This document shows, one piece after another, positions 1 through 64,000 of a stretch of DNA of 64,000 nt; the first letter of the stretch is position 1; every line of letters starts with the position of its first letter. Made by a program: the position numbers and the translations under genes. The stretch spans positions 9,920,001 through 9,984,000 of the forward strand of contig NC_134028.1 of assembly GCF_964204645.1 (NCBI RefSeq), read 5' to 3'. The DNA comes from Tubulanus polymorphus. Its lineage: Eukaryota; Animalia; Nemertea. Below the pieces are notes generated by a model that ran no database searches, had not been told where the DNA came from, and worked only from the letters and a program-made list of their open reading frames with translations.

Positions 1-255
1 ACATCTCATTAATTATTGTATATTTGTCGTCGTCCTCGCGGGAAGCCGATTGTCCGTGCGGGCGTGTCCCCGGACAATGGGTACTGTAAATATATTTATC
101 CGGACAACAGAAAATCGTAGGTTCCGGACATCTCATTAATTATTGTATATTTGTCGTCGTCCCCGTGGAAGCCGATTGTCCGCGCGGGCGTGTCCCCGGA
201 CAATCGGTACTGTAAATATGTTTATCCGGACAACAGAAAATCGTAGGTTCCGGAC
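1..255. repeat. ~127-bp tandem repeat (2 units), continuing at 6338-6470; target of the BEL insertion
   Basis: ACATCTCATT...GTTCCGG unit at 1 and 128; a third unit resumes directly after the LTR at 6338. Confidence 0.85.
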
Positions 256-431
256 TGTGAGATTTACGGGCCCAAACCCGGAGCTGTGATAGACTGCTTC
301 ACGAATACAGAACCTAACGCTGGGAATTCTATACTACCACTGACTTTATTGTTCTCATGAAAATGTTACAGTGCTAAAGATCGACAAGGGTCGCTTCAAC
401 TGGGTCGACTTAAGGTCGACTGTCTCTGACA
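256..431 (-). repeat. 3' LTR (176 bp)
   Basis: One mismatch seen versus 6162-6337; purine-rich tract GGCCGCGGGGAG abuts it on the minus strand (432-443). Confidence 0.95.
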
Positions 432-809
432 CTCCCCGCGGCCAATGTAAAATCTTTGATTTGCAATTTATGATTTTTAAATATATCTTGATGCGTTGTG
501 CAGACATCTTCTTCCCTCTCCATCGTGATAAACTATGGCTACTAGCTTTCCATTCGAGGAACCGTCGAGGTATCCCCGTTATATTGCAGAGACGGCATGT
601 CAATGCTTAACGGCAACTAAACTACGTGATCTACATCTGCCACCAATGATCGTAACCCCGATCGGGGAAGCTTGAGGTTGCTCACGACCGCTCAACTTCG
701 TGACCCCAGACTATGGTTCAGGGAAAAGGACGTCTTACTGCCCTTTTCTTAAGCTCGGTCCCCGAAGGAACTGGTCTTAAGCCATAACCCTTTGTGGATT
801 CGAACATCA

Positions 810-3800
810 TTAGTCTTCATCGTCGGAATCCCGGGCTTGAATCTGGTTTCGAATTTTTTCCCGCGCTTTTTCTGCAGCTCGGCGTGGTTATTTCTTCGGC
901 CTGGTGCCAGCTTCCGTGTCCCGCGCTTTTCCTATCGCATCGTTTGGCTCGTCGAGTTTGACTCCGATTGGGGCCAATTTGGCAATTGGCCGCCTGGTGA
1001 CTCCATTTTTTGTTCTTACGGTTGCCGATCGGACGAAACCATCACTGCCGATATGCGCTTGTGTGATGATACCTAGTTTCCACTTTCTCCTAGGCTCATT
1101 TTTGTCGTTGATAAGTACGACGTCTCCGTTGTTGACTCGTGTGGGTTTTTTGTGTTTACCCCTCTCATACGCGTGCTGTTGACGTAGTGTGGCTAAGTAT
1201 TCATCCTGAAATCTTCGCTTGAAATTCTCGAGTATTCTGGCTCTCCTGTCAGCTACGGTTTTTAACTGATTGTCTGAAAGTGTGTAGTCCTGATCGTCGT
1301 CGCTGTCAATTGATTCGTTTGGTATAATCTGCAAATCTCGACCATAAATTAGCTTGTTCGGTGAAATGGGTTCAAGATCGTGTATGTCCTCGTTGATATA
1401 AGTCATGGGTCGGTTATTGACTTCACACTGTATCTCTTTGAGTAGGGTTTGAAACTCTTCTTCGGTGACCATGGTTTTCCCGAGCACTTTTTTCATCGCT
1501 GACTTGACGGTGCCAATGCACCGTTCGTGTACCCCCGCCATCCAAGGTGCTTGCGCCGGAGGGTAGATAAATTTGATGAGTCTCTCTGTGTATAATTTCT
1601 GTGCCTTTGTGTCACAGGCGATAGTAAGTAATCGTTTTATTTCCGCTTCCCCACTGATAAACGTTTTGGCGTTGTCGGTGTACAGTATTCGTGGGGTCGA
1701 TTGCGCAGCGCAAAAACGTCTGAACGCTCGCAAATACGACTCCACCGACATGTCTTTTACCACCTCCAGGTGTATCGCCCGTGTGGCACAACAGCAAAAT
1801 AACGCGATGTATCTCTTCACATAAGTTACACCAGTAGACACTGTTACGTGGCCTGTGAAGTCTATTGCCGTCGCGTTGAATGGCGTGTCATAATTCAATC
1901 GAAATCCGGGCAGTGGTGGAGTTTCTGGGGGTTGGTAGTTTCTCCCTTGTATTCTTTCGCAGGTGACGCATTGTTGCAATAGTTTTTTGACGCGTGATCT
2001 TATTTGCGGGATCCAATATTTCTTTCTTATTTTGACAATTGTCATTCCAACGCCGTAATGAAATACATTCTCGTGTTGTTTGTTTATGATGAGTTCCGTT
2101 AGTTTCGAATAAGTGGGTATCAAGTACGGTTGTTTTTGTTGTTCAGTGACGTCTGCGTGGCCAAGTCTCCCCGCGCAGCGTATCAGGCCTGCTCTATCCA
2201 ATTGGAGTCCAAGCTGATGCACGATGGCTGGTTTTTTTGTTGATTTTCCGGTGAGATACTCGACTACGTCACCATAATACTGCTGCTGAGTCATTCTGAC
2301 CCAAAGTTCAACTGCATTATTGAGATCAGCTGTTGAGATGGCTGTGCTACTAAGATTGGTGAACGCTTTGCGAACCCGCGCCGTGGTTCTCATCAGTTTG
2401 TTGAAATCCTTGAAAGTGCTTATGTCTATAATGTGTGCGTCGCTGTTTTACTACCGACGCTCGATATAGGCCATGCTGACCTGTCTTCCTTCAGCCAATC
2501 CGGGCCATCGAACCATACTGACTGCTGTAACTGGCTAAGAGTCGCACCGCGTGATAAGATGTCAGCAGCATTCTCTTCAGTGGTCACGTGATACCAACAA
2601 TTTAGGTCTGACACCTGTTTGATGCTGTCTACTCGGTTTTTCACGAATTGCTTGAGTTTCTTGTCCGACTGCAACCAATACAATGCAATTTCGCTGTCCG
2701 TCAGGTAGAAAGTGTTGACGACGTTAAACTCTTTCTGATATATCTCCTTCATATCTCCTTCAACGAATGCCCATATGACGCTCCCAGTGCCATTGCCTGT
2801 AGCTCTAATTTCGGTACTGTGTTGCTATTTGGTGTTTTCTGCGAAACGATTCGATTTTTCGATCCAATCAACCGTACAGTATCGCCTTGTGTTGCGTACG
2901 CTACGCAGCCAAGCGCTGTTTTAGGGCAGGCATCGCAGAAGACAACGAAATTGATGGGTACATTTCGGTCAAACCCTAACCAGCGCGGTATCCCGAATCC
3001 ATGGGACTGTGAGAGATCTCTGCTTATCTCCGCCCATTCCAATTGTTCATCCAATGTTAGCTCTTCATCCCAATCTTTGTTGAGTAACCATAATTTCTGT
3101 AAGAAAGCTTTCGATTTCGATCCAAGAGGACCCACCAGACCGAGTGGGTCATAAATCGCCGATGATTTCGATAAAACTGATCTTTTGGTTATTGAGTAGT
3201 CTCCGGCCTGAACATTCTTGTTCGCCAATGATATACTGTCAGTCGTTGAGTTCCATTTGAGCCCCAAGAGTGACACGATCTCCGACTTGGTACCATTGTT
3301 CTCATCCTGAAAACGTTGATTTATCTTGGGTTCGTTTGAGGCCCATTGTCTCATTAGAAATGCACCGTCCTGCATTATCTCCAGTGTTTTTTGGTAGTAG
3401 TCAATGGCGAGTTCGCTGTTATCAACCGCCGTTATCAGATTGTCAACGTACAATTTTCCTGCCAAATCTCTCGCTACTGTACAATCGCCGTACGAATCCA
3501 AATGTTTCTTCAATGTAATTCCGAGTGCAAAGGGACTGATTACATTGCCGAATATCACCGTATTGCAACGGTAAGGTACGATTCGTTTCGTTATATCGTT
3601 ATTTTCGTACCACAGGAACTGAACAAATTTTCTGTCCTCCTCTAACAGCGAAATGGACAGGAATGCTCGAGCGATATCAGCGACTAGTCCAATCTTCCGC
3701 GATCTGAACAGTAGCAACAATTCACTCAAATCCGAAATGAGGTTCGGACCCTCAAAGAGACAAGAATTTAGCGACGGTTCCCCTGAACTCGCATCGATCA

Positions 3801-6132
3801 CGATTCTGACTGGGGTTGTTTCACTATCCCTGAGTACGGGGAAGTGCGGCATGAAATGACTATCATGTTTCGATTCATTGATCGATTTTCCAGTTTCTGA
3901 AACGTAACCTTTCCGAATGCTTTCGTCCATTACCGCACAATATGCGTCAACGAGATTCAATCGACGTAATCGGTTGACCACTTGTTTCAAACGAGACTGA
4001 CATAATTCGATATTATTTCTTAAGACCGGGTGGTCCGGTTTCCATGGCAATGGAACGGCGTACCGGCCATCTTTGAATTCGATTTTATCTGCATAATCTT
4101 TGAGAAAAATTTCATTGTACTCACGTTCCTCTTGGTCGTTTCCGCACGGTATAGTAAAGACATTTTTCCTGACGAACTCTGTGTATTCCTGTTGAATACT
4201 ATCCGTTTCATGCGTACTATATGACTCGATAAGATCCGACTTCACTGTTGCTGAGTTGAGAACGTTTCTGACCTTTGGTTCGAGAGGTCCTGAGATAATG
4301 CATCCTAATACAGAGTGCTGAACAATCGGCGTTGTATCACAATTAAGTTCTCCCTCCAAGAACAAATAAGCAAAATCCTGACCAAGCAGGATTTCGACTG
4401 ATAATTCCTCTCCACTGAAACTGTCCGCCAATTCCAGATTCGCGATATGTGGTAGCTTCGTAGCTTCGATCCATCCGCTTTGATTGATATCGGTAACAAT
4501 CCGATCTTTGACTATAACGTCCATGACAATCCAACCTATTTTGGTCCTGACTTTAAGTTATACTACGTCGTACCATTGAGCTTGCGTCACATGACCTCCG
4601 AATCCGTGTACTTCTCTCAACTTTTTGCCGATAATCAACAATCCTAAACTGTCGACTACTTTGCGGGTCACGTACGTATCATGACTACCTCGATCCAGCA
4701 ACAGTCCCTGATTATGTAACTGTTTATTGTTGTCGATATTGCCCAAAGTAACACGTGCAGTTTCCAATAACACGATGTCATTGGTGCCTGTTGAAACTGC
4801 GCTGGTCACTTCCGGTGTGACGAACGACACTTCAGACTGTCCCCTGTTGCCTAATAGCACAACTGGCACGCTCCTTTCAGATATGGTTAACATTTGCTGT
4901 TTCGTTTGATAGCGATTCTGATTCTGATTTTCTCCTCTGTTATGGTCCAACGAACGAAAGTATTCGTGCAGACTGGTATGATGCCTTCGTTTGCATTCTC
5001 GACATGATTTCGTATTACGACATTCCGTTTTACGATGGTTATTTCCTAAGCAATTGAAGCATTTTTGTTCTTCACTAACCCTCTTGCCTCTTTCCGCCAG
5101 GGATAGAGGACATTCCCATGTCTTGTGGTTCCCTGAACAGATTCTACAACTGGTATCCCGTGTAAAGGCTACCAGCCCCGCCGCGGTCCCGGTTCTTGGT
5201 CTGATATTTGATTGTTGGTGTATTCTGTGGTTCTGGTTCTGTTCCTGATTGCCTCTCTCACCCATATTATCTAATTCCTCCGTGAACGCATTCATGAATT
5301 TTTCGATGTTGAATTTTGTCGTTTGGTCACAGGTCCCCATACGATCTAGGATTGGCTTAGGAATTTTCCGTTCCAAAATTGGTACAAGTAACGCCGAACA
5401 TTCTGCACTATCTACTCCCAAATTCTCGAGAGATCGAATGTGTCCCTTCACGGTAAATAAAAATTGGTTCAAGGCCATATAATTGTTGGCTGGTGGGGTG
5501 AGGTCCAAAATTTCGTTGACGTGGGCGCGAATTACTTTTCTCGGTTGTCCGAATCTGTCCTTTAAAATTGATACGATTGTTGACAAATTCTCTCCTGATG
5601 CGTGGATTCCAACCATGGCATCTGCCGCTGTTCCACGAAGTTGTCCGGTGATGTAATTAAATTTTGTGATGTCGCAATAATCACCGTTCATGACGTCGGC
5701 TTCCATCGTTTGCCAAAACGAAGCCCATTTTGTGGGTGTTCCATCGAATGTCGGCAGCTTGATTTTCGGTAATTGCGCTGTTTTTTTTGTTGGTCTACTA
5801 TCGTCGTTGTTTGATTCCGTTTTCGTTGTGTTCGAATCTAGGAATGCTTTTATGCGCATCAGCGTCACCCTCTGTTCAGTTCGCAATTTTTTTGATGTTG
5901 ATATTTCGTTAGCATAATCCGGTTCTTTTATAGAGAGGGCTTCGATTTTGTCGCTTAAATCCAGACATGTCTCGTATGTATCTCTCATTTCCTCCATTCT
6001 CGCCTCGAGCTCGGAGAATTCCTCCGTTGACTGCGTTTTTTTCTTCATAATCTTGTTGATTGCCGAATACTCCTCATCGAATAACCCTTGAAGGGTTGTC
6101 CGTTTCGTTTTGAGTGAAACTAAGTCTTCCAT
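810..6132 (-). pseudogene. BEL/Pao gag-pol polyprotein, disrupted
   Basis: Gag LPKIKLPTFDG and three Cys/His knuckles; protease LLDRGS; RT YVDN; RNase H FCDA; integrase H-H-C-C and D(IDF)..D(TDN)..E. Lesions: in-frame TAA 4558-4560, 11-bp duplication 2741-2762, frameshift ~2430, in-frame TAA 888-890. Confidence 0.93.
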
Positions 6133-6143
6133 TGCGTTGTGTT

Positions 6144-6161
6144 ATCCTGGTCACGGCACCA
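6144..6161 (-). promoter_or_regulatory. Primer-binding site complementary to tRNA-His 3' end
   Basis: TGGTGCCGTGACCAGGAT directly after the 5' LTR; complement of ATCCTGGTCACGGCACCA, the invertebrate-type tRNA-His(GUG) 3' end. Confidence 0.9.
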
Positions 6162-6337
6162 TGTGAGATTTACGGGCCCAAACCCGGAGCTGTGATAGAC
6201 TGCTTCACGAATACAGAACCTAACGCTGTGAATTCTATACTACCACTGACTTTATTGTTCTCATGAAAATGTTACAGTGCTAAAGATCGACAAGGGTCGC
6301 TTCAACTGGGTCGACTTAAGGTCGACTGTCTCTGACA
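6162..6337 (-). repeat. 5' LTR (176 bp)
   Basis: Direct repeat of 256-431. Confidence 0.95.
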
Positions 6338-6542
6338 CGGACATCTCATTGATTGTATATTTGTCGTCGTCCTCGCGGGAAGCCGATTGTCCGTGCGGGC
6401 GCGTCCCCGGACAATCGGTACTGTAAATATATTTATCCGGACAACAGATTAGCGTATGTTCCGGAACCAAGTTAAATTATAAGTAAAATCGTTGTCCCCG
6501 GGAAACAGTTCCGGTCGTTATTTCCCGGACCACCGGGCTTTG

Positions 6543-7044
6543 TGTAACATGTTCGTTCCAGACAGCAAATGCCAGTTATTGTATATATGTTTCATCTCGA
6601 GCCCTAAAATAATCATTAATACCCAGTTCAAACGACTGTAGTTCTGTCATTGAGGTCAGCGGAGGTCCTGCCCGCTCTAGGAGGTCAGCTTGCGCATCGT
6701 ATGAATTCCGGACGGTGGGGGGTTCAACACGTTACTAAGAATAGGACGATAAGAGGAGAGGAACTTCACCCAGCCGTATTACTCGCCTTCAAGAGAAGGA
6801 CGAGCGGACCCGGACGGACCCACTGACGGAGAAACCCGCGTAGACACGAGGACTCGGTCCGGGACCGAGGGGAGGTCGGAGCCTCCAAGACATGTTGTTA
6901 TTGAGCGTCGTCCCGTGACACCGGGCGTACGGGAGGCCTACCGGCGCAGACACAGCTGCAGGAGTTGTCTGTTCTGATGAATATTTTTATTAGTGATTTC
7001 GACCGGGGTGTCAAATGGTTACCGTGTCTGGGAAATCCGTTACA
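6543..7044. repeat. Dispersed repeat, possible solo-LTR remnant (TGTAAC...GTTACA); related copy at ~43430-43740
   Basis: Both loci share ATTACTCGCCTYCAAGAGRAGGACGAGCGG and a GGTTACCGTGTC..AATCCGTTACA end; no TSD found. Confidence 0.4.
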
Positions 7045-7315
7045 CTCGGAATGGTAACAGACACAGAACAATTCAATTTAATTCAATTCAATACGCAAAC
7101 TAGACTGGTTGCCGGTCTCTACCTTCAGTTATAGACTGGTCGCCTGTCCATTTCTGCGCCACTAGACTGGTCGCCTGTCCCATACTGTGCCACCTGCATC
7201 CGCAGTCAGCAGAATAGAAGGTAGAGACCAGCAGCCAGTCTCCCTTCAGAAATTATATAGCGATTCAAAAACAAAGTTCCTCATTCGCGTACCGAGTGTA
7301 ACGAAACCACAGGGG

Positions 7316-7915
7316 TTTGGCGATGGGCTTGGATTTTATTTGCTGGTTGTTGATAATCTCGCGAGAATGGCGCTAAATATGAACTGCGAATAAATTCAAA
7401 ATATCACGGAAATACCTTGTGTTTATATTGTTTATTTATCCGCTATAAAGTGATGACGATATAGCTGTGATCCTCGAGAATTAACCTTATAGGTTAAAAT
7501 GTAGCAGTTAAAGCAATTATACCAATTAGTTTTATCAGCGAATACATTGATAAGCGGTTTGCAACGCGATGTAAATCAAGCCAATAGAAAACTACGTAGT
7601 GGGTGCAGAGCTATACTTCCGATAAACAAGCCAGAAAGTTGGGACAGTCACATGACAAATAAGAAGCGTTAAGACACGTGACTGTCCCAACTGGCACGAC
7701 TTGAAGGGCGTTTTATCCCTTGGGATTTTATATAGTAAAGCGTCACGACCGTCTGATAATGATCCTTAACGACCAATTGTTTATCGGAACTTTATAGCGG
7801 ATAAATAAACAATATAAACACAAGGTATTTCCGTGATATTTTGAATTTATTCGCAGTTCATATTTCTCGCGAGATTATCAACAACCAGGAAATAAAATCC
7901 AAGCCTGTCGCCAAA
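7316..7915. mobile_element. MITE/foldback-like element
   Basis: ~130-bp inverted arms 7316-7451 and 7789-7915, plus nested inner inverted repeats (TTCCGATAAACAA; GTTGGGACAGTCAC). Confidence 0.75.
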
Positions 7916-7924
7916 GGAGAGCGT

Positions 7925-8290
7925 TGTTTTCTATCTGCCACAGCATAATCTTCTCATAGCGCATGCGCAGCGGATGTAATTAAACACACGTGTCTGCTGT
8001 GGTGGATAGAAAACATTTGTCCGAGTTGATTTTCTATCCATCAGAGCAGGATCGTCCAACTGCTGTGGTGGATAGAAAATAGGTTTCTTTTCGATCTTCA
8101 ATCCATCAGAGCAGGATCGTTCAACTGCTGTGGTGGATAGAAAATAGGTTTCTTTGGGATTTTCTATCCATCAGAGCTGGATCGTTCAACTGCTGTGGTG
8201 GATAGAAAATAGGTTTCTTTTCGATTTTCTATCCACCAGAGCAGAATCGACTAACTGTTGCGATTGATCGAAATTAGGTTATTTTTCAAC
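7925..8290. repeat. ~65-bp tandem repeat with hairpin units
   Basis: TTTCTATCCAYCAGAGCAG...CTGCTGTGGTGGATAGAAAA repeated about 5 times. Confidence 0.8.
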
Positions 8291-9596
8291 TATCTGACCG
8301 TCCAGAGTTCAGACCCGGCTTTCTTTAAACTTTGATCGGTTGGTTTTCGTTCAACGAACACATTCCAAGTATTTTGTGCGTATGAATTACTGGCAAACTC
8401 ATTTCTTTCCTTTTGAAAGATTCGTTGACAGGAAAGAGTTCCTGAATTATAAAAGCCATTAACTACAAGAGATCCATCGATTTTGTATTAATAGGTATCT
8501 TTATAGGTTATATCTTTCATATTACAAAAATATAGATACTGCATGTGTAACTTTATTACACAATAAACAATATAAGAAATGAAATGCAGATAAGAGATGT
8601 TTCCCAAGTTAGTTATAAACAGTTAACAATTACTACTAAATATTACTAATAGTATAAAGTCTATGTACAAAGCAGACATAAGTTACAACTGACACAATTT
8701 CAAGACGTTTCCTTTCGTTTTATCAATCTGATCGCCCAAACTAGCTTGCAATATTTAGTAGTAATTGTTGATTCAGCTTTTTCAGTGATGTTCAGGAACC
8801 GGTTGCCGTATAGAGTGATTGAATATCTAACAATTTTATACCAGCATACATACACGCAGGATGCGCAAAGGATCTGGTTAACATATTTCTCTCGTAATAC
8901 ATTTCGGAGTTTACAGTTACAGTTCTAAATGTAAGTACCGTTTTTGTAGTTATTAAGAAATCGGAAAGGGGTTACTTAATAAGAAAACTTTACATATGTT
9001 TCAGAGCAGCAATTTATATTTGGCAACTACAACTTCAAGTATATTCTATTCTACGCTCAAGATAGATTTCTCGTTCGGTCGCAACAGCTGTTGTATTATA
9101 CTATATTGATATCAACATTCCACGCATAAATTACCGGGCTTCGGAAGCGCGGTGAGGAATTTTCGATCGATACAGTTTGTAGAATAAATATATGTGTTTA
9201 TGAAATCAACTGGTGTTTTGGTTGTATTACTTTTCAGTTTTTAGGATGTAATATCGAGAATCCGAAATGACTTATCTGGACAATTTAATTGCTCCTAATA
9301 GATAAACAAATGTAGTGAGATATTAAATCCTAATTCAAATACAAAATATTAAAAAAACTAAAACTTCAACTAGCTATTGAATTCTACTATATTTTAATAT
9401 ATTCTTATTCAATTCTAATTAACACTAGATTAAATAGATTTTGAATAGATTCAAATAAAGAAAACATCAAATAGCTAGTATTTCTTAGTCAATACTAGAA
9501 TTCTTTAACTTAACTAGCTAGTATTAACCCAAAGAGTTACTAGTATCAATTTAGAATAAGTATAATATTTTTTTTCTCACTTTTTTCCTAAAATAA

Positions 9597-10185
9597 ATGT
9601 CTTAGAAATCGAAGAAGAATAATATTGATATTGAAAAAATATTAGATGATTTAGGATTAACCGAAGCCAAAATTGAAAATAATAGTAATAATGTAGCAAC
9701 TGATTGTATTCAAAATAATAATATTGATATTGAATACTATTCAACATGTAAAAATCAACTCTAGTAACTAATTGCTAGTGGTAAATGCAAAGAATTTATT
9801 GGTACAATAATAACTTTTCAAGAATTAGATAATATGAACAAAGAAAAAGTAATATAATATTTCAAAATATATGAAGAAGCTAGATTAGCCCGAATAAACG
9901 ATTCTATTAGTGGTGGACTAGTAAAATGTTATTCTAATGTATGCAACCGGATAATACCAATTGATGATGAAAATAAATTATATACTGATTTAAAAAATGA
10001 TTACTTAGTTATGACAGAATTACAAAAATGGGTTGGATACGCTTCATTTCAATTAGGATCGATTATGACATTAATTCCTACTGGTGTAATAACATTTTCT
10101 AATATCAAACCTATAGACTAAAAAGATAAAAAATCAGATACTATCGAAACAGATATCGAAACAGAACAAAAATTAAGTAAAATAA
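9597..10185 (+). pseudogene. Polinton hypothetical protein (homologue of the 58732 minus ORF)
   Basis: IEKILDDLGLTEAK, ASGKCKEF and LKNDYLVMTEL shared; several stops. Confidence 0.75.
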
Positions 10186-10527
10186 ATGAGGGATGGTATT
10201 AAGAAAAAGCCTAGATCTGAAAAACAAATTGCGTGGTCAAAGCAATTAGGTAGAACTGCAGAATTAAAAGCTAAGAAAGAGAAATTAGCTGTTATAAATG
10301 AATCACAGACATTATCTGATATTAATTCAAATAATAATTCATCTAATGCTTCTAATACTGGAAGTAATTATTACTTATATATTACAATTGTATTTATCAC
10401 AGTAATTATATTCTCTGGTGTAATATATAAATTCAAATTTAATGATGATGATAAACCTATTAAACCAGAATATAAATCAAATGATAAAATCATTGAAAAT
10501 AAATCTAAATTATCATTAATGGATTAG
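10186..10527 (+). CDS. Polinton small single-pass membrane protein
   Basis: KKKPRSEKQIAWS motif and hydrophobic helix shared with 49260-49637 and 52123-52491. Confidence 0.7.
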   Translation: MRDGIKKKPRSEKQIAWSKQLGRTAELKAKKEKLAVINESQTLSDINSNNNSSNASNTGSNYYLYITIVFITVIIFSGVIYKFKFNDDDKPIKPEYKSNDKIIENKSKLSLMD

Positions 10528-10533
10528 AATAAG

Positions 10534-11613
10534 ATGAAAAAAGAACAATATTTAAGAGATTTATATTATAACCCAGAGAGTAAAGTATCATTTATTCTAG
10601 TGTTGCAGAATTATGGGATAAAATACAATTTGATAGTGAAAATATAAAATATAGTGAATTAAAATTACGGTTACAAAATCACCCAACATATCAAATCCAT
10701 AAGAAAATGGATAAAAATTATTTAACAAGAAAAGTTATGGTTTCATATATTGATCAACAATGGCAAGCAGATTTAATTGATATGAAAAACTTAGAAGAAC
10801 ACAATAAAGGATATTTTTTTTCGATATTAAATGTTATAGATATATTCAGTAGATACGCATGGTCAATTCCAATCAAAAATAAAACTGGTATAGAAGTAAG
10901 AAATGAGTTCAAATTAATATTTAAAGAAGCTATTCCAGATAAGATACAATTTGATGAATGTAAAGAATTTTATAATAAACATTAAAAAAATCATTATCTG
11001 ATAACGATGTAGAGTATTATTCAACACACTCAGATAAAAAGCATCTATCATAGAAAGATTTGATAAAATATTGAAAACTAGAATGAGGAAATATTTTACT
11101 GCTAATGCAACACATAAATATATCGATATATTACATGATTTAGTGAAAGGTTATTATAATTTTAAACATTCAAGTATTGGTATGAAACCTATACAAGCTA
11201 GAAAAAAAGATAATTCAGAAGTTGTTTGGAACACTTTATATGGTGCGTTTGTTACACATGATTTTGGAGAACCTAAATTTAAACCAGGACAACATGTTAG
11301 AATATCTAAATATCGAAAAAGATTTTATAAAGGTTATACTCCAAATTTTACTGAAGACATATTTAAAATTAAAAAAATAATATTAACTAAACCTTTTATG
11401 TATAAATTAGAAGATTTAAAATATGAAGAAATATTAGGTTATTTTTATGAACGAGAATTATCACTTGTACCAAATTCAGATGATATAGAATACAAAATAG
11501 AAAAGGTATTGAAAACAAAAACGTAACGTGGTAAGAAATAATATCTGGTGAAATATGAAAGATGATAAATTTAATGAATGGATTTTATCTAGTAAAATTA
11601 AGAAAATAAATGA
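10534..11613 (+). pseudogene. Polinton rve integrase with C-terminal chromodomain
   Basis: QQWQADLIDM, IDIFSRYAW, QFDECKEF, YKIEKVLKT; frameshifts and stops. Confidence 0.92.
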
Positions 11614-12552
11614 ATAAAGATTTATTTATATTTGAACCCGCATAATATGTTAATAACTGGGGTAACCAATTGTGGTAAAACACATTTTATATTAGATTTG
11701 TTAGAAACTGTTTATATAAATCATTTTGATAATGCAATATTATTCTGCCCTACTTATGAAATGAATGAAACGTATAATAGAGATATAGTTTTTTAAGATA
11801 AAAGATTTATTATATCAAATCCTACTTCTGTAAAGAGTATTTTAGATAATTGTATAAAAATTGCATTAGATATTCATAATGGAACAAATGAAAGGCTGAA
11901 TCCAAGAACATGTCTATCGCACTTTTGAGCCCAAACGTCTACTTTTACTTAGTAGCCACTTGAGAACAATAAGCAATAAACGATATCATCTCTACTGCTA
12001 GTATGCACTATCGAAACCAGATGTTTCAAAATGGTCACTTTTCAATAGAAGACTCTTCGAAACAGCCACTATAGAAAACCAAAAGTGACTGTTTTGAAAT
12101 GTATACTACTGGAAAAGTAGCTGATATCGTTAATTGCTTATTGTTCTCAAGTGGCTACTAAGTGAAAGTAGACGTTTGGGCTCAAAAGTGCGATAGACAT
12201 GTTCTTGGATTCAGCCTTTCAAATACATTATTCATCATAGATGATTGTGCAAATTTACATGATTCAAAATACGAGAATTATGTTATTGAGCTTTTTCTGG
12301 TAGACATTTTGGGATAACAACATGGGTTTTAAATCAAAAATATAATTCAATTGCTAAAGATTTTACGGAGAATATAAGATTTTTAGTATTATTTTATAAC
12401 AAAGATTATAGCAATCTATGCAACAATCTCTGGAAGAAAATCAAATTATAATGACTTACATGATGAATATATGAATAAATTAAAAAATAATAAACGTTCC
12501 AAATTATTACTGAGCCTACAATTTCCCTATGAATACAAATTTATAAAATAAA
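11610..12552 (+). pseudogene. Polinton packaging ATPase (A32/FtsK-like), interrupted by a MITE
   Basis: Walker A GVTNCGKT, Walker B FIIDDC, SGRH motif. Confidence 0.88.
11890..12220. mobile_element. MITE with ~98-bp TIRs and AAAT TSD
   Basis: GAAAGGCTGAATCC...GGATTCAGCCTTTC flanked by AAAT; removal restores ATPase codons GTNTLF. A 4-bp AWWT TSD would fit Sola (inference). Confidence 0.9.
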
Positions 12553-12908
12553 ATTTTAAAAAATATAATATAATTTAGAATTGTATGGATGGTACGAGTG
12601 TACGAATGGTACGAGTGTAATAATATTTAAAAAACAGTACGAGTTTGATTTTAAGTTATTTTATACTATATTTAAATATTATTTTAATATTGCTAAAAAT
12701 GTTATCACCGAACTAATTGTAACTGAACAACTAATAATAAAATAATATATAATTTTACATTTTAAATACTTTTTCTTTTTAATTTTTAAATCATTTTCAA
12801 ATTCTAATATTTGTTTTTCTAAATATATTTTTTATTTAGTTTTATTTATATCATGAGGAATAATCAACACAATCAATTTGATTTTCCATTTATATAATGA
12901 AAAAATTA

Positions 12909-13331
12909 CTAATTAGTAAATTCATATGCTACAAATATAACAATAACTGTTCCACCTAAAATCCATATTATTTCATATTGCTGTTGTTCTTTACTTGGGG
13001 TATAATAATCTGAAAATTTAGGTTTATATAGATATAATTTTTCACGATTTGTTACTGCGTTATATAAACTCATAGCATCATCAACTGACTTAAAATCTCT
13101 ATGTGAAATATTTTGGTTATATAATTCTTTATTAATATAATCCATATAATTTTGTCTTTTTTCTCTATATTCTTCTGCAGCTTTATTATATTTCTCTAAC
13201 GCTAAGTTATATCTTTTTTGTTCTGATAATGAACCATTTTTATCAATATGTTTAAATAAATAACCGCCACCTGTAAATGCTAAAGCGTTAACAATTGCCG
13301 ATCCTATAATAGTTATAATTGCAAATGCCAT
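12909..13331 (-). CDS. Conserved Polinton protein (hydrophobic N-terminus, coiled coil, C-terminal TM)
   Basis: Intact 140 aa; pseudogenised homologue at 25586-26008. Confidence 0.75.
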   Translation of the reverse strand: MAFAIITIIGSAIVNALAFTGGGYLFKHIDKNGSLSEQKRYNLALEKYNKAAEEYREKRQNYMDYINKELYNQNISHRDFKSVDDAMSLYNAVTNREKLYLYKPKFSDYYTPSKEQQQYEIIWILGGTVIVIFVAYEFTN

Positions 13332-13347
13332 TTATTTAGTAAAAAAA

Positions 13348-13954
13348 TTACGCGTCAACAGGAGGAATATATTTTTGTTTTTCCAAATAATCAATATTTA
13401 AATTAGATAAATTTACTGCTAATGTTAATTTCAAAATATCATTGATATCAAATCTATCAACACTAATATTTCCCATTTTAAATACTTTTTTTAATAACAT
13501 TGTATAACCAACAGTTCCAACTGATATAACCAACAGTTCCAACTGATAGTAATGCTCCATTATATGAACCAGTTATTATCCATTTCTGATCCGCCATTTA
13601 TAAAGAACAAAAATTACAATCCTCAAAATATTTAGTTATCTTAGTTACAATTATTTCAACATTTATGATATTGTTAGTTTCATTTTCATATATTTCAGTT
13701 TTTATTTTTTTAATATCATCGATAATAAAATCTTCATTGAATTCATAAAATCTCAAAGAATTTCTAATGAAATCAGTAATTTTTTCTACCTTATAAATTT
13801 CTTTATTTATCGTTGTTTCATAATCAAATGTTGTTTCATTAAAAAATGCAATATTTTTGATATGAGTTATTACATCATTAATATCAAATTTCATTTCTTT
13901 CTCACGTTTAAAATCAAATCAAAAACATATACTCGGCCCTGCTGTGATATTCAT
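13348..13954 (-). pseudogene. Two small Polinton ORFs (homologues of 25340-25561 and 24978-25336)
   Basis: Near-identical peptides (DRFDINDILKLTLAV; INDVITHIKNIAF). Confidence 0.7.
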
Positions 13955-13972
13955 ACCTATATATCAAAAAAA

Positions 13973-14772
13973 TTACTGTTTACATCTTATAACTCATTCA
14001 TAAATTACAGGAAAATTATTTAAATTAATTAAATATCCATTATGATTTCTTTTTTCTAATTTGAAATTATCAAATTGTGGAATACAAGGTTTAAAATCAC
14101 ATTCAGCTAAATTATAATTTATTTGCGTTCTAAATTGTTTAACATTTTTCAATGGTAGAATATTTAATATACTGGAATTACAAATTGTACCTTAAGTTGC
14201 TTCATATGTTTTTACGGGGTATATTAAATTACAATATATATTAATATGTGTAAAAGGTGTAAAAATTATATTTGGTATATTATTACATATTATATACTTA
14301 TATATTTGCTATATTATTACTATATTATTAGTATAGTTTATTTGGTGTAATTCCTAAAATTTTAGGTTATGGTTTCCTTACTATAAATTTATGTTGTTCT
14401 TCATTAGCTAACTTTATTCTTAATTCATTATCAATCACTTTTTACAAATTTAATTCCAAATCCAGCAGCTGCGCCCATTTTTGTCTTAGCTTTTCTATTA
14501 ATTTCATGTGCTAAAGTCTCTCAATTATATAATCCTGGTTTTATAAATAGATGATACCATTTATTCAATTTTCTTACATGAATCATAAAAGCATTATGAT
14601 CAAAAGTTTTATCTGTTACATTATAAAAACAATTACATAAACTTATATTTACTAATTTTAAATCTACACAATTTTTAAATTCTCTATCTAATTGCACTAG
14701 TTAATAATGAGATTAATAATTTGTAAGTTTTCTAGAATCAACATATATTCTATATTCTTTTAATTCAATCAT
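13973..14772 (-). pseudogene. Minor capsid protein (penton), copy A
   Basis: Reverse-complement homologue of 24202-24961. Confidence 0.7.
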
Positions 14773-14788
14773 TTATTTTACATATTTT

Positions 14789-15142
14789 TTATTCAAAATC
14801 TATGTCATGACATCCTTTTTCATTCTTACCTTTATATATGAAATAGAAATCACCAGAATACAATTCTTCAATATCTTCACTAGATAATCTGTGAAATCTG
14901 TCTGGTAAATATGTTCTGAATTTATATCTTTTTCCTTTTAATCCTTCATGTTCTAAGTGAATAACTTATTTATTACCATATCTATTAGTAATTGTTTCAA
15001 TATTTGTAATTAAATATATCTTATGTAATGTTAATTCTGTTAACTTTTTGAATTTATAATCTACAGATTTGACATTTGTAGTAACTTTAATTCTATCTAA
15101 GAATGATTTGTTGTTCTCACTGTGTACTTGTCTACTCTCCAT
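14789..15142 (-). pseudogene. Subterminal ~115-aa ORF, homologue of 30081-30407
   Basis: FKKLTEL..YGNK..YLPDRF..IYKGKNEKGCHDIDF; one internal stop. Confidence 0.65.
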
Positions 15143-15241
15143 TTCAATAAAAAATTTTTTATTAAAATTGATTTCATTTATGTATTATTCACGAATATGA
15201 TTTTCATTTATGTATGTTATTCATATTTATGAAATTATTAG

Positions 15242-15393
15242 AGTAATTGTATAAATGGGGGTTCAGATTAAAGGTTGAAAGGTTGAGTGAGTAAAAAATA
15301 AAAATAAATTCGAGCGTGCGAGAATTTAATTTTTATTTTTTCATGAGCTCGACCTTTCGACCTTTGATCTGAACCCCCATTAATACAATTACT
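15242..15393. repeat. 152-bp fold-back terminus of copy A
   Basis: AGTAATTGTATAAATGGGGGTTCAGAT...ATCTGAACCCCCATTAATACAATTACT; homologous to the copy B TIR. Confidence 0.8.
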
Positions 15394-16340
15394 GATGACT
15401 GCTATTTGTGCACGGTGGATCACGTTCCCGGATGACGCAGAAGCCGTCGTAGAGTGCGGAGTTTGTTATGAGTCCGGACAGCAGTGCCAATGCCAATACC
15501 GGAATTTAACGTGTGATAGCTGCTACGCACCAATATAGCAATCGGGAGGGAGAGTGCACACAGTATCATGCTGTGCCCCTACTGTCGGAATACCATTTAT
15601 TGGGCGCGGATGTTCGAAGAAAAACCCACTAAATTCATTTACATTATAGTTTTATTATAGAAGCTTAAAATATTTCACGATATATTTTTTTACAAATAAT
15701 CATTATCATTAGTTTTATTTGACGATAGTTTCGTAGTATCGCGTTCATTGTTACCGTGCCAATTCAATAAAAAGGATAAAACGTATAAGATCGAGTCGAT
15801 AATTGAAACTCGAGGTAAAGGCGCTCGAAAACAATACTTGGTAAAGTGGTATAACTATCCCGATAAATTCAATTCTTGGGTGAACGCTCGAGATATCAAG
15901 AAATCACCATGAGTCAGGATTATTAGGTGTATCTCAAAAGTGATGCTAGCATAGACATTCATCCCGATAATACGCAACATAGTTTTAAAGTCCGTTTACG
16001 AACACCGATTTCACTTCAAGGCAAATGGGTTTGTGCTTTACATCAAATACACTTTTTGGCTGATATCAATAACGTGAACAATGGAAGATTTCAATGTACG
16101 TCGTCTGAGCACGGAACTCATCATCTCGATATACCCACGGGGCGCTATTTGACAATTACTCAATTAATTGTCGCTTACAAGCAGAGTTAAACAAATGGTA
16201 CGGTGATAAGAGGGTTCTTGCATTCGATGTACTAAGTCATAAAATTAGTATCCGATTTTATGGCAACTGTTCGATAACCTTTACGAACGATTTTGCGTGG
16301 ATCTTGGGTTTTAGAGAAAATATACCGATTAACGAAAGTA
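15394..16340 (+). pseudogene. Fragment of a second, more GC-rich Polinton family: RING-like remnant, integrase chromodomain tail, penton N-terminus
   Basis: CGVCYES..CDSC..PYCR; YKIESIIETRGKGARKQYLVKWYNYPDKFNSWV; LKSDASIDIHPDNTQHSFKVRLRTPISLQGKWVCAL. Confidence 0.7.
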
Positions 16341-16359
16341 TATCAGATCTTCGCCAAGG

Positions 16360-16790
16360 CTCTAATATTCTCATAGTAAAAGTAAAGCGCGGCTAATATT
16401 AAACCTCCAGCAACTAATTAATGTTTCAAATCACTTTTCCAAGGAATGAAACCATCCATTTATTTAAGAAAAAAAAAATATTTAATATTTTATAATCATT
16501 TTTAAAATATTAAACTTTAAAATGATTAAATCAAATAACAATTAAGCTGTTATTCATTAACTAATTTCTCAATGTTTTAACTATTATATATTTGAAACAT
16601 ACAGCTTAATCTTTTTTCAATATAGAATTATCATTCTTACCATATTCGATATGTTTAATTGTTTGATAATGTTTTGATTTATGTGATCTTAAATATTTAC
16701 CCCGCAATAACAATACACTTTCTCATTAGGATTAAACTTTTTGAATTCATCATCTAAATCACATTGAATACCAATATCTTTATAAGAATT
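16360..16790 (-). pseudogene. Polinton fragment homologous to ~54420-54600 and ~55945-56140
   Basis: Minus strand encodes YKDIGIQCDLDDEF and MDGFIP..VAGGLILAALYFYYENI. Confidence 0.75.
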
Positions 16791-17135
16791 GCCGGGAGCT
16801 GGAAATATTTAGGTAAGCAAGCTATATCAGTTTACTTTAGTTAGCAGTATCTGTAGTGTAGGTTTATAGGGGTTATTTCTGAGTTTAATTACTTTATCTT
16901 TTAGTCAATCTTCAACTCATCACTTGTTAGTCGCTGTAAAATGTGTGTATGATGATACTGATATGACGATCCAGCAATTGTGAAAATAAACAATATTAAG
17001 TCAAGAAGAAGACGTCGCTGTTATCAATTTTCTTCTTTCGCCGCAACAATAGTTATCAATAGTTAAAAAGATTTCATATGAAATTTATGTATATCATATT
17101 TGGTTAAAATGTATACAACATAGGTTACGTGTACA

Positions 17136-17757
17136 TTGTTGTATTTTATTCTTATAGATGTGAGAGATATGGATTTTGCTGAGGTGTCGATGATATTGTT
17201 GCATGTTGGCACGAATGATATTTCGTGTGACGTTCTTTTAAGCAAAGTTTTGGAGAATCATCAGGTCCTGATAAAATTGATAAGATTTAAAGCGGGGAAC
17301 AAACCAGTTATTGTGTCGGGGGTTATGATACGCTATGACAGGTTTGAACATACAATGGCTATTGAAATCCTTTATCACAATAGAAGTAATGTTCAGTTTG
17401 AAAGTTGTCAGCATATATCACTCAAACTTCAATTCTTTTTTAGTGAAGAAATCATGATCGAAATTCCGCATTATAACATTATGCTACATCAACTTTGTGT
17501 CGATGAAGGTGTTAGTTTCCATTTATTTGATATGGCTCCTGAATTCATATCCAGGTAGATAATTTGTACCACTGATTTAACCAGAGTATAGAAGCTACAT
17601 CAATCAATGATTTGTTTTATTTTTTCAAGTTGTGATGGTATCCATCCCTCGAGACCAGGAAATCGGTATCTAAATTCAAGCATCGAGAAGCTGATTAAAA
17701 CTTTTGAAAATAAACAGGATGCAAGTTACATTCTTCAAAAGTTATTAATGATCGGTA
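17136..17757 (+). pseudogene. SGNH/GDSL esterase-like remnant
   Basis: LHVGTND (block III) and DGIHPS..GN (block V, ~17634). Confidence 0.6.
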
Positions 17758-17837
17758 AGTAATTAGAAGATGTGGGTTTCAGATCAGAGGTCGGAGGTCA
17801 AACACTCATCACCACAAGAAATTTTTTTTCCTTATAA

Positions 17838-20800
17838 ATGGGGGAGAATGAACACCAACCAGAAAACAATAATGTCAATAAAAATCAATATTATTGTCAA
17901 TATTGTAAAAAATACATCGATAAATACCAAAAATCACGACATGAAAAATCTGCAAATCATATAAAAAATGTAATAGATTTTGAAACTCCAGAAAATTCCA
18001 ATGAAAGAAAAGAACGATTAGAAAATATGAATGTGGATGAAATAAAATGTGAAGTTTGTAATGAATTTATAGTAAAAAGGAATTATAATAGACATCTCGA
18101 ATCACAAAAACATTATAAAAATTTAAATAAAAATGTTTTAGGATTAGAATATTTTGATAATAAACCTCAACAAGTAAAAGAATCAACTTCAAAAACTAAA
18201 TCCATTTCAAATAAACCTTACATGGAAAATGTTAGAAATTATATTGATTCACTAGAAATAAAAGATACAATTGAAATTTTAGAAACATTACATAGTAAAA
18301 TTGGTCCTGCAGCTATTATATTTAGATTTTTTAAAGGTACAACAATAGAAGATTATAGTAAATTTAATGAAATAATAGAAAAAATACTAGATTTGATAAC
18401 AGATGTTGAATATCCAAAAATTAGTATCTCTGGGAAAGTAAGTTTTATAAAGTCAGGAGAAAAAATGGATTATAATATTCAAACACTCTCTGAAGAAATA
18501 ATTTCAAAAACACAAATAAAAGAGAAGTTAGAAAAAATATTTAATGAATTTAAACGTCATATTGAAGAAAGATATTTTGAGGGTTCTGGCTTAACATTGA
18601 ATGAAATTATATATTTAGATTTAAATGTTTATAATACAAAAAGAAATAAAACATCAAAAAGTAATAAAATGTTTAAAAATGATTCAAACTTTACAACAGA
18701 AAAGGATATTAAAGCATCATCTTATATTAAATTACCATTTACAACAAAAGCAGTAATAAATATTCAAAATGAAGATAATAAATGTTTTCTATGGTCAATT
18801 ATTAGTTGCTTACATCCAACACAGGAAAATGTTTGTAGAATAACAGATTATCGGAAATATGAAACATTATATAAAATTGATCAATATCCAGTAACTATAA
18901 AAATGATTCCTAAAATAGAAAAAGTTAATAATTTAAAAATAAATGTATTTGAATTAATGCAATTACCAAAGACAAAAGGTGAAAATATTAAAGATTATAC
19001 ATTGGAATCTTTATATTTAACAGAATATTATGATGATGAAAATGCTATAGATTTGTTATATTACAAAAAAGATGAAAATGAACATTATATGTGGTTAAAA
19101 CAAATTGATTTATTCTTTAGAACAGAAAGTGATCATCATCGTAAAATTTATCTATGTAGAAAATGTTTATCTAAATTTATGACTGAGAATACATTATAAA
19201 AACATAAAGAATTATGTGATAATAAAGATTTTTTTAAATTAATAATGCCAACAGAAAAAGATTATAAATTGAAATTTACTAATCATAAATTTAAAAATAT
19301 TATTCCATTTGTAATTTATGGGGATTTTGAATCGTTGAATAAAGAATTAACTGATCAAGATAGAAAAGAAATATATAACAAAAAGCAATTATTAAAATCA
19401 ATGGATAAAGGAAATGAATTAAATGAAGACACAATACAAGACCCACCAATTATAAATACAATTAAAAAAGTTCATCAAAGAGCTGCTGCTTATGGAATTT
19501 ATATAAAATCAAATTATCCCGAATTATATGAAAGTCAATATATTTCTTTTAGAGGTGAAAATGTAGTTAATGATTTTTGTGATAAAATGATTGAATTAGA
19601 AAGTGATTTTACAAAATTATTAAACAAAAATAAAAGAATAGTTATGACAAAAGAAGATGAAATTGATTTTAATTATGCAACTCATTGTTGTTACTGTGAA
19701 AAACGTTTTTATTCATTTGATAAAAGAGTTAGAGATCATGATCATTTGAATTCAAAATATCGTGGAGCTGCTCATGAAGATTGCAATTTACAAGCTAAAA
19801 AAGTAAATTTCGTACCAATATTATTTCATAATTCATCAGGATATGATACCCATCTATTTATAAAACAATTATCGGGAAAATTGGGTGCAATTAATCAAGA
19901 AATAGAAGAATATAATACTATGAATGGTGTAAATGTAAGAAAATATGATTTTAAACTATTAGCTAAAACATCTGAAAATTATATTTCATTTCAATTTGGT
20001 TGCATTAGATTTTTAGATTCTTATAGATTTCTAGCAAGTTCATTAGATAATTTATCAAAAAGTTTAGTTGATAATGATTTTGTTATAACTCGATATTATT
20101 ATCCAAATGAACAAGATTTTAAATTATTGAGATATAAAGGCGCAATTCCTTATTCATTTTATAAAACACATAATGATTTTAATGTAACTGAATTATTAAA
20201 AGATCAATTTTATGATCAATTAAAAGAGGAGTATGTGAAAGATGAAGTGTTTAATAGAACATTAAATATTTGGAACCATTTTAAGATGAAAAATCATGGT
20301 GAATTAGTTGATTTATATTTAAAATCAGATGTTATGATATTGGCTGACATATTTGAAAAATTTAGAGAAGTTAATTTGAATCATTTTAATGTTGATCCTT
20401 GTTATTGTTATTCAAGTCCTGGTTTAACCTGGCAATGTGGTTTAAAATATACAAATGTAGAATTAGATTTATTAAAAGAACCAGATATGGTTTTATTATT
20501 TGAAAAATCAATTAGAGGTGGAATTAGTGGTGTTATGGGAGATAGGTATTTTAAAGCAAATGATGAATATAAATTATTATATATTGACGCCAATAATTTA
20601 TATGGTTGGGCAATGATGCAACCTCAACCACATAAAAATTTTATATTAACAGAAGTTGAAAATGGTGATAAAACTGATTGGGAAAGCGCAATTGCGAGTT
20701 TAAAAGATGAAGCACCAATTGGTTATTTCTTTGTAGTTGATTTAGAATATCCTGAAAATATAAAGTTTAAAACAAGAAACTTACCTTATTGCCCAGAACA

Positions 20801-22835
20801 TTTAACTGTAGATGATAGTTATTTAAGTGAATACCAGAAGAAAATAAAACCGAAAGATCATGTTTTTACAGAAAAATTAATACTTACTCAAAATAATAAA
20901 TACAATTATATTGTTCATTATAGAATGTTAAAATTTTATCTGAAACAAGGAATGAAATTAAAGAAAGTACATAGATATATTGAATTTAATCAATCGAGGT
21001 GGTTAGAAAAATATATAGATTTCAATACTCAACAGAGAACTATATCAAAAACAGATTTTGAAAAAGATTTTTTCAAATTGATGAACAATAGTTTTTATGG
21101 AAAAACATGTGAAAATATTAGAAATAGAAATGATATTGAATTAGTAAATAATTCTGAAAGATTAAGACATTTACAATCAAGTCCTAGACATTTAGGAAAT
21201 AAAAGGTTTGAAGATTATTTAACCGCGGTAAAATTAAAAAGAACGTCAATGAAATTTAATAAACCTATATTCATTGGTTCAACTGTTTTAGAAATAACAA
21301 AATTATTAATGTATGATTTTTATTATAATGTTTTACAACCACTTTTTGGGGAAAAGCATATTGAAATATTATATTTTGATTCTGTAACAGCTGATACCCC
21401 AATATTATTAAAATACAATAACCAAATATTAATAAGAAGAATTTCAGAAATAATTCCAAAACAAAATGAACTTTATATTTCATATGGTGAAAAAGAATTA
21501 ATACAAATAAATGGTTTAATAGATGTTTGGACAAGAAATGGATGGAAAAAATTAAAGAATATTATTAGACATAAAACAAATAAGAAAATCTATAGAGTTA
21601 GAACTAAATTAGGGTTCGTAGATGTTACAGAAGATCATAGTTTAATTAAACGAAATGGTGATGAAATAAAACCAACTGATATAAAAATTGGAGATGAATT
21701 ATTACATAAAAGATTTTTCCCAAGAATGAATCATATATCATTTGATGAAATAATTGATAATATTTATAATATAGAACCCGAAACATTAGAAGAAAAAGAA
21801 TATTTTATCAAAGGATTTTTCATGCAATCAAGACTTAAAATTATTAGAAAGAATTAAGAAATTCTGTGAAGAAGTTTATCCAAATAAAACATTTAGAATC
21901 ATGGATGTTATGAAATCAACAGCAGTTTATAGAATACTTGTAAATAATCCTAAAGATTTTGCTATAAAATATAATGATGAATTCTATATTCATGCAATAG
22001 TGAAAAGTAATACTTCAACTAAAGAAAAAATAGTACCAGATTATGTATTAAATACAAAAAATAATTTAAGAAAGTGGTTCTTCATTGGATTCTATGCCGC
22101 AGATGGTTCAAAAAGTTTCCAAAACCGCAAAACCATATCCTTTGCTCAAAAAGGAAAAGTTGCTATATCAGGATTGAATATATTATGTAGTTTATTAGGA
22201 TTTAATATGAATATAGAATTAATTAAATCTAAACAATTGTTTTAATTTAAGGCATGTAGAAAAAGAATTAACAGAAGTTAAAGATTTATTTGAAATATAT
22301 AACCCAACTGACTATGTTTATGATTTATCAACAGATGATGGAACATTCAATTCTGGGTTCCCATTAATCCAAAAAAAATACCGATAGTTACATACTAAAA
22401 ATCAAGACAAATGATATAACAAAAGACTTAAAAACATTAAAACATCATTTTGATTTTAGTAACTACCCTAAAAATCATGAATTGTTTAGCAATGATAATA
22501 AAAAGATTCCTGGTAAATTTAAAGATGAATTAGGAGGTGATGAAATGATTGAATTTGTTGGGATAAGAAGTAAAATGTATAGTTACAGAACAAAGGATCA
22601 TGAAGCTAAAAAGTTAAAAGGAATAACAAAACATGTGGTTGATAAACATATAGAATTTCAAGATTATATAAAGTGTTTATATAAATCAATTGTAATGAAA
22701 CACAAAATGAATTGTTTAAGATCAGAAGATCACGAGATGTACATTAATGAAGTTGAAAAAACTAGTTTGAATCCATTTGATGATAAAAGGCATATTTTAG
22801 ATGATGGTATAAAAACATTACCTTATGGCTATTAA
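17838..22835 (+). pseudogene. polB: Protein-primed family B DNA polymerase (pPolB) with intein
   Basis: N-terminal Zn fingers, EGSG, NKCFLWSI, Exo I YGDFES, RDHDH..GAAH..CN, FHNSSGYD, YIDANNLYGWAM, KLMNNSFYGK, YFD/TDS, KLKG; in-frame TAA 19197-19199; frameshifts within the intein. Confidence 0.95.
21381..22379 (+). mobile_element. Intein with degenerate LAGLIDADG homing endonuclease in pPolB motif C
   Basis: YFD|SVTADTPILL (block A), VDVTEDHSL (block B), FIKGFF and FFIGFYAADGS, YVYDLST..GTF..KN|TDS (blocks F/G, needs removal of one A from the A8 run 22371-22378). Confidence 0.93.
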
Positions 22836-23447
22836 AACATAAAATCAATATCATCAAACTCGAAATCACTATTGTCTTCTTCATTTTCATTTAATTGTTT
22901 AGGTTCTTCTTCCATTCCATTTTTTTCATTTAAATAAAGTTCTATCTTGTTCCACATTTCATCTCGCTCTCTTTGTTTCTTTTTGTTTGTTAATTCATCA
23001 AATGGAATTATAATATCTAGGTTTAAATAATTTACAATCTTATTTAAAAATAATTCATAATTTATTGAATCTGTTATTCTATTTTCCAAATGATATATTA
23101 ATATTTGTTTGAATATTTTTTTTTATATTTTCTATATCTTCTTCTGTTAATTTAGGTTTTTCATAATAATCGTTAAATAATAAATATAAATACATTTTCT
23201 TTTCTTTTGTGTTTAATGTTGACGGAATAATTGTATTTATAATATCTTTTTTAGTTATTTCACCATTTTCATTTTCTATTATTTTCATTTTTTCAAGCCA
23301 TTGCATATATTCTAATGTATGATCTTCTATAGAAAATATTTTAAAAATTTCATCAAGATAATTTAATTTTGGTTCTATGATAAAATCTCTAGTTTTTTCT
23401 TCGCCCCATAAATTCCTTTGCCATCCACAATCAACACAAAATAACAC
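22832..23447 (-). CDS. Two small hypothetical Polinton ORFs (85 and 122 aa; possibly fragments)
   Basis: ORF track; viral-like codon composition; acidic tail. Confidence 0.45.
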
Positions 23448-23461
23448 AGTACCTTCTTGTC

Positions 23462-24133
23462 TTAAGGTCGTATAATAACATTGTGGGCATTTTGTTTATA
23501 AATTATTGGTAATAGATCTTCATTAAGCTCTTGGTATTTTCTTACGTTTTCTTTATGTTTTATTGTTCTTTTATGTAGATTTGAATTACTTGTTGTAATA
23601 ATCAATTTACAATATTTACAATAATATGTTTTTCTTGTTAATTCATTATATTGTTTTTCTAACTTTTCAACTGTTTCTTCATTATCTGGTAACGTTTTCT
23701 TATATTTTATTTTTTCTAATAAATTATTTTCTCTTGCATTGAATTCAGTTTCAAATTTATTAGAAATTTTATCTATATGTGCTTTACGAAATTGATGATT
23801 CTCCCAATCTTCTATATTTTCAGGGCTATATTTTATTCGACAAGGCTCACAGAAATGATCTTTTATATTATCCTTATCATAGAATAAGAAAGGTCTTTTC
23901 CAAATAATTTCAGGTTCAACTTCAACAGAATTACTATCAACATTAGCCATTGCGCCATTAATTCTACACTTCTCTAAATGTTTTTTAACATAATTTCTTG
24001 AGAATAATTTATTACATTTTGGACAGTTTAGTTTAGGGGGTTTATAATTTTCTTCATGTTTTTTCATATGTCGAGCCATATTACTTTTTCTTAGAAATTC
24101 ACCACAAATTTCACATGCTATCTTCGCATCCAT
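23462..24133 (-). CDS. Multi zinc-finger (C2H2-like) protein
   Basis: CEIC..HMKKH, CPKC..HLEKC, CEPC..H..H, CKYC..HKRTIKH; TAAATG start. Confidence 0.75.
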   Translation of the reverse strand: MDAKIACEICGEFLRKSNMARHMKKHEENYKPPKLNCPKCNKLFSRNYVKKHLEKCRINGAMANVDSNSVEVEPEIIWKRPFLFYDKDNIKDHFCEPCRIKYSPENIEDWENHQFRKAHIDKISNKFETEFNARENNLLEKIKYKKTLPDNEETVEKLEKQYNELTRKTYYCKYCKLIITTSNSNLHKRTIKHKENVRKYQELNEDLLPIIYKQNAHNVIIRP

Positions 24134-24201
24134 TTATTAAGGAAAAATTTTATTAAAATTAATTTTTAGTGATGAGCGGTAATTTTTTTATGTTATAAAT
24201 A

Positions 24202-24961
24202 ATGGTAGAATTAAAAGAATACAGAATATTTGTTGATTCTAGAAAACTTACAAATTATAAATCTCATAATTTATTAGTACAATTAGATAGAGAATTTAAG
24301 AATTGTGTAGATTTAAAATTATTAAATATAAGTTTATGTAATTCTTTTTACAATATATCGAATAAAACTATTGAACATAATACTTTTTTAATTCATATTA
24401 GAAATATAAATAAATGGTTTCATCTATTTCTAAGACCAGGATTATATAATTTAGAAACATTATCTCAAGAAATTAATCGTAGAGCACGGTTGAAAATTAG
24501 AAAAAGATGATAAATTTTTAATAAGATTTATAAAAAGTGATAGCTCAAATAGAATTAAATTAAAGGTATTTGATGAAAGTCAACATGCATTTATGGTAAA
24601 AAAACCTATAGCTAAATTGCTAGGAATTGAACCAGATGTTGTTACAGTAAACGTAGAAGGCATTTCAAATATAATACCTTTTACACATTTTTATATTTAT
24701 TGCAATTTAATCGATCCTACAAAAGCATTTGAAGCAACTAAAGATACAACATGTAATTCTAGTATATTAAATATTTTACCATTAAAAAATGTTAAACAAT
24801 TTGGAACGCAAATAAATTATAATTTAGCTGAATGTGATTTCAAACCTTGTATTCCTCAATTTAATAATTTTAAATTAGAAATAAGAAATCATAATGGATA
24901 CTTAATTGATTTGAATAACTTTCCTGTAATTTATGAATTAGTTATAAGATGTAAAGAGTAA
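24202..24961 (+). pseudogene. Minor capsid protein (penton), copy B
   Basis: NSFYNIS, PGLYNLETL, LLG, FYIYCNLID, IDLNN pattern typical of Polinton pentons; break near 24510. Confidence 0.72.
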
Positions 24962-24977
24962 TTTTTCACCTATATAA

Positions 24978-26008
24978 ATGAATATAACTGTTGGACCGAG
25001 TATATGTTTTGGATTTGATTTTAAACGTGAGAAAGAAATGAAATTTAACATTAATGATGTAATTACACATATCAAAAATATTGCATTTTCTAATGAAACA
25101 ACATTTGAGTATGAAACAACAATTGATAAAGAAACTTTAAATGTAGAAAAGATTACTAATTTAATTAGAGAATCTTTAAGATTTTATGAATTAGAAGATT
25201 TGAAGATTTTATAATCGATGATATTAAAAAAATTATAATTGAAATATATACAAATGAAACTAGTAATAAAATAAATGTTGAATTAATAATCACTAAGATA
25301 ACTAAATATTTTGAAGATAGTAATTTTTTTGATTAATAAATGAGTGATAATAAGTGGATAATAACTGGATTATATAATGGCGCATTACTATCAGTTGGAA
25401 CGGTTGGTTATTCAATGGTATTAAAAAAAGTATTCAAAATGGGAAGTGTTAATGTTGATAGATTTGATATCAATGATATTTTAAAGTTAACATTAGCAGT
25501 TACTTTATCTAATTTAACAATTGATTATTTGGAAAAACAAAAATATATTCCTCCCATATAAATGCATAATTTTTTTGTTAAATAAATGGCTTCTGCAATT
25601 ATAACTATTATAGGATCGGCAATTGTTAACGCTTTAGCATTTACTGGTGGTGGTTATTTATTTAAACATATTGATAAAAATAGTTCATTAGGAGAACAAA
25701 GAAGACATAACTTAGCGTTAGAGAAATACAATAAAGCTGCAGAAGAATATAGAGAAAAGAGATAAAACTATATGGATTACATCAATAAAGAATTATATGA
25801 TCAGAAGATTTCACACAGAGATTTTAATCAGTTGATGATGCAATGAGTTTATATAACGCAGTAACAAATAAAGACAAATTACATCTATACAAACCTAAAT
25901 TATCAGATTATTATACCCCAAGTAAAGAACAACAGAAATATGAAATAATTTGGATTTTAGGTGGAACAGTTATTGTTATATTTGTTGCTTAAATAATTTA
26001 CTAATTAG
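24978..26008 (+). pseudogene. Three small conserved Polinton ORFs (24978, 25340, 25586)
   Basis: Syntenic with 12909-13954 of copy A; 25340-25561 intact, the others disrupted. Confidence 0.7.
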
Positions 26009-26027
26009 TAATTTTTATTCTAAATAA

Positions 26028-26489
26028 ATGGAAGATAAAGTTGATAGTATTGATATTATTCCTCATGATATAAATAAAACTAAATTAAAAATATATTTAG
26101 AAAAACAAATATTAGAATTTGAAAGTGACTTAAAGATAAAAAAGAAAAAATATTTAAAAAGTAAAATTATATATTATTTGATTATAAGTGGTTCGGTTAC
26201 AATTAGTTCTGTAATAACATTTCTAGCAATATTCAGCCCATTAACACCTTTAGCTATATCAATTGGTGTATTAGGATTAAGTTCAAGTGTTTTAACCGGT
26301 ATAAGTTCAAAATTAAATATAAAAAGTAATAAAGAAAAAATTAAAACTAATATAAAAGAAATTAATAAATTAAAGAACACACTAGATTATATAATAAGTT
26401 TAAATGGTCATATAACAGTTGAAGAACAAGATAAATTATTAAAAGAATTAATAAATTATCAATTTTTTAATTATATAAATGGTAGATAG
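26028..26489 (+). CDS. Polinton protein with two-TM hairpin between coiled coils
   Basis: 153 aa; TAAATG start; truncated homologue ~12760-12890. Confidence 0.7.
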   Translation: MEDKVDSIDIIPHDINKTKLKIYLEKQILEFESDLKIKKKKYLKSKIIYYLIISGSVTISSVITFLAIFSPLTPLAISIGVLGLSSSVLTGISSKLNIKSNKEKIKTNIKEINKLKNTLDYIISLNGHITVEEQDKLLKELINYQFFNYINGR

Positions 26490-27867
26490 TTTTCCAAAAG
26501 CTTTCCATAATAATAAATTAATTAAATATAATATTCCAGCAATAGATTTTAATAAAGATATTACATATAGAAATGAAGTTTTAGATTCATTAACTAATTT
26601 ATATATTTATGTTACTGAAACTAATAATTTTAGTGCAAAGATGGAAAATATATTTCATGTATATTTAATTAATTTTAAAAAATTGAAAGATGAAAAACAA
26701 TGGTTATTAAAATCTAATATGAAGTATTGGCAGAATCAATTAAATTTTGCTGTTTATTGTGCAACAACAGGATGTGGAATTAGTTGGAATGATCATTTGT
26801 ATAATTCTAAATATAAATTAATTCAAAGTTTATTTAGATTTCATACATACTTTCAAATCAGAATATTATTAAATGAATTAGAGTGCGCTTTACCAGGATC
26901 AAGATATTTTAAAGAATTAGATAATAATATCAATTTATCTAAGTTTTATAAAATTTGCAATGAATTTAATATAGATATAAATAATTCTGATTTTAGAACA
27001 AAAATTGGAACAATAAGATCACTTCCTTGCCCTAAAAAGATTGCAGAATATTGTGCACTTCCCATACCATCTAATAGTTTTTATAATATCTATAATAATA
27101 AATTAGGTTATGGTAAAATAGAAACAAAGGATTTAGAAACATTAAATTTCAATAAATTACCGAAATTTTATGATAATTTAAAACAAGAAAACAATAATGG
27201 TTGGGTTTATTTTATTTTAGAAAATAGTGAAGGTTTTACTAAATCAGGTATAGAAAGAATAAATCAATCTATTAGAACTTATTTGATATGTATTCTAGGA
27301 TCACAAGTTGAAACAAGATCACCGATAATTGGAAATTTGAATACATCATTTGATACACAAAAACAGTTTAAAGTTTTATTTGAAGATTCAATTCATAATG
27401 ATAAAAATAGATCGATTCCAGAAAACATTATAAGATATCAAAATTATTTAGATAAATCTCATGTAAGACTTAATTATTGTATAGGCCCTAATCTATTAAT
27501 TATTTCTAATGATTTAGTATTAAAGATGGGAAATATAATTGGTTATAATAATCTAATTAAAACTGCAACAATAAATAATTCATTTGGATTGAATGATATA
27601 AATAAAAAGGTTATTACTGCTCCAAAATTAATGGAAGGTGAAAAAAATAAAAAACACATTCAATCAACTGAAACTAAAACTAAGAATATTAAATTAAATA
27701 ATGATTCTAAAATAAAAGATTACAATACATCAGAAAATAATAGAACTGATAAAATTCAACATGATATAATTAAACTAAATGATGATATTAAATCCCATGA
27801 AAATACTAAATTAGCTATAACTTGTATAGGAATTGTAATCGGAGGAATATTATATTTTAAATTTTAA
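26479..27867 (+). CDS. Conserved Polinton protein of unknown function (462 aa, C-terminal TM)
   Basis: Intact ORF with YWQNQLNFAVYCATTGCGIS; close homologue at 63509->64000. Confidence 0.8.
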   Translation: MVDSFPKAFHNNKLIKYNIPAIDFNKDITYRNEVLDSLTNLYIYVTETNNFSAKMENIFHVYLINFKKLKDEKQWLLKSNMKYWQNQLNFAVYCATTGCGISWNDHLYNSKYKLIQSLFRFHTYFQIRILLNELECALPGSRYFKELDNNINLSKFYKICNEFNIDINNSDFRTKIGTIRSLPCPKKIAEYCALPIPSNSFYNIYNNKLGYGKIETKDLETLNFNKLPKFYDNLKQENNNGWVYFILENSEGFTKSGIERINQSIRTYLICILGSQVETRSPIIGNLNTSFDTQKQFKVLFEDSIHNDKNRSIPENIIRYQNYLDKSHVRLNYCIGPNLLIISNDLVLKMGNIIGYNNLIKTATINNSFGLNDINKKVITAPKLMEGEKNKKHIQSTETKTKNIKLNNDSKIKDYNTSENNRTDKIQHDIIKLNDDIKSHENTKLAITCIGIVIGGILYFKF

Positions 27868-27883
27868 TTTTTTTATTATGTAA

Positions 27884-29098
27884 ATGGATGTAGAAGGTGG
27901 AGAAGATTATGAAATGGGAGAAATGGGAAATAATAATGAAGGATATATTGATGATGATTATAATGATGCAGAAACTAATATTGATAATGATGATGAATCA
28001 GCATATAATTCTAATTTAACTACACCTCAATATATTGAGAAAACACGTTCAAAGATAAGTATTGAAAATGAAGTACCAGAAATAACAGAAAAAGAATACA
28101 ATTATAATGAAATTATTCATGAATTTAAACCAATATTAAAAAGATCTGGTTTCAATATAACAAATAAAGGCATGAATTATTTAGTAAAAGATTTAAAATA
28201 TTTAAATGGTGATTATTATTGGAAATTGAAAGGCGACTATTATTTTAAGATTTCAAATCTTAAAAGTAGCGATAAAATAATATCACAATCAACTTTTAAT
28301 TTATTTAAACCAGATAGAATTAAGAAAATCATTAATGATGTTATAACTGATGTTACATAAGAAGAAAGAGATGATAATATAAAAGAATTTAAACAAAGAA
28401 ATGCTAATTTTTGAAGATAATTAATGTAAATTTAAGACAAAAAAAATTCCTAAAGAAGTTATTAATTCCAAAACTAGTAAACCTAATTCAAGCGAAGTTC
28501 AAACTGAAAAACTTTTACCAAATGGATTACTTGATGCAACAGATCAACAATTAGAAGATTTAAATATATTTTCTGATAAAGCAATTAGAGAAATTATTAG
28601 TATAAGACTTGCATCTGATAAAATTGCACATGATAAAAGTATAAGAGATTTTAAGATTAGAACTTTAGAAAAAGAATTAACTGATAAAAATAAAGAAATA
28701 GAACAATTAAAGACTGATTTAGATCATCAAGTAATTGATGAAATAGAATATAAACAAAAAGAATTACGTTTAGAAAAAGAAATAGATGAACACATTGAAT
28801 GGTCTCGACAATTAGGAATTAAATCACAAGAATATAAAAAAGCTGTAAAAGAAAAAATAAGTAATAAAAATGTTAATAAAAATGGTGAAAATATTGTTAT
28901 TTCTACTCCTTCTGATAGTAGAATATTTGATAAATATTTATATTTTACAGTTGGATTTGTAATTGTATTCATTTTGATTGGGTGTAATTGGTATAAGAAA
29001 TCAAATAAAATTCATGATATTAGTAATTCTGAAACAACTGCTATCAAAAATGAAAATACTTCTGAAATTCCAAAATTAATAATAAAAAAAATGGATTA
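27884..29098 (+). pseudogene. Deletion-fused remnant: N-part of the acidic/coiled-coil gene joined to the C-part of the small TM gene
   Basis: 27884-28785 matches 63486-62600; from ~28794 matches 52425-52123. Confidence 0.8.
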
Positions 29099-29459
29099 AT
29101 ATTTTAGAAAAAAAGCAAAAAAAATAATTGAATATCTCACTACTTTTGTCTATCTATGTGGAGCAATTAAATTGTCCAGATAAATCATTTCGGATTCTAG
29201 ATATTCATTATCTTTATTAATTTATTTTGTTTTTATTTGAATATTTGAATTTGAATTTGTTAATCAATTAACATAGTAATTGATTACTAATTTGATTAAA
29301 AATTATATCATAATTAAGTTAAAAATACATAATTCATTTATCAGTTTTCATTCTTACATTCTTTTCATTCGGAATAATTTATAATTTCAAATTTCACATA
29401 TTTTTTTAGCACCAACAACATTTACTTAGGTGTTTTAGCTAAGTATATAAGGCAATTCA

Positions 29460-29740
29460 TTCAACCACTGGAGTAGCTCTGGCCAGCAGAGGCATTTTGA
29501 AAATGCACCTTCGTCCACTCTCCGGGTTTCTCCTTCGGTTTCGAATTTCGAGATTGGTAGAAATTACATTAGGCGCCTTTAATATAATGTGATTTCTACC
29601 AATCATTGAAGGAGATCCCGGTTGACGTGGGTCGCCGGGGGTGTAAGTAGAAATGACTGGGGATAAGCGTCCCGTGGCGCCTTTCAATAATGGGATGCTT
29701 ATCCCCTGAAAACTCTGTAGGTCGAGGATAGGGCAATTTT
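29460..29740 (+). ncRNA. Candidate structured non-coding RNA (long rod plus two GGCGCC-loop hairpins)
   Basis: Hairpins 29552-29604 and 29659-29706; outer stem 29504-29645; covariation with copy C; G-U pairs on this strand only. Ends approximate. Confidence 0.6.
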
Positions 29741-30080
29741 GCTAAAACTTACTGTAAAAACATTGAAATATTCCTTTTAATCACGAGAGAATGATGACTA
29801 TCCTCCTGTCGTCACGGCCGAGCTAATTTAAATAAACCTCGTTTTCAGCAACTAATGAAAACGCAGTAGTTCAATACCGGCTAACTGGCTTGTGTGTGTT
29901 GTATGTACTGCGTGCTTATTATATAACAACAACGTTGTGCAACACCTGTTTAATTGATCAATATTCAAATGAAGCACTCTCTTATAATAATATGTAACAG
30001 ATGTACTGTATGATTGTAGTTGTTTATAAAACGACTAAGGTCATTTTGGATTCTAGATATTCATTATTTTTATTTTTTAT

Positions 30081-30407
30081 TCAATCAACAATTTCTAAAT
30101 CATGATGACCGTCTTCATTTTTCCCATGATATATTATTTTAAATCCTACTAAATCTTTAAATTCCTCCGTACTCAATGAAACCCATTTATCGGGTAAAAA
30201 CACTTTAAATTCTCGCGATGTACTAACATTACAGTAGCTTAAATTAGCTGATACTTTCTCTCCATATTTAGTTTTTATCTTTTCTAATTTCAATATTTTA
30301 TGTTCAATTTCTTTTGTAACATCAACTAACTTTTTTATTTCAAATTGTTTTTTTGCTGGTTTTATTCTGTTATTTATTGTTGCTAAGAATGCTTTTCTAT
30401 CTCCCAT
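30081..30407 (-). CDS. Subterminal 108-aa Polinton protein
   Basis: Start codon lies inside the TIR; copies at 47996 (frameshifted) and 50854. Confidence 0.75.
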   Translation of the reverse strand: MGDRKAFLATINNRIKPAKKQFEIKKLVDVTKEIEHKILKLEKIKTKYGEKVSANLSYCNVSTSREFKVFLPDKWVSLSTEEFKDLVGFKIIYHGKNEDGHHDLEIVD

Positions 30408-30493
30408 TTATAAGGAAAAAAAATTTCTTGTGGTGATGAGTGTTTGACCTCCGACCTCTGATCTGAAACCCACATCTTCTAATTACTTCGGTA

Positions 30494-33400
30494 TTATACT
30501 AATGATGAACAATTGTATCCCGGTACCTGGTATTCAATCATCGCATATTATGTTGCAAATGCAAATGCTTAACAAACCTTTTGATTTCAGAATGTGCCCT
30601 TATGGCATTGTCTTTCACTATGAACTTCAGAAGTTAATCGCTAATCGAAGATTTTGGAAAAACAAGGTACCATTAATACTCGGGATTGTTGTTCTGCTTA
30701 TTTTAGAATAGGGTTTGTGGATTTCCTTGATTTGTTTAGGCCTATGCATTATTTTACTGGTCATTTACCTAATGCTGACTGTTATTACATAAGACAATTA
30801 CAATTTCTAATGTTTTCTTACATTCAGAGATTACACAAGATGCAGAAGGCGAAAGGAGATGATCAGGTAATTATAGAAATCATTGTACTTTACGTATGTC
30901 AGTAATGCAATATTATCTACCAGTTTTTATTTAATTTTTCCTATTTTTTCTTGCATTGCAGTTGATTTGGAGACCGAAAATATTTGAAGATAACATAGGA
31001 TCATCACCATCACATGTAAGAACCGTTTTCACAGCGTTTATTTGCTATTTACTGTTAATCTATTATTAGATAATTGAATTTTTCTGTGTTTAATTTTGAT
31101 CAGCAATTGGTCACATTGTAAAGGTCCATGACAGAGTGTGAGTTATTACTGTACTCTTAACATCATTTATGTGTCGAATCATATCAACAATTGTACCACC
31201 GTATTAATAATTTCAGAAAATCAGAAATGCAATTGAATTTGTGATATGATTCCTGTATGAAAGATCCTCTTAATTTCAGCTCCCCAGATTTCCGAAGCGG
31301 AGGGTTGCCACAAAATACAGTCAGGAATATGGATCGGCAAGCTGAATCTACTCACAGAAATTCTTGTACTGGTGGGGGATATGATCGTCAAGACCTTTAA
31401 AAGCAGTACATTCCAGCAACCAAGCATTCTGAGAGTGCACAATTCGTTAGTTGTAGGTGTGATAGCACGGATCCTGACCGTTGCAAGTATATGCCGGATC
31501 AGGCACAAATTAGTATAATTAGAAACACCCTGCAACAAAAGCTCGAAACTGATTAAAACATATATGTCTTACTTGACTATGGGTGTTTTACGATTCAAGG
31601 TATTGATAGGTTTAACATGTTACATAAACTTAAAAGAGAAAAATTGTCGTATGTAAATGAAAGTGAATGGTTTCTTGATAAAAATTTTAATATACAAAAT
31701 GCTCTTTCTCCTATCGATGAAAATTCAATATGTATGTTTGAATCCATAATAAGGGAACATAAGTCCACTGAATCCTATAGTATTTTAGAATCTGATGTAT
31801 CAGTTGAGGACTTGACTAGTCTTACCTGTGACCATTGATATAATTCAACTATTATGCTTCTTTTCAAATCACTTATAAATAGAAGCTAAAGAACACGTTC
31901 ATGTCTACTACATGCTAAAATCGTTTATGCCATCTTTGTTTGCTGAAAAAATTATCAAAGAATTTGGACAAAATCTATTGGAAAAATGTAACTCCTTGAT
32001 ATTTTGCATGTTGGGAGACTACCTGGTAGTAAAACCTATTTAAATAAAGCAAATATTAATTGTAAAACTGAAGTTGGCAACCATTTTGCTTTAGCTGTTT
32101 ATTCTTGTTGAGAGTCAGACTCTTACCTATGTTGACACGTGATGGCCATGATAGTTCGGCCATGATAGTTCCAGTAATAACTCAGCAAAACAGCATGTTT
32201 GTAATGAAAACTGCTCTCCTTATTACCCTTGGCATACATGTGGTAATTTTTGGGGCATGTTTAGCGGCTAGTAACCTAGAGATCTTTCAGTCACTGACCA
32301 ATAAAGAATTTTCGAGTGATTGTGTCAGTGGATATCTTTATTTGAGAAACATTAGTCATTATTCACATTTTTTAAGACTTGTGTTGATTGATTGGCTTAT
32401 GACTTGTGAAATTGACTTGAATAAACTCTATGATACAAACCTGCAATCATCTCAAATACCGGGGGTAACCAATGTTAATGATATACATGTTATAGTTCCT
32501 AGTGACAACTCGAGGGCCCCATTTTCAATTTTGCATGATTTATCTAGTGATAAAGAACCTGAAATATGCAGTAATAGTTTGAACACTGATGAGTTAGATT
32601 GTACAAAAACTACTGGTGTATCAAAATGTTTTGAAGGCAATTCAGAGGGATGTTCTCCGGCGCGCACAATAACTAATTTGAACAAATGGATTGAAATATT
32701 CAACATACCAAAAAAAATTGTTGCATGTTTTTCAAAAAATCCAGAGGTTTCATTCCATTAAAAATTTACATAACTACAATTACGTATGTATATTGGGACT
32801 TCATCTCTTATTTTTCTTGTAATCATCAGGGCAAAGAAGATAAAAATGCTATTTCTCGTATCAAAGAGTTTTTTTCTTCATCAGAATGTGAAGAAAAGGT
32901 TTTGAACTGTTTCAGAAAATTCAAAGTGCCTGCCACTTTACTAGATGACATAAATGAGAAAAATATTACTGATTTTATCCATGGTACCCCAAAGACAATA
33001 ACTAGTAAAAAGCATGTTCTCCTCCGCTGTTAATTAAAGAATGGGCAAACTGTTGTAAAATAATTTCCGATATCTGATAACAATCCTAAAGGAGCACTGG
33101 AAAAAGCTGTTGCATTTCAATCGGACCCTAACTTTCCTTCATGGCTGATATCAAAACTTCACGAGCGGATGGCGAAGTAGCAGTTGGTTCAGAATGTCAA
33201 AAGTATTTCGATAATTTCAGATTTGATTTTACTAAAAGATTGATAATTTCTAAGAATATCCAGTTTATACACTCAACTTCTACATTGAAGTTCTCTGTGG
33301 CAGAACACGCTAATTGGGGTAGAACACATAGATTTGATGAAACCTATCAATTTGTGGAGCAACGTGAACCAAATAATATTCCTGCTGTAATCATGCATAT

Positions 33401-36400
33401 AAATTGTTCCTCAGAATCATCCCAATGCCGTTCTGTTTGTGGAGAACTTCTTTCTAGAATATCATCTGATATTTCGCAATTAAAATGCCCTAAATGTAGC
33501 GAGACACTAATACCTATTGAAAATATATGTTATCATTGTGCAACGCATCTTTCGCCCAGGTGGTATAAACTCGAGGGCATTTCAACTTGCAATGCATGTC
33601 ATCTGCATGTTAAGCGTTATGGTAAACCTAGATCTGCTGATCTGCGAACTAAATCTAAACATGAAAAATTAACTAGTTCGCATTTAAAATGTAGTTGGAA
33701 ATTGAAACTTGTATTATATACTGGTCAAATGGATGTATGGAAAAAGACAATCGTAAGTTTCATTCTGAACATGCAGTGCAAGAAAAACGAATGCGACCTT
33801 CCCCTACTATCCGTGACATGTGGGACTTCCAAAGGTCAATGCATCATAGTACAGCTAAGCAGATATTTACTACTACTAATAGACTACAGACAACACATTT
33901 TGAAGGTCCAAAAGCATCTCAGTACCATCACTTCGCAAATTAACCAAAGAATTAGATTAAACTGATAAACGCGTTATCAAAGAAGCAATCAAAGTAGAAG
34001 AGGAAATTCCATTTGGTGGTTCAGATTGGAGAACTGTTGAAAACATTGTTGAAACAAATTACGAATCCTGCTTATTTTTCCAGAGAGGAAATAAGGATAT
34101 TAATAGAGATTACTTAATCGTACTTAGTAAGCCAGCCTGCCTGTTTTATATTAGAAAATATGGTTCAAATGTGCTTGGTATTAATGTCAAACATGATTTT
34201 ATGTCAGTACGGTTTAAAACATGTTTTATTACTTTTTGTGATGAAAAAAAATAGTGGTGGGGTTGCCATATCTAACAAGGAGGATCAATGTTTTATGCTA
34301 CAGCAATTCAGGTTCTTCTTGCAAATGTACCTTGTTCTAGTGATACATGTACACATCCATCCAAACTTTTTGTTTTCAATGATGGTAATGGTTTTATACA
34401 GATACGAGATTGCGCTCGTCATGATCCCATAAGTCCTGCTTTTCAACATGATAAAGATGATGCAACAAGTGCTGCTTTGGATGAATGTAATTTATCATCA
34501 ATTTTATGTAATTTTCATTCATTACAAGCCTTCAGGCGCCATTTAAATGAAGGTCATCAACTTAAACTATTAATGAGACCCCTAGAAACTGCATTTAAAG
34601 GTGTGATGCGAGCGTGGGATTACAATTCTCAAAAAGTCCTTGAACAGCATTTTCGAAACTTTGTTAACAAAGTAATTCCTGACTCTGTTATATCAAATGA
34701 AACCAGAAATAGTTTGTTATCATACATAGATACTTATTGGTTTAATTCATCGTGGTCTACTTCCTTTACTACTACAACCTTATATGACACTGTTCCATGT
34801 GACCGCCGTAATCCATTGCTCTTGACAGATAATGTAACTGAGAGGAAATTTAGAGATCTGGATGATACATATTTTGGTGGTCATCTAAATCGTTTGATGT
34901 CCACCCTCCTTATTAAATTAGTAGATGCTGTAATTGATGATGACTTACTTTCCTGTAAAAATAACATGGCCAGTAATCTTGATCTCTTTTCAACAAGTAG
35001 TAATTCGCCTGTTTGTCGAAAAGGGAAAAAGTCATTTAAGATACAAAAGGAAATTGCAAAGATAGAAAGGGCATTATGTATTATAAAAGAAGGCCTTCTT
35101 TACTATTTTGATATTGAAAGTGGCTGGGGACTGGTCGAAAGTAGCAATTCTGGGAATAATTTGCTCGGACAACTAAGCGAGTCATAATTGACTGAGAGTT
35201 ACCATGATGACCCTGACATACTTGAAGATATTTGTCCGAAACAACGTTTAAGTCAGTGTCCAAATATCCATGAAACTAATGAAAATATCATTAAAGATCA
35301 TCCTTATGATATAATATCGAAATGTAAAAATTTGTTACTTCACCTTGACCAACAAGCTAGAAAATCTTTTTATGATAGTATTTTGGACATTATTCCGGAA
35401 GATCTGCAAGATAAGATCAGAAGACCTTATACCCATCTTGCCAATATTAAACTTGGTATATGCACTTGTGCAGCTTTTATCGTCAAAGGACAACCCTATT
35501 TTTGCAAGCACCTTTATGCTCTGTTCGCTAAAAACAACAATTATGATGATCCTCCCTCCATTTTAGAAAATTCATTGTCTTTTCTGCCTTCCAACAATGC
35601 ACAATGTACTAGTGACCATCGTTCCAATGTGAATTTTACTCGAGCTGAAGGAATATTAAATCACTGTGACTTAGTTAGTGACTATAGAAAACGTGGGCGT
35701 ATTTTAAAAGTCTTACATACAGAACCCACAACTTTGAAATTTCCTGTAGGTAAATAAGCAAACAGAGCACCACACAACTTTGGCCCTCGGCAATACACCG
35801 AGCCTTATAGTACCTGAGAAACCTTTAGAGTTTGATCCTTACCGTTCATTAGTTATATTTCCTGATAATGCTAAAGAACGCCACGGTGGAAGGAAACGTA
35901 GCAGACTTGCTGGACGTCCAAAAATTTCAGGCAATAGCGAAAAAGGCCTTAGCATCTCTCGGACATAATTTGTTAACCCAAACTCAAAATTCTCCTGAAA
36001 AATTTGATTTTCACAATATTCACATTGAAAATTCCGTAGATGAATCATATGATCATAATAATAATGAAGATAATTCTGAAATTCTTAATCCCCCCAAATC
36101 TGAAGCTGAAAACAAACTCATAGTAAATGAAGATAATCAAAAGCATTTGAAGAAGAAAAAAAACTGATCAAAGTGTTTTTCTCAAACCAATTTTATGTGG
36201 TGCATGTCTTGTGGGTAACGTTGTACCACCATACTGCTGCACAAAGCAAACAGAACTAATAAAACATATGGCAGAAAAACATCATGTTCCATTACCAGTT
36301 TGCTCTATGTGTTGGTCTAAACATGGTTCCCTTCATCAATATACCAATGAAGCCCAGCTTCAGCGACATATCAAGCAAGTTCACAGGAACTACACCAATA

Positions 36401-36700
36401 ATAATACAAATAATAGAATAAGTAATGCTACCGATGAAGATAATGATGATGATGATTTCATTTCTATTTTAAACACCCCTTCCCTGGTGACTGAAAACAA
36501 AAGTAATTCTGGTAAACGATTAACTTTAGGGGCATTTAAAAAGGTTGATAGTGTAAATGTTGAAGAAGACCTTGAGACTTTGACAAAAGGGAACCCTGGT
36601 CTTCCGAATCGGGCAATGTTAAAACATAATAAAATTGCAAAGAAAATGAGATCTCAGCCAGAGCCGTTGCCATCCATGTTTTTTTAAACTAATAAATATG
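30494..36700 (+). pseudogene. Decayed MULE/Mutator-like transposase locus with Ulp1-like, GATA-finger, DDE and SWIM remnants
   Basis: GNHFALAVY..TYVDT..YP..TCGN (~32070-32255); CYHC-x16-CNAC (33528-33634); HDKDDA, CNFHSLQA, TDNVTERKF; SWIM CTC..CKH (35461-35515). Element ends not found. Confidence 0.7.
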
Positions 36701-37858
36701 GGATGTTTAATTGTCATATCTAGCTACGGTAGATACTTTTCTCATTGATTATTAGTACATATCACACAAATCCGCATATACGCTAGAATTCATACTATTA
36801 GCAAATAACACTTAGAATCGCAATTTGCTCATTTTGTAATAGTTCCGAAATCGTCAAATTTCATTGCAGAGATTCCCCGATATATCACGAGTAATGAAAC
36901 AGATATCACGTTTAAACGTAGATTTTTCTTTTATTTTGAAATCCATAGAGCAAACATTTATAGGAACCTAATGTTATTGAACATAAAGCTCCCGACCCTC
37001 CCTGCATTTAAATCCAATTCCGACTATAATAGGCTTTTTATCATGATGTAATATAGCTTGTGCAACAGGACGTCACTCAGTCATTACGTTAATTGTGAGG
37101 TGTTTATACATAATAGTTTTATGAGCAATTCATATGGTGGGATCGTAATCGGGAAAGATCTGCCTAAAACACTTTAGCGCCTTAAGGAGTTTTGAGCTTC
37201 TTGATAAAATTCCCCGAAAATAATTCAAAATCGCCCTATCCAATATCTAAAGGCCATTCAAAGCAATATATTTTGTCAATTCTTTTTGAATTTATTCATA
37301 ATTAATAACATATTCTAAATAGTAATGATTTCATTATTAGGAATCTGATCTAGGCTAATATATTTCTAGTTGTAAAACGTAGCTGTCGGATCTACGAGCA
37401 ATTATCTAATTAATGAGATGATTGCTCGTATGTTGGATGGATGGACATATTGGTGTGTACCGGTCTACAGTGTCTTTAATCAAAGATTCCATTTGTTATC
37501 TGTCGTATTTTTATGAAAGAGCACAACCAGAAATATAAACCTCTATACAGGGTACAAATCAGAAGTTAAAACTAGGACCATGGCTAATTTGGAAACATAA
37601 AGGGAAGATTTCTCTCATCACTCATGACCCACATAAGCCGGGATCACATAAGCCGCCACACGGAGACGATTTGGCCCGGGCCAAACTGGCCGCGATCAGG
37701 CTCGGGCCAAATTTGGCCCGTGCCTAATTAGAGAGCGCGTTCACACGCAAACTATTCACTCGATACTAAACAATGCTCAAACAAAGCGAAGTGGATCATT
37801 TCCGCCCCGGTGCTAGTTGCAATTCAAACGCAGTCATTTGTCTGGTGCCAAAATTAGG

Positions 37859-40800
37859 CGGTTCCTGAACTTCGCTGAAAAAGCTGAAACACTGAAACGC
37901 TGAATCGCTGAAATAAAAACGCTGAAATTTCAGGGAATTTCCGAAAAACGCCGAAATTTCAGGGAATTCCCGAAAAACGCTGAAATCGTGCTAGGTACCG
38001 ACAATACACGTTTTGAAATAATTTCCGGGCCGGTATTCGCTGCCGAGTCCTGAACCGTCTTTTAGTCTCCACCTTCGGTTACAGAGACATGCATGGGCAG
38101 TATGTGTGGAGTATACTTCTAGAGGGCCACTTGTTGAACAAATTAATTCGCTTGAAATCCGGATTTTTAATGCATACAGGCAGCATGATGAGGAAAACCC
38201 ATTCACAAACCGTGCAAGCCAACTTAAACACTATGCTCAATATTCCAAGAATATGGTTTACTTCTATCGTTCATGTATAAAACAGGATTATAAGCAACTT
38301 TTCTTTTGTCAACACGTTGATGGGCGACGGACTATGGTATTCTCTGAAGGAGGTAAATTAAATTTGACAGCTAGTTATATAAATGATGCAGCTTTTGGAC
38401 AAAAGGGATCTAACTAAATTTCTTTTTAATTCACCGTGGAATGGAATGGATTGACGCCAATGACATGCAGTAGTTACTTATAGGTCATACTAATTAGCGT
38501 CAACCAATTAATCTAAATCGGGCAAACCATTCAACAACTGTAATTTATTTGCTGTGTTGTGATAATAATAGGTTTTTTTTTTTTAAATGACATACCAACT
38601 GTTAGAAAAATGTACCGATTCTTATTTTTAGACTACTACGGTATCTATAAAAGGAGGAGTCATAGATAAAGTTGATTTGCTCAGCTGGACACACTTCTTG
38701 TCAAGTACATCATCTCAAGTATTGGGTGTTTTGTAAGTTTGATTTCAGTATTTATTTACTAAGTGCTGTTCCCTCGGACCTCAGTGCTTTCAAACTAGGC
38801 CCACCCCATAGGCTATATCTCCAGAGTGTGTTAGCCACTATTCTTTTATTTCCTACTTTAAATGCACTTTTTTTCTATTTTTAGACTCGGGCTAAGAATG
38901 TGCAAATTTGAGATACTGAGAAATCAGATGGCACTAGTTAACTTGAACTGCGAAATTTGCAGCAGGATAGCTGAACGACACAATTTTTAAAAACAAAATG
39001 GCTATTCGAATGCTATTTCAGTAATAACTTGATTCAACCAGAGAGAAATAAGTCAATTGGGGATGTACAGTACACCCACTTTACTTCGCCGTTTTCCTGG
39101 TACCAAATTTTTTATCTTAAGCTAAGCAATATTCTAAGATATGCTAGTGAATTTCATTAGAATATAGAGCAATGGAACCAGAATTCAAGCCCGAGTTAAG
39201 TGAACTATTGATTCTGATATAATGTAAGAACTGATTTCTTTTGTGTATTCTTATAATGTGTTAAGTATTATTTTAAGCTGTCAAATAATATAATTAGACA
39301 AACGTCAAATTATTGGATCTTTCTTGTTGACTCGTTTAATTTTGTGAGTTTAGAGTTCCAGTCAATCCACAATGTGCAGTGCCTAGCCTTCATCTAGTAC
39401 TAAAGCCAAGCCTGTGTATGGGAAAACGTTGTTCGACTCTCATAAGCCAGAAAAATAAAAACTTGCAATACATTGCAGATAGTAGTCTCCAGCAAGTAGA
39501 CAGAGAAAGTAAACCAGGTTTTACCCCGTACCCTATCCGGCATCTTCACCTGTCAAGGGATTCGAACCCACTACACTAAAGCTGTTCTCCGAACCGCTTG
39601 ACCTCGAGTCGTTACTAGCCGACCAGAATCAGGTCGGGCCAATCACAGCGCTTGTTACAAACGACATTTGGCATCTATGGAATTTCCCGGTAAATGGACC
39701 AATCAGCGAACACGTAGCGAAAACGGAAGTATTGTCGCGTGTTGATATATGACGTCATTCGCTAAAACGCCGGTAATGAAATCGCGCGTCGTGAGGCCAG
39801 GGGGCAGGTGGAAGCGAGTTTGGGAGCGATACTGGTCTCCTGGCAAGCGAGGATGCCTACCCGGGAACGAAAGACACTCCATGACTCCTTCCTTGAAGAG
39901 ATTGTAGAAATATGGCACCCAATCGTAGTAATGCTAAGTACAGTATACTATGACGGTTGAACCTTTATTCACACCAAAATAGAATCAAAGTAGTCATAAG
40001 TTCCATGATAGCACTTAATTTGGGTTATCAGGTTCAGCCTTACTAGCTGTACTTTCATTCAGCTACTACTTTTGTATTAGTCAGTAACCTGTCTGTGGTT
40101 TAGTTTCACGATCGGATATTTTCACAAACCACAGTCAGGAATGGGAAGGTCATTTTTGTATGAAATCTTCGTCAGCCAATTTGACTGACGAGTAATTTGC
40201 CTGGCATTTCATTGTCTCTTATGATATCCGTCTAATTTTTGTTGTAATCGACACACAACAGATTCGTAGTTTGTCTGATACCTATAACACCTCACCTGAT
40301 GATCTTAATCCATGTGCAAATCGGCCGTAAAGTGAGAGTAAATTTCCGTCCAGTCAACAGCTGCCATTTTGAAAATTACTGGAGGTGCTGGCACCTGTGG
40401 ACTGAGGCCAGGACAACAGCACAAACTAACAAAGCGAAACGACGAAATTAAAAAAAATTAAGAAATCAACACTTATTCACATTTTTCTTTTACCAGAAAT
40501 TTATTGTTTCATTATTTGTTATGAAAAACACGAAGATTTGAAATACAAGTTGGAAAACCATCAAAAATAAAAATTGTCGTTTCGTCTTGGAAGTTTTATA
40601 TAAATCCTTGTAGGTCCCCTTGTCTTATCATGCCACATGTTCAATACAGAGAAATGGCGGCCAATGGCGAAATTTGTGGAGAAATTAATTAATTTCTCAA
40701 AATAATGTTGATTAATCACTCGAAACATACATAAAATTGGATTATTTCGAAAGGTACCTGTGTTAGTTTGTGAATTAAGCCATTAATTGTAGACTGAAGT

Positions 40801-41365
40801 GAATAGAAAGTATATTTTTGAAGTGGTACTTTTTTCAACCGTGTTTTGGTCCTTGTCATCCCTAACGTTGGTATAAGCCCATCCGATTATAAAAAGCTTA
40901 CCACCAACGATTAGGTAACTAACTACTTTTGTATGAGACTTGGCAATGATAAGTTGGAAGAAATCACCAAATATAAGAAAAAATATTGAGAATTAATATT
41001 ACTGTAATTAAGAATTTATTCAAATGAAGTGATAATTTCATTGTCAGATCGTACCGGTATATGCGCATAAAACAAAAAACACATCTAACAATCCACGCAA
41101 TCCGCAATCGATCAAGTCGAACATGACGACGACCTCAAGGCATGTCTCTGTAACCGAAGGTAGAGTCTAAAAGACGGTTCAGGACTCGGCAGCGGACACC
41201 GGCCCGGAAAGAATTTCAAAACGTGTATTGTCGGTACCTAGCACGATTTCAGCGTTTTTCGGGAATTCCCTGAAATTTCGGCGTTTTTCGGAAATTCCCT
41301 GAAATTTCAGCGTTTTTATTTCAGCTTTTCAGTGTTTCAGCTTTTTCAGCGAAGTTCAGGAACCG
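37859..41365. mobile_element. Non-autonomous TIR DNA transposon (~3.5 kb)
   Basis: ~230-bp inverted repeats 37859-38092 and 41140-41365 with internal GCTGAAA subrepeats; TSD not clean. Confidence 0.8.
39540..39855. repeat. ~315-bp dispersed repeat, second copy at 42266-42582
   Basis: Direct similarity; B-box-like GGTTCGAATCC on the minus strand; CCAAT, CGGAAGT and TGACGTCA motifs. Confidence 0.75.
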
Positions 41366-42265
41366 GGCCAAAAATGCACATGTGATCGCGGCTATAGAGA
41401 CGATTTGTCGGGGTTAAATTGGCTCGAATCAGGTCCGACTTAAATTTTACGCATGGCTTACCAAAGAGCGCGCCCATTTTCATGTTCAAATTCGTTTCAC
41501 ATTCAAATTCAAACCCATTCATTCGTTACTAAATAATGCTTAAACCATGGAATCTAAAACGAGCCCATACTTAAACAAAGCGAAGTGACTGACTTCCAGA
41601 ACCAGTTTATATTAACAAGCTTAATTTGACTCAGGTCTGGTCCGTCGTTTTTGGTCGGGCAATTAGGCACGGGTCCATTCTGCGCCCATTACTGTTTTTT
41701 TTTCGCCAGATCTCTCCGCCCCTACACCTTTTAACTTGATTTTCATCATCCACGTATTTAAATTTCGATTTTTTCAGCTTGTGTTAATATTATACTCATG
41801 CAAAGCACACTGATTACAATTTGCAGCAGTGTGCTATATAATGAAATAAGTAATATTGATTATCAATATCAACATTAAGTGTGAATTTGCAGTTGAATAT
41901 TGCAGTTCAAATAATTGATTTGATTAACAATATAATTTGATGTAGGCCTCCCAGCGTCAATCATTCAAGAAAATATTAATAACTAGTCAAAGACTCAAGA
42001 TCAAGTAACGAAAAAGGAAGATGCATTCTAACAACTGATTGCGATGTGAAGACTATATTAGGCTCATTATTAGAACCTGCACTACAGCTATTTAACTTTC
42101 TAAAAATCATTCGTCTCAGACCCTCAAATACCGTGTACATTATCACCCAAATTGTCCAAATATGTTTGGTGTCGTCGCTATAGTATACTACTCATTAAAA
42201 ACAATGATTACATCAATACCTATTATTCTAAAAGCTCAGGTTTTTAGCGTTTAGTGGTTTGGAAC

Positions 42266-42582
42266 ATCTTCACCCGTCAAGGGATTCGAACCCACTCTGC
42301 TAAAGCCGTTCCCCGAACCTCGCGAGTCGTTGGAGTCGTTACTAGCCGACCAGAATCAGGTCGGGCCAATCACAACGCTTGTTACAAACGACATTAGGCA
42401 TCTAAGGAATTTCCCGGTAAATGGATCAATCAGCGAACACGTAGCGACCGCGGAAGTATTGTCGCGTGTTGATATATGACGTCATGCGCAAAAGCGCTAG
42501 TAATGAAATCGCGCGTCGTGAGGCCAGGGGGCTGGTGGAAGCGAGTTCGGGAGCGATACCGGACCCCTGGCAAGCGAGGATG
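42266..42582. repeat. Second copy of the 39540-39855 repeat
   Basis: Direct sequence similarity. Confidence 0.75.
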
Positions 42583-42830
42583 GGTTTGGAAGAACATTCA
42601 TCCCAAAGTCTATATTTCGAATAACAGACCAGGTCCAGTTTCCTTCGTTTGACATTCAGAGGAACATTCCTCCCGAAGTCGATACTTTGAATATCAGACC
42701 TGAAGGTCAAATTCTCTCCGTTTGACTTTGGGAGGAATATTCCTCCCAAAGTCAATTGTTAGAATATCGGACCCCTTGGTCAAGTTTCCATCGATTGACT
42801 TTGGGAGAAATATTCCTCCCAAGGTCAATT
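42580..42830. repeat. ~73-bp tandem repeat with palindromic 34-bp core (4 units)
   Basis: Perfect palindrome TTGACTTTGGGAGGAATATTCCTCCCAAAGTCAA at 42722-42755; variants at ~42580, 42648, 42795. Confidence 0.75.
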
Positions 42831-43799
42831 TTCACAATAGCGGTCTTCCTCTTAATTGGCGACACTCAAAGAACGAGCGGCTCAGATTTCTATTGTGAGC
42901 CTATCGCACGCTGCGCGTGAATCACTTACGTAATCTTTTCTGTAAATGTGAAGACCTCGGGGGCATTATGTTCTCTAAAGCCCGACATTATCCCATATTC
43001 CGGACTGTTAATAGGTTGATTTTACGGCAGAGTCGACATGTTTCAACAATTTTGTTCATTTATGAATATTTGAGGACTTATGAACTAAAATTAGTTAAAT
43101 TTGTGATACATTTTGAGAAAGTCACAAAACATTTGAGACTGCGTTGGAAGTAAAATAAAATGTTTTCTCACCTTTCAATCAAATCGTTCTTTTTACCACT
43201 GATTTTGATCTTACGCCTCTTCACTTCAGCTTTCAACATGTCAACTGTCCAGTCTTTGTATTTGTCACACATTGTTAAGTTGCAAATACATTATTTATGA
43301 ACGAAAACCGGTTTCAATTGAACACAATAAGTGGTACTATGAAATGGTTGACAATGGAGAAGTTCAACCCATGCCTCAGTGCTGCCATCTATCGATGTAG
43401 CACTGATCTTATCCCAATAGTCTAACTTTTAGGGCACGAGGAATCCGGTCAGCTGAGGAGAGGCCGGAGTCACGCTACCGACGCGACATTTTGTCCGGCA
43501 GAGGGTTCCAGCTGAATTACTCGCCTCCAAGAGGAGGACGAGCGGCCCCGGACGTACCCACCAACGGTGAAGAGGCACGAAGAGATAGGGGGCACCCGAG
43601 AGGATCCGGGCCGTGTGTTGAGGCCTAAGTTGGGTGGAGGCGGGACAAGCAAAGCTGCGCAGGAGTTGCCTGTCCCCCGCGAAATCCAAATATTACAGAT
43701 AAGCTATTTTGGTTACCGTGTCCACGGAATCCGTTACACATGGAAACGTATCGTTAAACTCTCAAATCATGTAGTCTCTTTTCTCTCATGAACCCCTCA

Positions 43800-44150
43800 T
43801 GAGACGCATTAATACTAGTAATAAAAAAAAGCAGTATTTCTAGTAATCGACGGAGACGCATTAATACTAGTAATCAAAGAAGAAGCAGCATTTCTGGTAA
43901 TCGACGGAGACGCACTGGTAAAACTGGTAATCGACGGAGACGCATTAATACTAGTAATCGAAGAAGAATTGATTGAGGCATTGATACTGGTAATCGACGG
44001 AGACGAATTAATATTTGTAATCAACGGAGATGCCCTAATATTGGCAATCGACGGACAGGTATCAACACTCGTTATAATCGACGAAGAACAAACCAGAGAT
44101 GCACTATTAATACTAGATATTGATGCAGAACGAACTGATGGAGACGCTGT
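43800..44150. repeat. ~27-bp minisatellite
   Basis: Degenerate GTAATCGACGGAGACGCATTAATACTA units. Confidence 0.8.
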
Positions 44151-47100
44151 GCTCTTACACTCCGAGTCCTCACTAAAAGTAAATAAATGATATACTTCAA
44201 AGACTGCATCCTTTCGTATGATTGCGAAAGCTCACAAACCAGCTTACTAATCATTATAATGTCGCCATATTCACAAACCTTTCATAACTTTCCCTTGAGC
44301 CAATATACAAGCAAATTTCTCCACACAAATGGCTTTCTTTTATGTAGGTCCCCAAAACAAAATCTTCGGGTAACGATTTCCCATCTACACCGAGTAATTC
44401 TAAATGCAGGTTTTCATCCGTTAGTTGAAATTATGTTGTTAAATGGCATAATAAAGTCTTGTAATCAGTCGTTCTGTCCAGTTCGAGAAACTCGACTGCC
44501 TCCACCATTGTTACTCCGAACTTGTTCATATTTCCGTTCGACCTGATCATACTTCTTCCACTCAACTTTCACTTTCAATGTAACTTTTTCTTTTTCTTGA
44601 TACCAACTCAGAACATTTCTATAAAATACATGAGAATACTATTGGATGCTTTGAAGTAAAGATTGTTATAATACTATTATTCAAAACAATTGAGGATGGC
44701 ATGAGCATATTGACATAGTTCTCACTTCAGCTTATTTAGAGTAACAATGGGCCTACCGTCAGTCGTCTTTTCCTCATTTCAGTTAAATTGGCTTCGATAT
44801 CTAATTTTACTGAACCCACAATTGATTGCGAAGATACAGGAATGGGCAGGTCACATGATCTACAGGTATCGGGCCACGCACATGACCTACAAATAAAAAG
44901 AGATAATTCCTATATGACACCATTGATTTAGGGCCTATACATATTAACAATCTAAGAGGTCTAGGCCTCCATTGTGCTAACGGTAATTTAGTATCTAGCA
45001 ATTGTTCCAGAAACAGGATATCATAGATCATTTGATATTCTGCTAGGGGCTTTTTCAACTAACTGATTACTTACCTGTGGGTGGATCTATCCCAGGATAT
45101 ACAGCTACACTATGGTTGACATTTTTTCGAGTTCAGCTAGAACTTCATCATCATCTATAACAAAGCCATCAGTTAAAACAAATCGTTCCGCTGTATATTG
45201 GAACTTTGCCGTCACTGAAAAATATAAAGATTTAAACTGATTCAGTTATGAGTTATCAATCATTTCAACACGAGACCCAGGAAGAAAGACACTCTAAATA
45301 TTTGGATGGATATATGAAAGCTGTGGGTACTGGAGTTTGTAATGGGTAGTGTAGTGTGATCTGTGTGCATTTGTGGCCAGCACACAGATCACATTGTTCA
45401 ATGGGGTTTGGTCCAGGACTCGCGAGATTTTCAACAACACGGAAGTAACGTGTAATAAATGATGACTTGAATTGCATGACTACCTACCACCCCTCATTAT
45501 TGTTGGAAAACTAAACGTTCGGCACTGACTAAAAATTAGTAATAACATTTTAGAAATGGCCAGAATTTTAACTTAGGTTCTATCTCATTTTTATTTTACA
45601 ATTGCGATTTGTATAATTTTTTTTTCAAACGGCCGTTAAGGCTTCATGTTTCGTCTGCAATTCACTGCAAATAGTTACGCAACTACGCACATTTCAGTGT
45701 TTTTGGCAGCTGTACACTCAATCGGCACCGTTCGTGACTAGCTTCACTGCGGAATTATCATTAATTAACATCGCCATATCACATCATCAACTTATATTGT
45801 GCCTTAAAACCCTAACAGCCGAAATAATTGAAATGCACACTACGATTTCTATCATTGAAAATTGAGAGAGTGGCCATGTTTGTGTTTGCTGCTTCGCGTA
45901 AATCCCGCACGGTAGCGGAACCGCGCGGAGTGGGGCCGATACGTCCAGTTAGTAAGATTTCTCAACTGGATGATCGACGGATCGAGTTACGCTAGACCTA
46001 CTCAAATTTAGTTATTGATAAATTAAATAAACTTAGGCCTACCTTTCTCCATTAACTGATCCATCGATTGAACAGACACAACCACTTTAGTTGCCGGATT
46101 ATGTCCGTGCATCAATTTTACCAGCACCATTTTACCAGCACGTGTCGTACAACTGCGTGCCCCGAGGAAGGGGACATTTGACCTATTTGAATTAGCGTAG
46201 AACTTGAGTTCTATGGAATTAGTAACTCGTAAAACGCGGTAAACGTAAGTCGTAATTCGTAGAACGTAACTCGTAAAACTCGTAAGGCGTATGGCCCTTG
46301 AGGAATTCCATAATTCACTCACCAATAAGCGGTGGAAACTGGTGTAGGCTGTATAGAAACTGGTATAGCCCTACTGAATGATGCTCAAAATGATGATACG
46401 TGTAAGTACGAAAATCTTTATTTGATTTTAAATGAACAATTTGATTCTTTATTGAAAGATATTCGTGGTTTGAGAAACCGCCATCATGTATGATTTTGTC
46501 GTCTGGCAGCTTCCATCCATGAGCTTTCAAGACGAATGAATCCATTTAGATAGCCTATAGCCTAAAGGGGTGCAAAGCCACTGGTACTTGAAAAGGTGTC
46601 AAGTTGTCACTTGGTCTTAAATAATTTTGAACTGGGAAATTTCGCAAACTCACCTCAATCGGAAGTTTTATTAACTATATCCGTACCATCAGCGTTTGCC
46701 CGTCAAAGTTTTGAGTGCATTAATTAAATCTCGAGTGTAATCACAATTTATTCCAAACATTTAACTCATATCTCATACATAGAGCTTTAAGCACTGCTCA
46801 GTGTACCTTCTTCGGTGCCTTACTGTAAGTTACTAACTAGAGGACCAACGGTCCTGAGAAAAATATCAGAAATTAAAAGGTGTCCCCCTTTCGAGAACAT
46901 TTATATTCCGTGGTATTATACTGGTACCTTCTGAAACATGGCCATGGCCGCGACTGCACATCAATACCTGGCATTGGGTTTTTCCATGTTACACTTATAT
47001 ATACATGTACAAAGTAAAGTAAACGGAGATCGAGAAAACACATACAATGAACGCTTTTACGGTTCGCAGCGCTTTTACGGCCGCAAAACGTGATCTACCG

Positions 47101-47910
47101 ATCTCAGAAAAATTATGTGACCCAAGTCTCAATAACCCTCATCCCCCTAAATCTCTACATATTTCCACTGCTCTCTGGAATGATGGAGATGAAGAAAACA
47201 TTTTCATCACTGTACCGCTGTAGCAGCATTAATACAGCGCAAGCGCCATAACAGTTCTTCTTCTGTTTAGCACGACACGCGCTGTTCTCCACGTGTGGCA
47301 CGGGAGAACGAGAATGTAACGGCGTTAAAAATCGACATCAGTAGCACCAAAGCTAACCGTACCATTTTTTCTCACTACTTGAAATAACCTATGCGCAAAG
47401 CCAGAGAAAAATTTGCGATTTTAGAGATAGATATGCAACATTCACCATCGATTCGACACAGCAGTTCTACTTGAATACTAGTAGTCGCGGTCGATTGATG
47501 CGCGCGGGCAGTATCTTATCTTCAAGCACAAAACTATCGTATTGTTTCCAATAATTAATTTGTTTACACTCTTCGCGTAAAAGTAACGCGACACATCTGA
47601 ATTTCTTCCGGACAGCAAAGTTAAATTAGGTGACAATTGGAACTATTTAATTTCGCGCATTGAAATATACATACGCCTTAAGCGGCGTGATCAGTACACA
47701 CAATAGGGAGCATTTATTGATTGCTAGAAAAGCGATAAAGGGACTCAACTTGTCGAACAGAACGGTTGATTGTGCGAATAATACTAGTTGCTCCCTACAC
47801 TACGGCACATACGATCTGTTAAGGCTCTTTTCGAGCCTAAAAATCTAGTAGCATGACTGTAAATGGGCTGAACTAATCAATCAGATTGTTACATACAACT
47901 TCAAATCACA

Positions 47911-49733
47911 AGTAATTGGAAGATGTGGGTTTCAGATCAGAGTACGAGAGTACGAGACACCACTCATCACCACAAGTAATTTTTTTTCCTAATAAATGGG
48001 AGATAGAAAAGCATTCTTAGCAAAAATAAATAACAGAACTAAACCAGCGAAAAAACAATTTGAAATAAAAAATTTAGTTGATGTTACAAAAGAAATTGAA
48101 CATAAAATATTGAAATTAAAATAAAAGATAAAAACTAAATATGGAGAGAAAGTATCAGCGAATTTAAGCTACTGTAATGTTAGTACATCGCGAGAATTTA
48201 AAGTATTTTTACCCGATAAATGGGTTTCATTGAGTACAGAGGAATTAGAAGATTTAGAAGGATTTAAAATAATCTATCATGGGAAAAATGAAGACGGTCA
48301 TCATGATTTAGAAATTGTTGATTAAATAAAAATAAACATAATGAATATCTAGAATCCAAAATGACCTTAGTCGTTTTACAAACAACTACAATCATACAGT
48401 CAAACATCTGTTACATGTTATTATAAGAGAGTGCTTCATTTGAATATTGATCGATCAAACAGGTGTTGCAATTCAACGTTGTTGTTATAGCAGTTATATA
48501 ATAAGCACGCAGTACATACAACACACACAGGACAGGACAGGAGGATACATTCTCTCTCGTGATTAAAAGGAATATTTCAATGTTTTTACGGTAAGTTTTA
48601 GCAAAACCACCCGACTTGACTCGCAGAGTTTTTAGTGGATAAGCATCCCGTTATTGAGAGGCGCCACGAGATACCTATCCCCAAGCATTTCTACTTACAC
48701 CCCTGTGACCCACGCCTCACCAATTCTCCTCCAATGGTTGACAGGAAACACATTATATTTAAGGCGCCTAATGCATTTCCTATCAACCCCTTACCCCCGA
48801 AAGGAGGATCGAAAGTCGAAACTGAAGGAGAACCACGGAGGGTGGACAAAGGTGCATTTTCGAGGCGGCACTCCAGTGGTCGAATGAATTGCCTTATATA
48901 CTTAGCTAAAACACCTAAGTAAATGTTGTTGGTGCTAAAAAAATATGTGAAATTTGAAATTATAAATTATTCCGAATGAAAAGAATGTAGGAATGAAAAC
49001 TGATCAATTACTATGTTAATTGATTAACAAATTCAAATTCAAATATTCATTTTAGCATCACACCCAGTGCTCCCATCTTTCAATTTAAGAAAAAACTAAT
49101 AATAAGAAACGACTGTAATACAATATTCAAGTAAAAACAAGATAAATTAATAAAAATAATGAATATCTAGAATCCGAAATGACTTATCTGGACAATTCAA
49201 TTGCTCCGCATAGATAGACAAAAGTAGTGAGATATTCAATTATTTTTTTGGTTTTTTTTCTAAAATATCAATCCATTTTTTTTTATTATCAATTTTGGAA
49301 TTTCAGAAGTATTTTCATTTTTGATAGCAGTTGTTTCAGAATTATTAATATTATGAATTTTATTTGATTTCTTATACCAATTACACCCAATCAAAATGAA
49401 TACAATTACAAATCCAACTGTAAAATATAGACATTTATCAAATATTCTATCATTAGAAGGAGTAGAAATAACAATATTTTCACTATTTTTATTAACATTT
49501 TTATTACTTATTTTTTCTTTTACAGCTTTTTTATATTCTTGTGATTTAATTCCTAATTGCCGAGACCATTCAATTTGTTTCTGTGATCTCGGTTTTTTCT
49601 TCACAGTTAATTCCTTCACTTCTTCCACCTTGTTCATTTATTATAGAAATATTTTTGCTTTCAATATTTGAAAATGTTATAACTCCAGTTGATAATTATG
49701 TCATAAATCCACCTAATTGAAATGATAAATATC
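47911..49733 (-). mobile_element. Duplicated terminal segment of Polinton copy C
   Basis: Starts AGTAATTGGAAGATGTGGGTTTCAGATC (TIR homologue); colinear with 30487-28794 reversed. Confidence 0.9.
48600..48890 (-). ncRNA. Candidate structured RNA, copy C duplicate 1
   Basis: Hairpins 48637-48680 and 48736-48788, fully paired with G-U pairs on the minus strand. Confidence 0.55.
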
Positions 49734-50853
49734 AGTAATATGGGTAATGGGCTTTCAAGCCAAAGGTCGAACGGTCGAGCTCATAAAAAATGAAAAACAT
49801 GAAAATAATAACAATTTCTACTTGAATTAGTCGCGAAACTCATAAAAAATGAAAAATAATTCTCACATGCTCGAATTTATTTTTCATTTTTACTCGCTAG
49901 AAAAAAGTGTGAGTTAAGTGTGAGTGAAATAAATTCGAGCGTGTGAGAATTATTTTTCATTTTTTATGAGTTTCACTCCTAATTCAAGTAGAAATTGTTA
50001 TTATTTTCATGTTTTTCATTTTTTAATGAACTCGACCATTCAACACGATAAGGAGAGAATCCCACAATGATAATAAAAAGTCCGAAAATGAAACTTCGAG
50101 ATAGTAGTTTATTTCAACGTTTCGACTATATCCTAATAGTCATCTTCAGGAATAATGAGATACTACAGAAATTATGAGATATATATACAATCCAGAGACA
50201 AAGAGACTAATTCAAGTAATCAGAGATGATACAAACTAAAGGAAAATTAACGTAGAAACAGTTACACGCTAAAATAGATTAAAGGGAAGCAAACTAAGGG
50301 GTGATTATAAACAACAATAGTGAGTATAAATATAAATGAAACTTAAAGTCAGTAGTAAAAAGAAAGACAAACCGGGGGGCACTTAAATTAAAACAAAGGT
50401 GAATACAAGTTAAGTCAGAGACGAAATTGATGAGAGAACAAATAACAAATAATCAAAGGGGAAATCAAGTGTGACAGTTGGAATTAGGTGACAATTGGAA
50501 CTATTTAATTTCGCGCATTGAAAGATACATACGCCTTAAGCGGCGTGATCAGTACACACAATAGGGAGCATTTATTGATTGCTAGAAAAGCGATAAAGGG
50601 ACTCAACTTGTCGAACAGAACGGTTGATTGTGCGAATAATACTAGTTGCTCCCTACACTACGGCACATACGATCTGTTAAGGCTCTTTTCGAGCCTAAAA
50701 ATCTAGTAGCATGACTGTAAATGGGCTGAACTAATCAATCAGATTGTTACATACAACTTCAAATCACAAGTAATTGGAAGATGTGGGTTTCAGATCAGAG
50801 TACGAGAGTACGAGACACCACTCATCACCACAAGTAATTTTTTTTCCTAATAA

Positions 50854-51180
50854 ATGGGAGATAGAAAAGCATTCTTAGCAACAATAAATAACAGAACTAA
50901 ACCAGCGAAAAAACAATTTGAAATAAAAAATTTAGTTGATGTTACAAAAGAAATTGAACATAAAATATTGAAATTAGAAAAGATAAAAACTAAATATGGA
51001 GAGAAAGTATCAGCGAATTTAAGCTACTGTAATGTTAGTACATCGCGAGAATTTAAAGTATTTTTACCCGATAAATGGGTTTCATTGAGTACAGAGGAAT
51101 TAGAAGATTTAGAAGGATTTAAAATAATCTATCATGGGAAAAATGAAGACGGTCATCATGATTTAGAAATTGTTGATTAA
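50854..51180 (+). CDS. Subterminal 108-aa Polinton protein
   Basis: Near-identical to 30081-30407. Confidence 0.75.
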   Translation: MGDRKAFLATINNRTKPAKKQFEIKNLVDVTKEIEHKILKLEKIKTKYGEKVSANLSYCNVSTSREFKVFLPDKWVSLSTEELEDLEGFKIIYHGKNEDGHHDLEIVD

Positions 51181-51454
51181 ATAAAAATAAAAATAATGAA
51201 TATCTAGAATCCAAAATGACCTTAGTCGTTTTACAAACAACTACAATCATACAGTCAAACATCTGTTACATGTTATTATAAGAGAGTGCTTCATTTGAAT
51301 ATTGATCGATCAAACAGGTGTTGCAATTCAACGTTGTTGTTATAGCAGTTATATAATAAGCACGCAGTACATACAACACACACAGGACAGGACAGGAGGA
51401 TACATTCTCTCTCGTGATTAAAAGGAATATTTCAATGTTTTTAGGGTAAGTTTT

Positions 51455-51745
51455 AGCAAAACCACCCGACTTGACTCGCAGAGTTTTTAGTGGATAAGCA
51501 TCCCGTTATTGAGAGGCGCCACGAGATACCTATCCCCAAGCATTTCTACTTACACCCCTGTAAACCACGCCTCACCAATTCTCCTCCAATGGTTGACAGG
51601 AAACACATTATATTTAAGGCGCCTAATGCATTTCCTATCAACCCCTTACCCCCGCAAGGAGGATCGAAAGTCGAAACTGAAGGAGAACCACGAAGGGTGG
51701 ACAAAGGTGCATTTTCGAGGCGGCACTCCAGTGGTCGAATGAATT
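51455..51745 (-). ncRNA. Candidate structured RNA, copy C duplicate 2
   Basis: Same hairpins as 48600-48890. Confidence 0.55.
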
Positions 51746-52122
51746 GCCTTATATACTTAGCTAAAACACCTAAGTAAATGTTGTTGGTGCTAAAAAAATA
51801 TGTGAAATTTGAAATTATAAATTATTCCGAATGAAAAGAATGTAGGAATGAAAACTGATCAATTACTATGTTAATTGATTAACAAATTCAAATTCAAATA
51901 TTCATTTTAGCATCACACCCAGTGCTCCCATCTTTCAATTTAAGAAAAAACTAATAATAAGAAACGACTGTAATACAATATTCAAGTAAAAACAAGATAA
52001 ATTAATAAAAATAATGAATATCTAGAATCCGAAATGACTTATCTGGACAATTCAATTGCTCCGCATAGATAGACAAAAGTAGTGAGATATTCAATTATTT
52101 TTTTGGTTTTTTTTCTAAAATA

Positions 52123-52491
52123 TCAATCCATTTTTTTTATTATCAATTTTGGAATTTCAGAAGTATTTTCATTTTTGATAGCAGTTGTTTCAGAATTATT
52201 AATATCATGAATTTTATTTGATTTCTTATACCAATTACACCCAATCAAAATGAATACAATTACAAATCCAACTGTAAAATATAGACATTTATCAAATATT
52301 CTATCATTAGAAGGAGTAGAAATAACAATATTTTCACTATTTTTATTAACATTTTTATTACTTATTTTTTCTTTTACAGCTTTTTTATATTCTTGTGATT
52401 TAATTCCTAATTGCCGAGACCATTCAATTTGTTTCTGTGATCTCGGTTTTTTCTTCACAGTTAATTCCTTCATTTCTTCCACCTTGTTCAT
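52123..52491 (-). CDS. Polinton small single-pass membrane protein (duplicate at 49260-49637)
   Basis: KKKPRSQKQIEWSRQLG plus TM helix. Confidence 0.7.
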   Translation of the reverse strand: MNKVEEMKELTVKKKPRSQKQIEWSRQLGIKSQEYKKAVKEKISNKNVNKNSENIVISTPSNDRIFDKCLYFTVGFVIVFILIGCNWYKKSNKIHDINNSETTAIKNENTSEIPKLIIKKMD

Positions 52492-52962
52492 TTATTATAG
52501 AAATATTTTTGCTTTCAATATTTGAAAATGTTATAACTCCAGTTGATAATTATGTCATAAATCCACCTAATTGAAATGATAAATATCAGTAATATGGGTA
52601 ATGGGCTTTCAAGCCAAAGGTCGAACGGTCGAGCTCATAAAAAATGAAAAACATGAAAATAATAACAATTTCTACTTGAATTAGTCGCGAAACTCATAAA
52701 AAATGAAAAATAATTCTCACACGCTCGAATTTATTTTTCATTTTTACTCGCTAAAAAAAGTGTGAGTTAAGTGTGAGTGAAATAAATTCGAGCGTGTGAG
52801 AATTATTTTTCATTTTTTATGAGTTTCACTCCTAATTCAAGTAGAAATTGTTATTATTTTCATGTTTTTCATTTTTTAATGAACTCGACCATTCAACACG
52901 ATAAGGAGAGAATCCCACAATGATAATAAAAAGTCCGAAAATGAAACTTCGAGATAGTAGTT

Positions 52963-53010
52963 TATTTCAACGTTTCGACTATATCCTAATAGTCATCTTC
53001 AGGAATAATG
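52963..53010 (-). ncRNA. Minimal hammerhead ribozyme core, Penelope-type (duplicate ~50110-50157)
   Basis: Minus strand CTGAAGA-T-GACTAT-TAGGAT-ATAGTC-GAAACGTT; stem I imperfect. Confidence 0.7.
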
Positions 53011-53317
53011 AGATACTACAGAAATTATGAGATATATATACAATCCAGAGACAAAGAGACTAATTCAAGTAATCAGAGATGATACAAACTAAAGGAAAAT
53101 TAACGTAGAAACAGTTACACGCTAAAATAGATTAAAGGGAAGCAAACTAAGGGGTGATTATAAACAACAATAGTGAGTATAAATATAAATGAAACTTAAA
53201 GTCAGTAGTAAAAAGAAAGACAAACCGGGGGGCACTTAAATTAAAACAAAGGTGAATACAAGTTAAGTCAGAGACGAAATTGATGAGAGAACAAATAACA
53301 AATAATCAAAGGGGAAA

Positions 53318-53692
53318 TCAAGTGTTGAGTTTAACCAGTTTACAGAGGAATTTTGATATAAGTTTATTATGGGGTGAAAAACCATTGTTAAGGTTTACAA
53401 CGTTGTTCGAATTTTCAATAATCAATGCAGATTCCAAAATATGTCTTCTAGTTTTATCGCTGCAAGGGTAAACTAATTCAGCATTAGCAAAATCAAAATT
53501 GTGTGAAGTCTGAAAAACATGACTAGCAACTCCGCTTTCAGGTTTAAAGTTTTTTACATCTAATTTATGCTCTTTTATGCGTTGATTAAGATTCCGACCT
53601 GTTTCTCCTATATATACTTTGTCGCAAACTTTACAAGGTATTTTATAAATTCCACAGTTTAGGGATTCGGTTTTCGGTTTGTTGTTAATCAA
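53318..53692 (-). CDS. Penelope GIY-YIG endonuclease domain (fragment)
   Basis: GIYKIPCKVCDKVYIGETGR..RIKEH..H..H..LES..LN. Confidence 0.9.
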   Translation of the reverse strand: MINNKPKTESLNCGIYKIPCKVCDKVYIGETGRNLNQRIKEHKLDVKNFKPESGVASHVFQTSHNFDFANAELVYPCSDKTRRHILESALIIENSNNVVNLNNGFSPHNKLISKFLCKLVKLNT

Positions 53693-53925
53693 TATGTTAC
53701 TAAGTTTATTATTGTATTTAAAGATAAGTTGTTTATTTAGTGACCTAGTGAAATCATATGTCGACCATTCAACCTTTAACCTGAAAGCCCATTACCCCTA
53801 TTACTCTTAAAATATTCATATACATGAATAAAATATATATGAATAACATATAAATTGATAGATTATTCAATATAAAAGTGTGAGTGAAATAATTCATATT
53901 TAAAACAGTGAATATTTATATTTAA

Positions 53926-54572
53926 ATGAGTTTTAATAAAAATTTTGTTATAAAAATGAAGAAAGAAGAAGAAGAACCCAACTTTAAAATCGAAATCAAT
54001 GAAACCAATAAATCATTTTCATTATTTAACATTAAAAATTATATTTCAGCAACAAATTCAGTGTCCGCAAGACATTATAAAATCGATAACATAACTATGA
54101 TTAATCAAATATTATCAAATGAAACTTATTGAATTACTGAACTAGTAGATACTTTTGATAATGGCGTTAAAAATCCTAAAATATTCAATACAGTTTGAAA
54201 ATTGAAAGGAATTTTAGATGAAAACATAATTAATATTCTTAAAACTCCTTTCAATGAAAGAAATGATGATTTAATACTTTCTAAAGATTACAATGATTTG
54301 ATTAACTTAAGAATTGAAAAAAGACAATTATATTATTTCAATTTTGATAATAAACAAATTATCTATAACGAAAATTCATCAAATATTGGAATTCAATGTG
54401 AATTAGATAATGAAAAATCATATAAAGATATTGCAGTTCAATGTAATTTAGATGATGATTTAGAAAATTCAATCCTAATGAAAAAGTGCATTGTTATTGC
54501 GGAGGTAAATATTTAAAATCACATAAATCAAAGCATTATGAAACAATTAAACATAAAAACTGGCGTAAAGAG
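53926..54572 (+). pseudogene. Hypothetical protein with C-terminal Zn finger; inverted copy at 57401-57967
   Basis: In-frame TGA at 54130 and a later frameshift; CYCGGKY..HKSKH..KH in the shifted frame. Confidence 0.65.
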
Positions 54573-54627
54573 TAACAATTCTACATTATAATTATTGAAT
54601 TGAGTTAAATGATTTGAATATCTAATA

Positions 54628-55931
54628 GACTGTTAAAATGATAAATTGTTTGACAGTTGAAATGATAAATTGTTTGACAGTTGAAGTGATAAATTGTTTG
54701 ACAGTTGAAATGATAAATTGTTTGACAGTTGAAATGATAAATTGTTTGACAGTTGAAATGATAAATTGTTTGACAGTTGAAATGATAAATTGTTTGACAG
54801 TTAAAATGATAAATTGTTTGACAGTTGAAATGATAAATTGTTTGACAGTTGAAATGATAAATTGTTCGACTGTTGAAATGATAAGACAGTTAAAATGATA
54901 AATTGTTTGACAGTTGAAATGATAAATTGTTTGACAGTTGAAATGATAAATTGTTCGACTGTTGAAATGATAAATTGTTTGACAGTTGAAATGATAAGAC
55001 AGCTGAAATGATAAATTGTTTGACAGTTGAAATGTTAAATTGTTTAACAGTTGAAATGATAAATTGTTTGACAGTTGAAATGATAAATTGTTTGACAGTT
55101 GACATGATAAATTGTTTAACAGTTAAAATGATAAATTGTTTGACAGTTGAAATGATAAATTGTTTGACAGTTGAAATAATAAATTGTTCGACTGTTGAAA
55201 TGATAAGACAGTTAAAATGATAAATTGTTTGACAGTTGAAATGATGAATTGTTTGACAGTTGAAATGATAAATTGTTCGACAGTTGAAATGTTAAATTGT
55301 TTGACAGTTGAAATGATAAATTGTTTGACAGTTGAAATGATAAATTGTTTGACAGTTGAAATGTTAAATTGTTTAACAGTTGAAATGATAAATTGTTTGA
55401 CAGTTGAAATGATAAATTGTTTGACAGTTGAAATGATAAATTGTTTGACAGTTGAAATGTTAAATTGTTTGACAGTTGAAATGTTAAATTGTTTGACAGT
55501 TGAAATGTTAAATTGTTTGACAGTTGAAATGTTAAATTGTTTGACAGTTGAAATGTTAAATTGTTTGACAGTTGAAATGATAAATGGTTTGACAGTTGAA
55601 ATGATAAATTGTTTGACAGTTGAAATGTTAAATTGTTTGACAGTTGAAATGATAAATTGTTTGACAGTTGAAATGATAAATTGTTTGATAGTTGAAATGA
55701 TAAATTGTTTGACAGTTGAAATGATAAATTGTTTGACAGTTGAAATGATAAATTGTTCGACTGTTGAAATGTTAAATTGTTTAACAGTTGAAATGTTAAA
55801 TTGTTTGACAGTTGAAATGATAAATTGTTTGACAGTTGAAATGATAAATTTTTTGACAGTTGAAATGATAAATTGTTTGACTGTTGAAATGATAAATTGT
55901 TTGACAGTTGAAATGATAAATTGTTTGACTG
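54628..55931. repeat. 24-bp tandem satellite (~54 units)
   Basis: (TTGAAATGATAAATTGTTTGACAG)n with occasional 17-bp truncated units. Confidence 0.97.
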
Positions 55932-56051
55932 TAAATTTAATTTTTATTTGATTTAATCATTTAAAAGTTTAATATTTTAAAAATGATTATAAAATATTTA
56001 ATTAAAAACTAGCAAATATTTTATAAACTGTTTAATTTTTCTCTTAAATAA

Positions 56052-56285
56052 ATGGATGGTTTCATCCCAACTGGAAAAAGTGATTTGAAACATTATTTAG
56101 TAGCAGGCGGATTAATATTGGCTGCGCTTTTCTTTTATTATGAAAATATCAGTAAGGATTTGATTAATGAAAATATAAAATTGAGCAAGAAATTAATGAA
56201 GTTAAATGGAAACAATCACAGAAATAAAAAGAATAAAAAAGTTAATGATTTAAGTGTTTTGGAGGATTTAAACAGCATCTTTTAA
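56052..56285 (+). CDS. Small membrane protein (77 aa)
   Basis: TAAATG start, TM helix, homologue at ~16360-16458. Confidence 0.65.
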   Translation: MDGFIPTGKSDLKHYLVAGGLILAALFFYYENISKDLINENIKLSKKLMKLNGNNHRNKKNKKVNDLSVLEDLNSIF

Positions 56286-56305
56286 TTTAATTTATTCTAT
56301 ATATT

Positions 56306-56623
56306 TTGACTATAAAAATGAGTGAAAATAAGGTATTAGAAATATTACATCTAATATATAAAAATCAACAGAATATTAAATCAATTATTATGATTTCAGG
56401 TTTATTTTCATTCTCAGTTTATACTATAAAACAGTGGTTAGAATTCTATGATTGCTGTAAAATTAGATACACTGAATTAATAGAAAATATAAATTATCTA
56501 TCAGATCGAATAAATAATATTAAATGCTGTGAAATATGTAATAAAAGATATAAAAATAAAAAGAGTTTGAGAAATCACATGTATATTCATGAATTAGATG
56601 AGAAATTTCATAATTCAAATTGA
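56306..56623 (+). CDS. Small protein with C-terminal C2H2 finger
   Basis: CEICNKRYKNKKSLRNHMYIH. Confidence 0.6.
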   Translation: MTIKMSENKVLEILHLIYKNQQNIKSIIMISGLFSFSVYTIKQWLEFYDCCKIRYTELIENINYLSDRINNIKCCEICNKRYKNKKSLRNHMYIHELDEKFHNSN

Positions 56624-56740
56624 GAATAAGACTGTTAAATTGGTTGAAAATATAAAAATAGATAATATTATAACTATTTCAATATTTAGATTAATAATTC
56701 ATATTTATGATTTTTATAAAAACTAATTTATATATCTATG

Positions 56741-56818
56741 TACTAGACGTACGAGTAAGAAAGTAAGATTCTTGCCAAGAAAGTAAGATTTCTTGGATTC
56801 TTACTCGTACGTCTAGTA
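56741..56818. repeat. 78-bp hairpin with 20-bp arms
   Basis: TACTAGACGTACGAGTAAGA...TCTTACTCGTACGTCTAGTA. Confidence 0.8.
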
Positions 56819-57238
56819 GATTGTTTAACTGTTTAAGTATTAAATTGTGTACATTGTATATTCATAAACTAAATGAAATAAATCACGAATAAGACTGTTA
56901 AATTAGCTGAAATGTATGAAATATTGTATGAAATATTAGTTAACCAATAAAGGGGGTTGAGGTATCAATGTATCAAATACGTATTTAATACGTATTAATG
57001 GTATTAAATACGTATTAATGGTATTAAATACATATTATGCTTTATTTCTGAAAATGAAGTCACAGAAGTAATTTATGTTTTAATTCATTCAAGTATGATA
57101 TTGTAAATTCTTTACATTTGACTAGGATAATACAAGAGTGATATTAGTTAGTTGGCTTATTCAATAAGAGAAACAATGAAATAATACAAGAGTGATACTA
57201 ACAGTTAAAGTTATAGAATTTCTTGTTAAATCTATTTG

Positions 57239-57408
57239 AATTCTAGTCAATTCTTGTTAACCAATAGCGCGAATAGAAATCAAAAAGATTTAAATAAAAA
57301 AACAATAAGTTACTTTATCTAATACTAACTTATTTAACTTATTGTTTTTTTATTTAAATCTTTTTGATTTCTATTCGCGCTATTGGTTAACAAGAATTGA
57401 CTAGAATT
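57239..57408. repeat. 170-bp palindrome (~74-bp perfect arms)
   Basis: AATTCTAGTCAATTC...GAATTGACTAGAATT. Confidence 0.9.
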
Positions 57409-57967
57409 TTTCATTAGGATTGAATTTTCTAAATTCATCATCTAAATTACATTGAACTGCAATATCTTTATATGATTTTTCATTATCCAATTCACATTGA
57501 ATTCCAATATTTGATGAATTTTCATTATAGATAATTTGTTTATTATCAAAATTGAAATAATATAATTGCCTTTTTTCAATTCTTAAGTCAATCAAATCAT
57601 TGTAATCTTTAGAAAGTATTAAATCATCATTTCTTTCATTGAAAGGAGTTTTAAGAATATTAATTATGTTTACATCTAAAATTCCTTTTAATTTTAAAAC
57701 TGTATTGAATATTTTAGGATTTTTAACGCCATTATCAAAAGTATCTACTAGTTCAGTAATTAAATAAGTTTCATTTGATAATATTTGATTAATCATAGTT
57801 ATGTTATCGATTTTATAATGTCTTGCGGACACTAAATTTGTTGCTGAAATATAATTTTTAATGTTAAATAATGAAAATGATTTATTGGTTTCATTGATTT
57901 CGATTTTAAAGTTGGGTTCTTCTTCTTCTTTCTTCATTTTTATAACAAAACTTTTATTAAAACTCAT
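57401..57967 (-). CDS. 188-aa hypothetical protein, C-terminally truncated at the palindrome
   Basis: Inverted copy of 53926-54485. Confidence 0.65.
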   Translation of the reverse strand: MSFNKSFVIKMKKEEEEPNFKIEINETNKSFSLFNIKNYISATNLVSARHYKIDNITMINQILSNETYLITELVDTFDNGVKNPKIFNTVLKLKGILDVNIINILKTPFNERNDDLILSKDYNDLIDLRIEKRQLYYFNFDNKQIIYNENSSNIGIQCELDNEKSYKDIAVQCNLDDEFRKFNPNEKF

Positions 57968-58299
57968 TCAAATATAAATATTCACTGTTTTAATTATTTC
58001 ACTCACACTTTTATATTGAATAATCTATCAATTTATATGTTATTCATATATATTTTATTCATGTATATGAATGTTTTAAGAGTAATAGGGGTAATGGGCT
58101 TTCAGGTTAAAGGTTGAATGGTCGAGTTCATTAAAAAATGAAAAACATGAAAATAATAACAATTTCTACTTGAATTAGGAGTGAAACTCATAAAAAATGA
58201 AAAATAATTCTCACACGCTCGAATTTATTTCACTCACACTTTACTCACACTTTTTTCTAGCGAGTAAAAATGAAAAATAAATTCGAGTGTGTGAGAATT

Positions 58300-58732
58300 T
58301 ATTTAATTCAGTCATAACTAAATAATCATTTTTTAAATCGGAATATAATCTATTTTCATCTTCAATTGGTAGTATATAATTACATAATTTACTATAACCT
58401 TTTACTACATTTTCTGATATCGCGTCATTAATTCTAGCTGTTCTCGCGGCTTCATAAATCTTAAATAATCTAATAATTTCATCTGATTTCATTGTATCTA
58501 ATTCATTATAAGTTAAATTTTTACCGACAAAATTTTTACATTTTCCAGATGCTATTAATATTTCTAATTGATGTTTACAATAAAGATAATATTCATAATT
58601 ATTATTTGTTGTAACATTATTTAAAGCACCATCATCTGGAGTTAATTTTGTTTCTGTTATTCCTAAATCATCTAAAGTTTTTTCAATTGGAACATCACCA
58701 TTTTTAGATTTTATTTTCTTTTCACCTCCCAT
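58300..58732 (-). pseudogene. Polinton hypothetical protein split by element D
   Basis: Homologue of 9597-10185; its 3' part lies at ~52495-52587. Confidence 0.75.
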
Positions 58733-58749
58733 TTATATAACAAAAAAAT

Positions 58750-59035
58750 TAGTTGTAATGTTGCAACTAGAATTTAACTAGAATGTAACTAGAATTCAAC
58801 TAGATTAACAAGTTAGTTGAAATATTGTTGTTTTTATTTATTTCTTGTTAAACCTAGTTGATTTTTGTTCCAACTACCAATAACTAGAATTCAACTAGAA
58901 TGTAACTAAAAATATACTAGATTAACAAGCTAGTTAAAATATTGTTGAATTTTATTTGATTTTTATTTCAAATACCAATAACTAGAATTCAACTAGAATG
59001 TAACTAAATATGTAATAGATTAACAAGCTAGTTGA
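58750..59035. repeat. Degenerate ~10-bp AACTAGAAT repeats (similar tract at 9365-9560)
   Basis: Repeated (C/T)AACTAGAAT upstream of the same gene in copies A and C. Confidence 0.65.
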
Positions 59036-59039
59036 ATTT

Positions 59040-59646
59040 AAATAAATTCATATTTAAATGGGCGTTGTAATCTAAATAGTAATTTTGATCTTTTAATATT
59101 TTTCAACTTATCCATATATTCATTATGTAAATCATGTGGAATAATATCATTTTCCTCAAGTGCATTTTTCATCGATATTCTATCTTTATTGTAGAATAAA
59201 ACTAGAAATCTAATGTTTTCTCTAAAGTCTTTAACATTTGAATTATATTATTGATTTAAAACCCAAGTTGTTATCCCAAAATGTCTGCCAGAAAAAGCTA
59301 AATAACATAACTCACTCTCTCTAATTTTTGAATCATGTAAATTTGCGCAATCATCTATAATGAATAATGTATTTGATCCTTTATAAATATCAATTGCTAT
59401 TTTAATACAATTATCTAAATTTTCTTTTACTGTTTTAGGATCTAATATAATAAATTTATTATTTCTAGTAATATTTCTATCATAAGTTTGATTAAATTCA
59501 TACGTTGGACAAAATAGTACTATATTATCAAAATAGTTTTTATAAACAGTTTCTAATAAATTTAATATAAAATTAGTTTTTTCACAATTTGTTACGCCAG
59601 AAATTAACATATTATGAGGTTCAAATATAAATAATTCCTTATTCAT
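59040..59646 (-). pseudogene. Packaging ATPase, copy C
   Basis: GVTNCEKT (Walker A G>E), FIIDDC, SGRH; in-frame TAA 59248-59250; 3' end approximate. Confidence 0.88.
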
Positions 59647-60775
59647 TTATATATTTTTAATTTTACTTGACAATATCCATTCATTGAATTTATCTGGCCA
59701 TCCAACCCATTTTACTTAAGAATATTTTTTTCTTTTAATAGTTTTTGTTTTTAATACTTTTTCAATTTTATATTCTTGTTCTAGATTTTCAGTAGTTAAC
59801 CTCAATTCTTCTTCGTAAAAGTAGCCATCAACTTCTTCACCATCTAAATCTTCTAATTTATAGACATATGGTTTTGTTGTTATTACCTTTTTTATTTTAT
59901 ATATTTTCCTAGTAAAATTTCGATCGTATCCTTTGTCAAATATCTTTTTATACTTAGAAATTCTAACATTTTGACCAACTTTAAATTTAGGTTCACCAAA
60001 ATCATCTACAAGAAATGCTCCATATAAATTATTCCAAACAATTTCAGCATTTTCAGGTTTTCTAGCATCAATAGGTTTCATTCCAATAGAAGAATGATAA
60101 GAATTATTATATCCTTATATCAATTTTGGCAAAACATCAATCCATTTAAAAGTATTATTAAGCTGTAAAATATTTCCACATTCTTGATCTTAATGTTCTA
60201 TTAAATCGTTCAACAACTGCTGCTTTTTTATCCGATTTTGTTGAAAAATATTTAATATTATGATTATCTAAGAGTTCATGAACAAGTGAATTATCAAACT
60301 CTTTTCCATCGTCAAATTGTATTTTTTCTGGTTTTAGTTTATCATCCGAAAGAAATTTTCTTAAAACATTTGATGATTGTACAGCATCTTTTCTATAAAG
60401 TGGGAAACTCCATACATAACGACTAAAAATATCAATTATATTCAATAACCACCAATAATCATTATTATCTTTCTTAACTTTTTTCATATCAATTATATCT
60501 CCTTGCCACTGTTGATCTACATAACTTACCATAGTTTTTCGAGTTTTATATTTTCTAACAATTTTTTTCTGTGTTGTGTATGTTGGTTGTTCTAACATAA
60601 ATTCATTTATATCTTTATATTTAACTAAATTTTGTGGGATTATCTTATCTAATTTATCTTGTTTTACTTGACGCCATATATTTTTAGTAGAAGAATAAGC
60701 AACCGAACTCTCAGGGTTGTAATATAAATTTCTAAAATATTGTATTTTAGTATAAGGAGTTTTTTTACCACCCAT
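59643..60775 (-). pseudogene. rve integrase with chromodomain, copy C
   Basis: WQGDIIDM, QFDDGKEF, VVERFNRT, VKWVGWPDKFNEW; stops/frameshift near 60158 and 59716. Confidence 0.93.
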
Positions 60776-60805
60776 TTATATATCCTTAATTTTAACTTTA
60801 TATTT

Positions 60806-62053
60806 CTAATATTGAATACTATCTAATTGTGAATTAACAATATTTAATCGTGCGTCAGATATAATATAAATGTGCATTTTGAAATTTTTGTCTCCTCTTT
60901 TCTTTTTCATGAATAATTGTATTCCATCTTTTGTGTTCTGTAGTTTTTTCCCAGAACCATGTAATGAATTATCCTCTGTTGTTCTAAAATCTAACCATAA
61001 TGCATATTTATTGCCGGTATAATAATCAATTTGATTAATATTACAATTTTCAAATGATTTTACTTTTTCATTCATAAAATGTTTTCTAATTTCTGGCCAT
61101 TGATCTATCATTCTCATTCCTTGACAAAATATTTTATTTGCTATTCCTTCGATAGTTATTTCTACTTTTGTTATTTCAGGAATATAATAATTATCTACCT
61201 TTATTGCACCATTAGAATATGTTGCAATGGTAAAAAATATTAATATACCTTTAATAGATCTTCTTAGGAAGTTAATATTCTCATTAATTATTTCATCATT
61301 TGCATTAATAGTTACAGTTTTAAATTTATCAATATAATCATATAATAATGAAAATCCTTGATTGTATTGAGTTTGAATTGTGCTAGCAATATTTTCATTA
61401 GTTACTGTGTCATATTCTAAACATATATTTGATAATTTATAACCCATATCTTTAACAACGCTAGATAATACAATTTCATTTACAGGAGCAAATGTTATCT
61501 CAAATATAATATCTTCTTGAATTGCGTATTTATATAAAGGTGCATTATTATTTATCAATTCAAAGTCTAATGGAATTTTATATTTGCTTCCATAAATCTT
61601 TTTTATCAAATTATCTACAGCATTAGTTACTACTGCATTATTGGCTTCAGATCTTAATTTATTATGGTTTTCCGATTTAATACCCTGAAATATCATGTTA
61701 TTTCTATTTTCTTTAGTTAACCATCAATCTTTATAATGCATAAATAAATTATAATCATCTAATGAGAAAACTGTTTCTGGACCAATCTTTATAGTTAATT
61801 TTTTAATCAAATATCTCCCAACATTATCAACAACATAATTATTATCTTGACCAATTACTTTTATATCAGCTGATAAAAAAATACTATTTGGAACATAAAA
61901 TGTATTTTGTGTTAATCCAGGAATTCTAACATATAGAGTTTCATCGGGATTAATATTTGAAGGATTATGTGTAATTATATGATGTGATCTTTCTGCTTTA
62001 ATAGCATTAGATATTCTAGAAATCTTAGAAGGACTTATATAACTCCCACTCAT
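60806..62053 (-). pseudogene. Major capsid protein (double jelly-roll), one in-frame TGA
   Basis: THNPSNI, NVGRYLIKK, YKD*W, IPLDFEL, NICLEYD, LWLDFR..LHGSG match Polinton MCPs as I recall them; ~415 codons; TGA at 61724-61726. Confidence 0.8.
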
Positions 62054-62073
62054 TTATTTAACAAAAAAATCAA

Positions 62074-63486
62074 TTATTTATTTTTAATCATATTCACTAA
62101 CCCAAAAATAATAGCACTTACAACTGTAATTGAAAATAAAATAATATGTTCAGCAGCAAAGTTAATAATGTTTCCTGCAGATTTCAATATAAAACCAACA
62201 ATTGATGCAATAATTCCTGGTAAAGCTGCGGCAGATTTTTTAGATAGTTCCCATAAATATTTTGCTAATTTCTTTAAACCATCCTTAACTTTATCTTGTA
62301 TAGAATTATTATCATTCGGGGGTTTATCCGGTTTATTTGGAGTAGGAGTAGATTTTAAAGCATTTGATATTGCTAAACCAATTGTTGTAAATAACATAGT
62401 TACAGCTGTTAGAATTGAAAGAATTGTTATTCCTTCTAATCTAAATAATAATCTTATTCTATCTTTCAATGATATTTCAGAATTTGGTTTTATTATTAAA
62501 TCTTTAAAAATAACTTTTAATCTATTAATATTATAATCATATGATTTTAATAATGATTTAATTTCTACTTTTTGTACTTCTAAATTATCTTTTAAATTAT
62601 TAATTTCTTTTTCTAAACGTAATTATTTTTTCCTATATTCTATTTCATCCATTACTTGACGATCAAGATCAGACTTAGTTAATTCTTTTTCTAAATTTCT
62701 AATTTCAATATCTCTTATACTTTTATCATGCGCAATTTTATCAGATGCATGTCTTATACTTTCAATTGCTCTAATTGCTTCAACAGAAAATATATTATTT
62801 AAATCTTCTAATTGTTGATCTGTTGCATCAATTAATCCATTCGGTAAAAGTTTTTCAATTGGAACTTTATTTGATTTAAGTTTACTAGTTTTGGAAGTTA
62901 TATTCTGTTCAGAAGTTGTTTCTGTTTCTGATTTCTTTTTGATTATTTCAAATAATTCATTAATTCTTTGTTTAAATACGTCTATGTTATCATCTCTTTC
63001 TTTTTGTGTAACATCAGTTATTTCATTACTATTACTTATTCTCTTAATTCTAAATGTTTCTAACTTTTTCAAAGTTGATTCCGCTAATATTTTTTTTAGT
63101 TTTGTCCTTTGATTAGTGATATCAATATAATAATCACCTTTCAAACGATAATAACATTTACCATTATCTAAAAATTTTAATTTATGTGCTAAAGGTCCAA
63201 CGTCTTTATCATTTATGTTAAATTCAGAATTTTCAATCATATGTTTTTATTTAGGTATTTTGTTTAAATTATTTAAATCTTGTTTTACTAAATCTGGGTC
63301 TAAATTTTCAGGATTTAATTGTGATTCTGCATTTTTAATATAATCAGGCATATTTAAATTATTATTATATCCTGGCTCATTACCATCATTAAAACTTTTT
63401 TCACTAAAATCAGGTTGTTGTTCATCAGTTATGCCAGGTTCATCAAAATTATTTATTCCAATATCTTCTCCACCTTCTACATCCAT
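62074..63486 (-). pseudogene. Acidic/coiled-coil protein with amphipathic C-terminus (possible membrane-active virion protein)
   Basis: Three ORF pieces; AAALPGIIASIVGFILK..AEH motif; homologue at 27884. Confidence 0.65.
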
Positions 63487-63508
63487 TTATATAATAAAAA
63501 AATTAAAA

Positions 63509-64000
63509 TTAAAAATATAATATTCCTCCTAAAACAATTCCTATACAAGTTAAAGCTAATTTAGTATTTTCATGGAATTTATTATCATTATCAGTTTTAA
63601 TTATTTCATGTTGAATATTATCAGTTTTTATATTTTCTGATGTATTGTAATCTATTATTTTAGAATCATTATTTAATTTAATATTATTAGTTTTAGTTTC
63701 TGTTGATTGAATGTGTTTTTTATTTTTTTCACCTTCCATTAATTTTGGAGCAGTAATAATCTTTTTATTTATATCATTTAATCCAAATGAATTATTTATT
63801 GTTGCAGTTTTAATTAGATTATTATAACCAATTATATTTTCCATCTTTAATACTAAATCATTAGAAATAATAAATAGATTAGGGCCTATACAATAATTTA
63901 ATCTAATATGTTATTTATCTAAATAATTTTGATATCTTACAATGTTTTCTGGAATCGATCTATTTTTATCATTATGAATTGAATCTTCAAATAGTACTTT
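63509..64000 (-). CDS. 3' part of the 462-aa conserved Polinton protein
   Basis: Near-identical to ~27370-27867. Confidence 0.8.

Follow-up and report, generated by a model that had tools for sequence, protein, structure and literature searches.

Mavericks/Polintons and 'adintoviruses' (PMC8502044, PMC10748475, PMC11071308) carry a protein-primed DNA polymerase B (pPolB), an rve integrase with a chromodomain, an A32 ATPase, a double jelly-roll (DJR) MCP, TIRs, and a 6-bp TSD. They are usually taken as nuclear. The promoters of mavirus mimic the late promoters of CroV and are silent without CroV, as far as the available part of 10.1101/068312 describes them. In vaccinia virus, late promoters combine a TAAAT(G) that overlaps the start codon with a conserved T, flanked by further Ts, about ten bases upstream (accessible portions of PMC11980589 and PMC5294985). 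The Polintons described here share the gene set of the first group, and nearly all of their start codons lie in a motif of the vaccinia kind. We propose from the sequence that they are endogenous virophage-like hyperparasites of a cytoplasmic large DNA virus, whose RNA polymerase would use the motif as a late-type promoter during co-infection (probability about 0.65).

The window (the whole stretch of 64,000 nucleotides that was analysed, from the nemertean Tubulanus polymorphus) contains four elements, A to D. The features of element B are:

17758..30487: element B, an integrated Polinton deletion derivative with 89-bp TIRs starting AGT and a 6-bp TSD on both sides
17819..17841, + strand: predicted promoter (T-run and TAAATG) in the left TIR, heading the polymerase gene
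17838..22835, + strand: protein-primed DNA polymerase B gene with an HNH/EndoVII-type insert (PF03175, E=4e-18; homologue P0144 is a single ORF)
21381..22379, + strand: broken intein with a LAGLIDADG remnant, at the pol-c site (YFD-S...N-TDS)
22835..24133, − strand: zinc-finger/VLTF3-like late transcription factor gene, broken into three pieces (23465-24133, 23082-23495, 22835-23122), with a T-run and TAAATG start
24134..24201: divergent intergenic region of 68 nt with two back-to-back predicted promoters, TAAATG on the − strand and TAAATA-ATG on the + strand
24202..28360, + strand: gene run conserved in the clade (24202, 24978, 25340, 25586, 26028, 26479, 27884), with the motif before each gene
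30081..30407, − strand: conserved 108-aa ORF adjoining the right TIR, with the motif at 30407

The TIR ends (AG..CT), the 6-bp TSD, and the protein-primed PolB (PF03175) mark element B as a Polinton, although in this copy a stop codon around 19199 and breaks within the intein interrupt the polymerase gene. It has no MCP, integrase, or ATPase. The right TIR carries the same promoter sequence as the left and heads the ORF at 30407, which possibly encodes a single-strand DNA-binding protein. The genes of the elements are intronless and tightly packed, as the preliminary description stated; in several genes of the run at 24202..28360 the upstream stop lies 13–17 nt before TAAATG. The remaining elements are:

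9597..15394: element A, a decayed related copy with integrase and A32 ATPase remnants (motifs at 9597, 10186, 11610, 12889, 13331, 13597, 14772)
47911..53325, + strand: element C, two tandem short derivatives with a B-type TIR (motifs at 47996, 50854, 52491)
58081..64000, − strand: element D, which runs off the window (motifs at 58732, 59646, 60775, 62053, 63486)
60806-62053, − strand: double jelly-roll MCP gene of element D, with one stop
59716-60775, − strand: rve integrase with chromodomain of element D
59041-59646, − strand: A32 ATPase of element D, by ATPase family match

A block of element A is 80–87% identical to positions 24189-26233 of element B. An rve integrase with a chromodomain (PF00665, PF00385) is found in elements A and D and in L003, and a DJR MCP occurs with an A32-like ATPase (PF04665), both as expected of Polintons. 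The fold of an MCP relative, P0001, matches DJR capsids (E=3.5e-16). Its model is nearer to iridovirus/PBCV-1 capsids (E 1e-16) than to those of Sputnik/mavirus (E 1e-11), with which there is no sequence match; the MCP is not of the lavidavirus type (Maveriviricetes). Among the scanned ORFs, which come from elements and contigs that are all partial, there was no match to a Ulp1/adenain maturation protease, and none of the 114 ORFs or pieces was a poxvirus RNA polymerase subunit. Weak Pfam rows for Rap94 (E=0.019, L016) and Rpb1 (E=0.05–0.09) were rejected as noise. A relative, L001, encodes a deoxynucleoside kinase, whose homologues indicated no lineage. The host germ line holds 30 to over 100 copies, mostly 95–99% alike. 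This similarity, together with the retained TSD of element B, indicates recent spread.

All 23 ATGs listed in the preliminary description are preceded by TAA. A run of at least five Ts lies within −25..−4 in 16 cases, and the remaining seven are an A-rich variant, four of which retain the T at −10 from TAAAT. Starts were also defined without reference to the motif, by taking the earliest ATG that aligns close to the N-terminal end of a homologue taken from a different source. At such starts TAA precedes the ATG in 6/7 cases in element B, compared with 30/492 other ATGs (p=6e-7), and in 7/7 cases in C/D, compared with 26/504 (p=2.5e-9). The sum is 13/14 against 56/996 (p=3e-15), where orthologous starts are non-independent samples. 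The sole miss in B, at 24202, reads T-run, TAAATA, then ATG. The decayed element A gave 1/3 against 19/280 (p=0.2), its two misses being internal ATGs of broken genes. Outside the elements, TAA stands directly before the ATG in one of 11 window ORFs, and host-side TAAATG has a T at −9 in 11/32 cases. The motif has two parts, a T nine bases before TAAAT and an ATG fused to TAAAT. This upstream T, at −9 when counted from the T that opens TAAAT (or −10 counted from the first A), is present in 59/63 non-redundant starts, compared with 38% of 140 non-start TAAATG (p=4e-15). The genes show both the TAAAT(G/A) overlapping the start codon and the conserved T about 10 nt upstream among T residues (59/63), although the numbering convention of the published T may differ.

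The preliminary description had named AT content and the host Kozak context as the way in which its reading could fail, and more broadly the motif might simply follow from AT content or from the way ORFs are called, or might serve translation as a Kozak or stop-restart signal. The elements are AT-rich (20–26% GC), and the AA at −15/−14 is often merely the TAA stop of the upstream gene. However, the background of the motif at other ATGs is 5–6%, its T at −9 is fixed, and it is present in relatives' contigs of 36–44% GC. The base at −3 before the ATG is a T, the disfavoured base in the eukaryotic Kozak context. The TAA is the stop of the upstream gene in only 1/73 cases; TAG precedes the ATG 0 times and TGA once, yet 27/92 real stops are TAG or TGA. 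The motif also heads the first genes in TIRs and divergent gene pairs. The explanation by AT content, Kozak context, or stop-restart is largely refuted, and we regard this whole group of accounts as very improbable. Head-to-head genes are 19, 24, 24, 28, 28, and 30 nt apart. AATAAA is not depleted in the coding strands (43 against 38.6 expected; 165 against 174.5 expected), and the long genes contain 4–12 copies each; the outgroup contigs have 6 against 11.8 expected. The reading of the motif as a promoter is well supported by its two-part vaccinia-like form, its GC-independent conservation across the clade, the T at −3, the lack of stop-start coupling, the ultra-short divergent gaps, the undepleted AATAAA, and the VLTF3-like gene. 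The T-run was also considered as a terminator. Runs of five or more Ts are depleted in coding strands (58 against 101), but so are runs of seven or more As (27 against 63), and so is the mirror pattern; TTTTTNT is absent at convergent gene ends, and this idea was not supported.

Among related Polintons on 15 metagenome contigs, including L005–L007 (36–44% GC), the motif precedes 49/58 ORFs; the figure for outgroup Polintons is 1/14 (five contigs). The motif-bearing MCPs form one clade in a quick tree (SH-aLRT 90). Near-intact relatives from several metagenomes keep the motif, and their MCPs are 52–83% identical to P0001. A scan of IMG/VR with the consensus motif gave 41 single matches, none recognised as Polinton or poxvirus, and an MCP scan of IMG/VR and GTDB gave no relatives.

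The gene at 22835..24133 is a probable relative of the poxvirus late transcription factor VLTF3. Its last piece matches PF04947 with E=5.5e-4 to 1.1e-3 (20 bits for the window piece; cut-off 25). The only relative found for the protein, the intact 697-aa P0310, exceeds the Pfam cut-off over its C-terminal 79 aa (28 bits vs 25, E=2.2e-6); no match to PF04947 was reported for the whole 196-aa domain. In a fold search of BFVD, VLTF3 or the orthologous B385R of ASFV accounts for at least eight of the top 12 rows, with a best E of 0.026 from a low-confidence model (pLDDT 56). The best match, a weak one, is an entomopoxvirus VLTF-3, and the matches of highest probability, from the same low-confidence model, are poxviral VLTF-3 of matching short length. 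PDB sequence searches with the VLTF3 pieces and PDB Foldseek gave no matches, a scan of IMG/VR and GTDB with the pieces found no relatives, and the domain was undetected by a profile of 32 irido-like VLTF3 and by hhalign. Read depth over the gene equals that over the polymerase gene; the gene is thus common in the family. We had considered VLTF3 to be absent outside Nucleocytoviricota (PMC11253617, in part). This was dropped, since the accessible text of PMC8502044 and PMC11244446 reports such genes from adintovirus-like elements whose hosts are not animals.

The intein had been cited as independent support for a pox-like helper. The intein is real, but its relatives are not poxviral: they are delta-like, Megaviricetes-type NCLDV polymerases, in an intein tree without resolution. 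It points to NCLDVs in general and not to poxviruses. The intein host P0139 had no match in IMG/VR.

In the proposed cycle, transcription would start in the AAA of TAAAT, and a slipped poly(A) leader would replace the 5' UTR. The first round of expression would require the helper, because every gene, including those for the polymerase, the integrase, and the VLTF3-like factor, has only a late-type promoter. The element's own VLTF3-like protein would then direct the helper's late complex to element promoters or enhance its activity there, and the integrase would bring copies back into the germ line. A pox-like helper is our favoured candidate, at a little under even odds. More tentatively still, a widespread clade of animal Polintons may be endogenous virophages of poxvirus-like viruses, with late promoters used in the helper's cytoplasmic factory and, in some, a captured A2/VLTF-3 taking over the helper's late complex. 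Their germ-line copies would then be a record of invertebrate poxviruses as yet unfound, and might serve as an inducible defence against viruses.

The same helper-dependent cycle could instead run on an iridovirus-like (Pimascovirales) or other non-pox NCLDV, which we consider rather unlikely. Around iridovirus-like MCP genes TAA stands directly before the ATG in 140/694 ORFs (up to 8/18 at single loci), and in the MCP genes TAAA follows a T-rich/TCTT element at a distance of about 10 nt; the architecture is therefore not pox-only. The Megaviricetes-type relatives of the intein and the looser, irido-like TAAAA-ATG starts of the outgroup Polinton L019 fit such a helper as well. However, TAAA is fused to the ATG in only 2/59 irido-like MCP genes, and the T at −9 is present in 71/140 irido-like TAA-ATG starts vs 46/49 Polinton starts (p=9e-9). 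The failure of the irido-like VLTF3 profile and the poxviral top-probability fold matches also speak against it. In an autonomous nuclear element, the VLTF3-like factor, which we take to be TFIIB-like, would itself recognise the motif and recruit RNA polymerase II of the host, a mode of transcription that has been inferred for mriyaviruses. The accessible part of PMC11253617 describes mriyaviruses as having VLTF2/VLTF3 and no RNA polymerase, and as thought nuclear. The VLTF3-like gene in B, its frequency in the family, the non-animal adintovirus-like cases, and a germ-line copy number that requires nuclear access all favour this account. Yet the gene is itself under a late-type promoter, which leaves nothing to start the cycle; the AATAAA content and the T at −3 are at odds with nuclear expression, the 19–30-nt divergent gaps leave no room for a 5' UTR, and there was no VLTF2, TBP, or other factor among the scanned ORFs. 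We judge it unlikely, if slightly less so than the non-pox helper. Finally, the promoters might be a relic of a past helper-dependent phase, with present copies silent or passively spread. Each of the four elements in the window carries breaks or deletions, but the motif is kept in the near-intact relatives and the spread is recent, and this account is improbable.

The promoter signature bears on the expression of animal Polintons and on the question of whether some of them are real viruses or satellites. It makes these matters testable by a short reporter construct and names the likely helper class. Polinton clades could also be sorted by helper on the basis of their sequence, as the EMALE promoters allow in Cafeteria. 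If the helper-dependent reading is true, the provirophage defence model would extend from protists to animals. No published description of poxvirus-type late promoters in animal Polintons was found in the literature searched. The main texts of the Maverick/adintovirus papers contain no promoter analysis ('promoter' occurs 0 times in PMC8502044 and PMC10748475), and 'promoter' or 'motif' occurs 0 times in that of PMC11296320.

Vaccinia late promoters and the yeast virus-like elements pGKL (PMC11980589, PMC6211774, accessible text) also have a TAAAT(G)/TAAAN initiator at the start codon and a T-rich upstream element. However, both pGKL and poxviruses bring an RNA polymerase of their own, and none was found in the scanned Polinton ORFs. 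Mriyaviruses are likewise small viruses with a DJR capsid and a VLTF3 gene, and they too have no RNA polymerase, as far as the scanned Polinton ORFs allow the comparison; unlike the Polintons here, they lack PolB and integrase and have VLTF2 and an HUH nuclease (accessible part of PMC11253617). In contrast to Mavericks and 'adintoviruses', no cysteine protease was seen in these partial elements, and the consulted text reports VLTF3 only for non-animal relatives. The entomopoxvirus-associated PLVs (Barth et al. 2024, PMC11296320) are small DJR elements also proposed as poxvirus hyperparasites in animals. They were found in occlusion bodies and have no rve integrase, whereas the proposed link of the Polintons to poxviruses lies in the promoter and the VLTF3-like gene. 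The mavirus/EMALE provirophages of Cafeteria similarly integrate, have pPolB, an rve integrase, TIRs, and a TSD, and carry their giant helper's late promoter on their genes (available text of 10.1101/068312; EMALE promoters from 10.1101/2025.10.09.676808). The Polintons differ from them in their animal host, in a Polinton-type DJR capsid instead of a lavidavirus MCP, and in a pox-type TAAATG instead of the CroV TCTA; helper activation is known for mavirus and is here predicted from sequence. These Polintons may represent a variant of the virophage strategy in animals.

The window's four Polinton elements, all related, lie in a genome of animal type, which includes a BEL/Pao retrotransposon:

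1-6465, minus strand: BEL/Pao LTR retrotransposon, LTRs near-identical
9597-15394: element A, a decayed copy
17758-30487: element B, bounded by terminal inverted repeats of 89 bp and flanked by a target-site duplication of 6 bp
24133-22835, minus strand: VLTF3-like gene of B, broken, in three pieces
47911-53325: element C, a tandem short derivative
58081 to window end: element D, with rve integrase, A32 ATPase, and MCP

The protein-primed PolB of B (PF03175) is broken and holds an intein; the capsid, integrase, and ATPase genes of B are all missing. For the MCP of D, the predicted fold of an intact relative is a double jelly roll (pLDDT 85), and the best match to this model is an iridovirus capsid (E=3.5e-16; PDB 6ojn/8hif). 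In raw DNA reads with the same species label, coverage is ~100-690x for B and 640-920x for the MCP against 3-8x for the unique flank, so the family has tens to >100 copies. Palindromic or hairpin-like stretches occur at the ends of elements and in the gaps separating convergent genes (15241-15394, 58081-58304, 57230-57400; also in the metagenome loci L002, L003, and L010), and many reads switch strand near 58180-58300. A 24-nt unit repeated over ~1.5 kb (54475-55950, C/D region) adjoins a 726-bp inverted duplication (53761-54485 / 57407-58125). A GIY-YIG remnant is present at 53321-53791. Long low-GC ORF pieces at 32072-36700 (GATA finger, SWIM-like cysteines) resemble a decayed MULE-type or similar transposon.

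All 23 ATG codons named in the preliminary description are indeed directly preceded by TAA (TAA-ATG). The T run it placed before them reaches at least five T at 16 of the 23, but not at the remaining 7. With starts picked by homology and the motif ignored, TAA-ATG was found at 13 of 14 starts in B and C/D compared with 56 of the 996 remaining ATGs (p=3e-15), and at one of three starts in decayed A. In a position profile that pools the window with 15 related contigs (63 non-redundant starts), a T lies nine bases before TAAAT at 59 starts compared with 38% of 140 non-start TAAATG, and a purine comes right after ATG at 62. The vaccinia late promoter, as described in excerpts of two papers (PMC11980589, PMC5294985), agrees with this motif.

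A metagenome MCP scan gave 48 pattern matches, corresponding to 25 loci. TAA-ATG heads 49 of 58 ORFs (≥100 aa) in 15 of these, contigs of 36-44% GC included, and 1 of 14 ORF starts in five more distant loci; five fragmentary loci (L021-L025) have no scorable starts and lie outside the count. The motif-bearing MCPs fall in one clade of a quick tree (23 of 39 rows, SH-aLRT 90), within which start counts are non-independent because of common ancestry. The start motif is a character of this clade. In the outgroup loci L015 and L016, an ASFV-late-like TATA(A/G) precedes ATG by a few bases, and L019 has a T run with TAAAA-ATG starts; these differing contexts suggest that each sub-clade may be adapted to a helper of its own. 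In one Polinton relative, a gene for deoxynucleoside kinase starts at TAAATG (L001:10340-10981). Clade MCPs of one cluster (P0009) are labelled Bartonella proteins in several MAGs, probably through host-animal contamination.

The simple explanations of the motif fail. Eukaryotic Kozak context disfavors T at -3, which is the base found here. Stop-start coupling would make TAA the upstream gene's stop, which it is in only 1 of 73 cases; TAG and TGA almost never directly precede ATG, yet they make up 27 of 92 true stops. Divergent gene pairs 19-30 nt apart carry the motif on both strands in six contigs. We conclude that the motif is real and clade-wide.

The inference that weighs most for the mechanism is that every gene, the VLTF3-like gene among them, carries the late-type promoter alone, while scans of the ORFs of these partial elements and contigs turned up neither an RNA polymerase gene nor a poxvirus subunit of one; expression would then have to be started from outside. 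The genes would be transcribed in the cytoplasm by the late machinery of a helper NCLDV, a reading to which we assign a probability of roughly 0.65. The main rival, host Pol II recruited by a factor of the element, has a counterpart in a proposal for mriyaviruses (PMC11253617) and appears unlikely. AATAAA is not avoided in coding strands of the motif clade (window, 43 against 38.6 expected; relatives, 165 against 174.5), as expected for genes without nuclear processing; it is halved in the outgroup (6 against 11.8), and the BEL/Pao control (2 against 3.7) is too small a sample to decide.

A pox-like helper, as originally proposed, fits the strict fused motif, but the specificity is lower than claimed, as looser forms occur in other NCLDVs. 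Among ORF starts, TAA-ATG accounts for 107 of 922 across 79 NCLDV PolB loci and for 140 of 694 across 80 loci with an iridovirus-like MCP, where a single locus can reach 8 of 18. In such loci a T-rich element lies ~10 bases before TAAA, at variable distance to ATG. TAAA is fused to ATG in only 2 of 59 iridovirus-like MCP genes, and T at -9 accompanies 71 of 140 TAA-ATG starts there against 46 of 49 in Polintons. The strict fused TAAATG is the poxvirus form per published descriptions, against which the comparison was made. The MCP genes of the iridovirus-like loci (L151-L230) share a TATCTT(G)-like element ~8-10 nt before TAAA, itself 3-12 nt before ATG; this is a candidate late promoter of uncultured Pimascovirales, with spacing equal to that of the poxvirus late promoter.

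The intein was held to fit independently. Its relatives, among 120 listed, are nearly all NCLDV-type RNA-primed PolBs (also one topoisomerase and one other Polinton), but they give no specific tie to pox; the pair examined more closely are similar to Pol delta, and the intein tree is without resolved branching. Another Polinton pPolB that carries an intein at the pol-c site (P0144) does not group with the window's intein in that tree.

VLTF3 is TFIIB-like. The last piece of the B gene matches Pfam Pox_VLTF3 below cut-off (E ~1e-3). Searched against 1.84 billion representatives, the middle piece gave two matches. Only one is genuine, the 697-aa zinc-finger protein P0310, which is intact and belongs to the L001 family of elements. 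The C-terminal 79 aa of its domain score above the Pfam cut-off (28 bits, E=2.2e-6); the family was absent from the results when all 196 aa of the domain were searched against Pfam. In BFVD, a weak domain model (pLDDT 56) has an entomopoxvirus VLTF-3 as its first match (E=0.026, prob 0.75); the first 12 also include cowpox A2, a second entomopox VLTF-3, ASFV B385R, and further VLTF3s. An iridovirus-type VLTF3 profile did not detect the Polinton domain, which is probably a short, pox-size VLTF3. Parts of two papers describe VLTF3 genes in adintovirus-like elements of non-animal hosts (PMC8502044, PMC11244446), so the gene by itself is not new. The helper reading divides into a pox-like virus, at a little under even odds overall, and, as an unlikely alternative, another NCLDV.

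We found no report of poxvirus-type promoters in animal Polintons in full-text literature, subscription journals and supplements being outside this scope. A term search of the accessible part of PMC11296320 gave 0 occurrences of promoter, motif, and intein; the comparison literature, also in part, comprised PMC10748475, PMC11071308, PMC6211774, PMC7163114, PMC4542343, 10.1101/068312, 10.1101/2025.10.09.676808, and 10.1101/2024.03.23.586382. The most fitting interpretation of the start motif is an adaptation of virophage type in animal Polintons. If this reading is true, the strategy of virophages would be present here, in variant form, in animal Polintons.

What the first reader, a model, noticed from the sequence alone, without database searches (positions are those of the whole stretch)
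21381..22379. Giant-virus-type LAGLIDADG intein in the active site of a Polinton pPolB
Seen: motif C (YxDTDS) is split as YFD|SVTADTP...KN|TDS, with Hint blocks A, B, F, G and two LAGLIDADG-like helices. Established: the Mimivirus PolB intein sits at the same YGD|TDS site with similar ends (SVTGDTP...IVKN), and inteins are essentially absent from animal nuclear genes. Inference: the intein moved between an NCLDV PolB and this protein-primed polymerase in a co-infected cell, and reached a germline by Polinton integration. Lesions (~21825-21860, ~22245, A8 run at 22371) cluster in the intein, while the extein has only one stop.
Basis: partly seen in the sequence, partly recalled or inferred. Interest (0 to 1): 0.8.

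Follow-up and report, generated by a model that had tools for sequence, protein, structure and literature searches.

The report
Homing intein in animal Polinton polymerase
A selfish protein intron (intein) with a DNA-cutting domain, of the kind known from giant-virus polymerases, sits in the active site of the polymerase of a virus-like Polinton element inserted many times in what is very likely an animal genome, where filled and empty copies coexist and it likely spreads from copy to copy; inteins were thought to be absent from animal genomes.

Summary
Confirmed. A 999-base pol-c-type intein (21381-22379) with a LAGLIDADG endonuclease splits motif C (YFD|TDS) of a protein-primed polymerase. 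The gene lies in a 12.7-kb Polinton with 85-base identical terminal repeats and a 6-base target duplication. This copy is dead: three frame breaks in the intein and one extein stop. The family is not uniformly dead. Raw reads of the species labelled as holding this DNA show of the order of 100 polymerase copies, 43-69% of them intein-bearing, and an empty allele joined exactly at the intein ends. Most reads lack this copy's breaks. Five intact intein-bearing pPolBs from other sources form one clade with it (100/100), placed among giant-virus-type PolB inteins; AU tests do not exclude other placements. Evidence for homing: intein presence is scattered on the polymerase tree; a polymerase with no BLAST likeness carries a 43%-identical intein; a second family shows a co-conversion-like tract. 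The animal host is inferred from a BEL/Pao element in the window. Ten library searches found no earlier report. Splicing and cutting are untested.

The parts
17752..17757 (.). left target-site duplication (6 bases)
   Evidence: identical to 30488-30493
17758..17845 (+). left terminal inverted repeat; the element starts AGT
   Evidence: 85 bases identical and 87 of 88 alike to the right end; read depth rises from about 4 to about 800 here, with diverse loose ends
17838..21380 (+). pPolB N-extein (zinc fingers, EndoVII-like zinc domain, exonuclease, motifs A and B, first half of motif C)
   Evidence: PF03175 E 2.7e-18, PF02945 E 0.015; 72-73% identical to three intein-less pPolBs
19197..19199 (+). 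in-frame stop in the extein, not shared by most copies
   Evidence: 310 of 329 reads differ from the window at this codon
21381..22379 (+). intein, 999 bases, Ser1 to terminal Asn, broken in this copy
   Evidence: the empty-site joint in reads skips exactly 999 bases
21381..21755 (+). N-terminal Hint region: block A (SVTADTP) and block B (TEDH at 21627-21638)
   Evidence: TIGR01445 above cut-off; PI-PkoII E 3.9e-6
21824..21826 (+). break 1: frame change with loss of about 21 codons, removing the end of the first LAGLIDADG motif
   Evidence: 117 and 105 loose-ended reads and 69 joint reads show that other copies hold more DNA here
21826..22233 (+). rest of the LAGLIDADG endonuclease; second motif GFYAADG at 22087-22107
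   Evidence: PF14528 E 0.0014; 57% identical to P0002
22234..22252 (+). break 2: frame change
   Evidence: 61 of 105 reads differ in length at 22234
22253..22369 (+). C-terminal Hint region: block F (YVYDL, 22313-22327) and the GFPL end shared by the pPolB inteins
22370..22379 (+). break 3 in the adenine run, followed by the terminal Asn codon (22377-22379)
   Evidence: 23, 15 and 27 reads differ in length at three placements within the run, against about 105 reads at its intein side
22380..22835 (+). pPolB C-extein, starting with the +1 Thr of TDS
   Evidence: 59% identical to P0002
30400..30487 (-). right terminal inverted repeat; the element ends ACT
30488..30493 (.). right target-site duplication

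Best explanation
This is a broken copy of a pol-c-type intein with a LAGLIDADG endonuclease, sitting in the catalytic motif C of a Polinton's protein-primed polymerase in a genome that is very likely an animal's, and intact copies likely splice themselves out of the protein and likely spread by homing into empty Polinton copies. Shown: the site, the splicing residues (Ser1, block B Thr and His, block F Asp, terminal Asn, +1 Thr), integration with a target duplication, filled and exactly empty alleles in one species, and a clade of pPolB inteins with both endonuclease motifs whole. Predicted: an intact precursor splices and restores YFDTDS, so the insert costs little; the endonuclease cuts the empty motif C site of sister copies, and break repair copies the intein in. 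Inferred: the intein entered Polintons probably once, from the pool of large-DNA-virus PolB inteins, in a cell shared by both, and then moved between Polinton lineages, including between two very distant polymerase types. This copy can neither splice in frame nor cut; it was probably moved or left behind as a defective passenger.
For: HMM matches. Element ends and target duplication. Reads of run X5: extein depth 579 against intein depth 247 at 80% likeness (ratio 0.43), ratio 0.69 at 85%, flank depth about 4 in one bin. Empty allele: 69 joint reads from 44 starts skip exactly 999 bases, plus 102 and 100 loose-ended reads at the two intein ends. Five of five intact pPolB inteins keep both LAGLIDADG motifs and the splicing residues. 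The six pPolB inteins form one clade, 100/100, inside a 99/99 clade of PolB and topoisomerase II inteins when rooted on three archaeal pol-c inteins (52 hand-picked rows; also 100 among 106 rows). Intein presence needs 6 changes for 7 rows on a 39-row extein tree, no more clustered than shuffles (186 of 500 as low). Only 4 of 98 scorable nearest pPolBs carry it, and the nearest three are empty. P0005's 620 extein residues before the site give no BLAST hit at E<1 to the window's, yet its intein is 43% identical. In the P0127 family, filled and empty copies differ by 1-2% of residues across most of the extein but by 40-42% within 10 residues of the site (7 filled and 6 empty members).
Against: AU tests reject neither a position of the pPolB inteins outside the viral PolB inteins (p 0.38) nor P0005 outside the other five (p 0.37) (32 rows), so direction and order are not proven. 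The sister group is unresolved in the careful tree, and the donors are unnamed metagenomic proteins, 45-52% identical to Mimivirus PolB in the C-extein (9 of 10 tested gave a hit). Tree rows were hand-picked from best-hit lists, which favours similar sequences. No splicing, cutting or expression was shown. No single unbroken copy was seen end to end in this species, because short reads and fragmented contigs cannot show one. The window's own flanks match the empty alleles of its lineage, so no co-conversion tract was seen here. The tract in the P0127 family could also come from escape changes in the empty alleles. The host is inferred from a BEL/Pao element (PMC3118150 abstract); the hosts of the five relatives are unknown. 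The copy number rests on one flank bin.
Confidence: 0.75

Rival explanations
1. Direct and recent transfer from a giant virus into this Polinton lineage.
For: Same site and similar ends as the Mimivirus intein. 112 of the 120 best hits to the N-terminal part carry PF00136 PolB. The nearest three polymerases are empty.
Against: The nearest inteins are other pPolB inteins (59%, 44%, 43%, 38% against 37% for the best PolB intein), in a 100/100 clade on a long stem. GC content of intein and exteins is alike (0.24 against 0.23 and 0.25).
Confidence: 0.06
2. An old intein inherited vertically in pPolB and lost precisely many times, with little or no homing today.
For: Among the EndoVII-type polymerases, intein identity (38-59%) roughly follows extein identity (40-55%). 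AU does not reject P0005 as sister to the rest. Change counts cannot tell gain from loss.
Against: It needs precise loss in 94 of 98 relatives and within single families. Both endonuclease motifs are kept in 5 of 5 intact copies. P0005's intein is far better conserved than its polymerase. The local tract of differences at the site is not expected from loss alone.
Confidence: 0.1
3. The intein reached Polintons from an unsampled third source (a protist Polinton-like virus, another large DNA virus of animals, or an archaeal route), or moved from Polintons to giant viruses.
For: AU p 0.38 for the pPolB clade lying outside the viral PolB inteins. Related PolB inteins occur in animal-infecting iridoviruses, with a Cys start and a Ser at +1 (PMC5784728 supplement rows); these were not in my trees.
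Against: Best trees nest the clade among PolB inteins. PolB hosts outnumber pPolB hosts by far (115 PolB, 19 topoisomerase, 1 pPolB, 15 unassigned of 150 hits). The GFPL end is shared with a group of PolB inteins and not with the three archaeal ones.
Confidence: 0.12
4. The host is not an animal (a protist or fungal genome, or a contaminant contig), so the intein-in-animal claim fails even though the intein is real.
For: No whole genome is held; run labels are coded; no host gene in the window was assigned to a taxon.
Against: A BEL/Pao retrotransposon (Peptidase_A17 E 2.6e-29, DUF1759, DUF5641) lies in the same window, a group described as metazoan (PMC3118150 abstract). Element and flank are covered by reads of one species label in two studies.
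Confidence: 0.06

Closest known systems
Mimivirus PolB intein (pol-c allele; Ogata et al. 2005, PMC549080, passages read)
   Same: Motif C site (YGD|TDS there, YFD|TDS here); Ser1, Asn end, Thr+1; TEDH block B; two LAGLIDADG motifs; about 350 residues; 42% identity in the N-terminal part.
   Different: Host gene is a protein-primed polymerase of an integrating element, not an RNA-primed delta-like PolB; it lies in a cellular genome in tens of copies beside empty alleles; it belongs to a separate pPolB clade with a GFPL end.
Archaeal pol-c inteins
   Same: Same position in motif C; Ser1 (loci L018, L020, L022).
   Different: Form a distant outgroup; host polymerase and domain of life differ.
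Invertebrate iridovirus PolB inteins (rows in the supplement of PMC5784728)
   Same: Related Hint plus LAGLIDADG inteins in a family B polymerase of viruses that infect animals.
   Different: They start with Cys and are followed by Ser; they lack the GFPL end; they are in free viruses. Not placed in a tree here.
Nuclease inserts (HNH, VSR) in Polinton pPolBs (Jeong et al., 10.1101/2023.08.22.554363; Krupovic et al., PMC11071308; passages read)
   Same: An endonuclease domain inside a Polinton polymerase; Krupovic et al. suggest that such inserts 'result from intein invasions'.
   Different: Those are fused domains; Jeong et al. do not use the word intein (0 occurrences). Here there is a whole Hint domain in the catalytic motif, with exactly empty alleles.
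Anaeramoeba and fungal nuclear inteins (PMC10710043, PMC5784728; passages read)
   Same: Inteins in a eukaryotic nuclear genome, with viruses proposed as carriers.
   Different: Those are in host genes of single-celled eukaryotes and fungi; this one is in a multi-copy mobile element in a likely animal genome. [quoted passage not shown]

Membership tests
Class 1 intein (Hint domain) | N-terminal nucleophile and block A | tested here: met
   Ser1, SVTADTP; TIGR01445 36.7 bits against a cut-off of 24.5
Class 1 intein (Hint domain) | Block B Thr and His | tested here: met
   TEDH at 21627-21638, kept in 5 of 5 intact relatives and in Mimivirus
Class 1 intein (Hint domain) | Block F Asp, terminal Asn, +1 nucleophile | tested here: met
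   YVYDL, Asn 22377-22379, Thr 22380-22382; the residue before Asn is Lys, Ser or His in relatives and Lys in Mimivirus
Class 1 intein (Hint domain) | In-frame insertion with an exactly empty allele | tested here: met
   Empty allele skips exactly 999 bases; five relatives are in frame. This copy itself is out of frame.
Class 1 intein (Hint domain) | Protein splicing activity | not testable with these tools
   no assay; predicted from residues only
LAGLIDADG (dodecapeptide) homing endonuclease | Two LAGLIDADG motifs with catalytic acids | tested here: met
   Met in 5 of 5 intact relatives (Pfam above cut-off in 4 of 4 scanned). In this copy the first motif is cut by a deletion, so it is not met for this copy.
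LAGLIDADG (dodecapeptide) homing endonuclease | Cleavage of the empty allele and homing | tested here: inconclusive
   Indirect only: scattered presence, local tract of differences at the site, coexisting alleles
pol-c intein allele | Insertion between the first Asp and Thr of motif C of a family B polymerase | tested here: met
   YFD|TDS against YGD|TDS in Mimivirus
pol-c intein allele | Phylogenetic place among pol-c inteins | tested here: met
   the exact place within them is unresolved
Polinton/Maverick | Terminal inverted repeats, AG..CT ends, 6-base target duplication (feature list recalled) | tested here: met
Polinton/Maverick | Protein-primed PolB | tested here: met
   PF03175 E 2.7e-18
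Polinton/Maverick | Retroviral-type integrase and packaging ATPase | tested here: inconclusive
   No match among the ORFs of this copy that were scanned. Both are present in a neighbouring related element (rve E 9.6e-11 at 60161-60775, Pox_A32 E 1.1e-8 at 59251-59646) that shares 79% identity with 27370-28783.
Polinton/Maverick | Capsid proteins and protease | tested here: inconclusive
   The 462-residue ORF at 26479-27864 matched nothing in Pfam, PHROGs or the Atlas, and its model was unusable (pLDDT 31)

The most novel reading that the evidence does not exclude
Animal genomes host a live intein homing cycle. A giant-virus-derived intein colonised Polinton polymerases, jumped between distant polymerase types, and is now converting empty Polinton copies inside animal germlines, with sister copies escaping by changing the target site. 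The poxvirus-like TAAATG gene starts of this element suggest that it depends on a large DNA virus, which would supply the shared cell in which the intein first crossed.
Probability: 0.45. Interest if true: 0.9.

Novelty: new variant of a known kind. Interest (0 to 1): 0.8.

Why it matters
A published survey treats inteins as absent from animal genomes (PMC5784728), and I found no report of a true intein in a Polinton polymerase. This case puts tens of intein copies in a likely animal nuclear genome. It gives a direct sequence link between giant-virus polymerases and animal Polintons, which bears on whether these elements share cells with large DNA viruses. It also offers a rare natural set of filled and empty alleles within one genome, in which intein homing, co-conversion and target escape can be measured copy by copy, and it shows homing across polymerases that share little more than the catalytic motif.

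Tried and rejected
No whole genome is held, so copies could not be listed directly; reads were used instead. No RNA holder was listed. Scans for the contigs behind P0145, P0002 and P0127 found nothing, so the genomic context and hosts of the relatives are unknown. Cluster look-ups gave no organism names for the pPolB relatives, except one intein-less protein labelled Sulfurimonas sp., probably a binning artefact. A scan of IMG/VR gave 17 loci of 58 pattern matches; the 10 of them that I read were PolB or another non-pPolB host. A scan of GTDB genomes gave 5 loci of 23 matches, three of them archaeal pol-c inteins used as outgroup. The first extein tree lost 28 rows to a script error and was replaced. 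My first impression that the GFPL-ended PolB inteins are the sister group (86 in FastTree) was not upheld in the careful tree. The VSR-like insert in P0005 is a recalled motif; Pfam and PDB gave no match for it and the Atlas could not be asked, so it stays unconfirmed. The idea that the breaks are assembly errors was rejected for break 1, a loss of about 21 codons; it was not settled for the adenine run. The capsid identity of 26479-27864 was not established. A hedgehog-type Hint domain was rejected because the insert lies inside a catalytic motif and has an exactly empty allele. Earlier findings of this scan held nothing with all the search words or with a like sequence.

Full report
Observation. 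The + strand carries a protein-primed family B polymerase from 17838 to 22835 (PF03175, E 2.7e-18). Its motif C is split: YFD ends at 21380 and TDS starts at 22380. The 999 bases between begin SVTADTP, contain TEDH, GFYAADG and YVYDL, and end in an Asn codon. The first piece passes the curated cut-off for an intein N-terminus (TIGR01445, 36.7 bits against 24.5) and matches the solved intein PI-PkoII (E 3.9e-6). The insert is broken by three frame changes, at 21824/21826, 22233-22253 and 22369-22377. The first also removes about 21 codons, with the acid of the first LAGLIDADG motif. The extein has one stop, at 19197-19199. Three of four lesions fall in a fifth of the gene, P = 0.027, which is suggestive only.

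The element. It spans 17758-30487, with terminal repeats identical over 85 bases, AGT and ACT ends and a 6-base target duplication. That 6-base duplications and these ends mark Polintons is recalled knowledge. No integrase or ATPase matched among the ORFs of this copy that I scanned, but a related element at 57-64 kb has both. A BEL/Pao retrotransposon at 888-6141 points to an animal host (PMC3118150, abstract). No whole genome was held, so the host stays an inference.

Other copies in the species. Four of 10 listed runs hold the stretch, all from one study; a raw-read run with the same species label comes from a second study. In that run the flank has depth about 4 in one bin and the polymerase about 310-540, which suggests of the order of 100 copies; 361 loose-ended reads with low agreement at the left end indicate many insertion sites. 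Depth drops at the intein: 579 to 247 at 80% likeness (0.43), and a ratio of 0.69 at 85%. Sixty-nine reads from 44 starts join the exteins with exactly 999 bases skipped, and 102 and 100 more end loosely at the two intein boundaries. Filled and exactly empty alleles therefore coexist. Most reads do not share this copy's lesions: 310 of 329 differ at the stop; 117, 105 and 69 reads show more DNA at break 1; 61 of 105 differ in length at break 2; 65 differ in length within the adenine run, against about 105 reads at its intein side. Short reads cannot show a whole unbroken copy. The deletion at break 1 has a 3-base overlap, as microhomology-guided repair would give; that error-prone repair during homing caused the lesions is a guess.

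Relatives. The search with the N-terminal part found 266 proteins among 734 candidates; of the 120 listed, 2 are pPolBs, 6 topoisomerase II and 112 PF00136 PolB, Mimivirus among them at 42%. The search with the intact intein of P0002 found 1302 among 2604; 5 of the 120 listed are pPolBs: P0002, P0005, P0127, P0140, P0141. Two more truncated ones, P0283 and P0348, came from the extein search. The unbiased search gave 1902 hits; of the best 150, 115 are PolB, 19 topoisomerase, 1 pPolB and 15 unassigned, and 5 of the unassigned fragments are nearest to pPolB inteins. All five intact pPolB inteins keep the splicing residues and both endonuclease motifs.

Trees. Among 106 of 191 extracted inteins (those of 320-385 residues), the six pPolB inteins form one clade with support 100. 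In 52 hand-picked rows rooted on three archaeal pol-c inteins, that clade is 100/100 and lies inside a 99/99 clade with Mimivirus and other PolB and topoisomerase inteins; its sister is unresolved. On 32 rows, AU tests reject neither a place outside the viral inteins (p 0.38) nor P0005 outside the other five (p 0.37) (the label pPolB1 in that script is mine and was not checked against the published classes). The window's intein is 59% identical to P0002's and at most 37% to any PolB intein. A direct gain from a giant virus by this lineage is therefore unlikely, while an older single gain is the best, unproven, reading. The nearest PolB hosts are unnamed; 9 of 10 tested are 45-52% identical to Mimivirus PolB in the C-extein.

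Signs of homing. Of the 120 nearest polymerases listed, 94 are empty, 4 filled, 13 had no region that my pattern could find and 9 were unclear; the nearest three (72-73%) are empty. On a 39-row extein tree (hand-picked, P0005 left out), 7 filled rows need 6 changes, and 186 of 500 shuffles do as well. P0005's extein has no BLAST hit at E<1 to the window's or a significant one to P0271, yet its intein is 43% identical. P0127 stands for 136 members on contigs of up to 1 Mb; of the 15 listed, 7 are filled, 6 empty and 2 do not reach the site. Filled and empty members differ by 1-2% of residues upstream but by 42% and 40% in the 10 residues either side of the site, fading over about 50 residues downstream. 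This is the pattern of a co-conversion tract from a divergent donor, or of escape changes in empty alleles; both imply endonuclease pressure. Against this, intein and extein identities roughly track each other among the EndoVII-type polymerases, and change counts cannot separate gain from loss.

Mechanism. Shown: site, residues, integration, coexisting alleles, clade. From established intein chemistry (recalled; the same residues are named for Mimivirus in PMC549080): Ser1 acyl shift, transfer to Thr+1 and Asn cyclisation would rejoin YFD to TDS. Inferred: the endonuclease cuts empty motif C sites in sister copies, integrated or replicating, and repair copies the intein in; about 100 copies per genome and incoming empty elements keep targets available. 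This copy is out of frame before the C-extein, so it makes no working polymerase.

Literature. Ten searches (listings) found no report of an intein in a Polinton polymerase or in an animal nuclear genome. [quoted passage not shown] The library lacks most subscription papers, Repbase notes and InBase, and supplements of preprints are closed, so an unremarked listing may exist.

Side evidence. That TAAAT is a poxvirus late promoter core is recalled. It hints at dependence on a large DNA virus, which would fit the transfer route, but it was not tested further. Two other notes report group I introns in animal Polintons; I did not check them.

Verdict. A real pol-c intein in a new kind of host gene and, very likely, a new host kingdom. 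Novelty: new variant of a known kind. Interest 0.8. Confidence in the full explanation 0.75.

Noticed in passing
window 17758-30487, 9000-15400 and 57300-64000: Many Polinton genes start at TAAATG after a T-rich stretch (6 of 11, 2 of 5 and 4 of 11 ORFs, against 6-7% of ATGs), like a poxvirus late promoter (recalled).
   Followed up: partly
window 53761-58125: Inverted arms (566 and 134 bases, 98-99% complementary) enclose a 24-base repeat of 55 copies at 54628-55929, beside a GIY-YIG ORF at 53321-53791.
   Followed up: no
window 47624-53053: Tandem duplication of about 2855 bases that holds two copies of the right end of this Polinton family in reverse orientation.
   Followed up: no
window 888-6141: BEL/Pao retrotransposon on the minus strand with repeats at 15-432 and 6162-6465 and in-frame stops between its ORFs.
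   Followed up: partly
window 30081-30407: A 108-residue ORF starts inside the right terminal repeat, mirroring the polymerase start in the left repeat.
   Followed up: no
window 26479-27864: 462-residue ORF, a possible capsid gene by position, with no match in Pfam, PHROGs or the Atlas.
   Followed up: partly
proteins P0007, P0019, P0037, P0053, P0083, P0094; locus L012:6001-7200: Close relatives of the pol-c intein sit in topoisomerase II at a D.D|TDG site (19 of 150 hits), a non-allelic jump to a look-alike motif.
   Followed up: partly
proteins P0240-P0247 and P0284-P0388: Empty motif C sites vary (DTDS, DCDS, DTDA; 36 of 94 read YMDCDSF), possibly escape from the endonuclease.
   Followed up: no
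protein P0279: An intein-less Polinton-type pPolB is labelled Sulfurimonas sp. in UniRef, probably a binning error.
   Followed up: no
window 32072-36687: A run of + strand ORFs outside the Polinton, one with a weak GATA zinc finger match; probably another mobile element.
   Followed up: no

Follow-up and report, generated by a model that had tools for sequence, protein, structure and literature searches.

The window, by which we mean the whole stretch of 64,000 nucleotides that was analysed, harbors at positions 17758 to 30487 (+ strand) a deletion derivative of a Polinton, here called element B. The element is bounded by terminal inverted repeats (TIRs) of 88 bp (17758-17845 and 30400-30487; 98.9% identity over 89 bp) and by the 6-bp target duplication TCGGTA (17752-17757 and 30488-30493). 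It contains a pPolB gene encoding a type B2 polymerase (DNA_pol_B_2 match, E 4e-18), and no capsid, integrase or ATPase gene. By its pPolB, TIRs and target duplication, element B is a Maverick/Polinton. The rve integrase, the A32 ATPase and the double jelly-roll capsid missing from B itself are present in its family; rve and Pox_A32 matches were obtained with elements A and D and with a metagenome relative, L008. The capsid protein model of L008 matched the PBCV-1 capsid (E 7e-15; double jelly-roll type), and the corresponding gene exhibited 80% nucleotide identity to positions 60825-62069 of the window. B2 polymerase, rve, A32 ATPase, double jelly-roll capsid, TIRs and a 6-bp duplication are features shared with the Maverick/Polinton group (Eupolintoviridae, adintoviruses) as far as the available parts of two accounts describe it (PMC8502044, PMC11296320). 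The pPolB gene of B is no longer intact: a stop lies at 19199, and the frame changes within an intein, which resides at about 21381-22379 at the conserved YFD/TDS motif (TIGR01445, 33.9 bits at a cut-off of 24.5; weak LAGLIDADG match). Element B is also a mosaic with a joint at 28783-28789, where the capsid-integrase-ATPase block is missing; its left part is 79% identical to D and its right part about 96% identical to C.

Several other elements were detected in the window. A BEL/Pao LTR retrotransposon (888-6141), whose presence agrees with a host of animal origin, probably an invertebrate, is accompanied by 177-bp direct repeats (256-432 and 6162-6338), a 333-bp palindromic MITE (11889-12221) resides within the ATPase gene of element A, and short palindromic units at 15242-15393, 49734-50044, 52588-52897 and 58081-58304 possess ends like Polinton termini. 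Elements D and C seem to be the halves of one interrupted element, with a gene split between them by one of these units. A nested unit (53761-58125) comprises 726-bp inverted repeats (97%), a tandem array (54628-55943) and a 170-bp near-perfect palindrome (57239-57408). A GIY-YIG fragment of probably Penelope-like origin (53318-53791) adjoins the island copy C2 described below.

The GC-rich island studied here (29460-29740) has convergent ORFs on either side; it lies 750 bases short of the right end of B and is absent at the other end. In the upstream ORF (28425..29099, + strand, 224 aa), two genes that L008 possesses as separate units are fused at about 28785; the C-terminal part of the ORF matches a small 130-aa ORF of this relative. 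Element A harbors the same upstream ORF with the integrase directly after it. The terminal ORF (30081..30407, - strand, 108 aa, no assigned function) is convergent with the island and 70% identical to the first ORF of L008. Outside the island there is a non-coding conserved element of about 80 bp (29127..29205, without strand assignment), which is 91% identical in A (9250-9328) and 86% identical in L008 (2451-2532) and occurs also at about 49170-49240. It is better conserved (86-91%) than the surrounding genes (70-83%), is found in three gene contexts and contains a small invariant hairpin with no informative covariation. A B-only 90-bp insert with an 8-bp hairpin (29795-29890) and a small hairpin 3′ of the island favouring the + strand (30004-30045) both gave weak energies.

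Folding of the + strand of 29460-29740 yielded -126.4 kcal/mol (z -8.95), a value reached by none of 200 shuffles, and folding of the - strand -98.2 kcal/mol (z -6.60). A rod and two hairpins, which the original prediction had read from the letters, were recovered by folding at the same positions. Domain I (29504..29645, + strand) starts with the rod, whose helices are formed by 29504-29518 with 29627-29645 and by 29529-29539 with 29605-29615. The rod opens into a junction with a 4-bp side hairpin (29541-29551, 3-nt loop) and with hairpin 1 (29552..29604, 20 bp), whose 13-nt loop (29572-29584; GGCGCCTTTAATA) begins with GGCGCC. A linker of 13 nt (29646..29658), in which positions 29646-29655 are unchanged in C (0/10), leads to hairpin 2 (domain II, 29659..29706, 17 bp) with a 14-nt loop (29676-29689; GGCGCCTTTCAATA) also beginning with GGCGCC. 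The fold is multi-branched, and DNA palindromes aside, nothing alike was present elsewhere among 283 scanned windows. Energy asymmetry alone proves little, since one 200-nt window of the MITE (11901) showed a strand difference of 25 kcal/mol. The longest ATG frame within the island comprises 49 codons. The predicted ncRNA would have about 270 nt (29470..29740, + strand), with a start deduced from the TATA spacing and an end at TTTT; its 5′ and 3′ ends are base-paired in the predicted folds of B and of C, although the letters involved differ.

Two further copies of the island, C1 (48602..48880) and C2 (51457..51735), are located on the - strand. C1 contains an extra hairpin of 20 nt in the junction (48789-48808), outside the stems, and is devoid of 16 nt near the 5′ end, while C2 belongs to a tandem duplicate of C1 that spans 2,849 bp. 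As the duplicates are 99.4% identical (17 differences, four of them within the island, P 0.07), the copies represent two independent versions of the island, B and C, and not three. The sense strand of C1 gave -122.4 kcal/mol (z -7.13) and the other strand -77.9 kcal/mol (z -2.40). Retention of pairing was studied on five helices with 63 pairs, which were defined on B alone and then read in C. For the rod of B, the folding model partly builds in the absence of A-C pairs; reading the helices in C is the fair test. Despite 20 stem substitutions, 62 of the 63 pairs were kept in C, compared to 55.9 +/- 1.3 upon random placement of the substitutions (P 2e-5). Forty-eight pairs were unchanged, nine were altered on one side and still paired, five were compensatory and one was broken; none had turned into A-C. 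Random placement would have produced 0.97 compensatory pairs instead of five (P 4e-4). In an independent pair count, 98.5% of the cells were paired, as against 41-50% in controls with slid partners. Hairpin 1 of C displayed four compensatory and two wobble changes, each arm being altered at 5 of 20 sites, and hairpin 2 five wobble-type changes and one break, with four changes in the 5′ arm and two in the 3′ arm. The expectation that the stems of C had diverged while pairing was kept was thus borne out.

It had further been claimed that all non-Watson-Crick pairs of the two hairpins are G-U. The numbers given for B (three) and C (six) were reproduced, but the claim does not hold without exception, as hairpin 2 of C exhibits one G-A break when it is read in the 17-bp register of B. 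The assertion that a decaying DNA palindrome would not leave G-U pairs only was corroborated by seven DNA palindromes and TIRs within the window, which served as control and gave 12 G-T and 14 A-C mismatches. Arms of the island aligned by sequence alone gave nine G-T and no A-C, one of the nine G-T coming from the rod rows, which aligned poorly. The sense strand of C reached z -8.3 with RNA parameters and -3.3 with DNA parameters; its full fold comprises 21 G-T pairs. Folded as DNA, B gave z -10.3 (sense) and -8.2 (antisense). Judged by these sequence comparisons, the island very probably forms a strand-specific structure on the + strand that has been selected for RNA pairing. Of the two readings offered originally, ncRNA or ssDNA signal, an RNA structure on the + strand has gained support and the ssDNA reading has been weakened.

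Between B and C, the island differs at 46 of 238 sites (19%), about five times the value of neighbouring DNA. Six coding and non-coding flank stretches differed at 44 of 1,151 sites (1.5-5.5%; Fisher P 1e-14 against the island). When only A/T sites were counted, 22 of 124 differed in the island and 18 of 726 in the flanks, and CpG decay consequently does not account for the divergence. The divergent block extends from about 25 bases past the sequence TATATAA (29444) to exactly the TTTT at 29737. Since the 19% of the island equals the 21% separating the left parts of B and D, an exchange of alleles between subfamilies at the conserved ends explains the divergence as well as fast drift does. Whether by exchange or by drift, the island behaves as a module. 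It lies within an 856-bp segment whose edges are 34-bp direct repeats (29185..29218 and 30041..30074, + strand) with 94% identity to each other; C contains the repeats as well (35 bp, spacing 818). The repeats suggest an acquired cassette, and the segment is likely, judging by its edges, to be an accessory cassette of some family members. The island was absent from the kept 6 kb of A and from 10,466 bases of L008, both of which are incomplete elements. DNA contigs of sequencing run X1, which together with run X4 belongs to one study and is possibly the source of the window, included one B-like piece (two differences), one that is C-like and several that diverge further. In some of the latter, matching starts at 29442 or stops at 29752, the same boundaries as those of the divergent block. 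The summed contig depth in X1 amounted to 2,000-3,400 for the cassette, compared with 13,000-31,000 for the ORFs flanking it, depth not being copy number, and one X4 contig joins 29197 to 30075. These two observations are hints of cassette-free relatives and were not counted as evidence.

Attempts were also made to recognise transcription signals. TATATAA (29444..29450, + strand) is identical in B and C and is a candidate promoter element, though a frequent sequence occurring 14 times on the + strand of B. TTTT (29737..29740, + strand), at which the divergent block ends, is a candidate terminator. Together they have the layout of a Pol III type 3 gene (U6/7SK type), in which the TATA box lies about 25-30 bases 5′ of the start. 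A scan with consensus patterns disclosed no A box or B box on the + strand of B or C, so that a TATA-led Pol III promoter is assumed. No snRNA genes were found in the window. An internal TTTT (29495..29498, + strand) is present in B and in a deep B-type contig of X1 but not in C. It is an argument against simple Pol III termination at four T, though such termination depends on context. The boundaries originally proposed, TATATAA and TTTT, do bracket the divergent block, but this is qualified by the internal TTTT of B and by the failure to find A and B boxes. Gene starts of the form TAAATG, after a T run, were found at 13 of 15 ORFs (>=70 aa) of L008 and at 8 of 16 of B, broken pieces included, the background being 33 of 376 ATGs (L008) and 36 of 501 ATGs (B), under 10%. 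The ORFs of B concerned include those at 17838, 26028, 26479, 27884, 24133 and 30407. TAAAT, which we take to be the poxvirus late initiator, suggests in this position that the family depends on a helper-virus polymerase rather than on host nuclear transcription. The sequence TATATAAGG of the island is without the TAAA core, and the island would thus need a different polymerase. No paper on TAAATG starts in animal Polintons was found in a search of the open-licence literature. The original prediction had noted neither these gene starts nor the hypervariability of the island nor its flanking 34-bp repeats.

Both loops open with the self-complementary hexamer GGCGCC on unrelated stems. The hexamer was unpaired with a probability of 0.97-0.99 in all six loops of B, C1 and C2, and its free duplex of 6 bp has -14.1 kcal/mol. 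Among random 13-nt loops, 11.5% contain a palindromic hexamer of any kind and 1% a GC-only one. None of the 12 hexamer sites was changed (P 0.08), and loops and linker together were changed at 2 of 37 sites (P 0.017). Kissing of the GGCGCC loops is plausible but weakly supported, and the twin loops may descend from one duplication. In a geometric model, the rod of about 33 bp, facing hairpins of 20 and 17 bp with a slack linker of 13 nt, would allow an intramolecular kiss, and the kissing helix could be bridged by the 7-8 A-rich bases that follow each hexamer.

Searches for relatives gave the following results. Rfam yielded nothing at gathering score in the 64 kb, three chance matches lying off the island; within 28000-31000 the best hit (E 0.32) was off the island and none was on it. 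This outcome of a check proposed with the original prediction is consistent with the island not belonging to a known Rfam family. No tRNA was found. Identities as H/ACA, Sm-site, sbRNA, SRP or 7SK RNA were dropped as a motif or an Rfam match was missing. A model of the island, R1, matched only the three copies of the window. Neither an R1 match nor a GC island was detected in 10,466 bases of L008, a stretch that stops 1,017 bases before the end of the locus, a possible place for the island. Scans with loop patterns gave 1, 6 and 0 loci in IMG/VR, 0 in metagenomes and 1 in GTDB; these eight loci were rejected as homologues, since none matched R1 and the folded ones were without the hairpins. 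Protein-led locus searches gave nothing in IMG/VR or GTDB and at least one metagenome locus, L008, among the matches listed. blastn against phages did not match the island. Thus, no island homologue outside this Polinton family was found in the IMG/VR, metagenome, GTDB and phage searches. Searches of the open-licence literature disclosed no paper on a Polinton promoter or on a structured ncRNA encoded by a Polinton. A word search in the available parts of PMC8502044 and PMC11296320 disclosed no element ncRNA, promoter or intein.

We tentatively interpret the island as a stand-alone ncRNA gene of about 270 nt in an accessory cassette, whose product would be made by Pol III and act as a decoy; we assign this reading a probability of roughly 0.35. 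Observed are the fold of one strand, the preservation of pairs, the turnover of letters and the boundaries of the cassette. From them we infer transcription itself, the polymerase and the decoy role. Provided that the + strand RNA structure is under selection, a transcript of its own appears somewhat more probable than its absence, and, given such a transcript, a decoy is slightly favoured over other roles. Transcription of the + strand by host RNA polymerase III would begin after the TATA box and end at the T run. The long duplex arms would present a shape-based decoy to host double-stranded-RNA sensors or the RNAi machinery, selection would act on helix length, letters aside, and the stems would be free to drift; instead of such drift, subfamilies might exchange whole alleles at the conserved blocks around the TATA box and the T run. 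Free letters at kept helix length would be the pattern expected of a decoy for sequence-blind dsRNA-binding proteins. Loops and linker would be sequence-specific contact points, and through its GGCGCC loops the molecule would either fold back on itself or be linked to other copies.

The closest comparison for the decoy reading is adenovirus VA RNA I/II, as described in the available text of PMC7589676. VA RNA, too, is a small, GC-rich, highly paired non-coding unit, borne by a linear dsDNA element that is protein-primed and belongs to the same broad lineage, with a terminal stem, a long apical duplex and a T4 end, and its letters vary between types. Its terminal stem and U4 end (PMC7589676) have a counterpart in the terminal stem followed by four T predicted for B and C, B also having the internal T4. 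The island differs from VA RNA in its length (about 270 nt versus about 160), in an upstream TATA instead of internal boxes A and B, in lacking the conserved GGGU-ACCC stem and in possessing two long arms, twin palindromic loops and an accessory cassette (PMC7589676). GGGT occurs in B and C1, where it is paired in the rod, and ACCC in C only. Membership in the VA RNA family was rejected on account of the missing boxes, GGGU-ACCC stem and Rfam match. By analogy, the island may nevertheless work like VA RNA.

Among the rival explanations, an unlikely one regards the island as acting in cis within RNAs that read through from the upstream + strand genes. The polymerase of a helper large DNA virus would start at TAAATG and stop imperfectly, and the structure would serve in 3′-end formation, as a nuclease block or in stability. 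This would account for the internal TTTT, and it agrees with the TAAATG starts in L008 (13/15 ORFs) and B (8/16), with the G-U strand being the sense strand of the upstream genes and with the position between convergent ORFs. Virophages have promoters and polyadenylation signals in common with their helper (PMC6510173), and Polinton-like viruses have been found together with entomopoxviruses (PMC11296320), as far as the available parts of these sources go. Nevertheless, no alike structure follows other genes in the 283 windows or the 10,466 bases of L008, the upstream ORF of element A runs directly into the integrase, and the divergent block has its own TATA and T run as limits. Distinctly less probable is a self-assembling RNA, a swappable two-armed molecule that would form rings or chains through kissing between its twin GGCGCC loops and act as a self-polymerising scaffold for a packaging motor or replication site. 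That both loops, on unrelated stems, expose one and the same self-complementary hexamer fits such a model, as does the layout of a 142-nt domain, a 13-nt linker and a 48-nt hairpin near a genome end, which resembles that of pRNA. The pRNA of phage phi29 consists of 117, 13 and 44 nt, its helices vary and its loops matter (PMC5066667, in the text available). Island and pRNA thus have in common a branched large domain, a 13-nt linker, a small hairpin domain (142 + 13 + 48 nt in the island), a place near the genome end of a protein-primed replicon, variable helices and kept loops (PMC5066667). However, pRNA kisses by two different loops (CE and D) of domain I, whereas those of the island are identical, self-complementary and one per domain, its junction carrying one long loop and a 3-nt loop. 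The family has no portal/gp16 motor but a Pox_A32-type ATPase and a double jelly-roll capsid, and the cassette with its direct repeats looks accessory and dispensable, which an essential motor part would not. The frequency of chance palindromes (11.5%; GC-only 1%), the P value of 0.08 for hexamer invariance and the possible duplication of the loops weaken the model further. Palindromic loops start retroviral dimers, and the stem-loops concerned (HIV-1 DIS, MPMV pal SL) likewise expose a GC-rich palindromic hexamer, according to the part of PMC3884649 available; unlike them, the island has two loops per molecule, of 13-14 nt, with the hexamer flush with the 5′ strand (PMC3884649). Moreover, a Polinton is a DNA element and has no RNA genome to dimerise. 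If the scaffold reading were true, the RNA would be the first pRNA-like molecule in a eukaryotic double jelly-roll virus lineage, with a use in packaging or in soaking up dsRNA-binding proteins of the host or helper virus.

Processing of the island by Drosha or Dicer into small RNAs from both hairpins is improbable. The stacking of a lower stem of 11 bp and an upper one of 20 bp that ends in a 13-nt loop comes near pri-miRNA geometry, and the changes in hairpin 2 are mostly in the 5′ arm (4 vs 2). Kept loops and varying stems are, however, the opposite of miRNA precursors, both arms of hairpin 1 have changed (5/20 sites), the place where cutting would occur carries a side branch, and there is neither an Rfam miRNA match nor a clear arm target in the window. 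There is only a small chance that the island is a neutral, MITE-like fold-back whose arms were re-matched by template switching and whose G-T excess stems from strand-biased deamination. Several palindromic MITEs are present in the window, the island lies between the arms of an 8-bp inverted repeat (29432-29439, 29741-29748), and the four C1-C2 differences within it (4/17, P 0.07) hint at mutability or read error. Apart from this 8-bp repeat, though, the island shows neither the TIR and target-duplication structure nor the unbiased decay by which it could be identified with a known MITE: no target duplication lies beside the repeat, the fold is multi-branched and its mismatches are G-U only, whereas the real MITEs of the window gave G-T 12 : A-C 14. 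Compensatory G-C/A-T swaps require the opposite mutation class. The four hexamers of B and C1, all of which contain CpG, have not changed, and CpG sites do not account for the rate. Hardly more credit can be given to an ssDNA signal for binding or pausing on the strand displaced in protein-primed replication, which would rank slightly below the neutral fold-back. DNA tolerates G-T better than A-C, and B folds well as DNA on both strands (z -10.3 and -8.2). Yet C loses most of its stability as DNA (z -3.3) and not as RNA (z -8.3), its full fold has the 21 G-T pairs, and the island lies 750 bases from the terminus and is missing at the other end. Very remote is a T-box-like capture of tRNA 3′ ends by the loops, for which GGCGCC would be the start of a retroviral primer-binding site. 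The MPMV primer-binding site complements tRNA-Lys, T-boxes pair UGGN with NCCA, and loop 2 reads TGGCGCC; the match ends after 6-7 bases, though, loop 1 has A where TGG needs T, and Polintons prime with protein. GGCGCC falls in the MPMV primer-binding site and is predicted to dimerise retroviral RNA there (PMC3884649, available part).

If the decoy reading proves correct and the island is really transcribed, it would be an independent counterpart, in an animal Polinton, of the VA RNA strategy, or of a pRNA-like one. Adenoviruses and other DNA viruses of eukaryotes are believed to derive from ancestors to which Polintons stand close. A real transcript would also provide a small marker for the activity of integrated copies. 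Letters changing five times faster at a kept fold make the island a compact case of shape-only selection or cassette exchange, and the TAAATG starts raise the question of a poxvirus-like helper dependence of this Polinton family.
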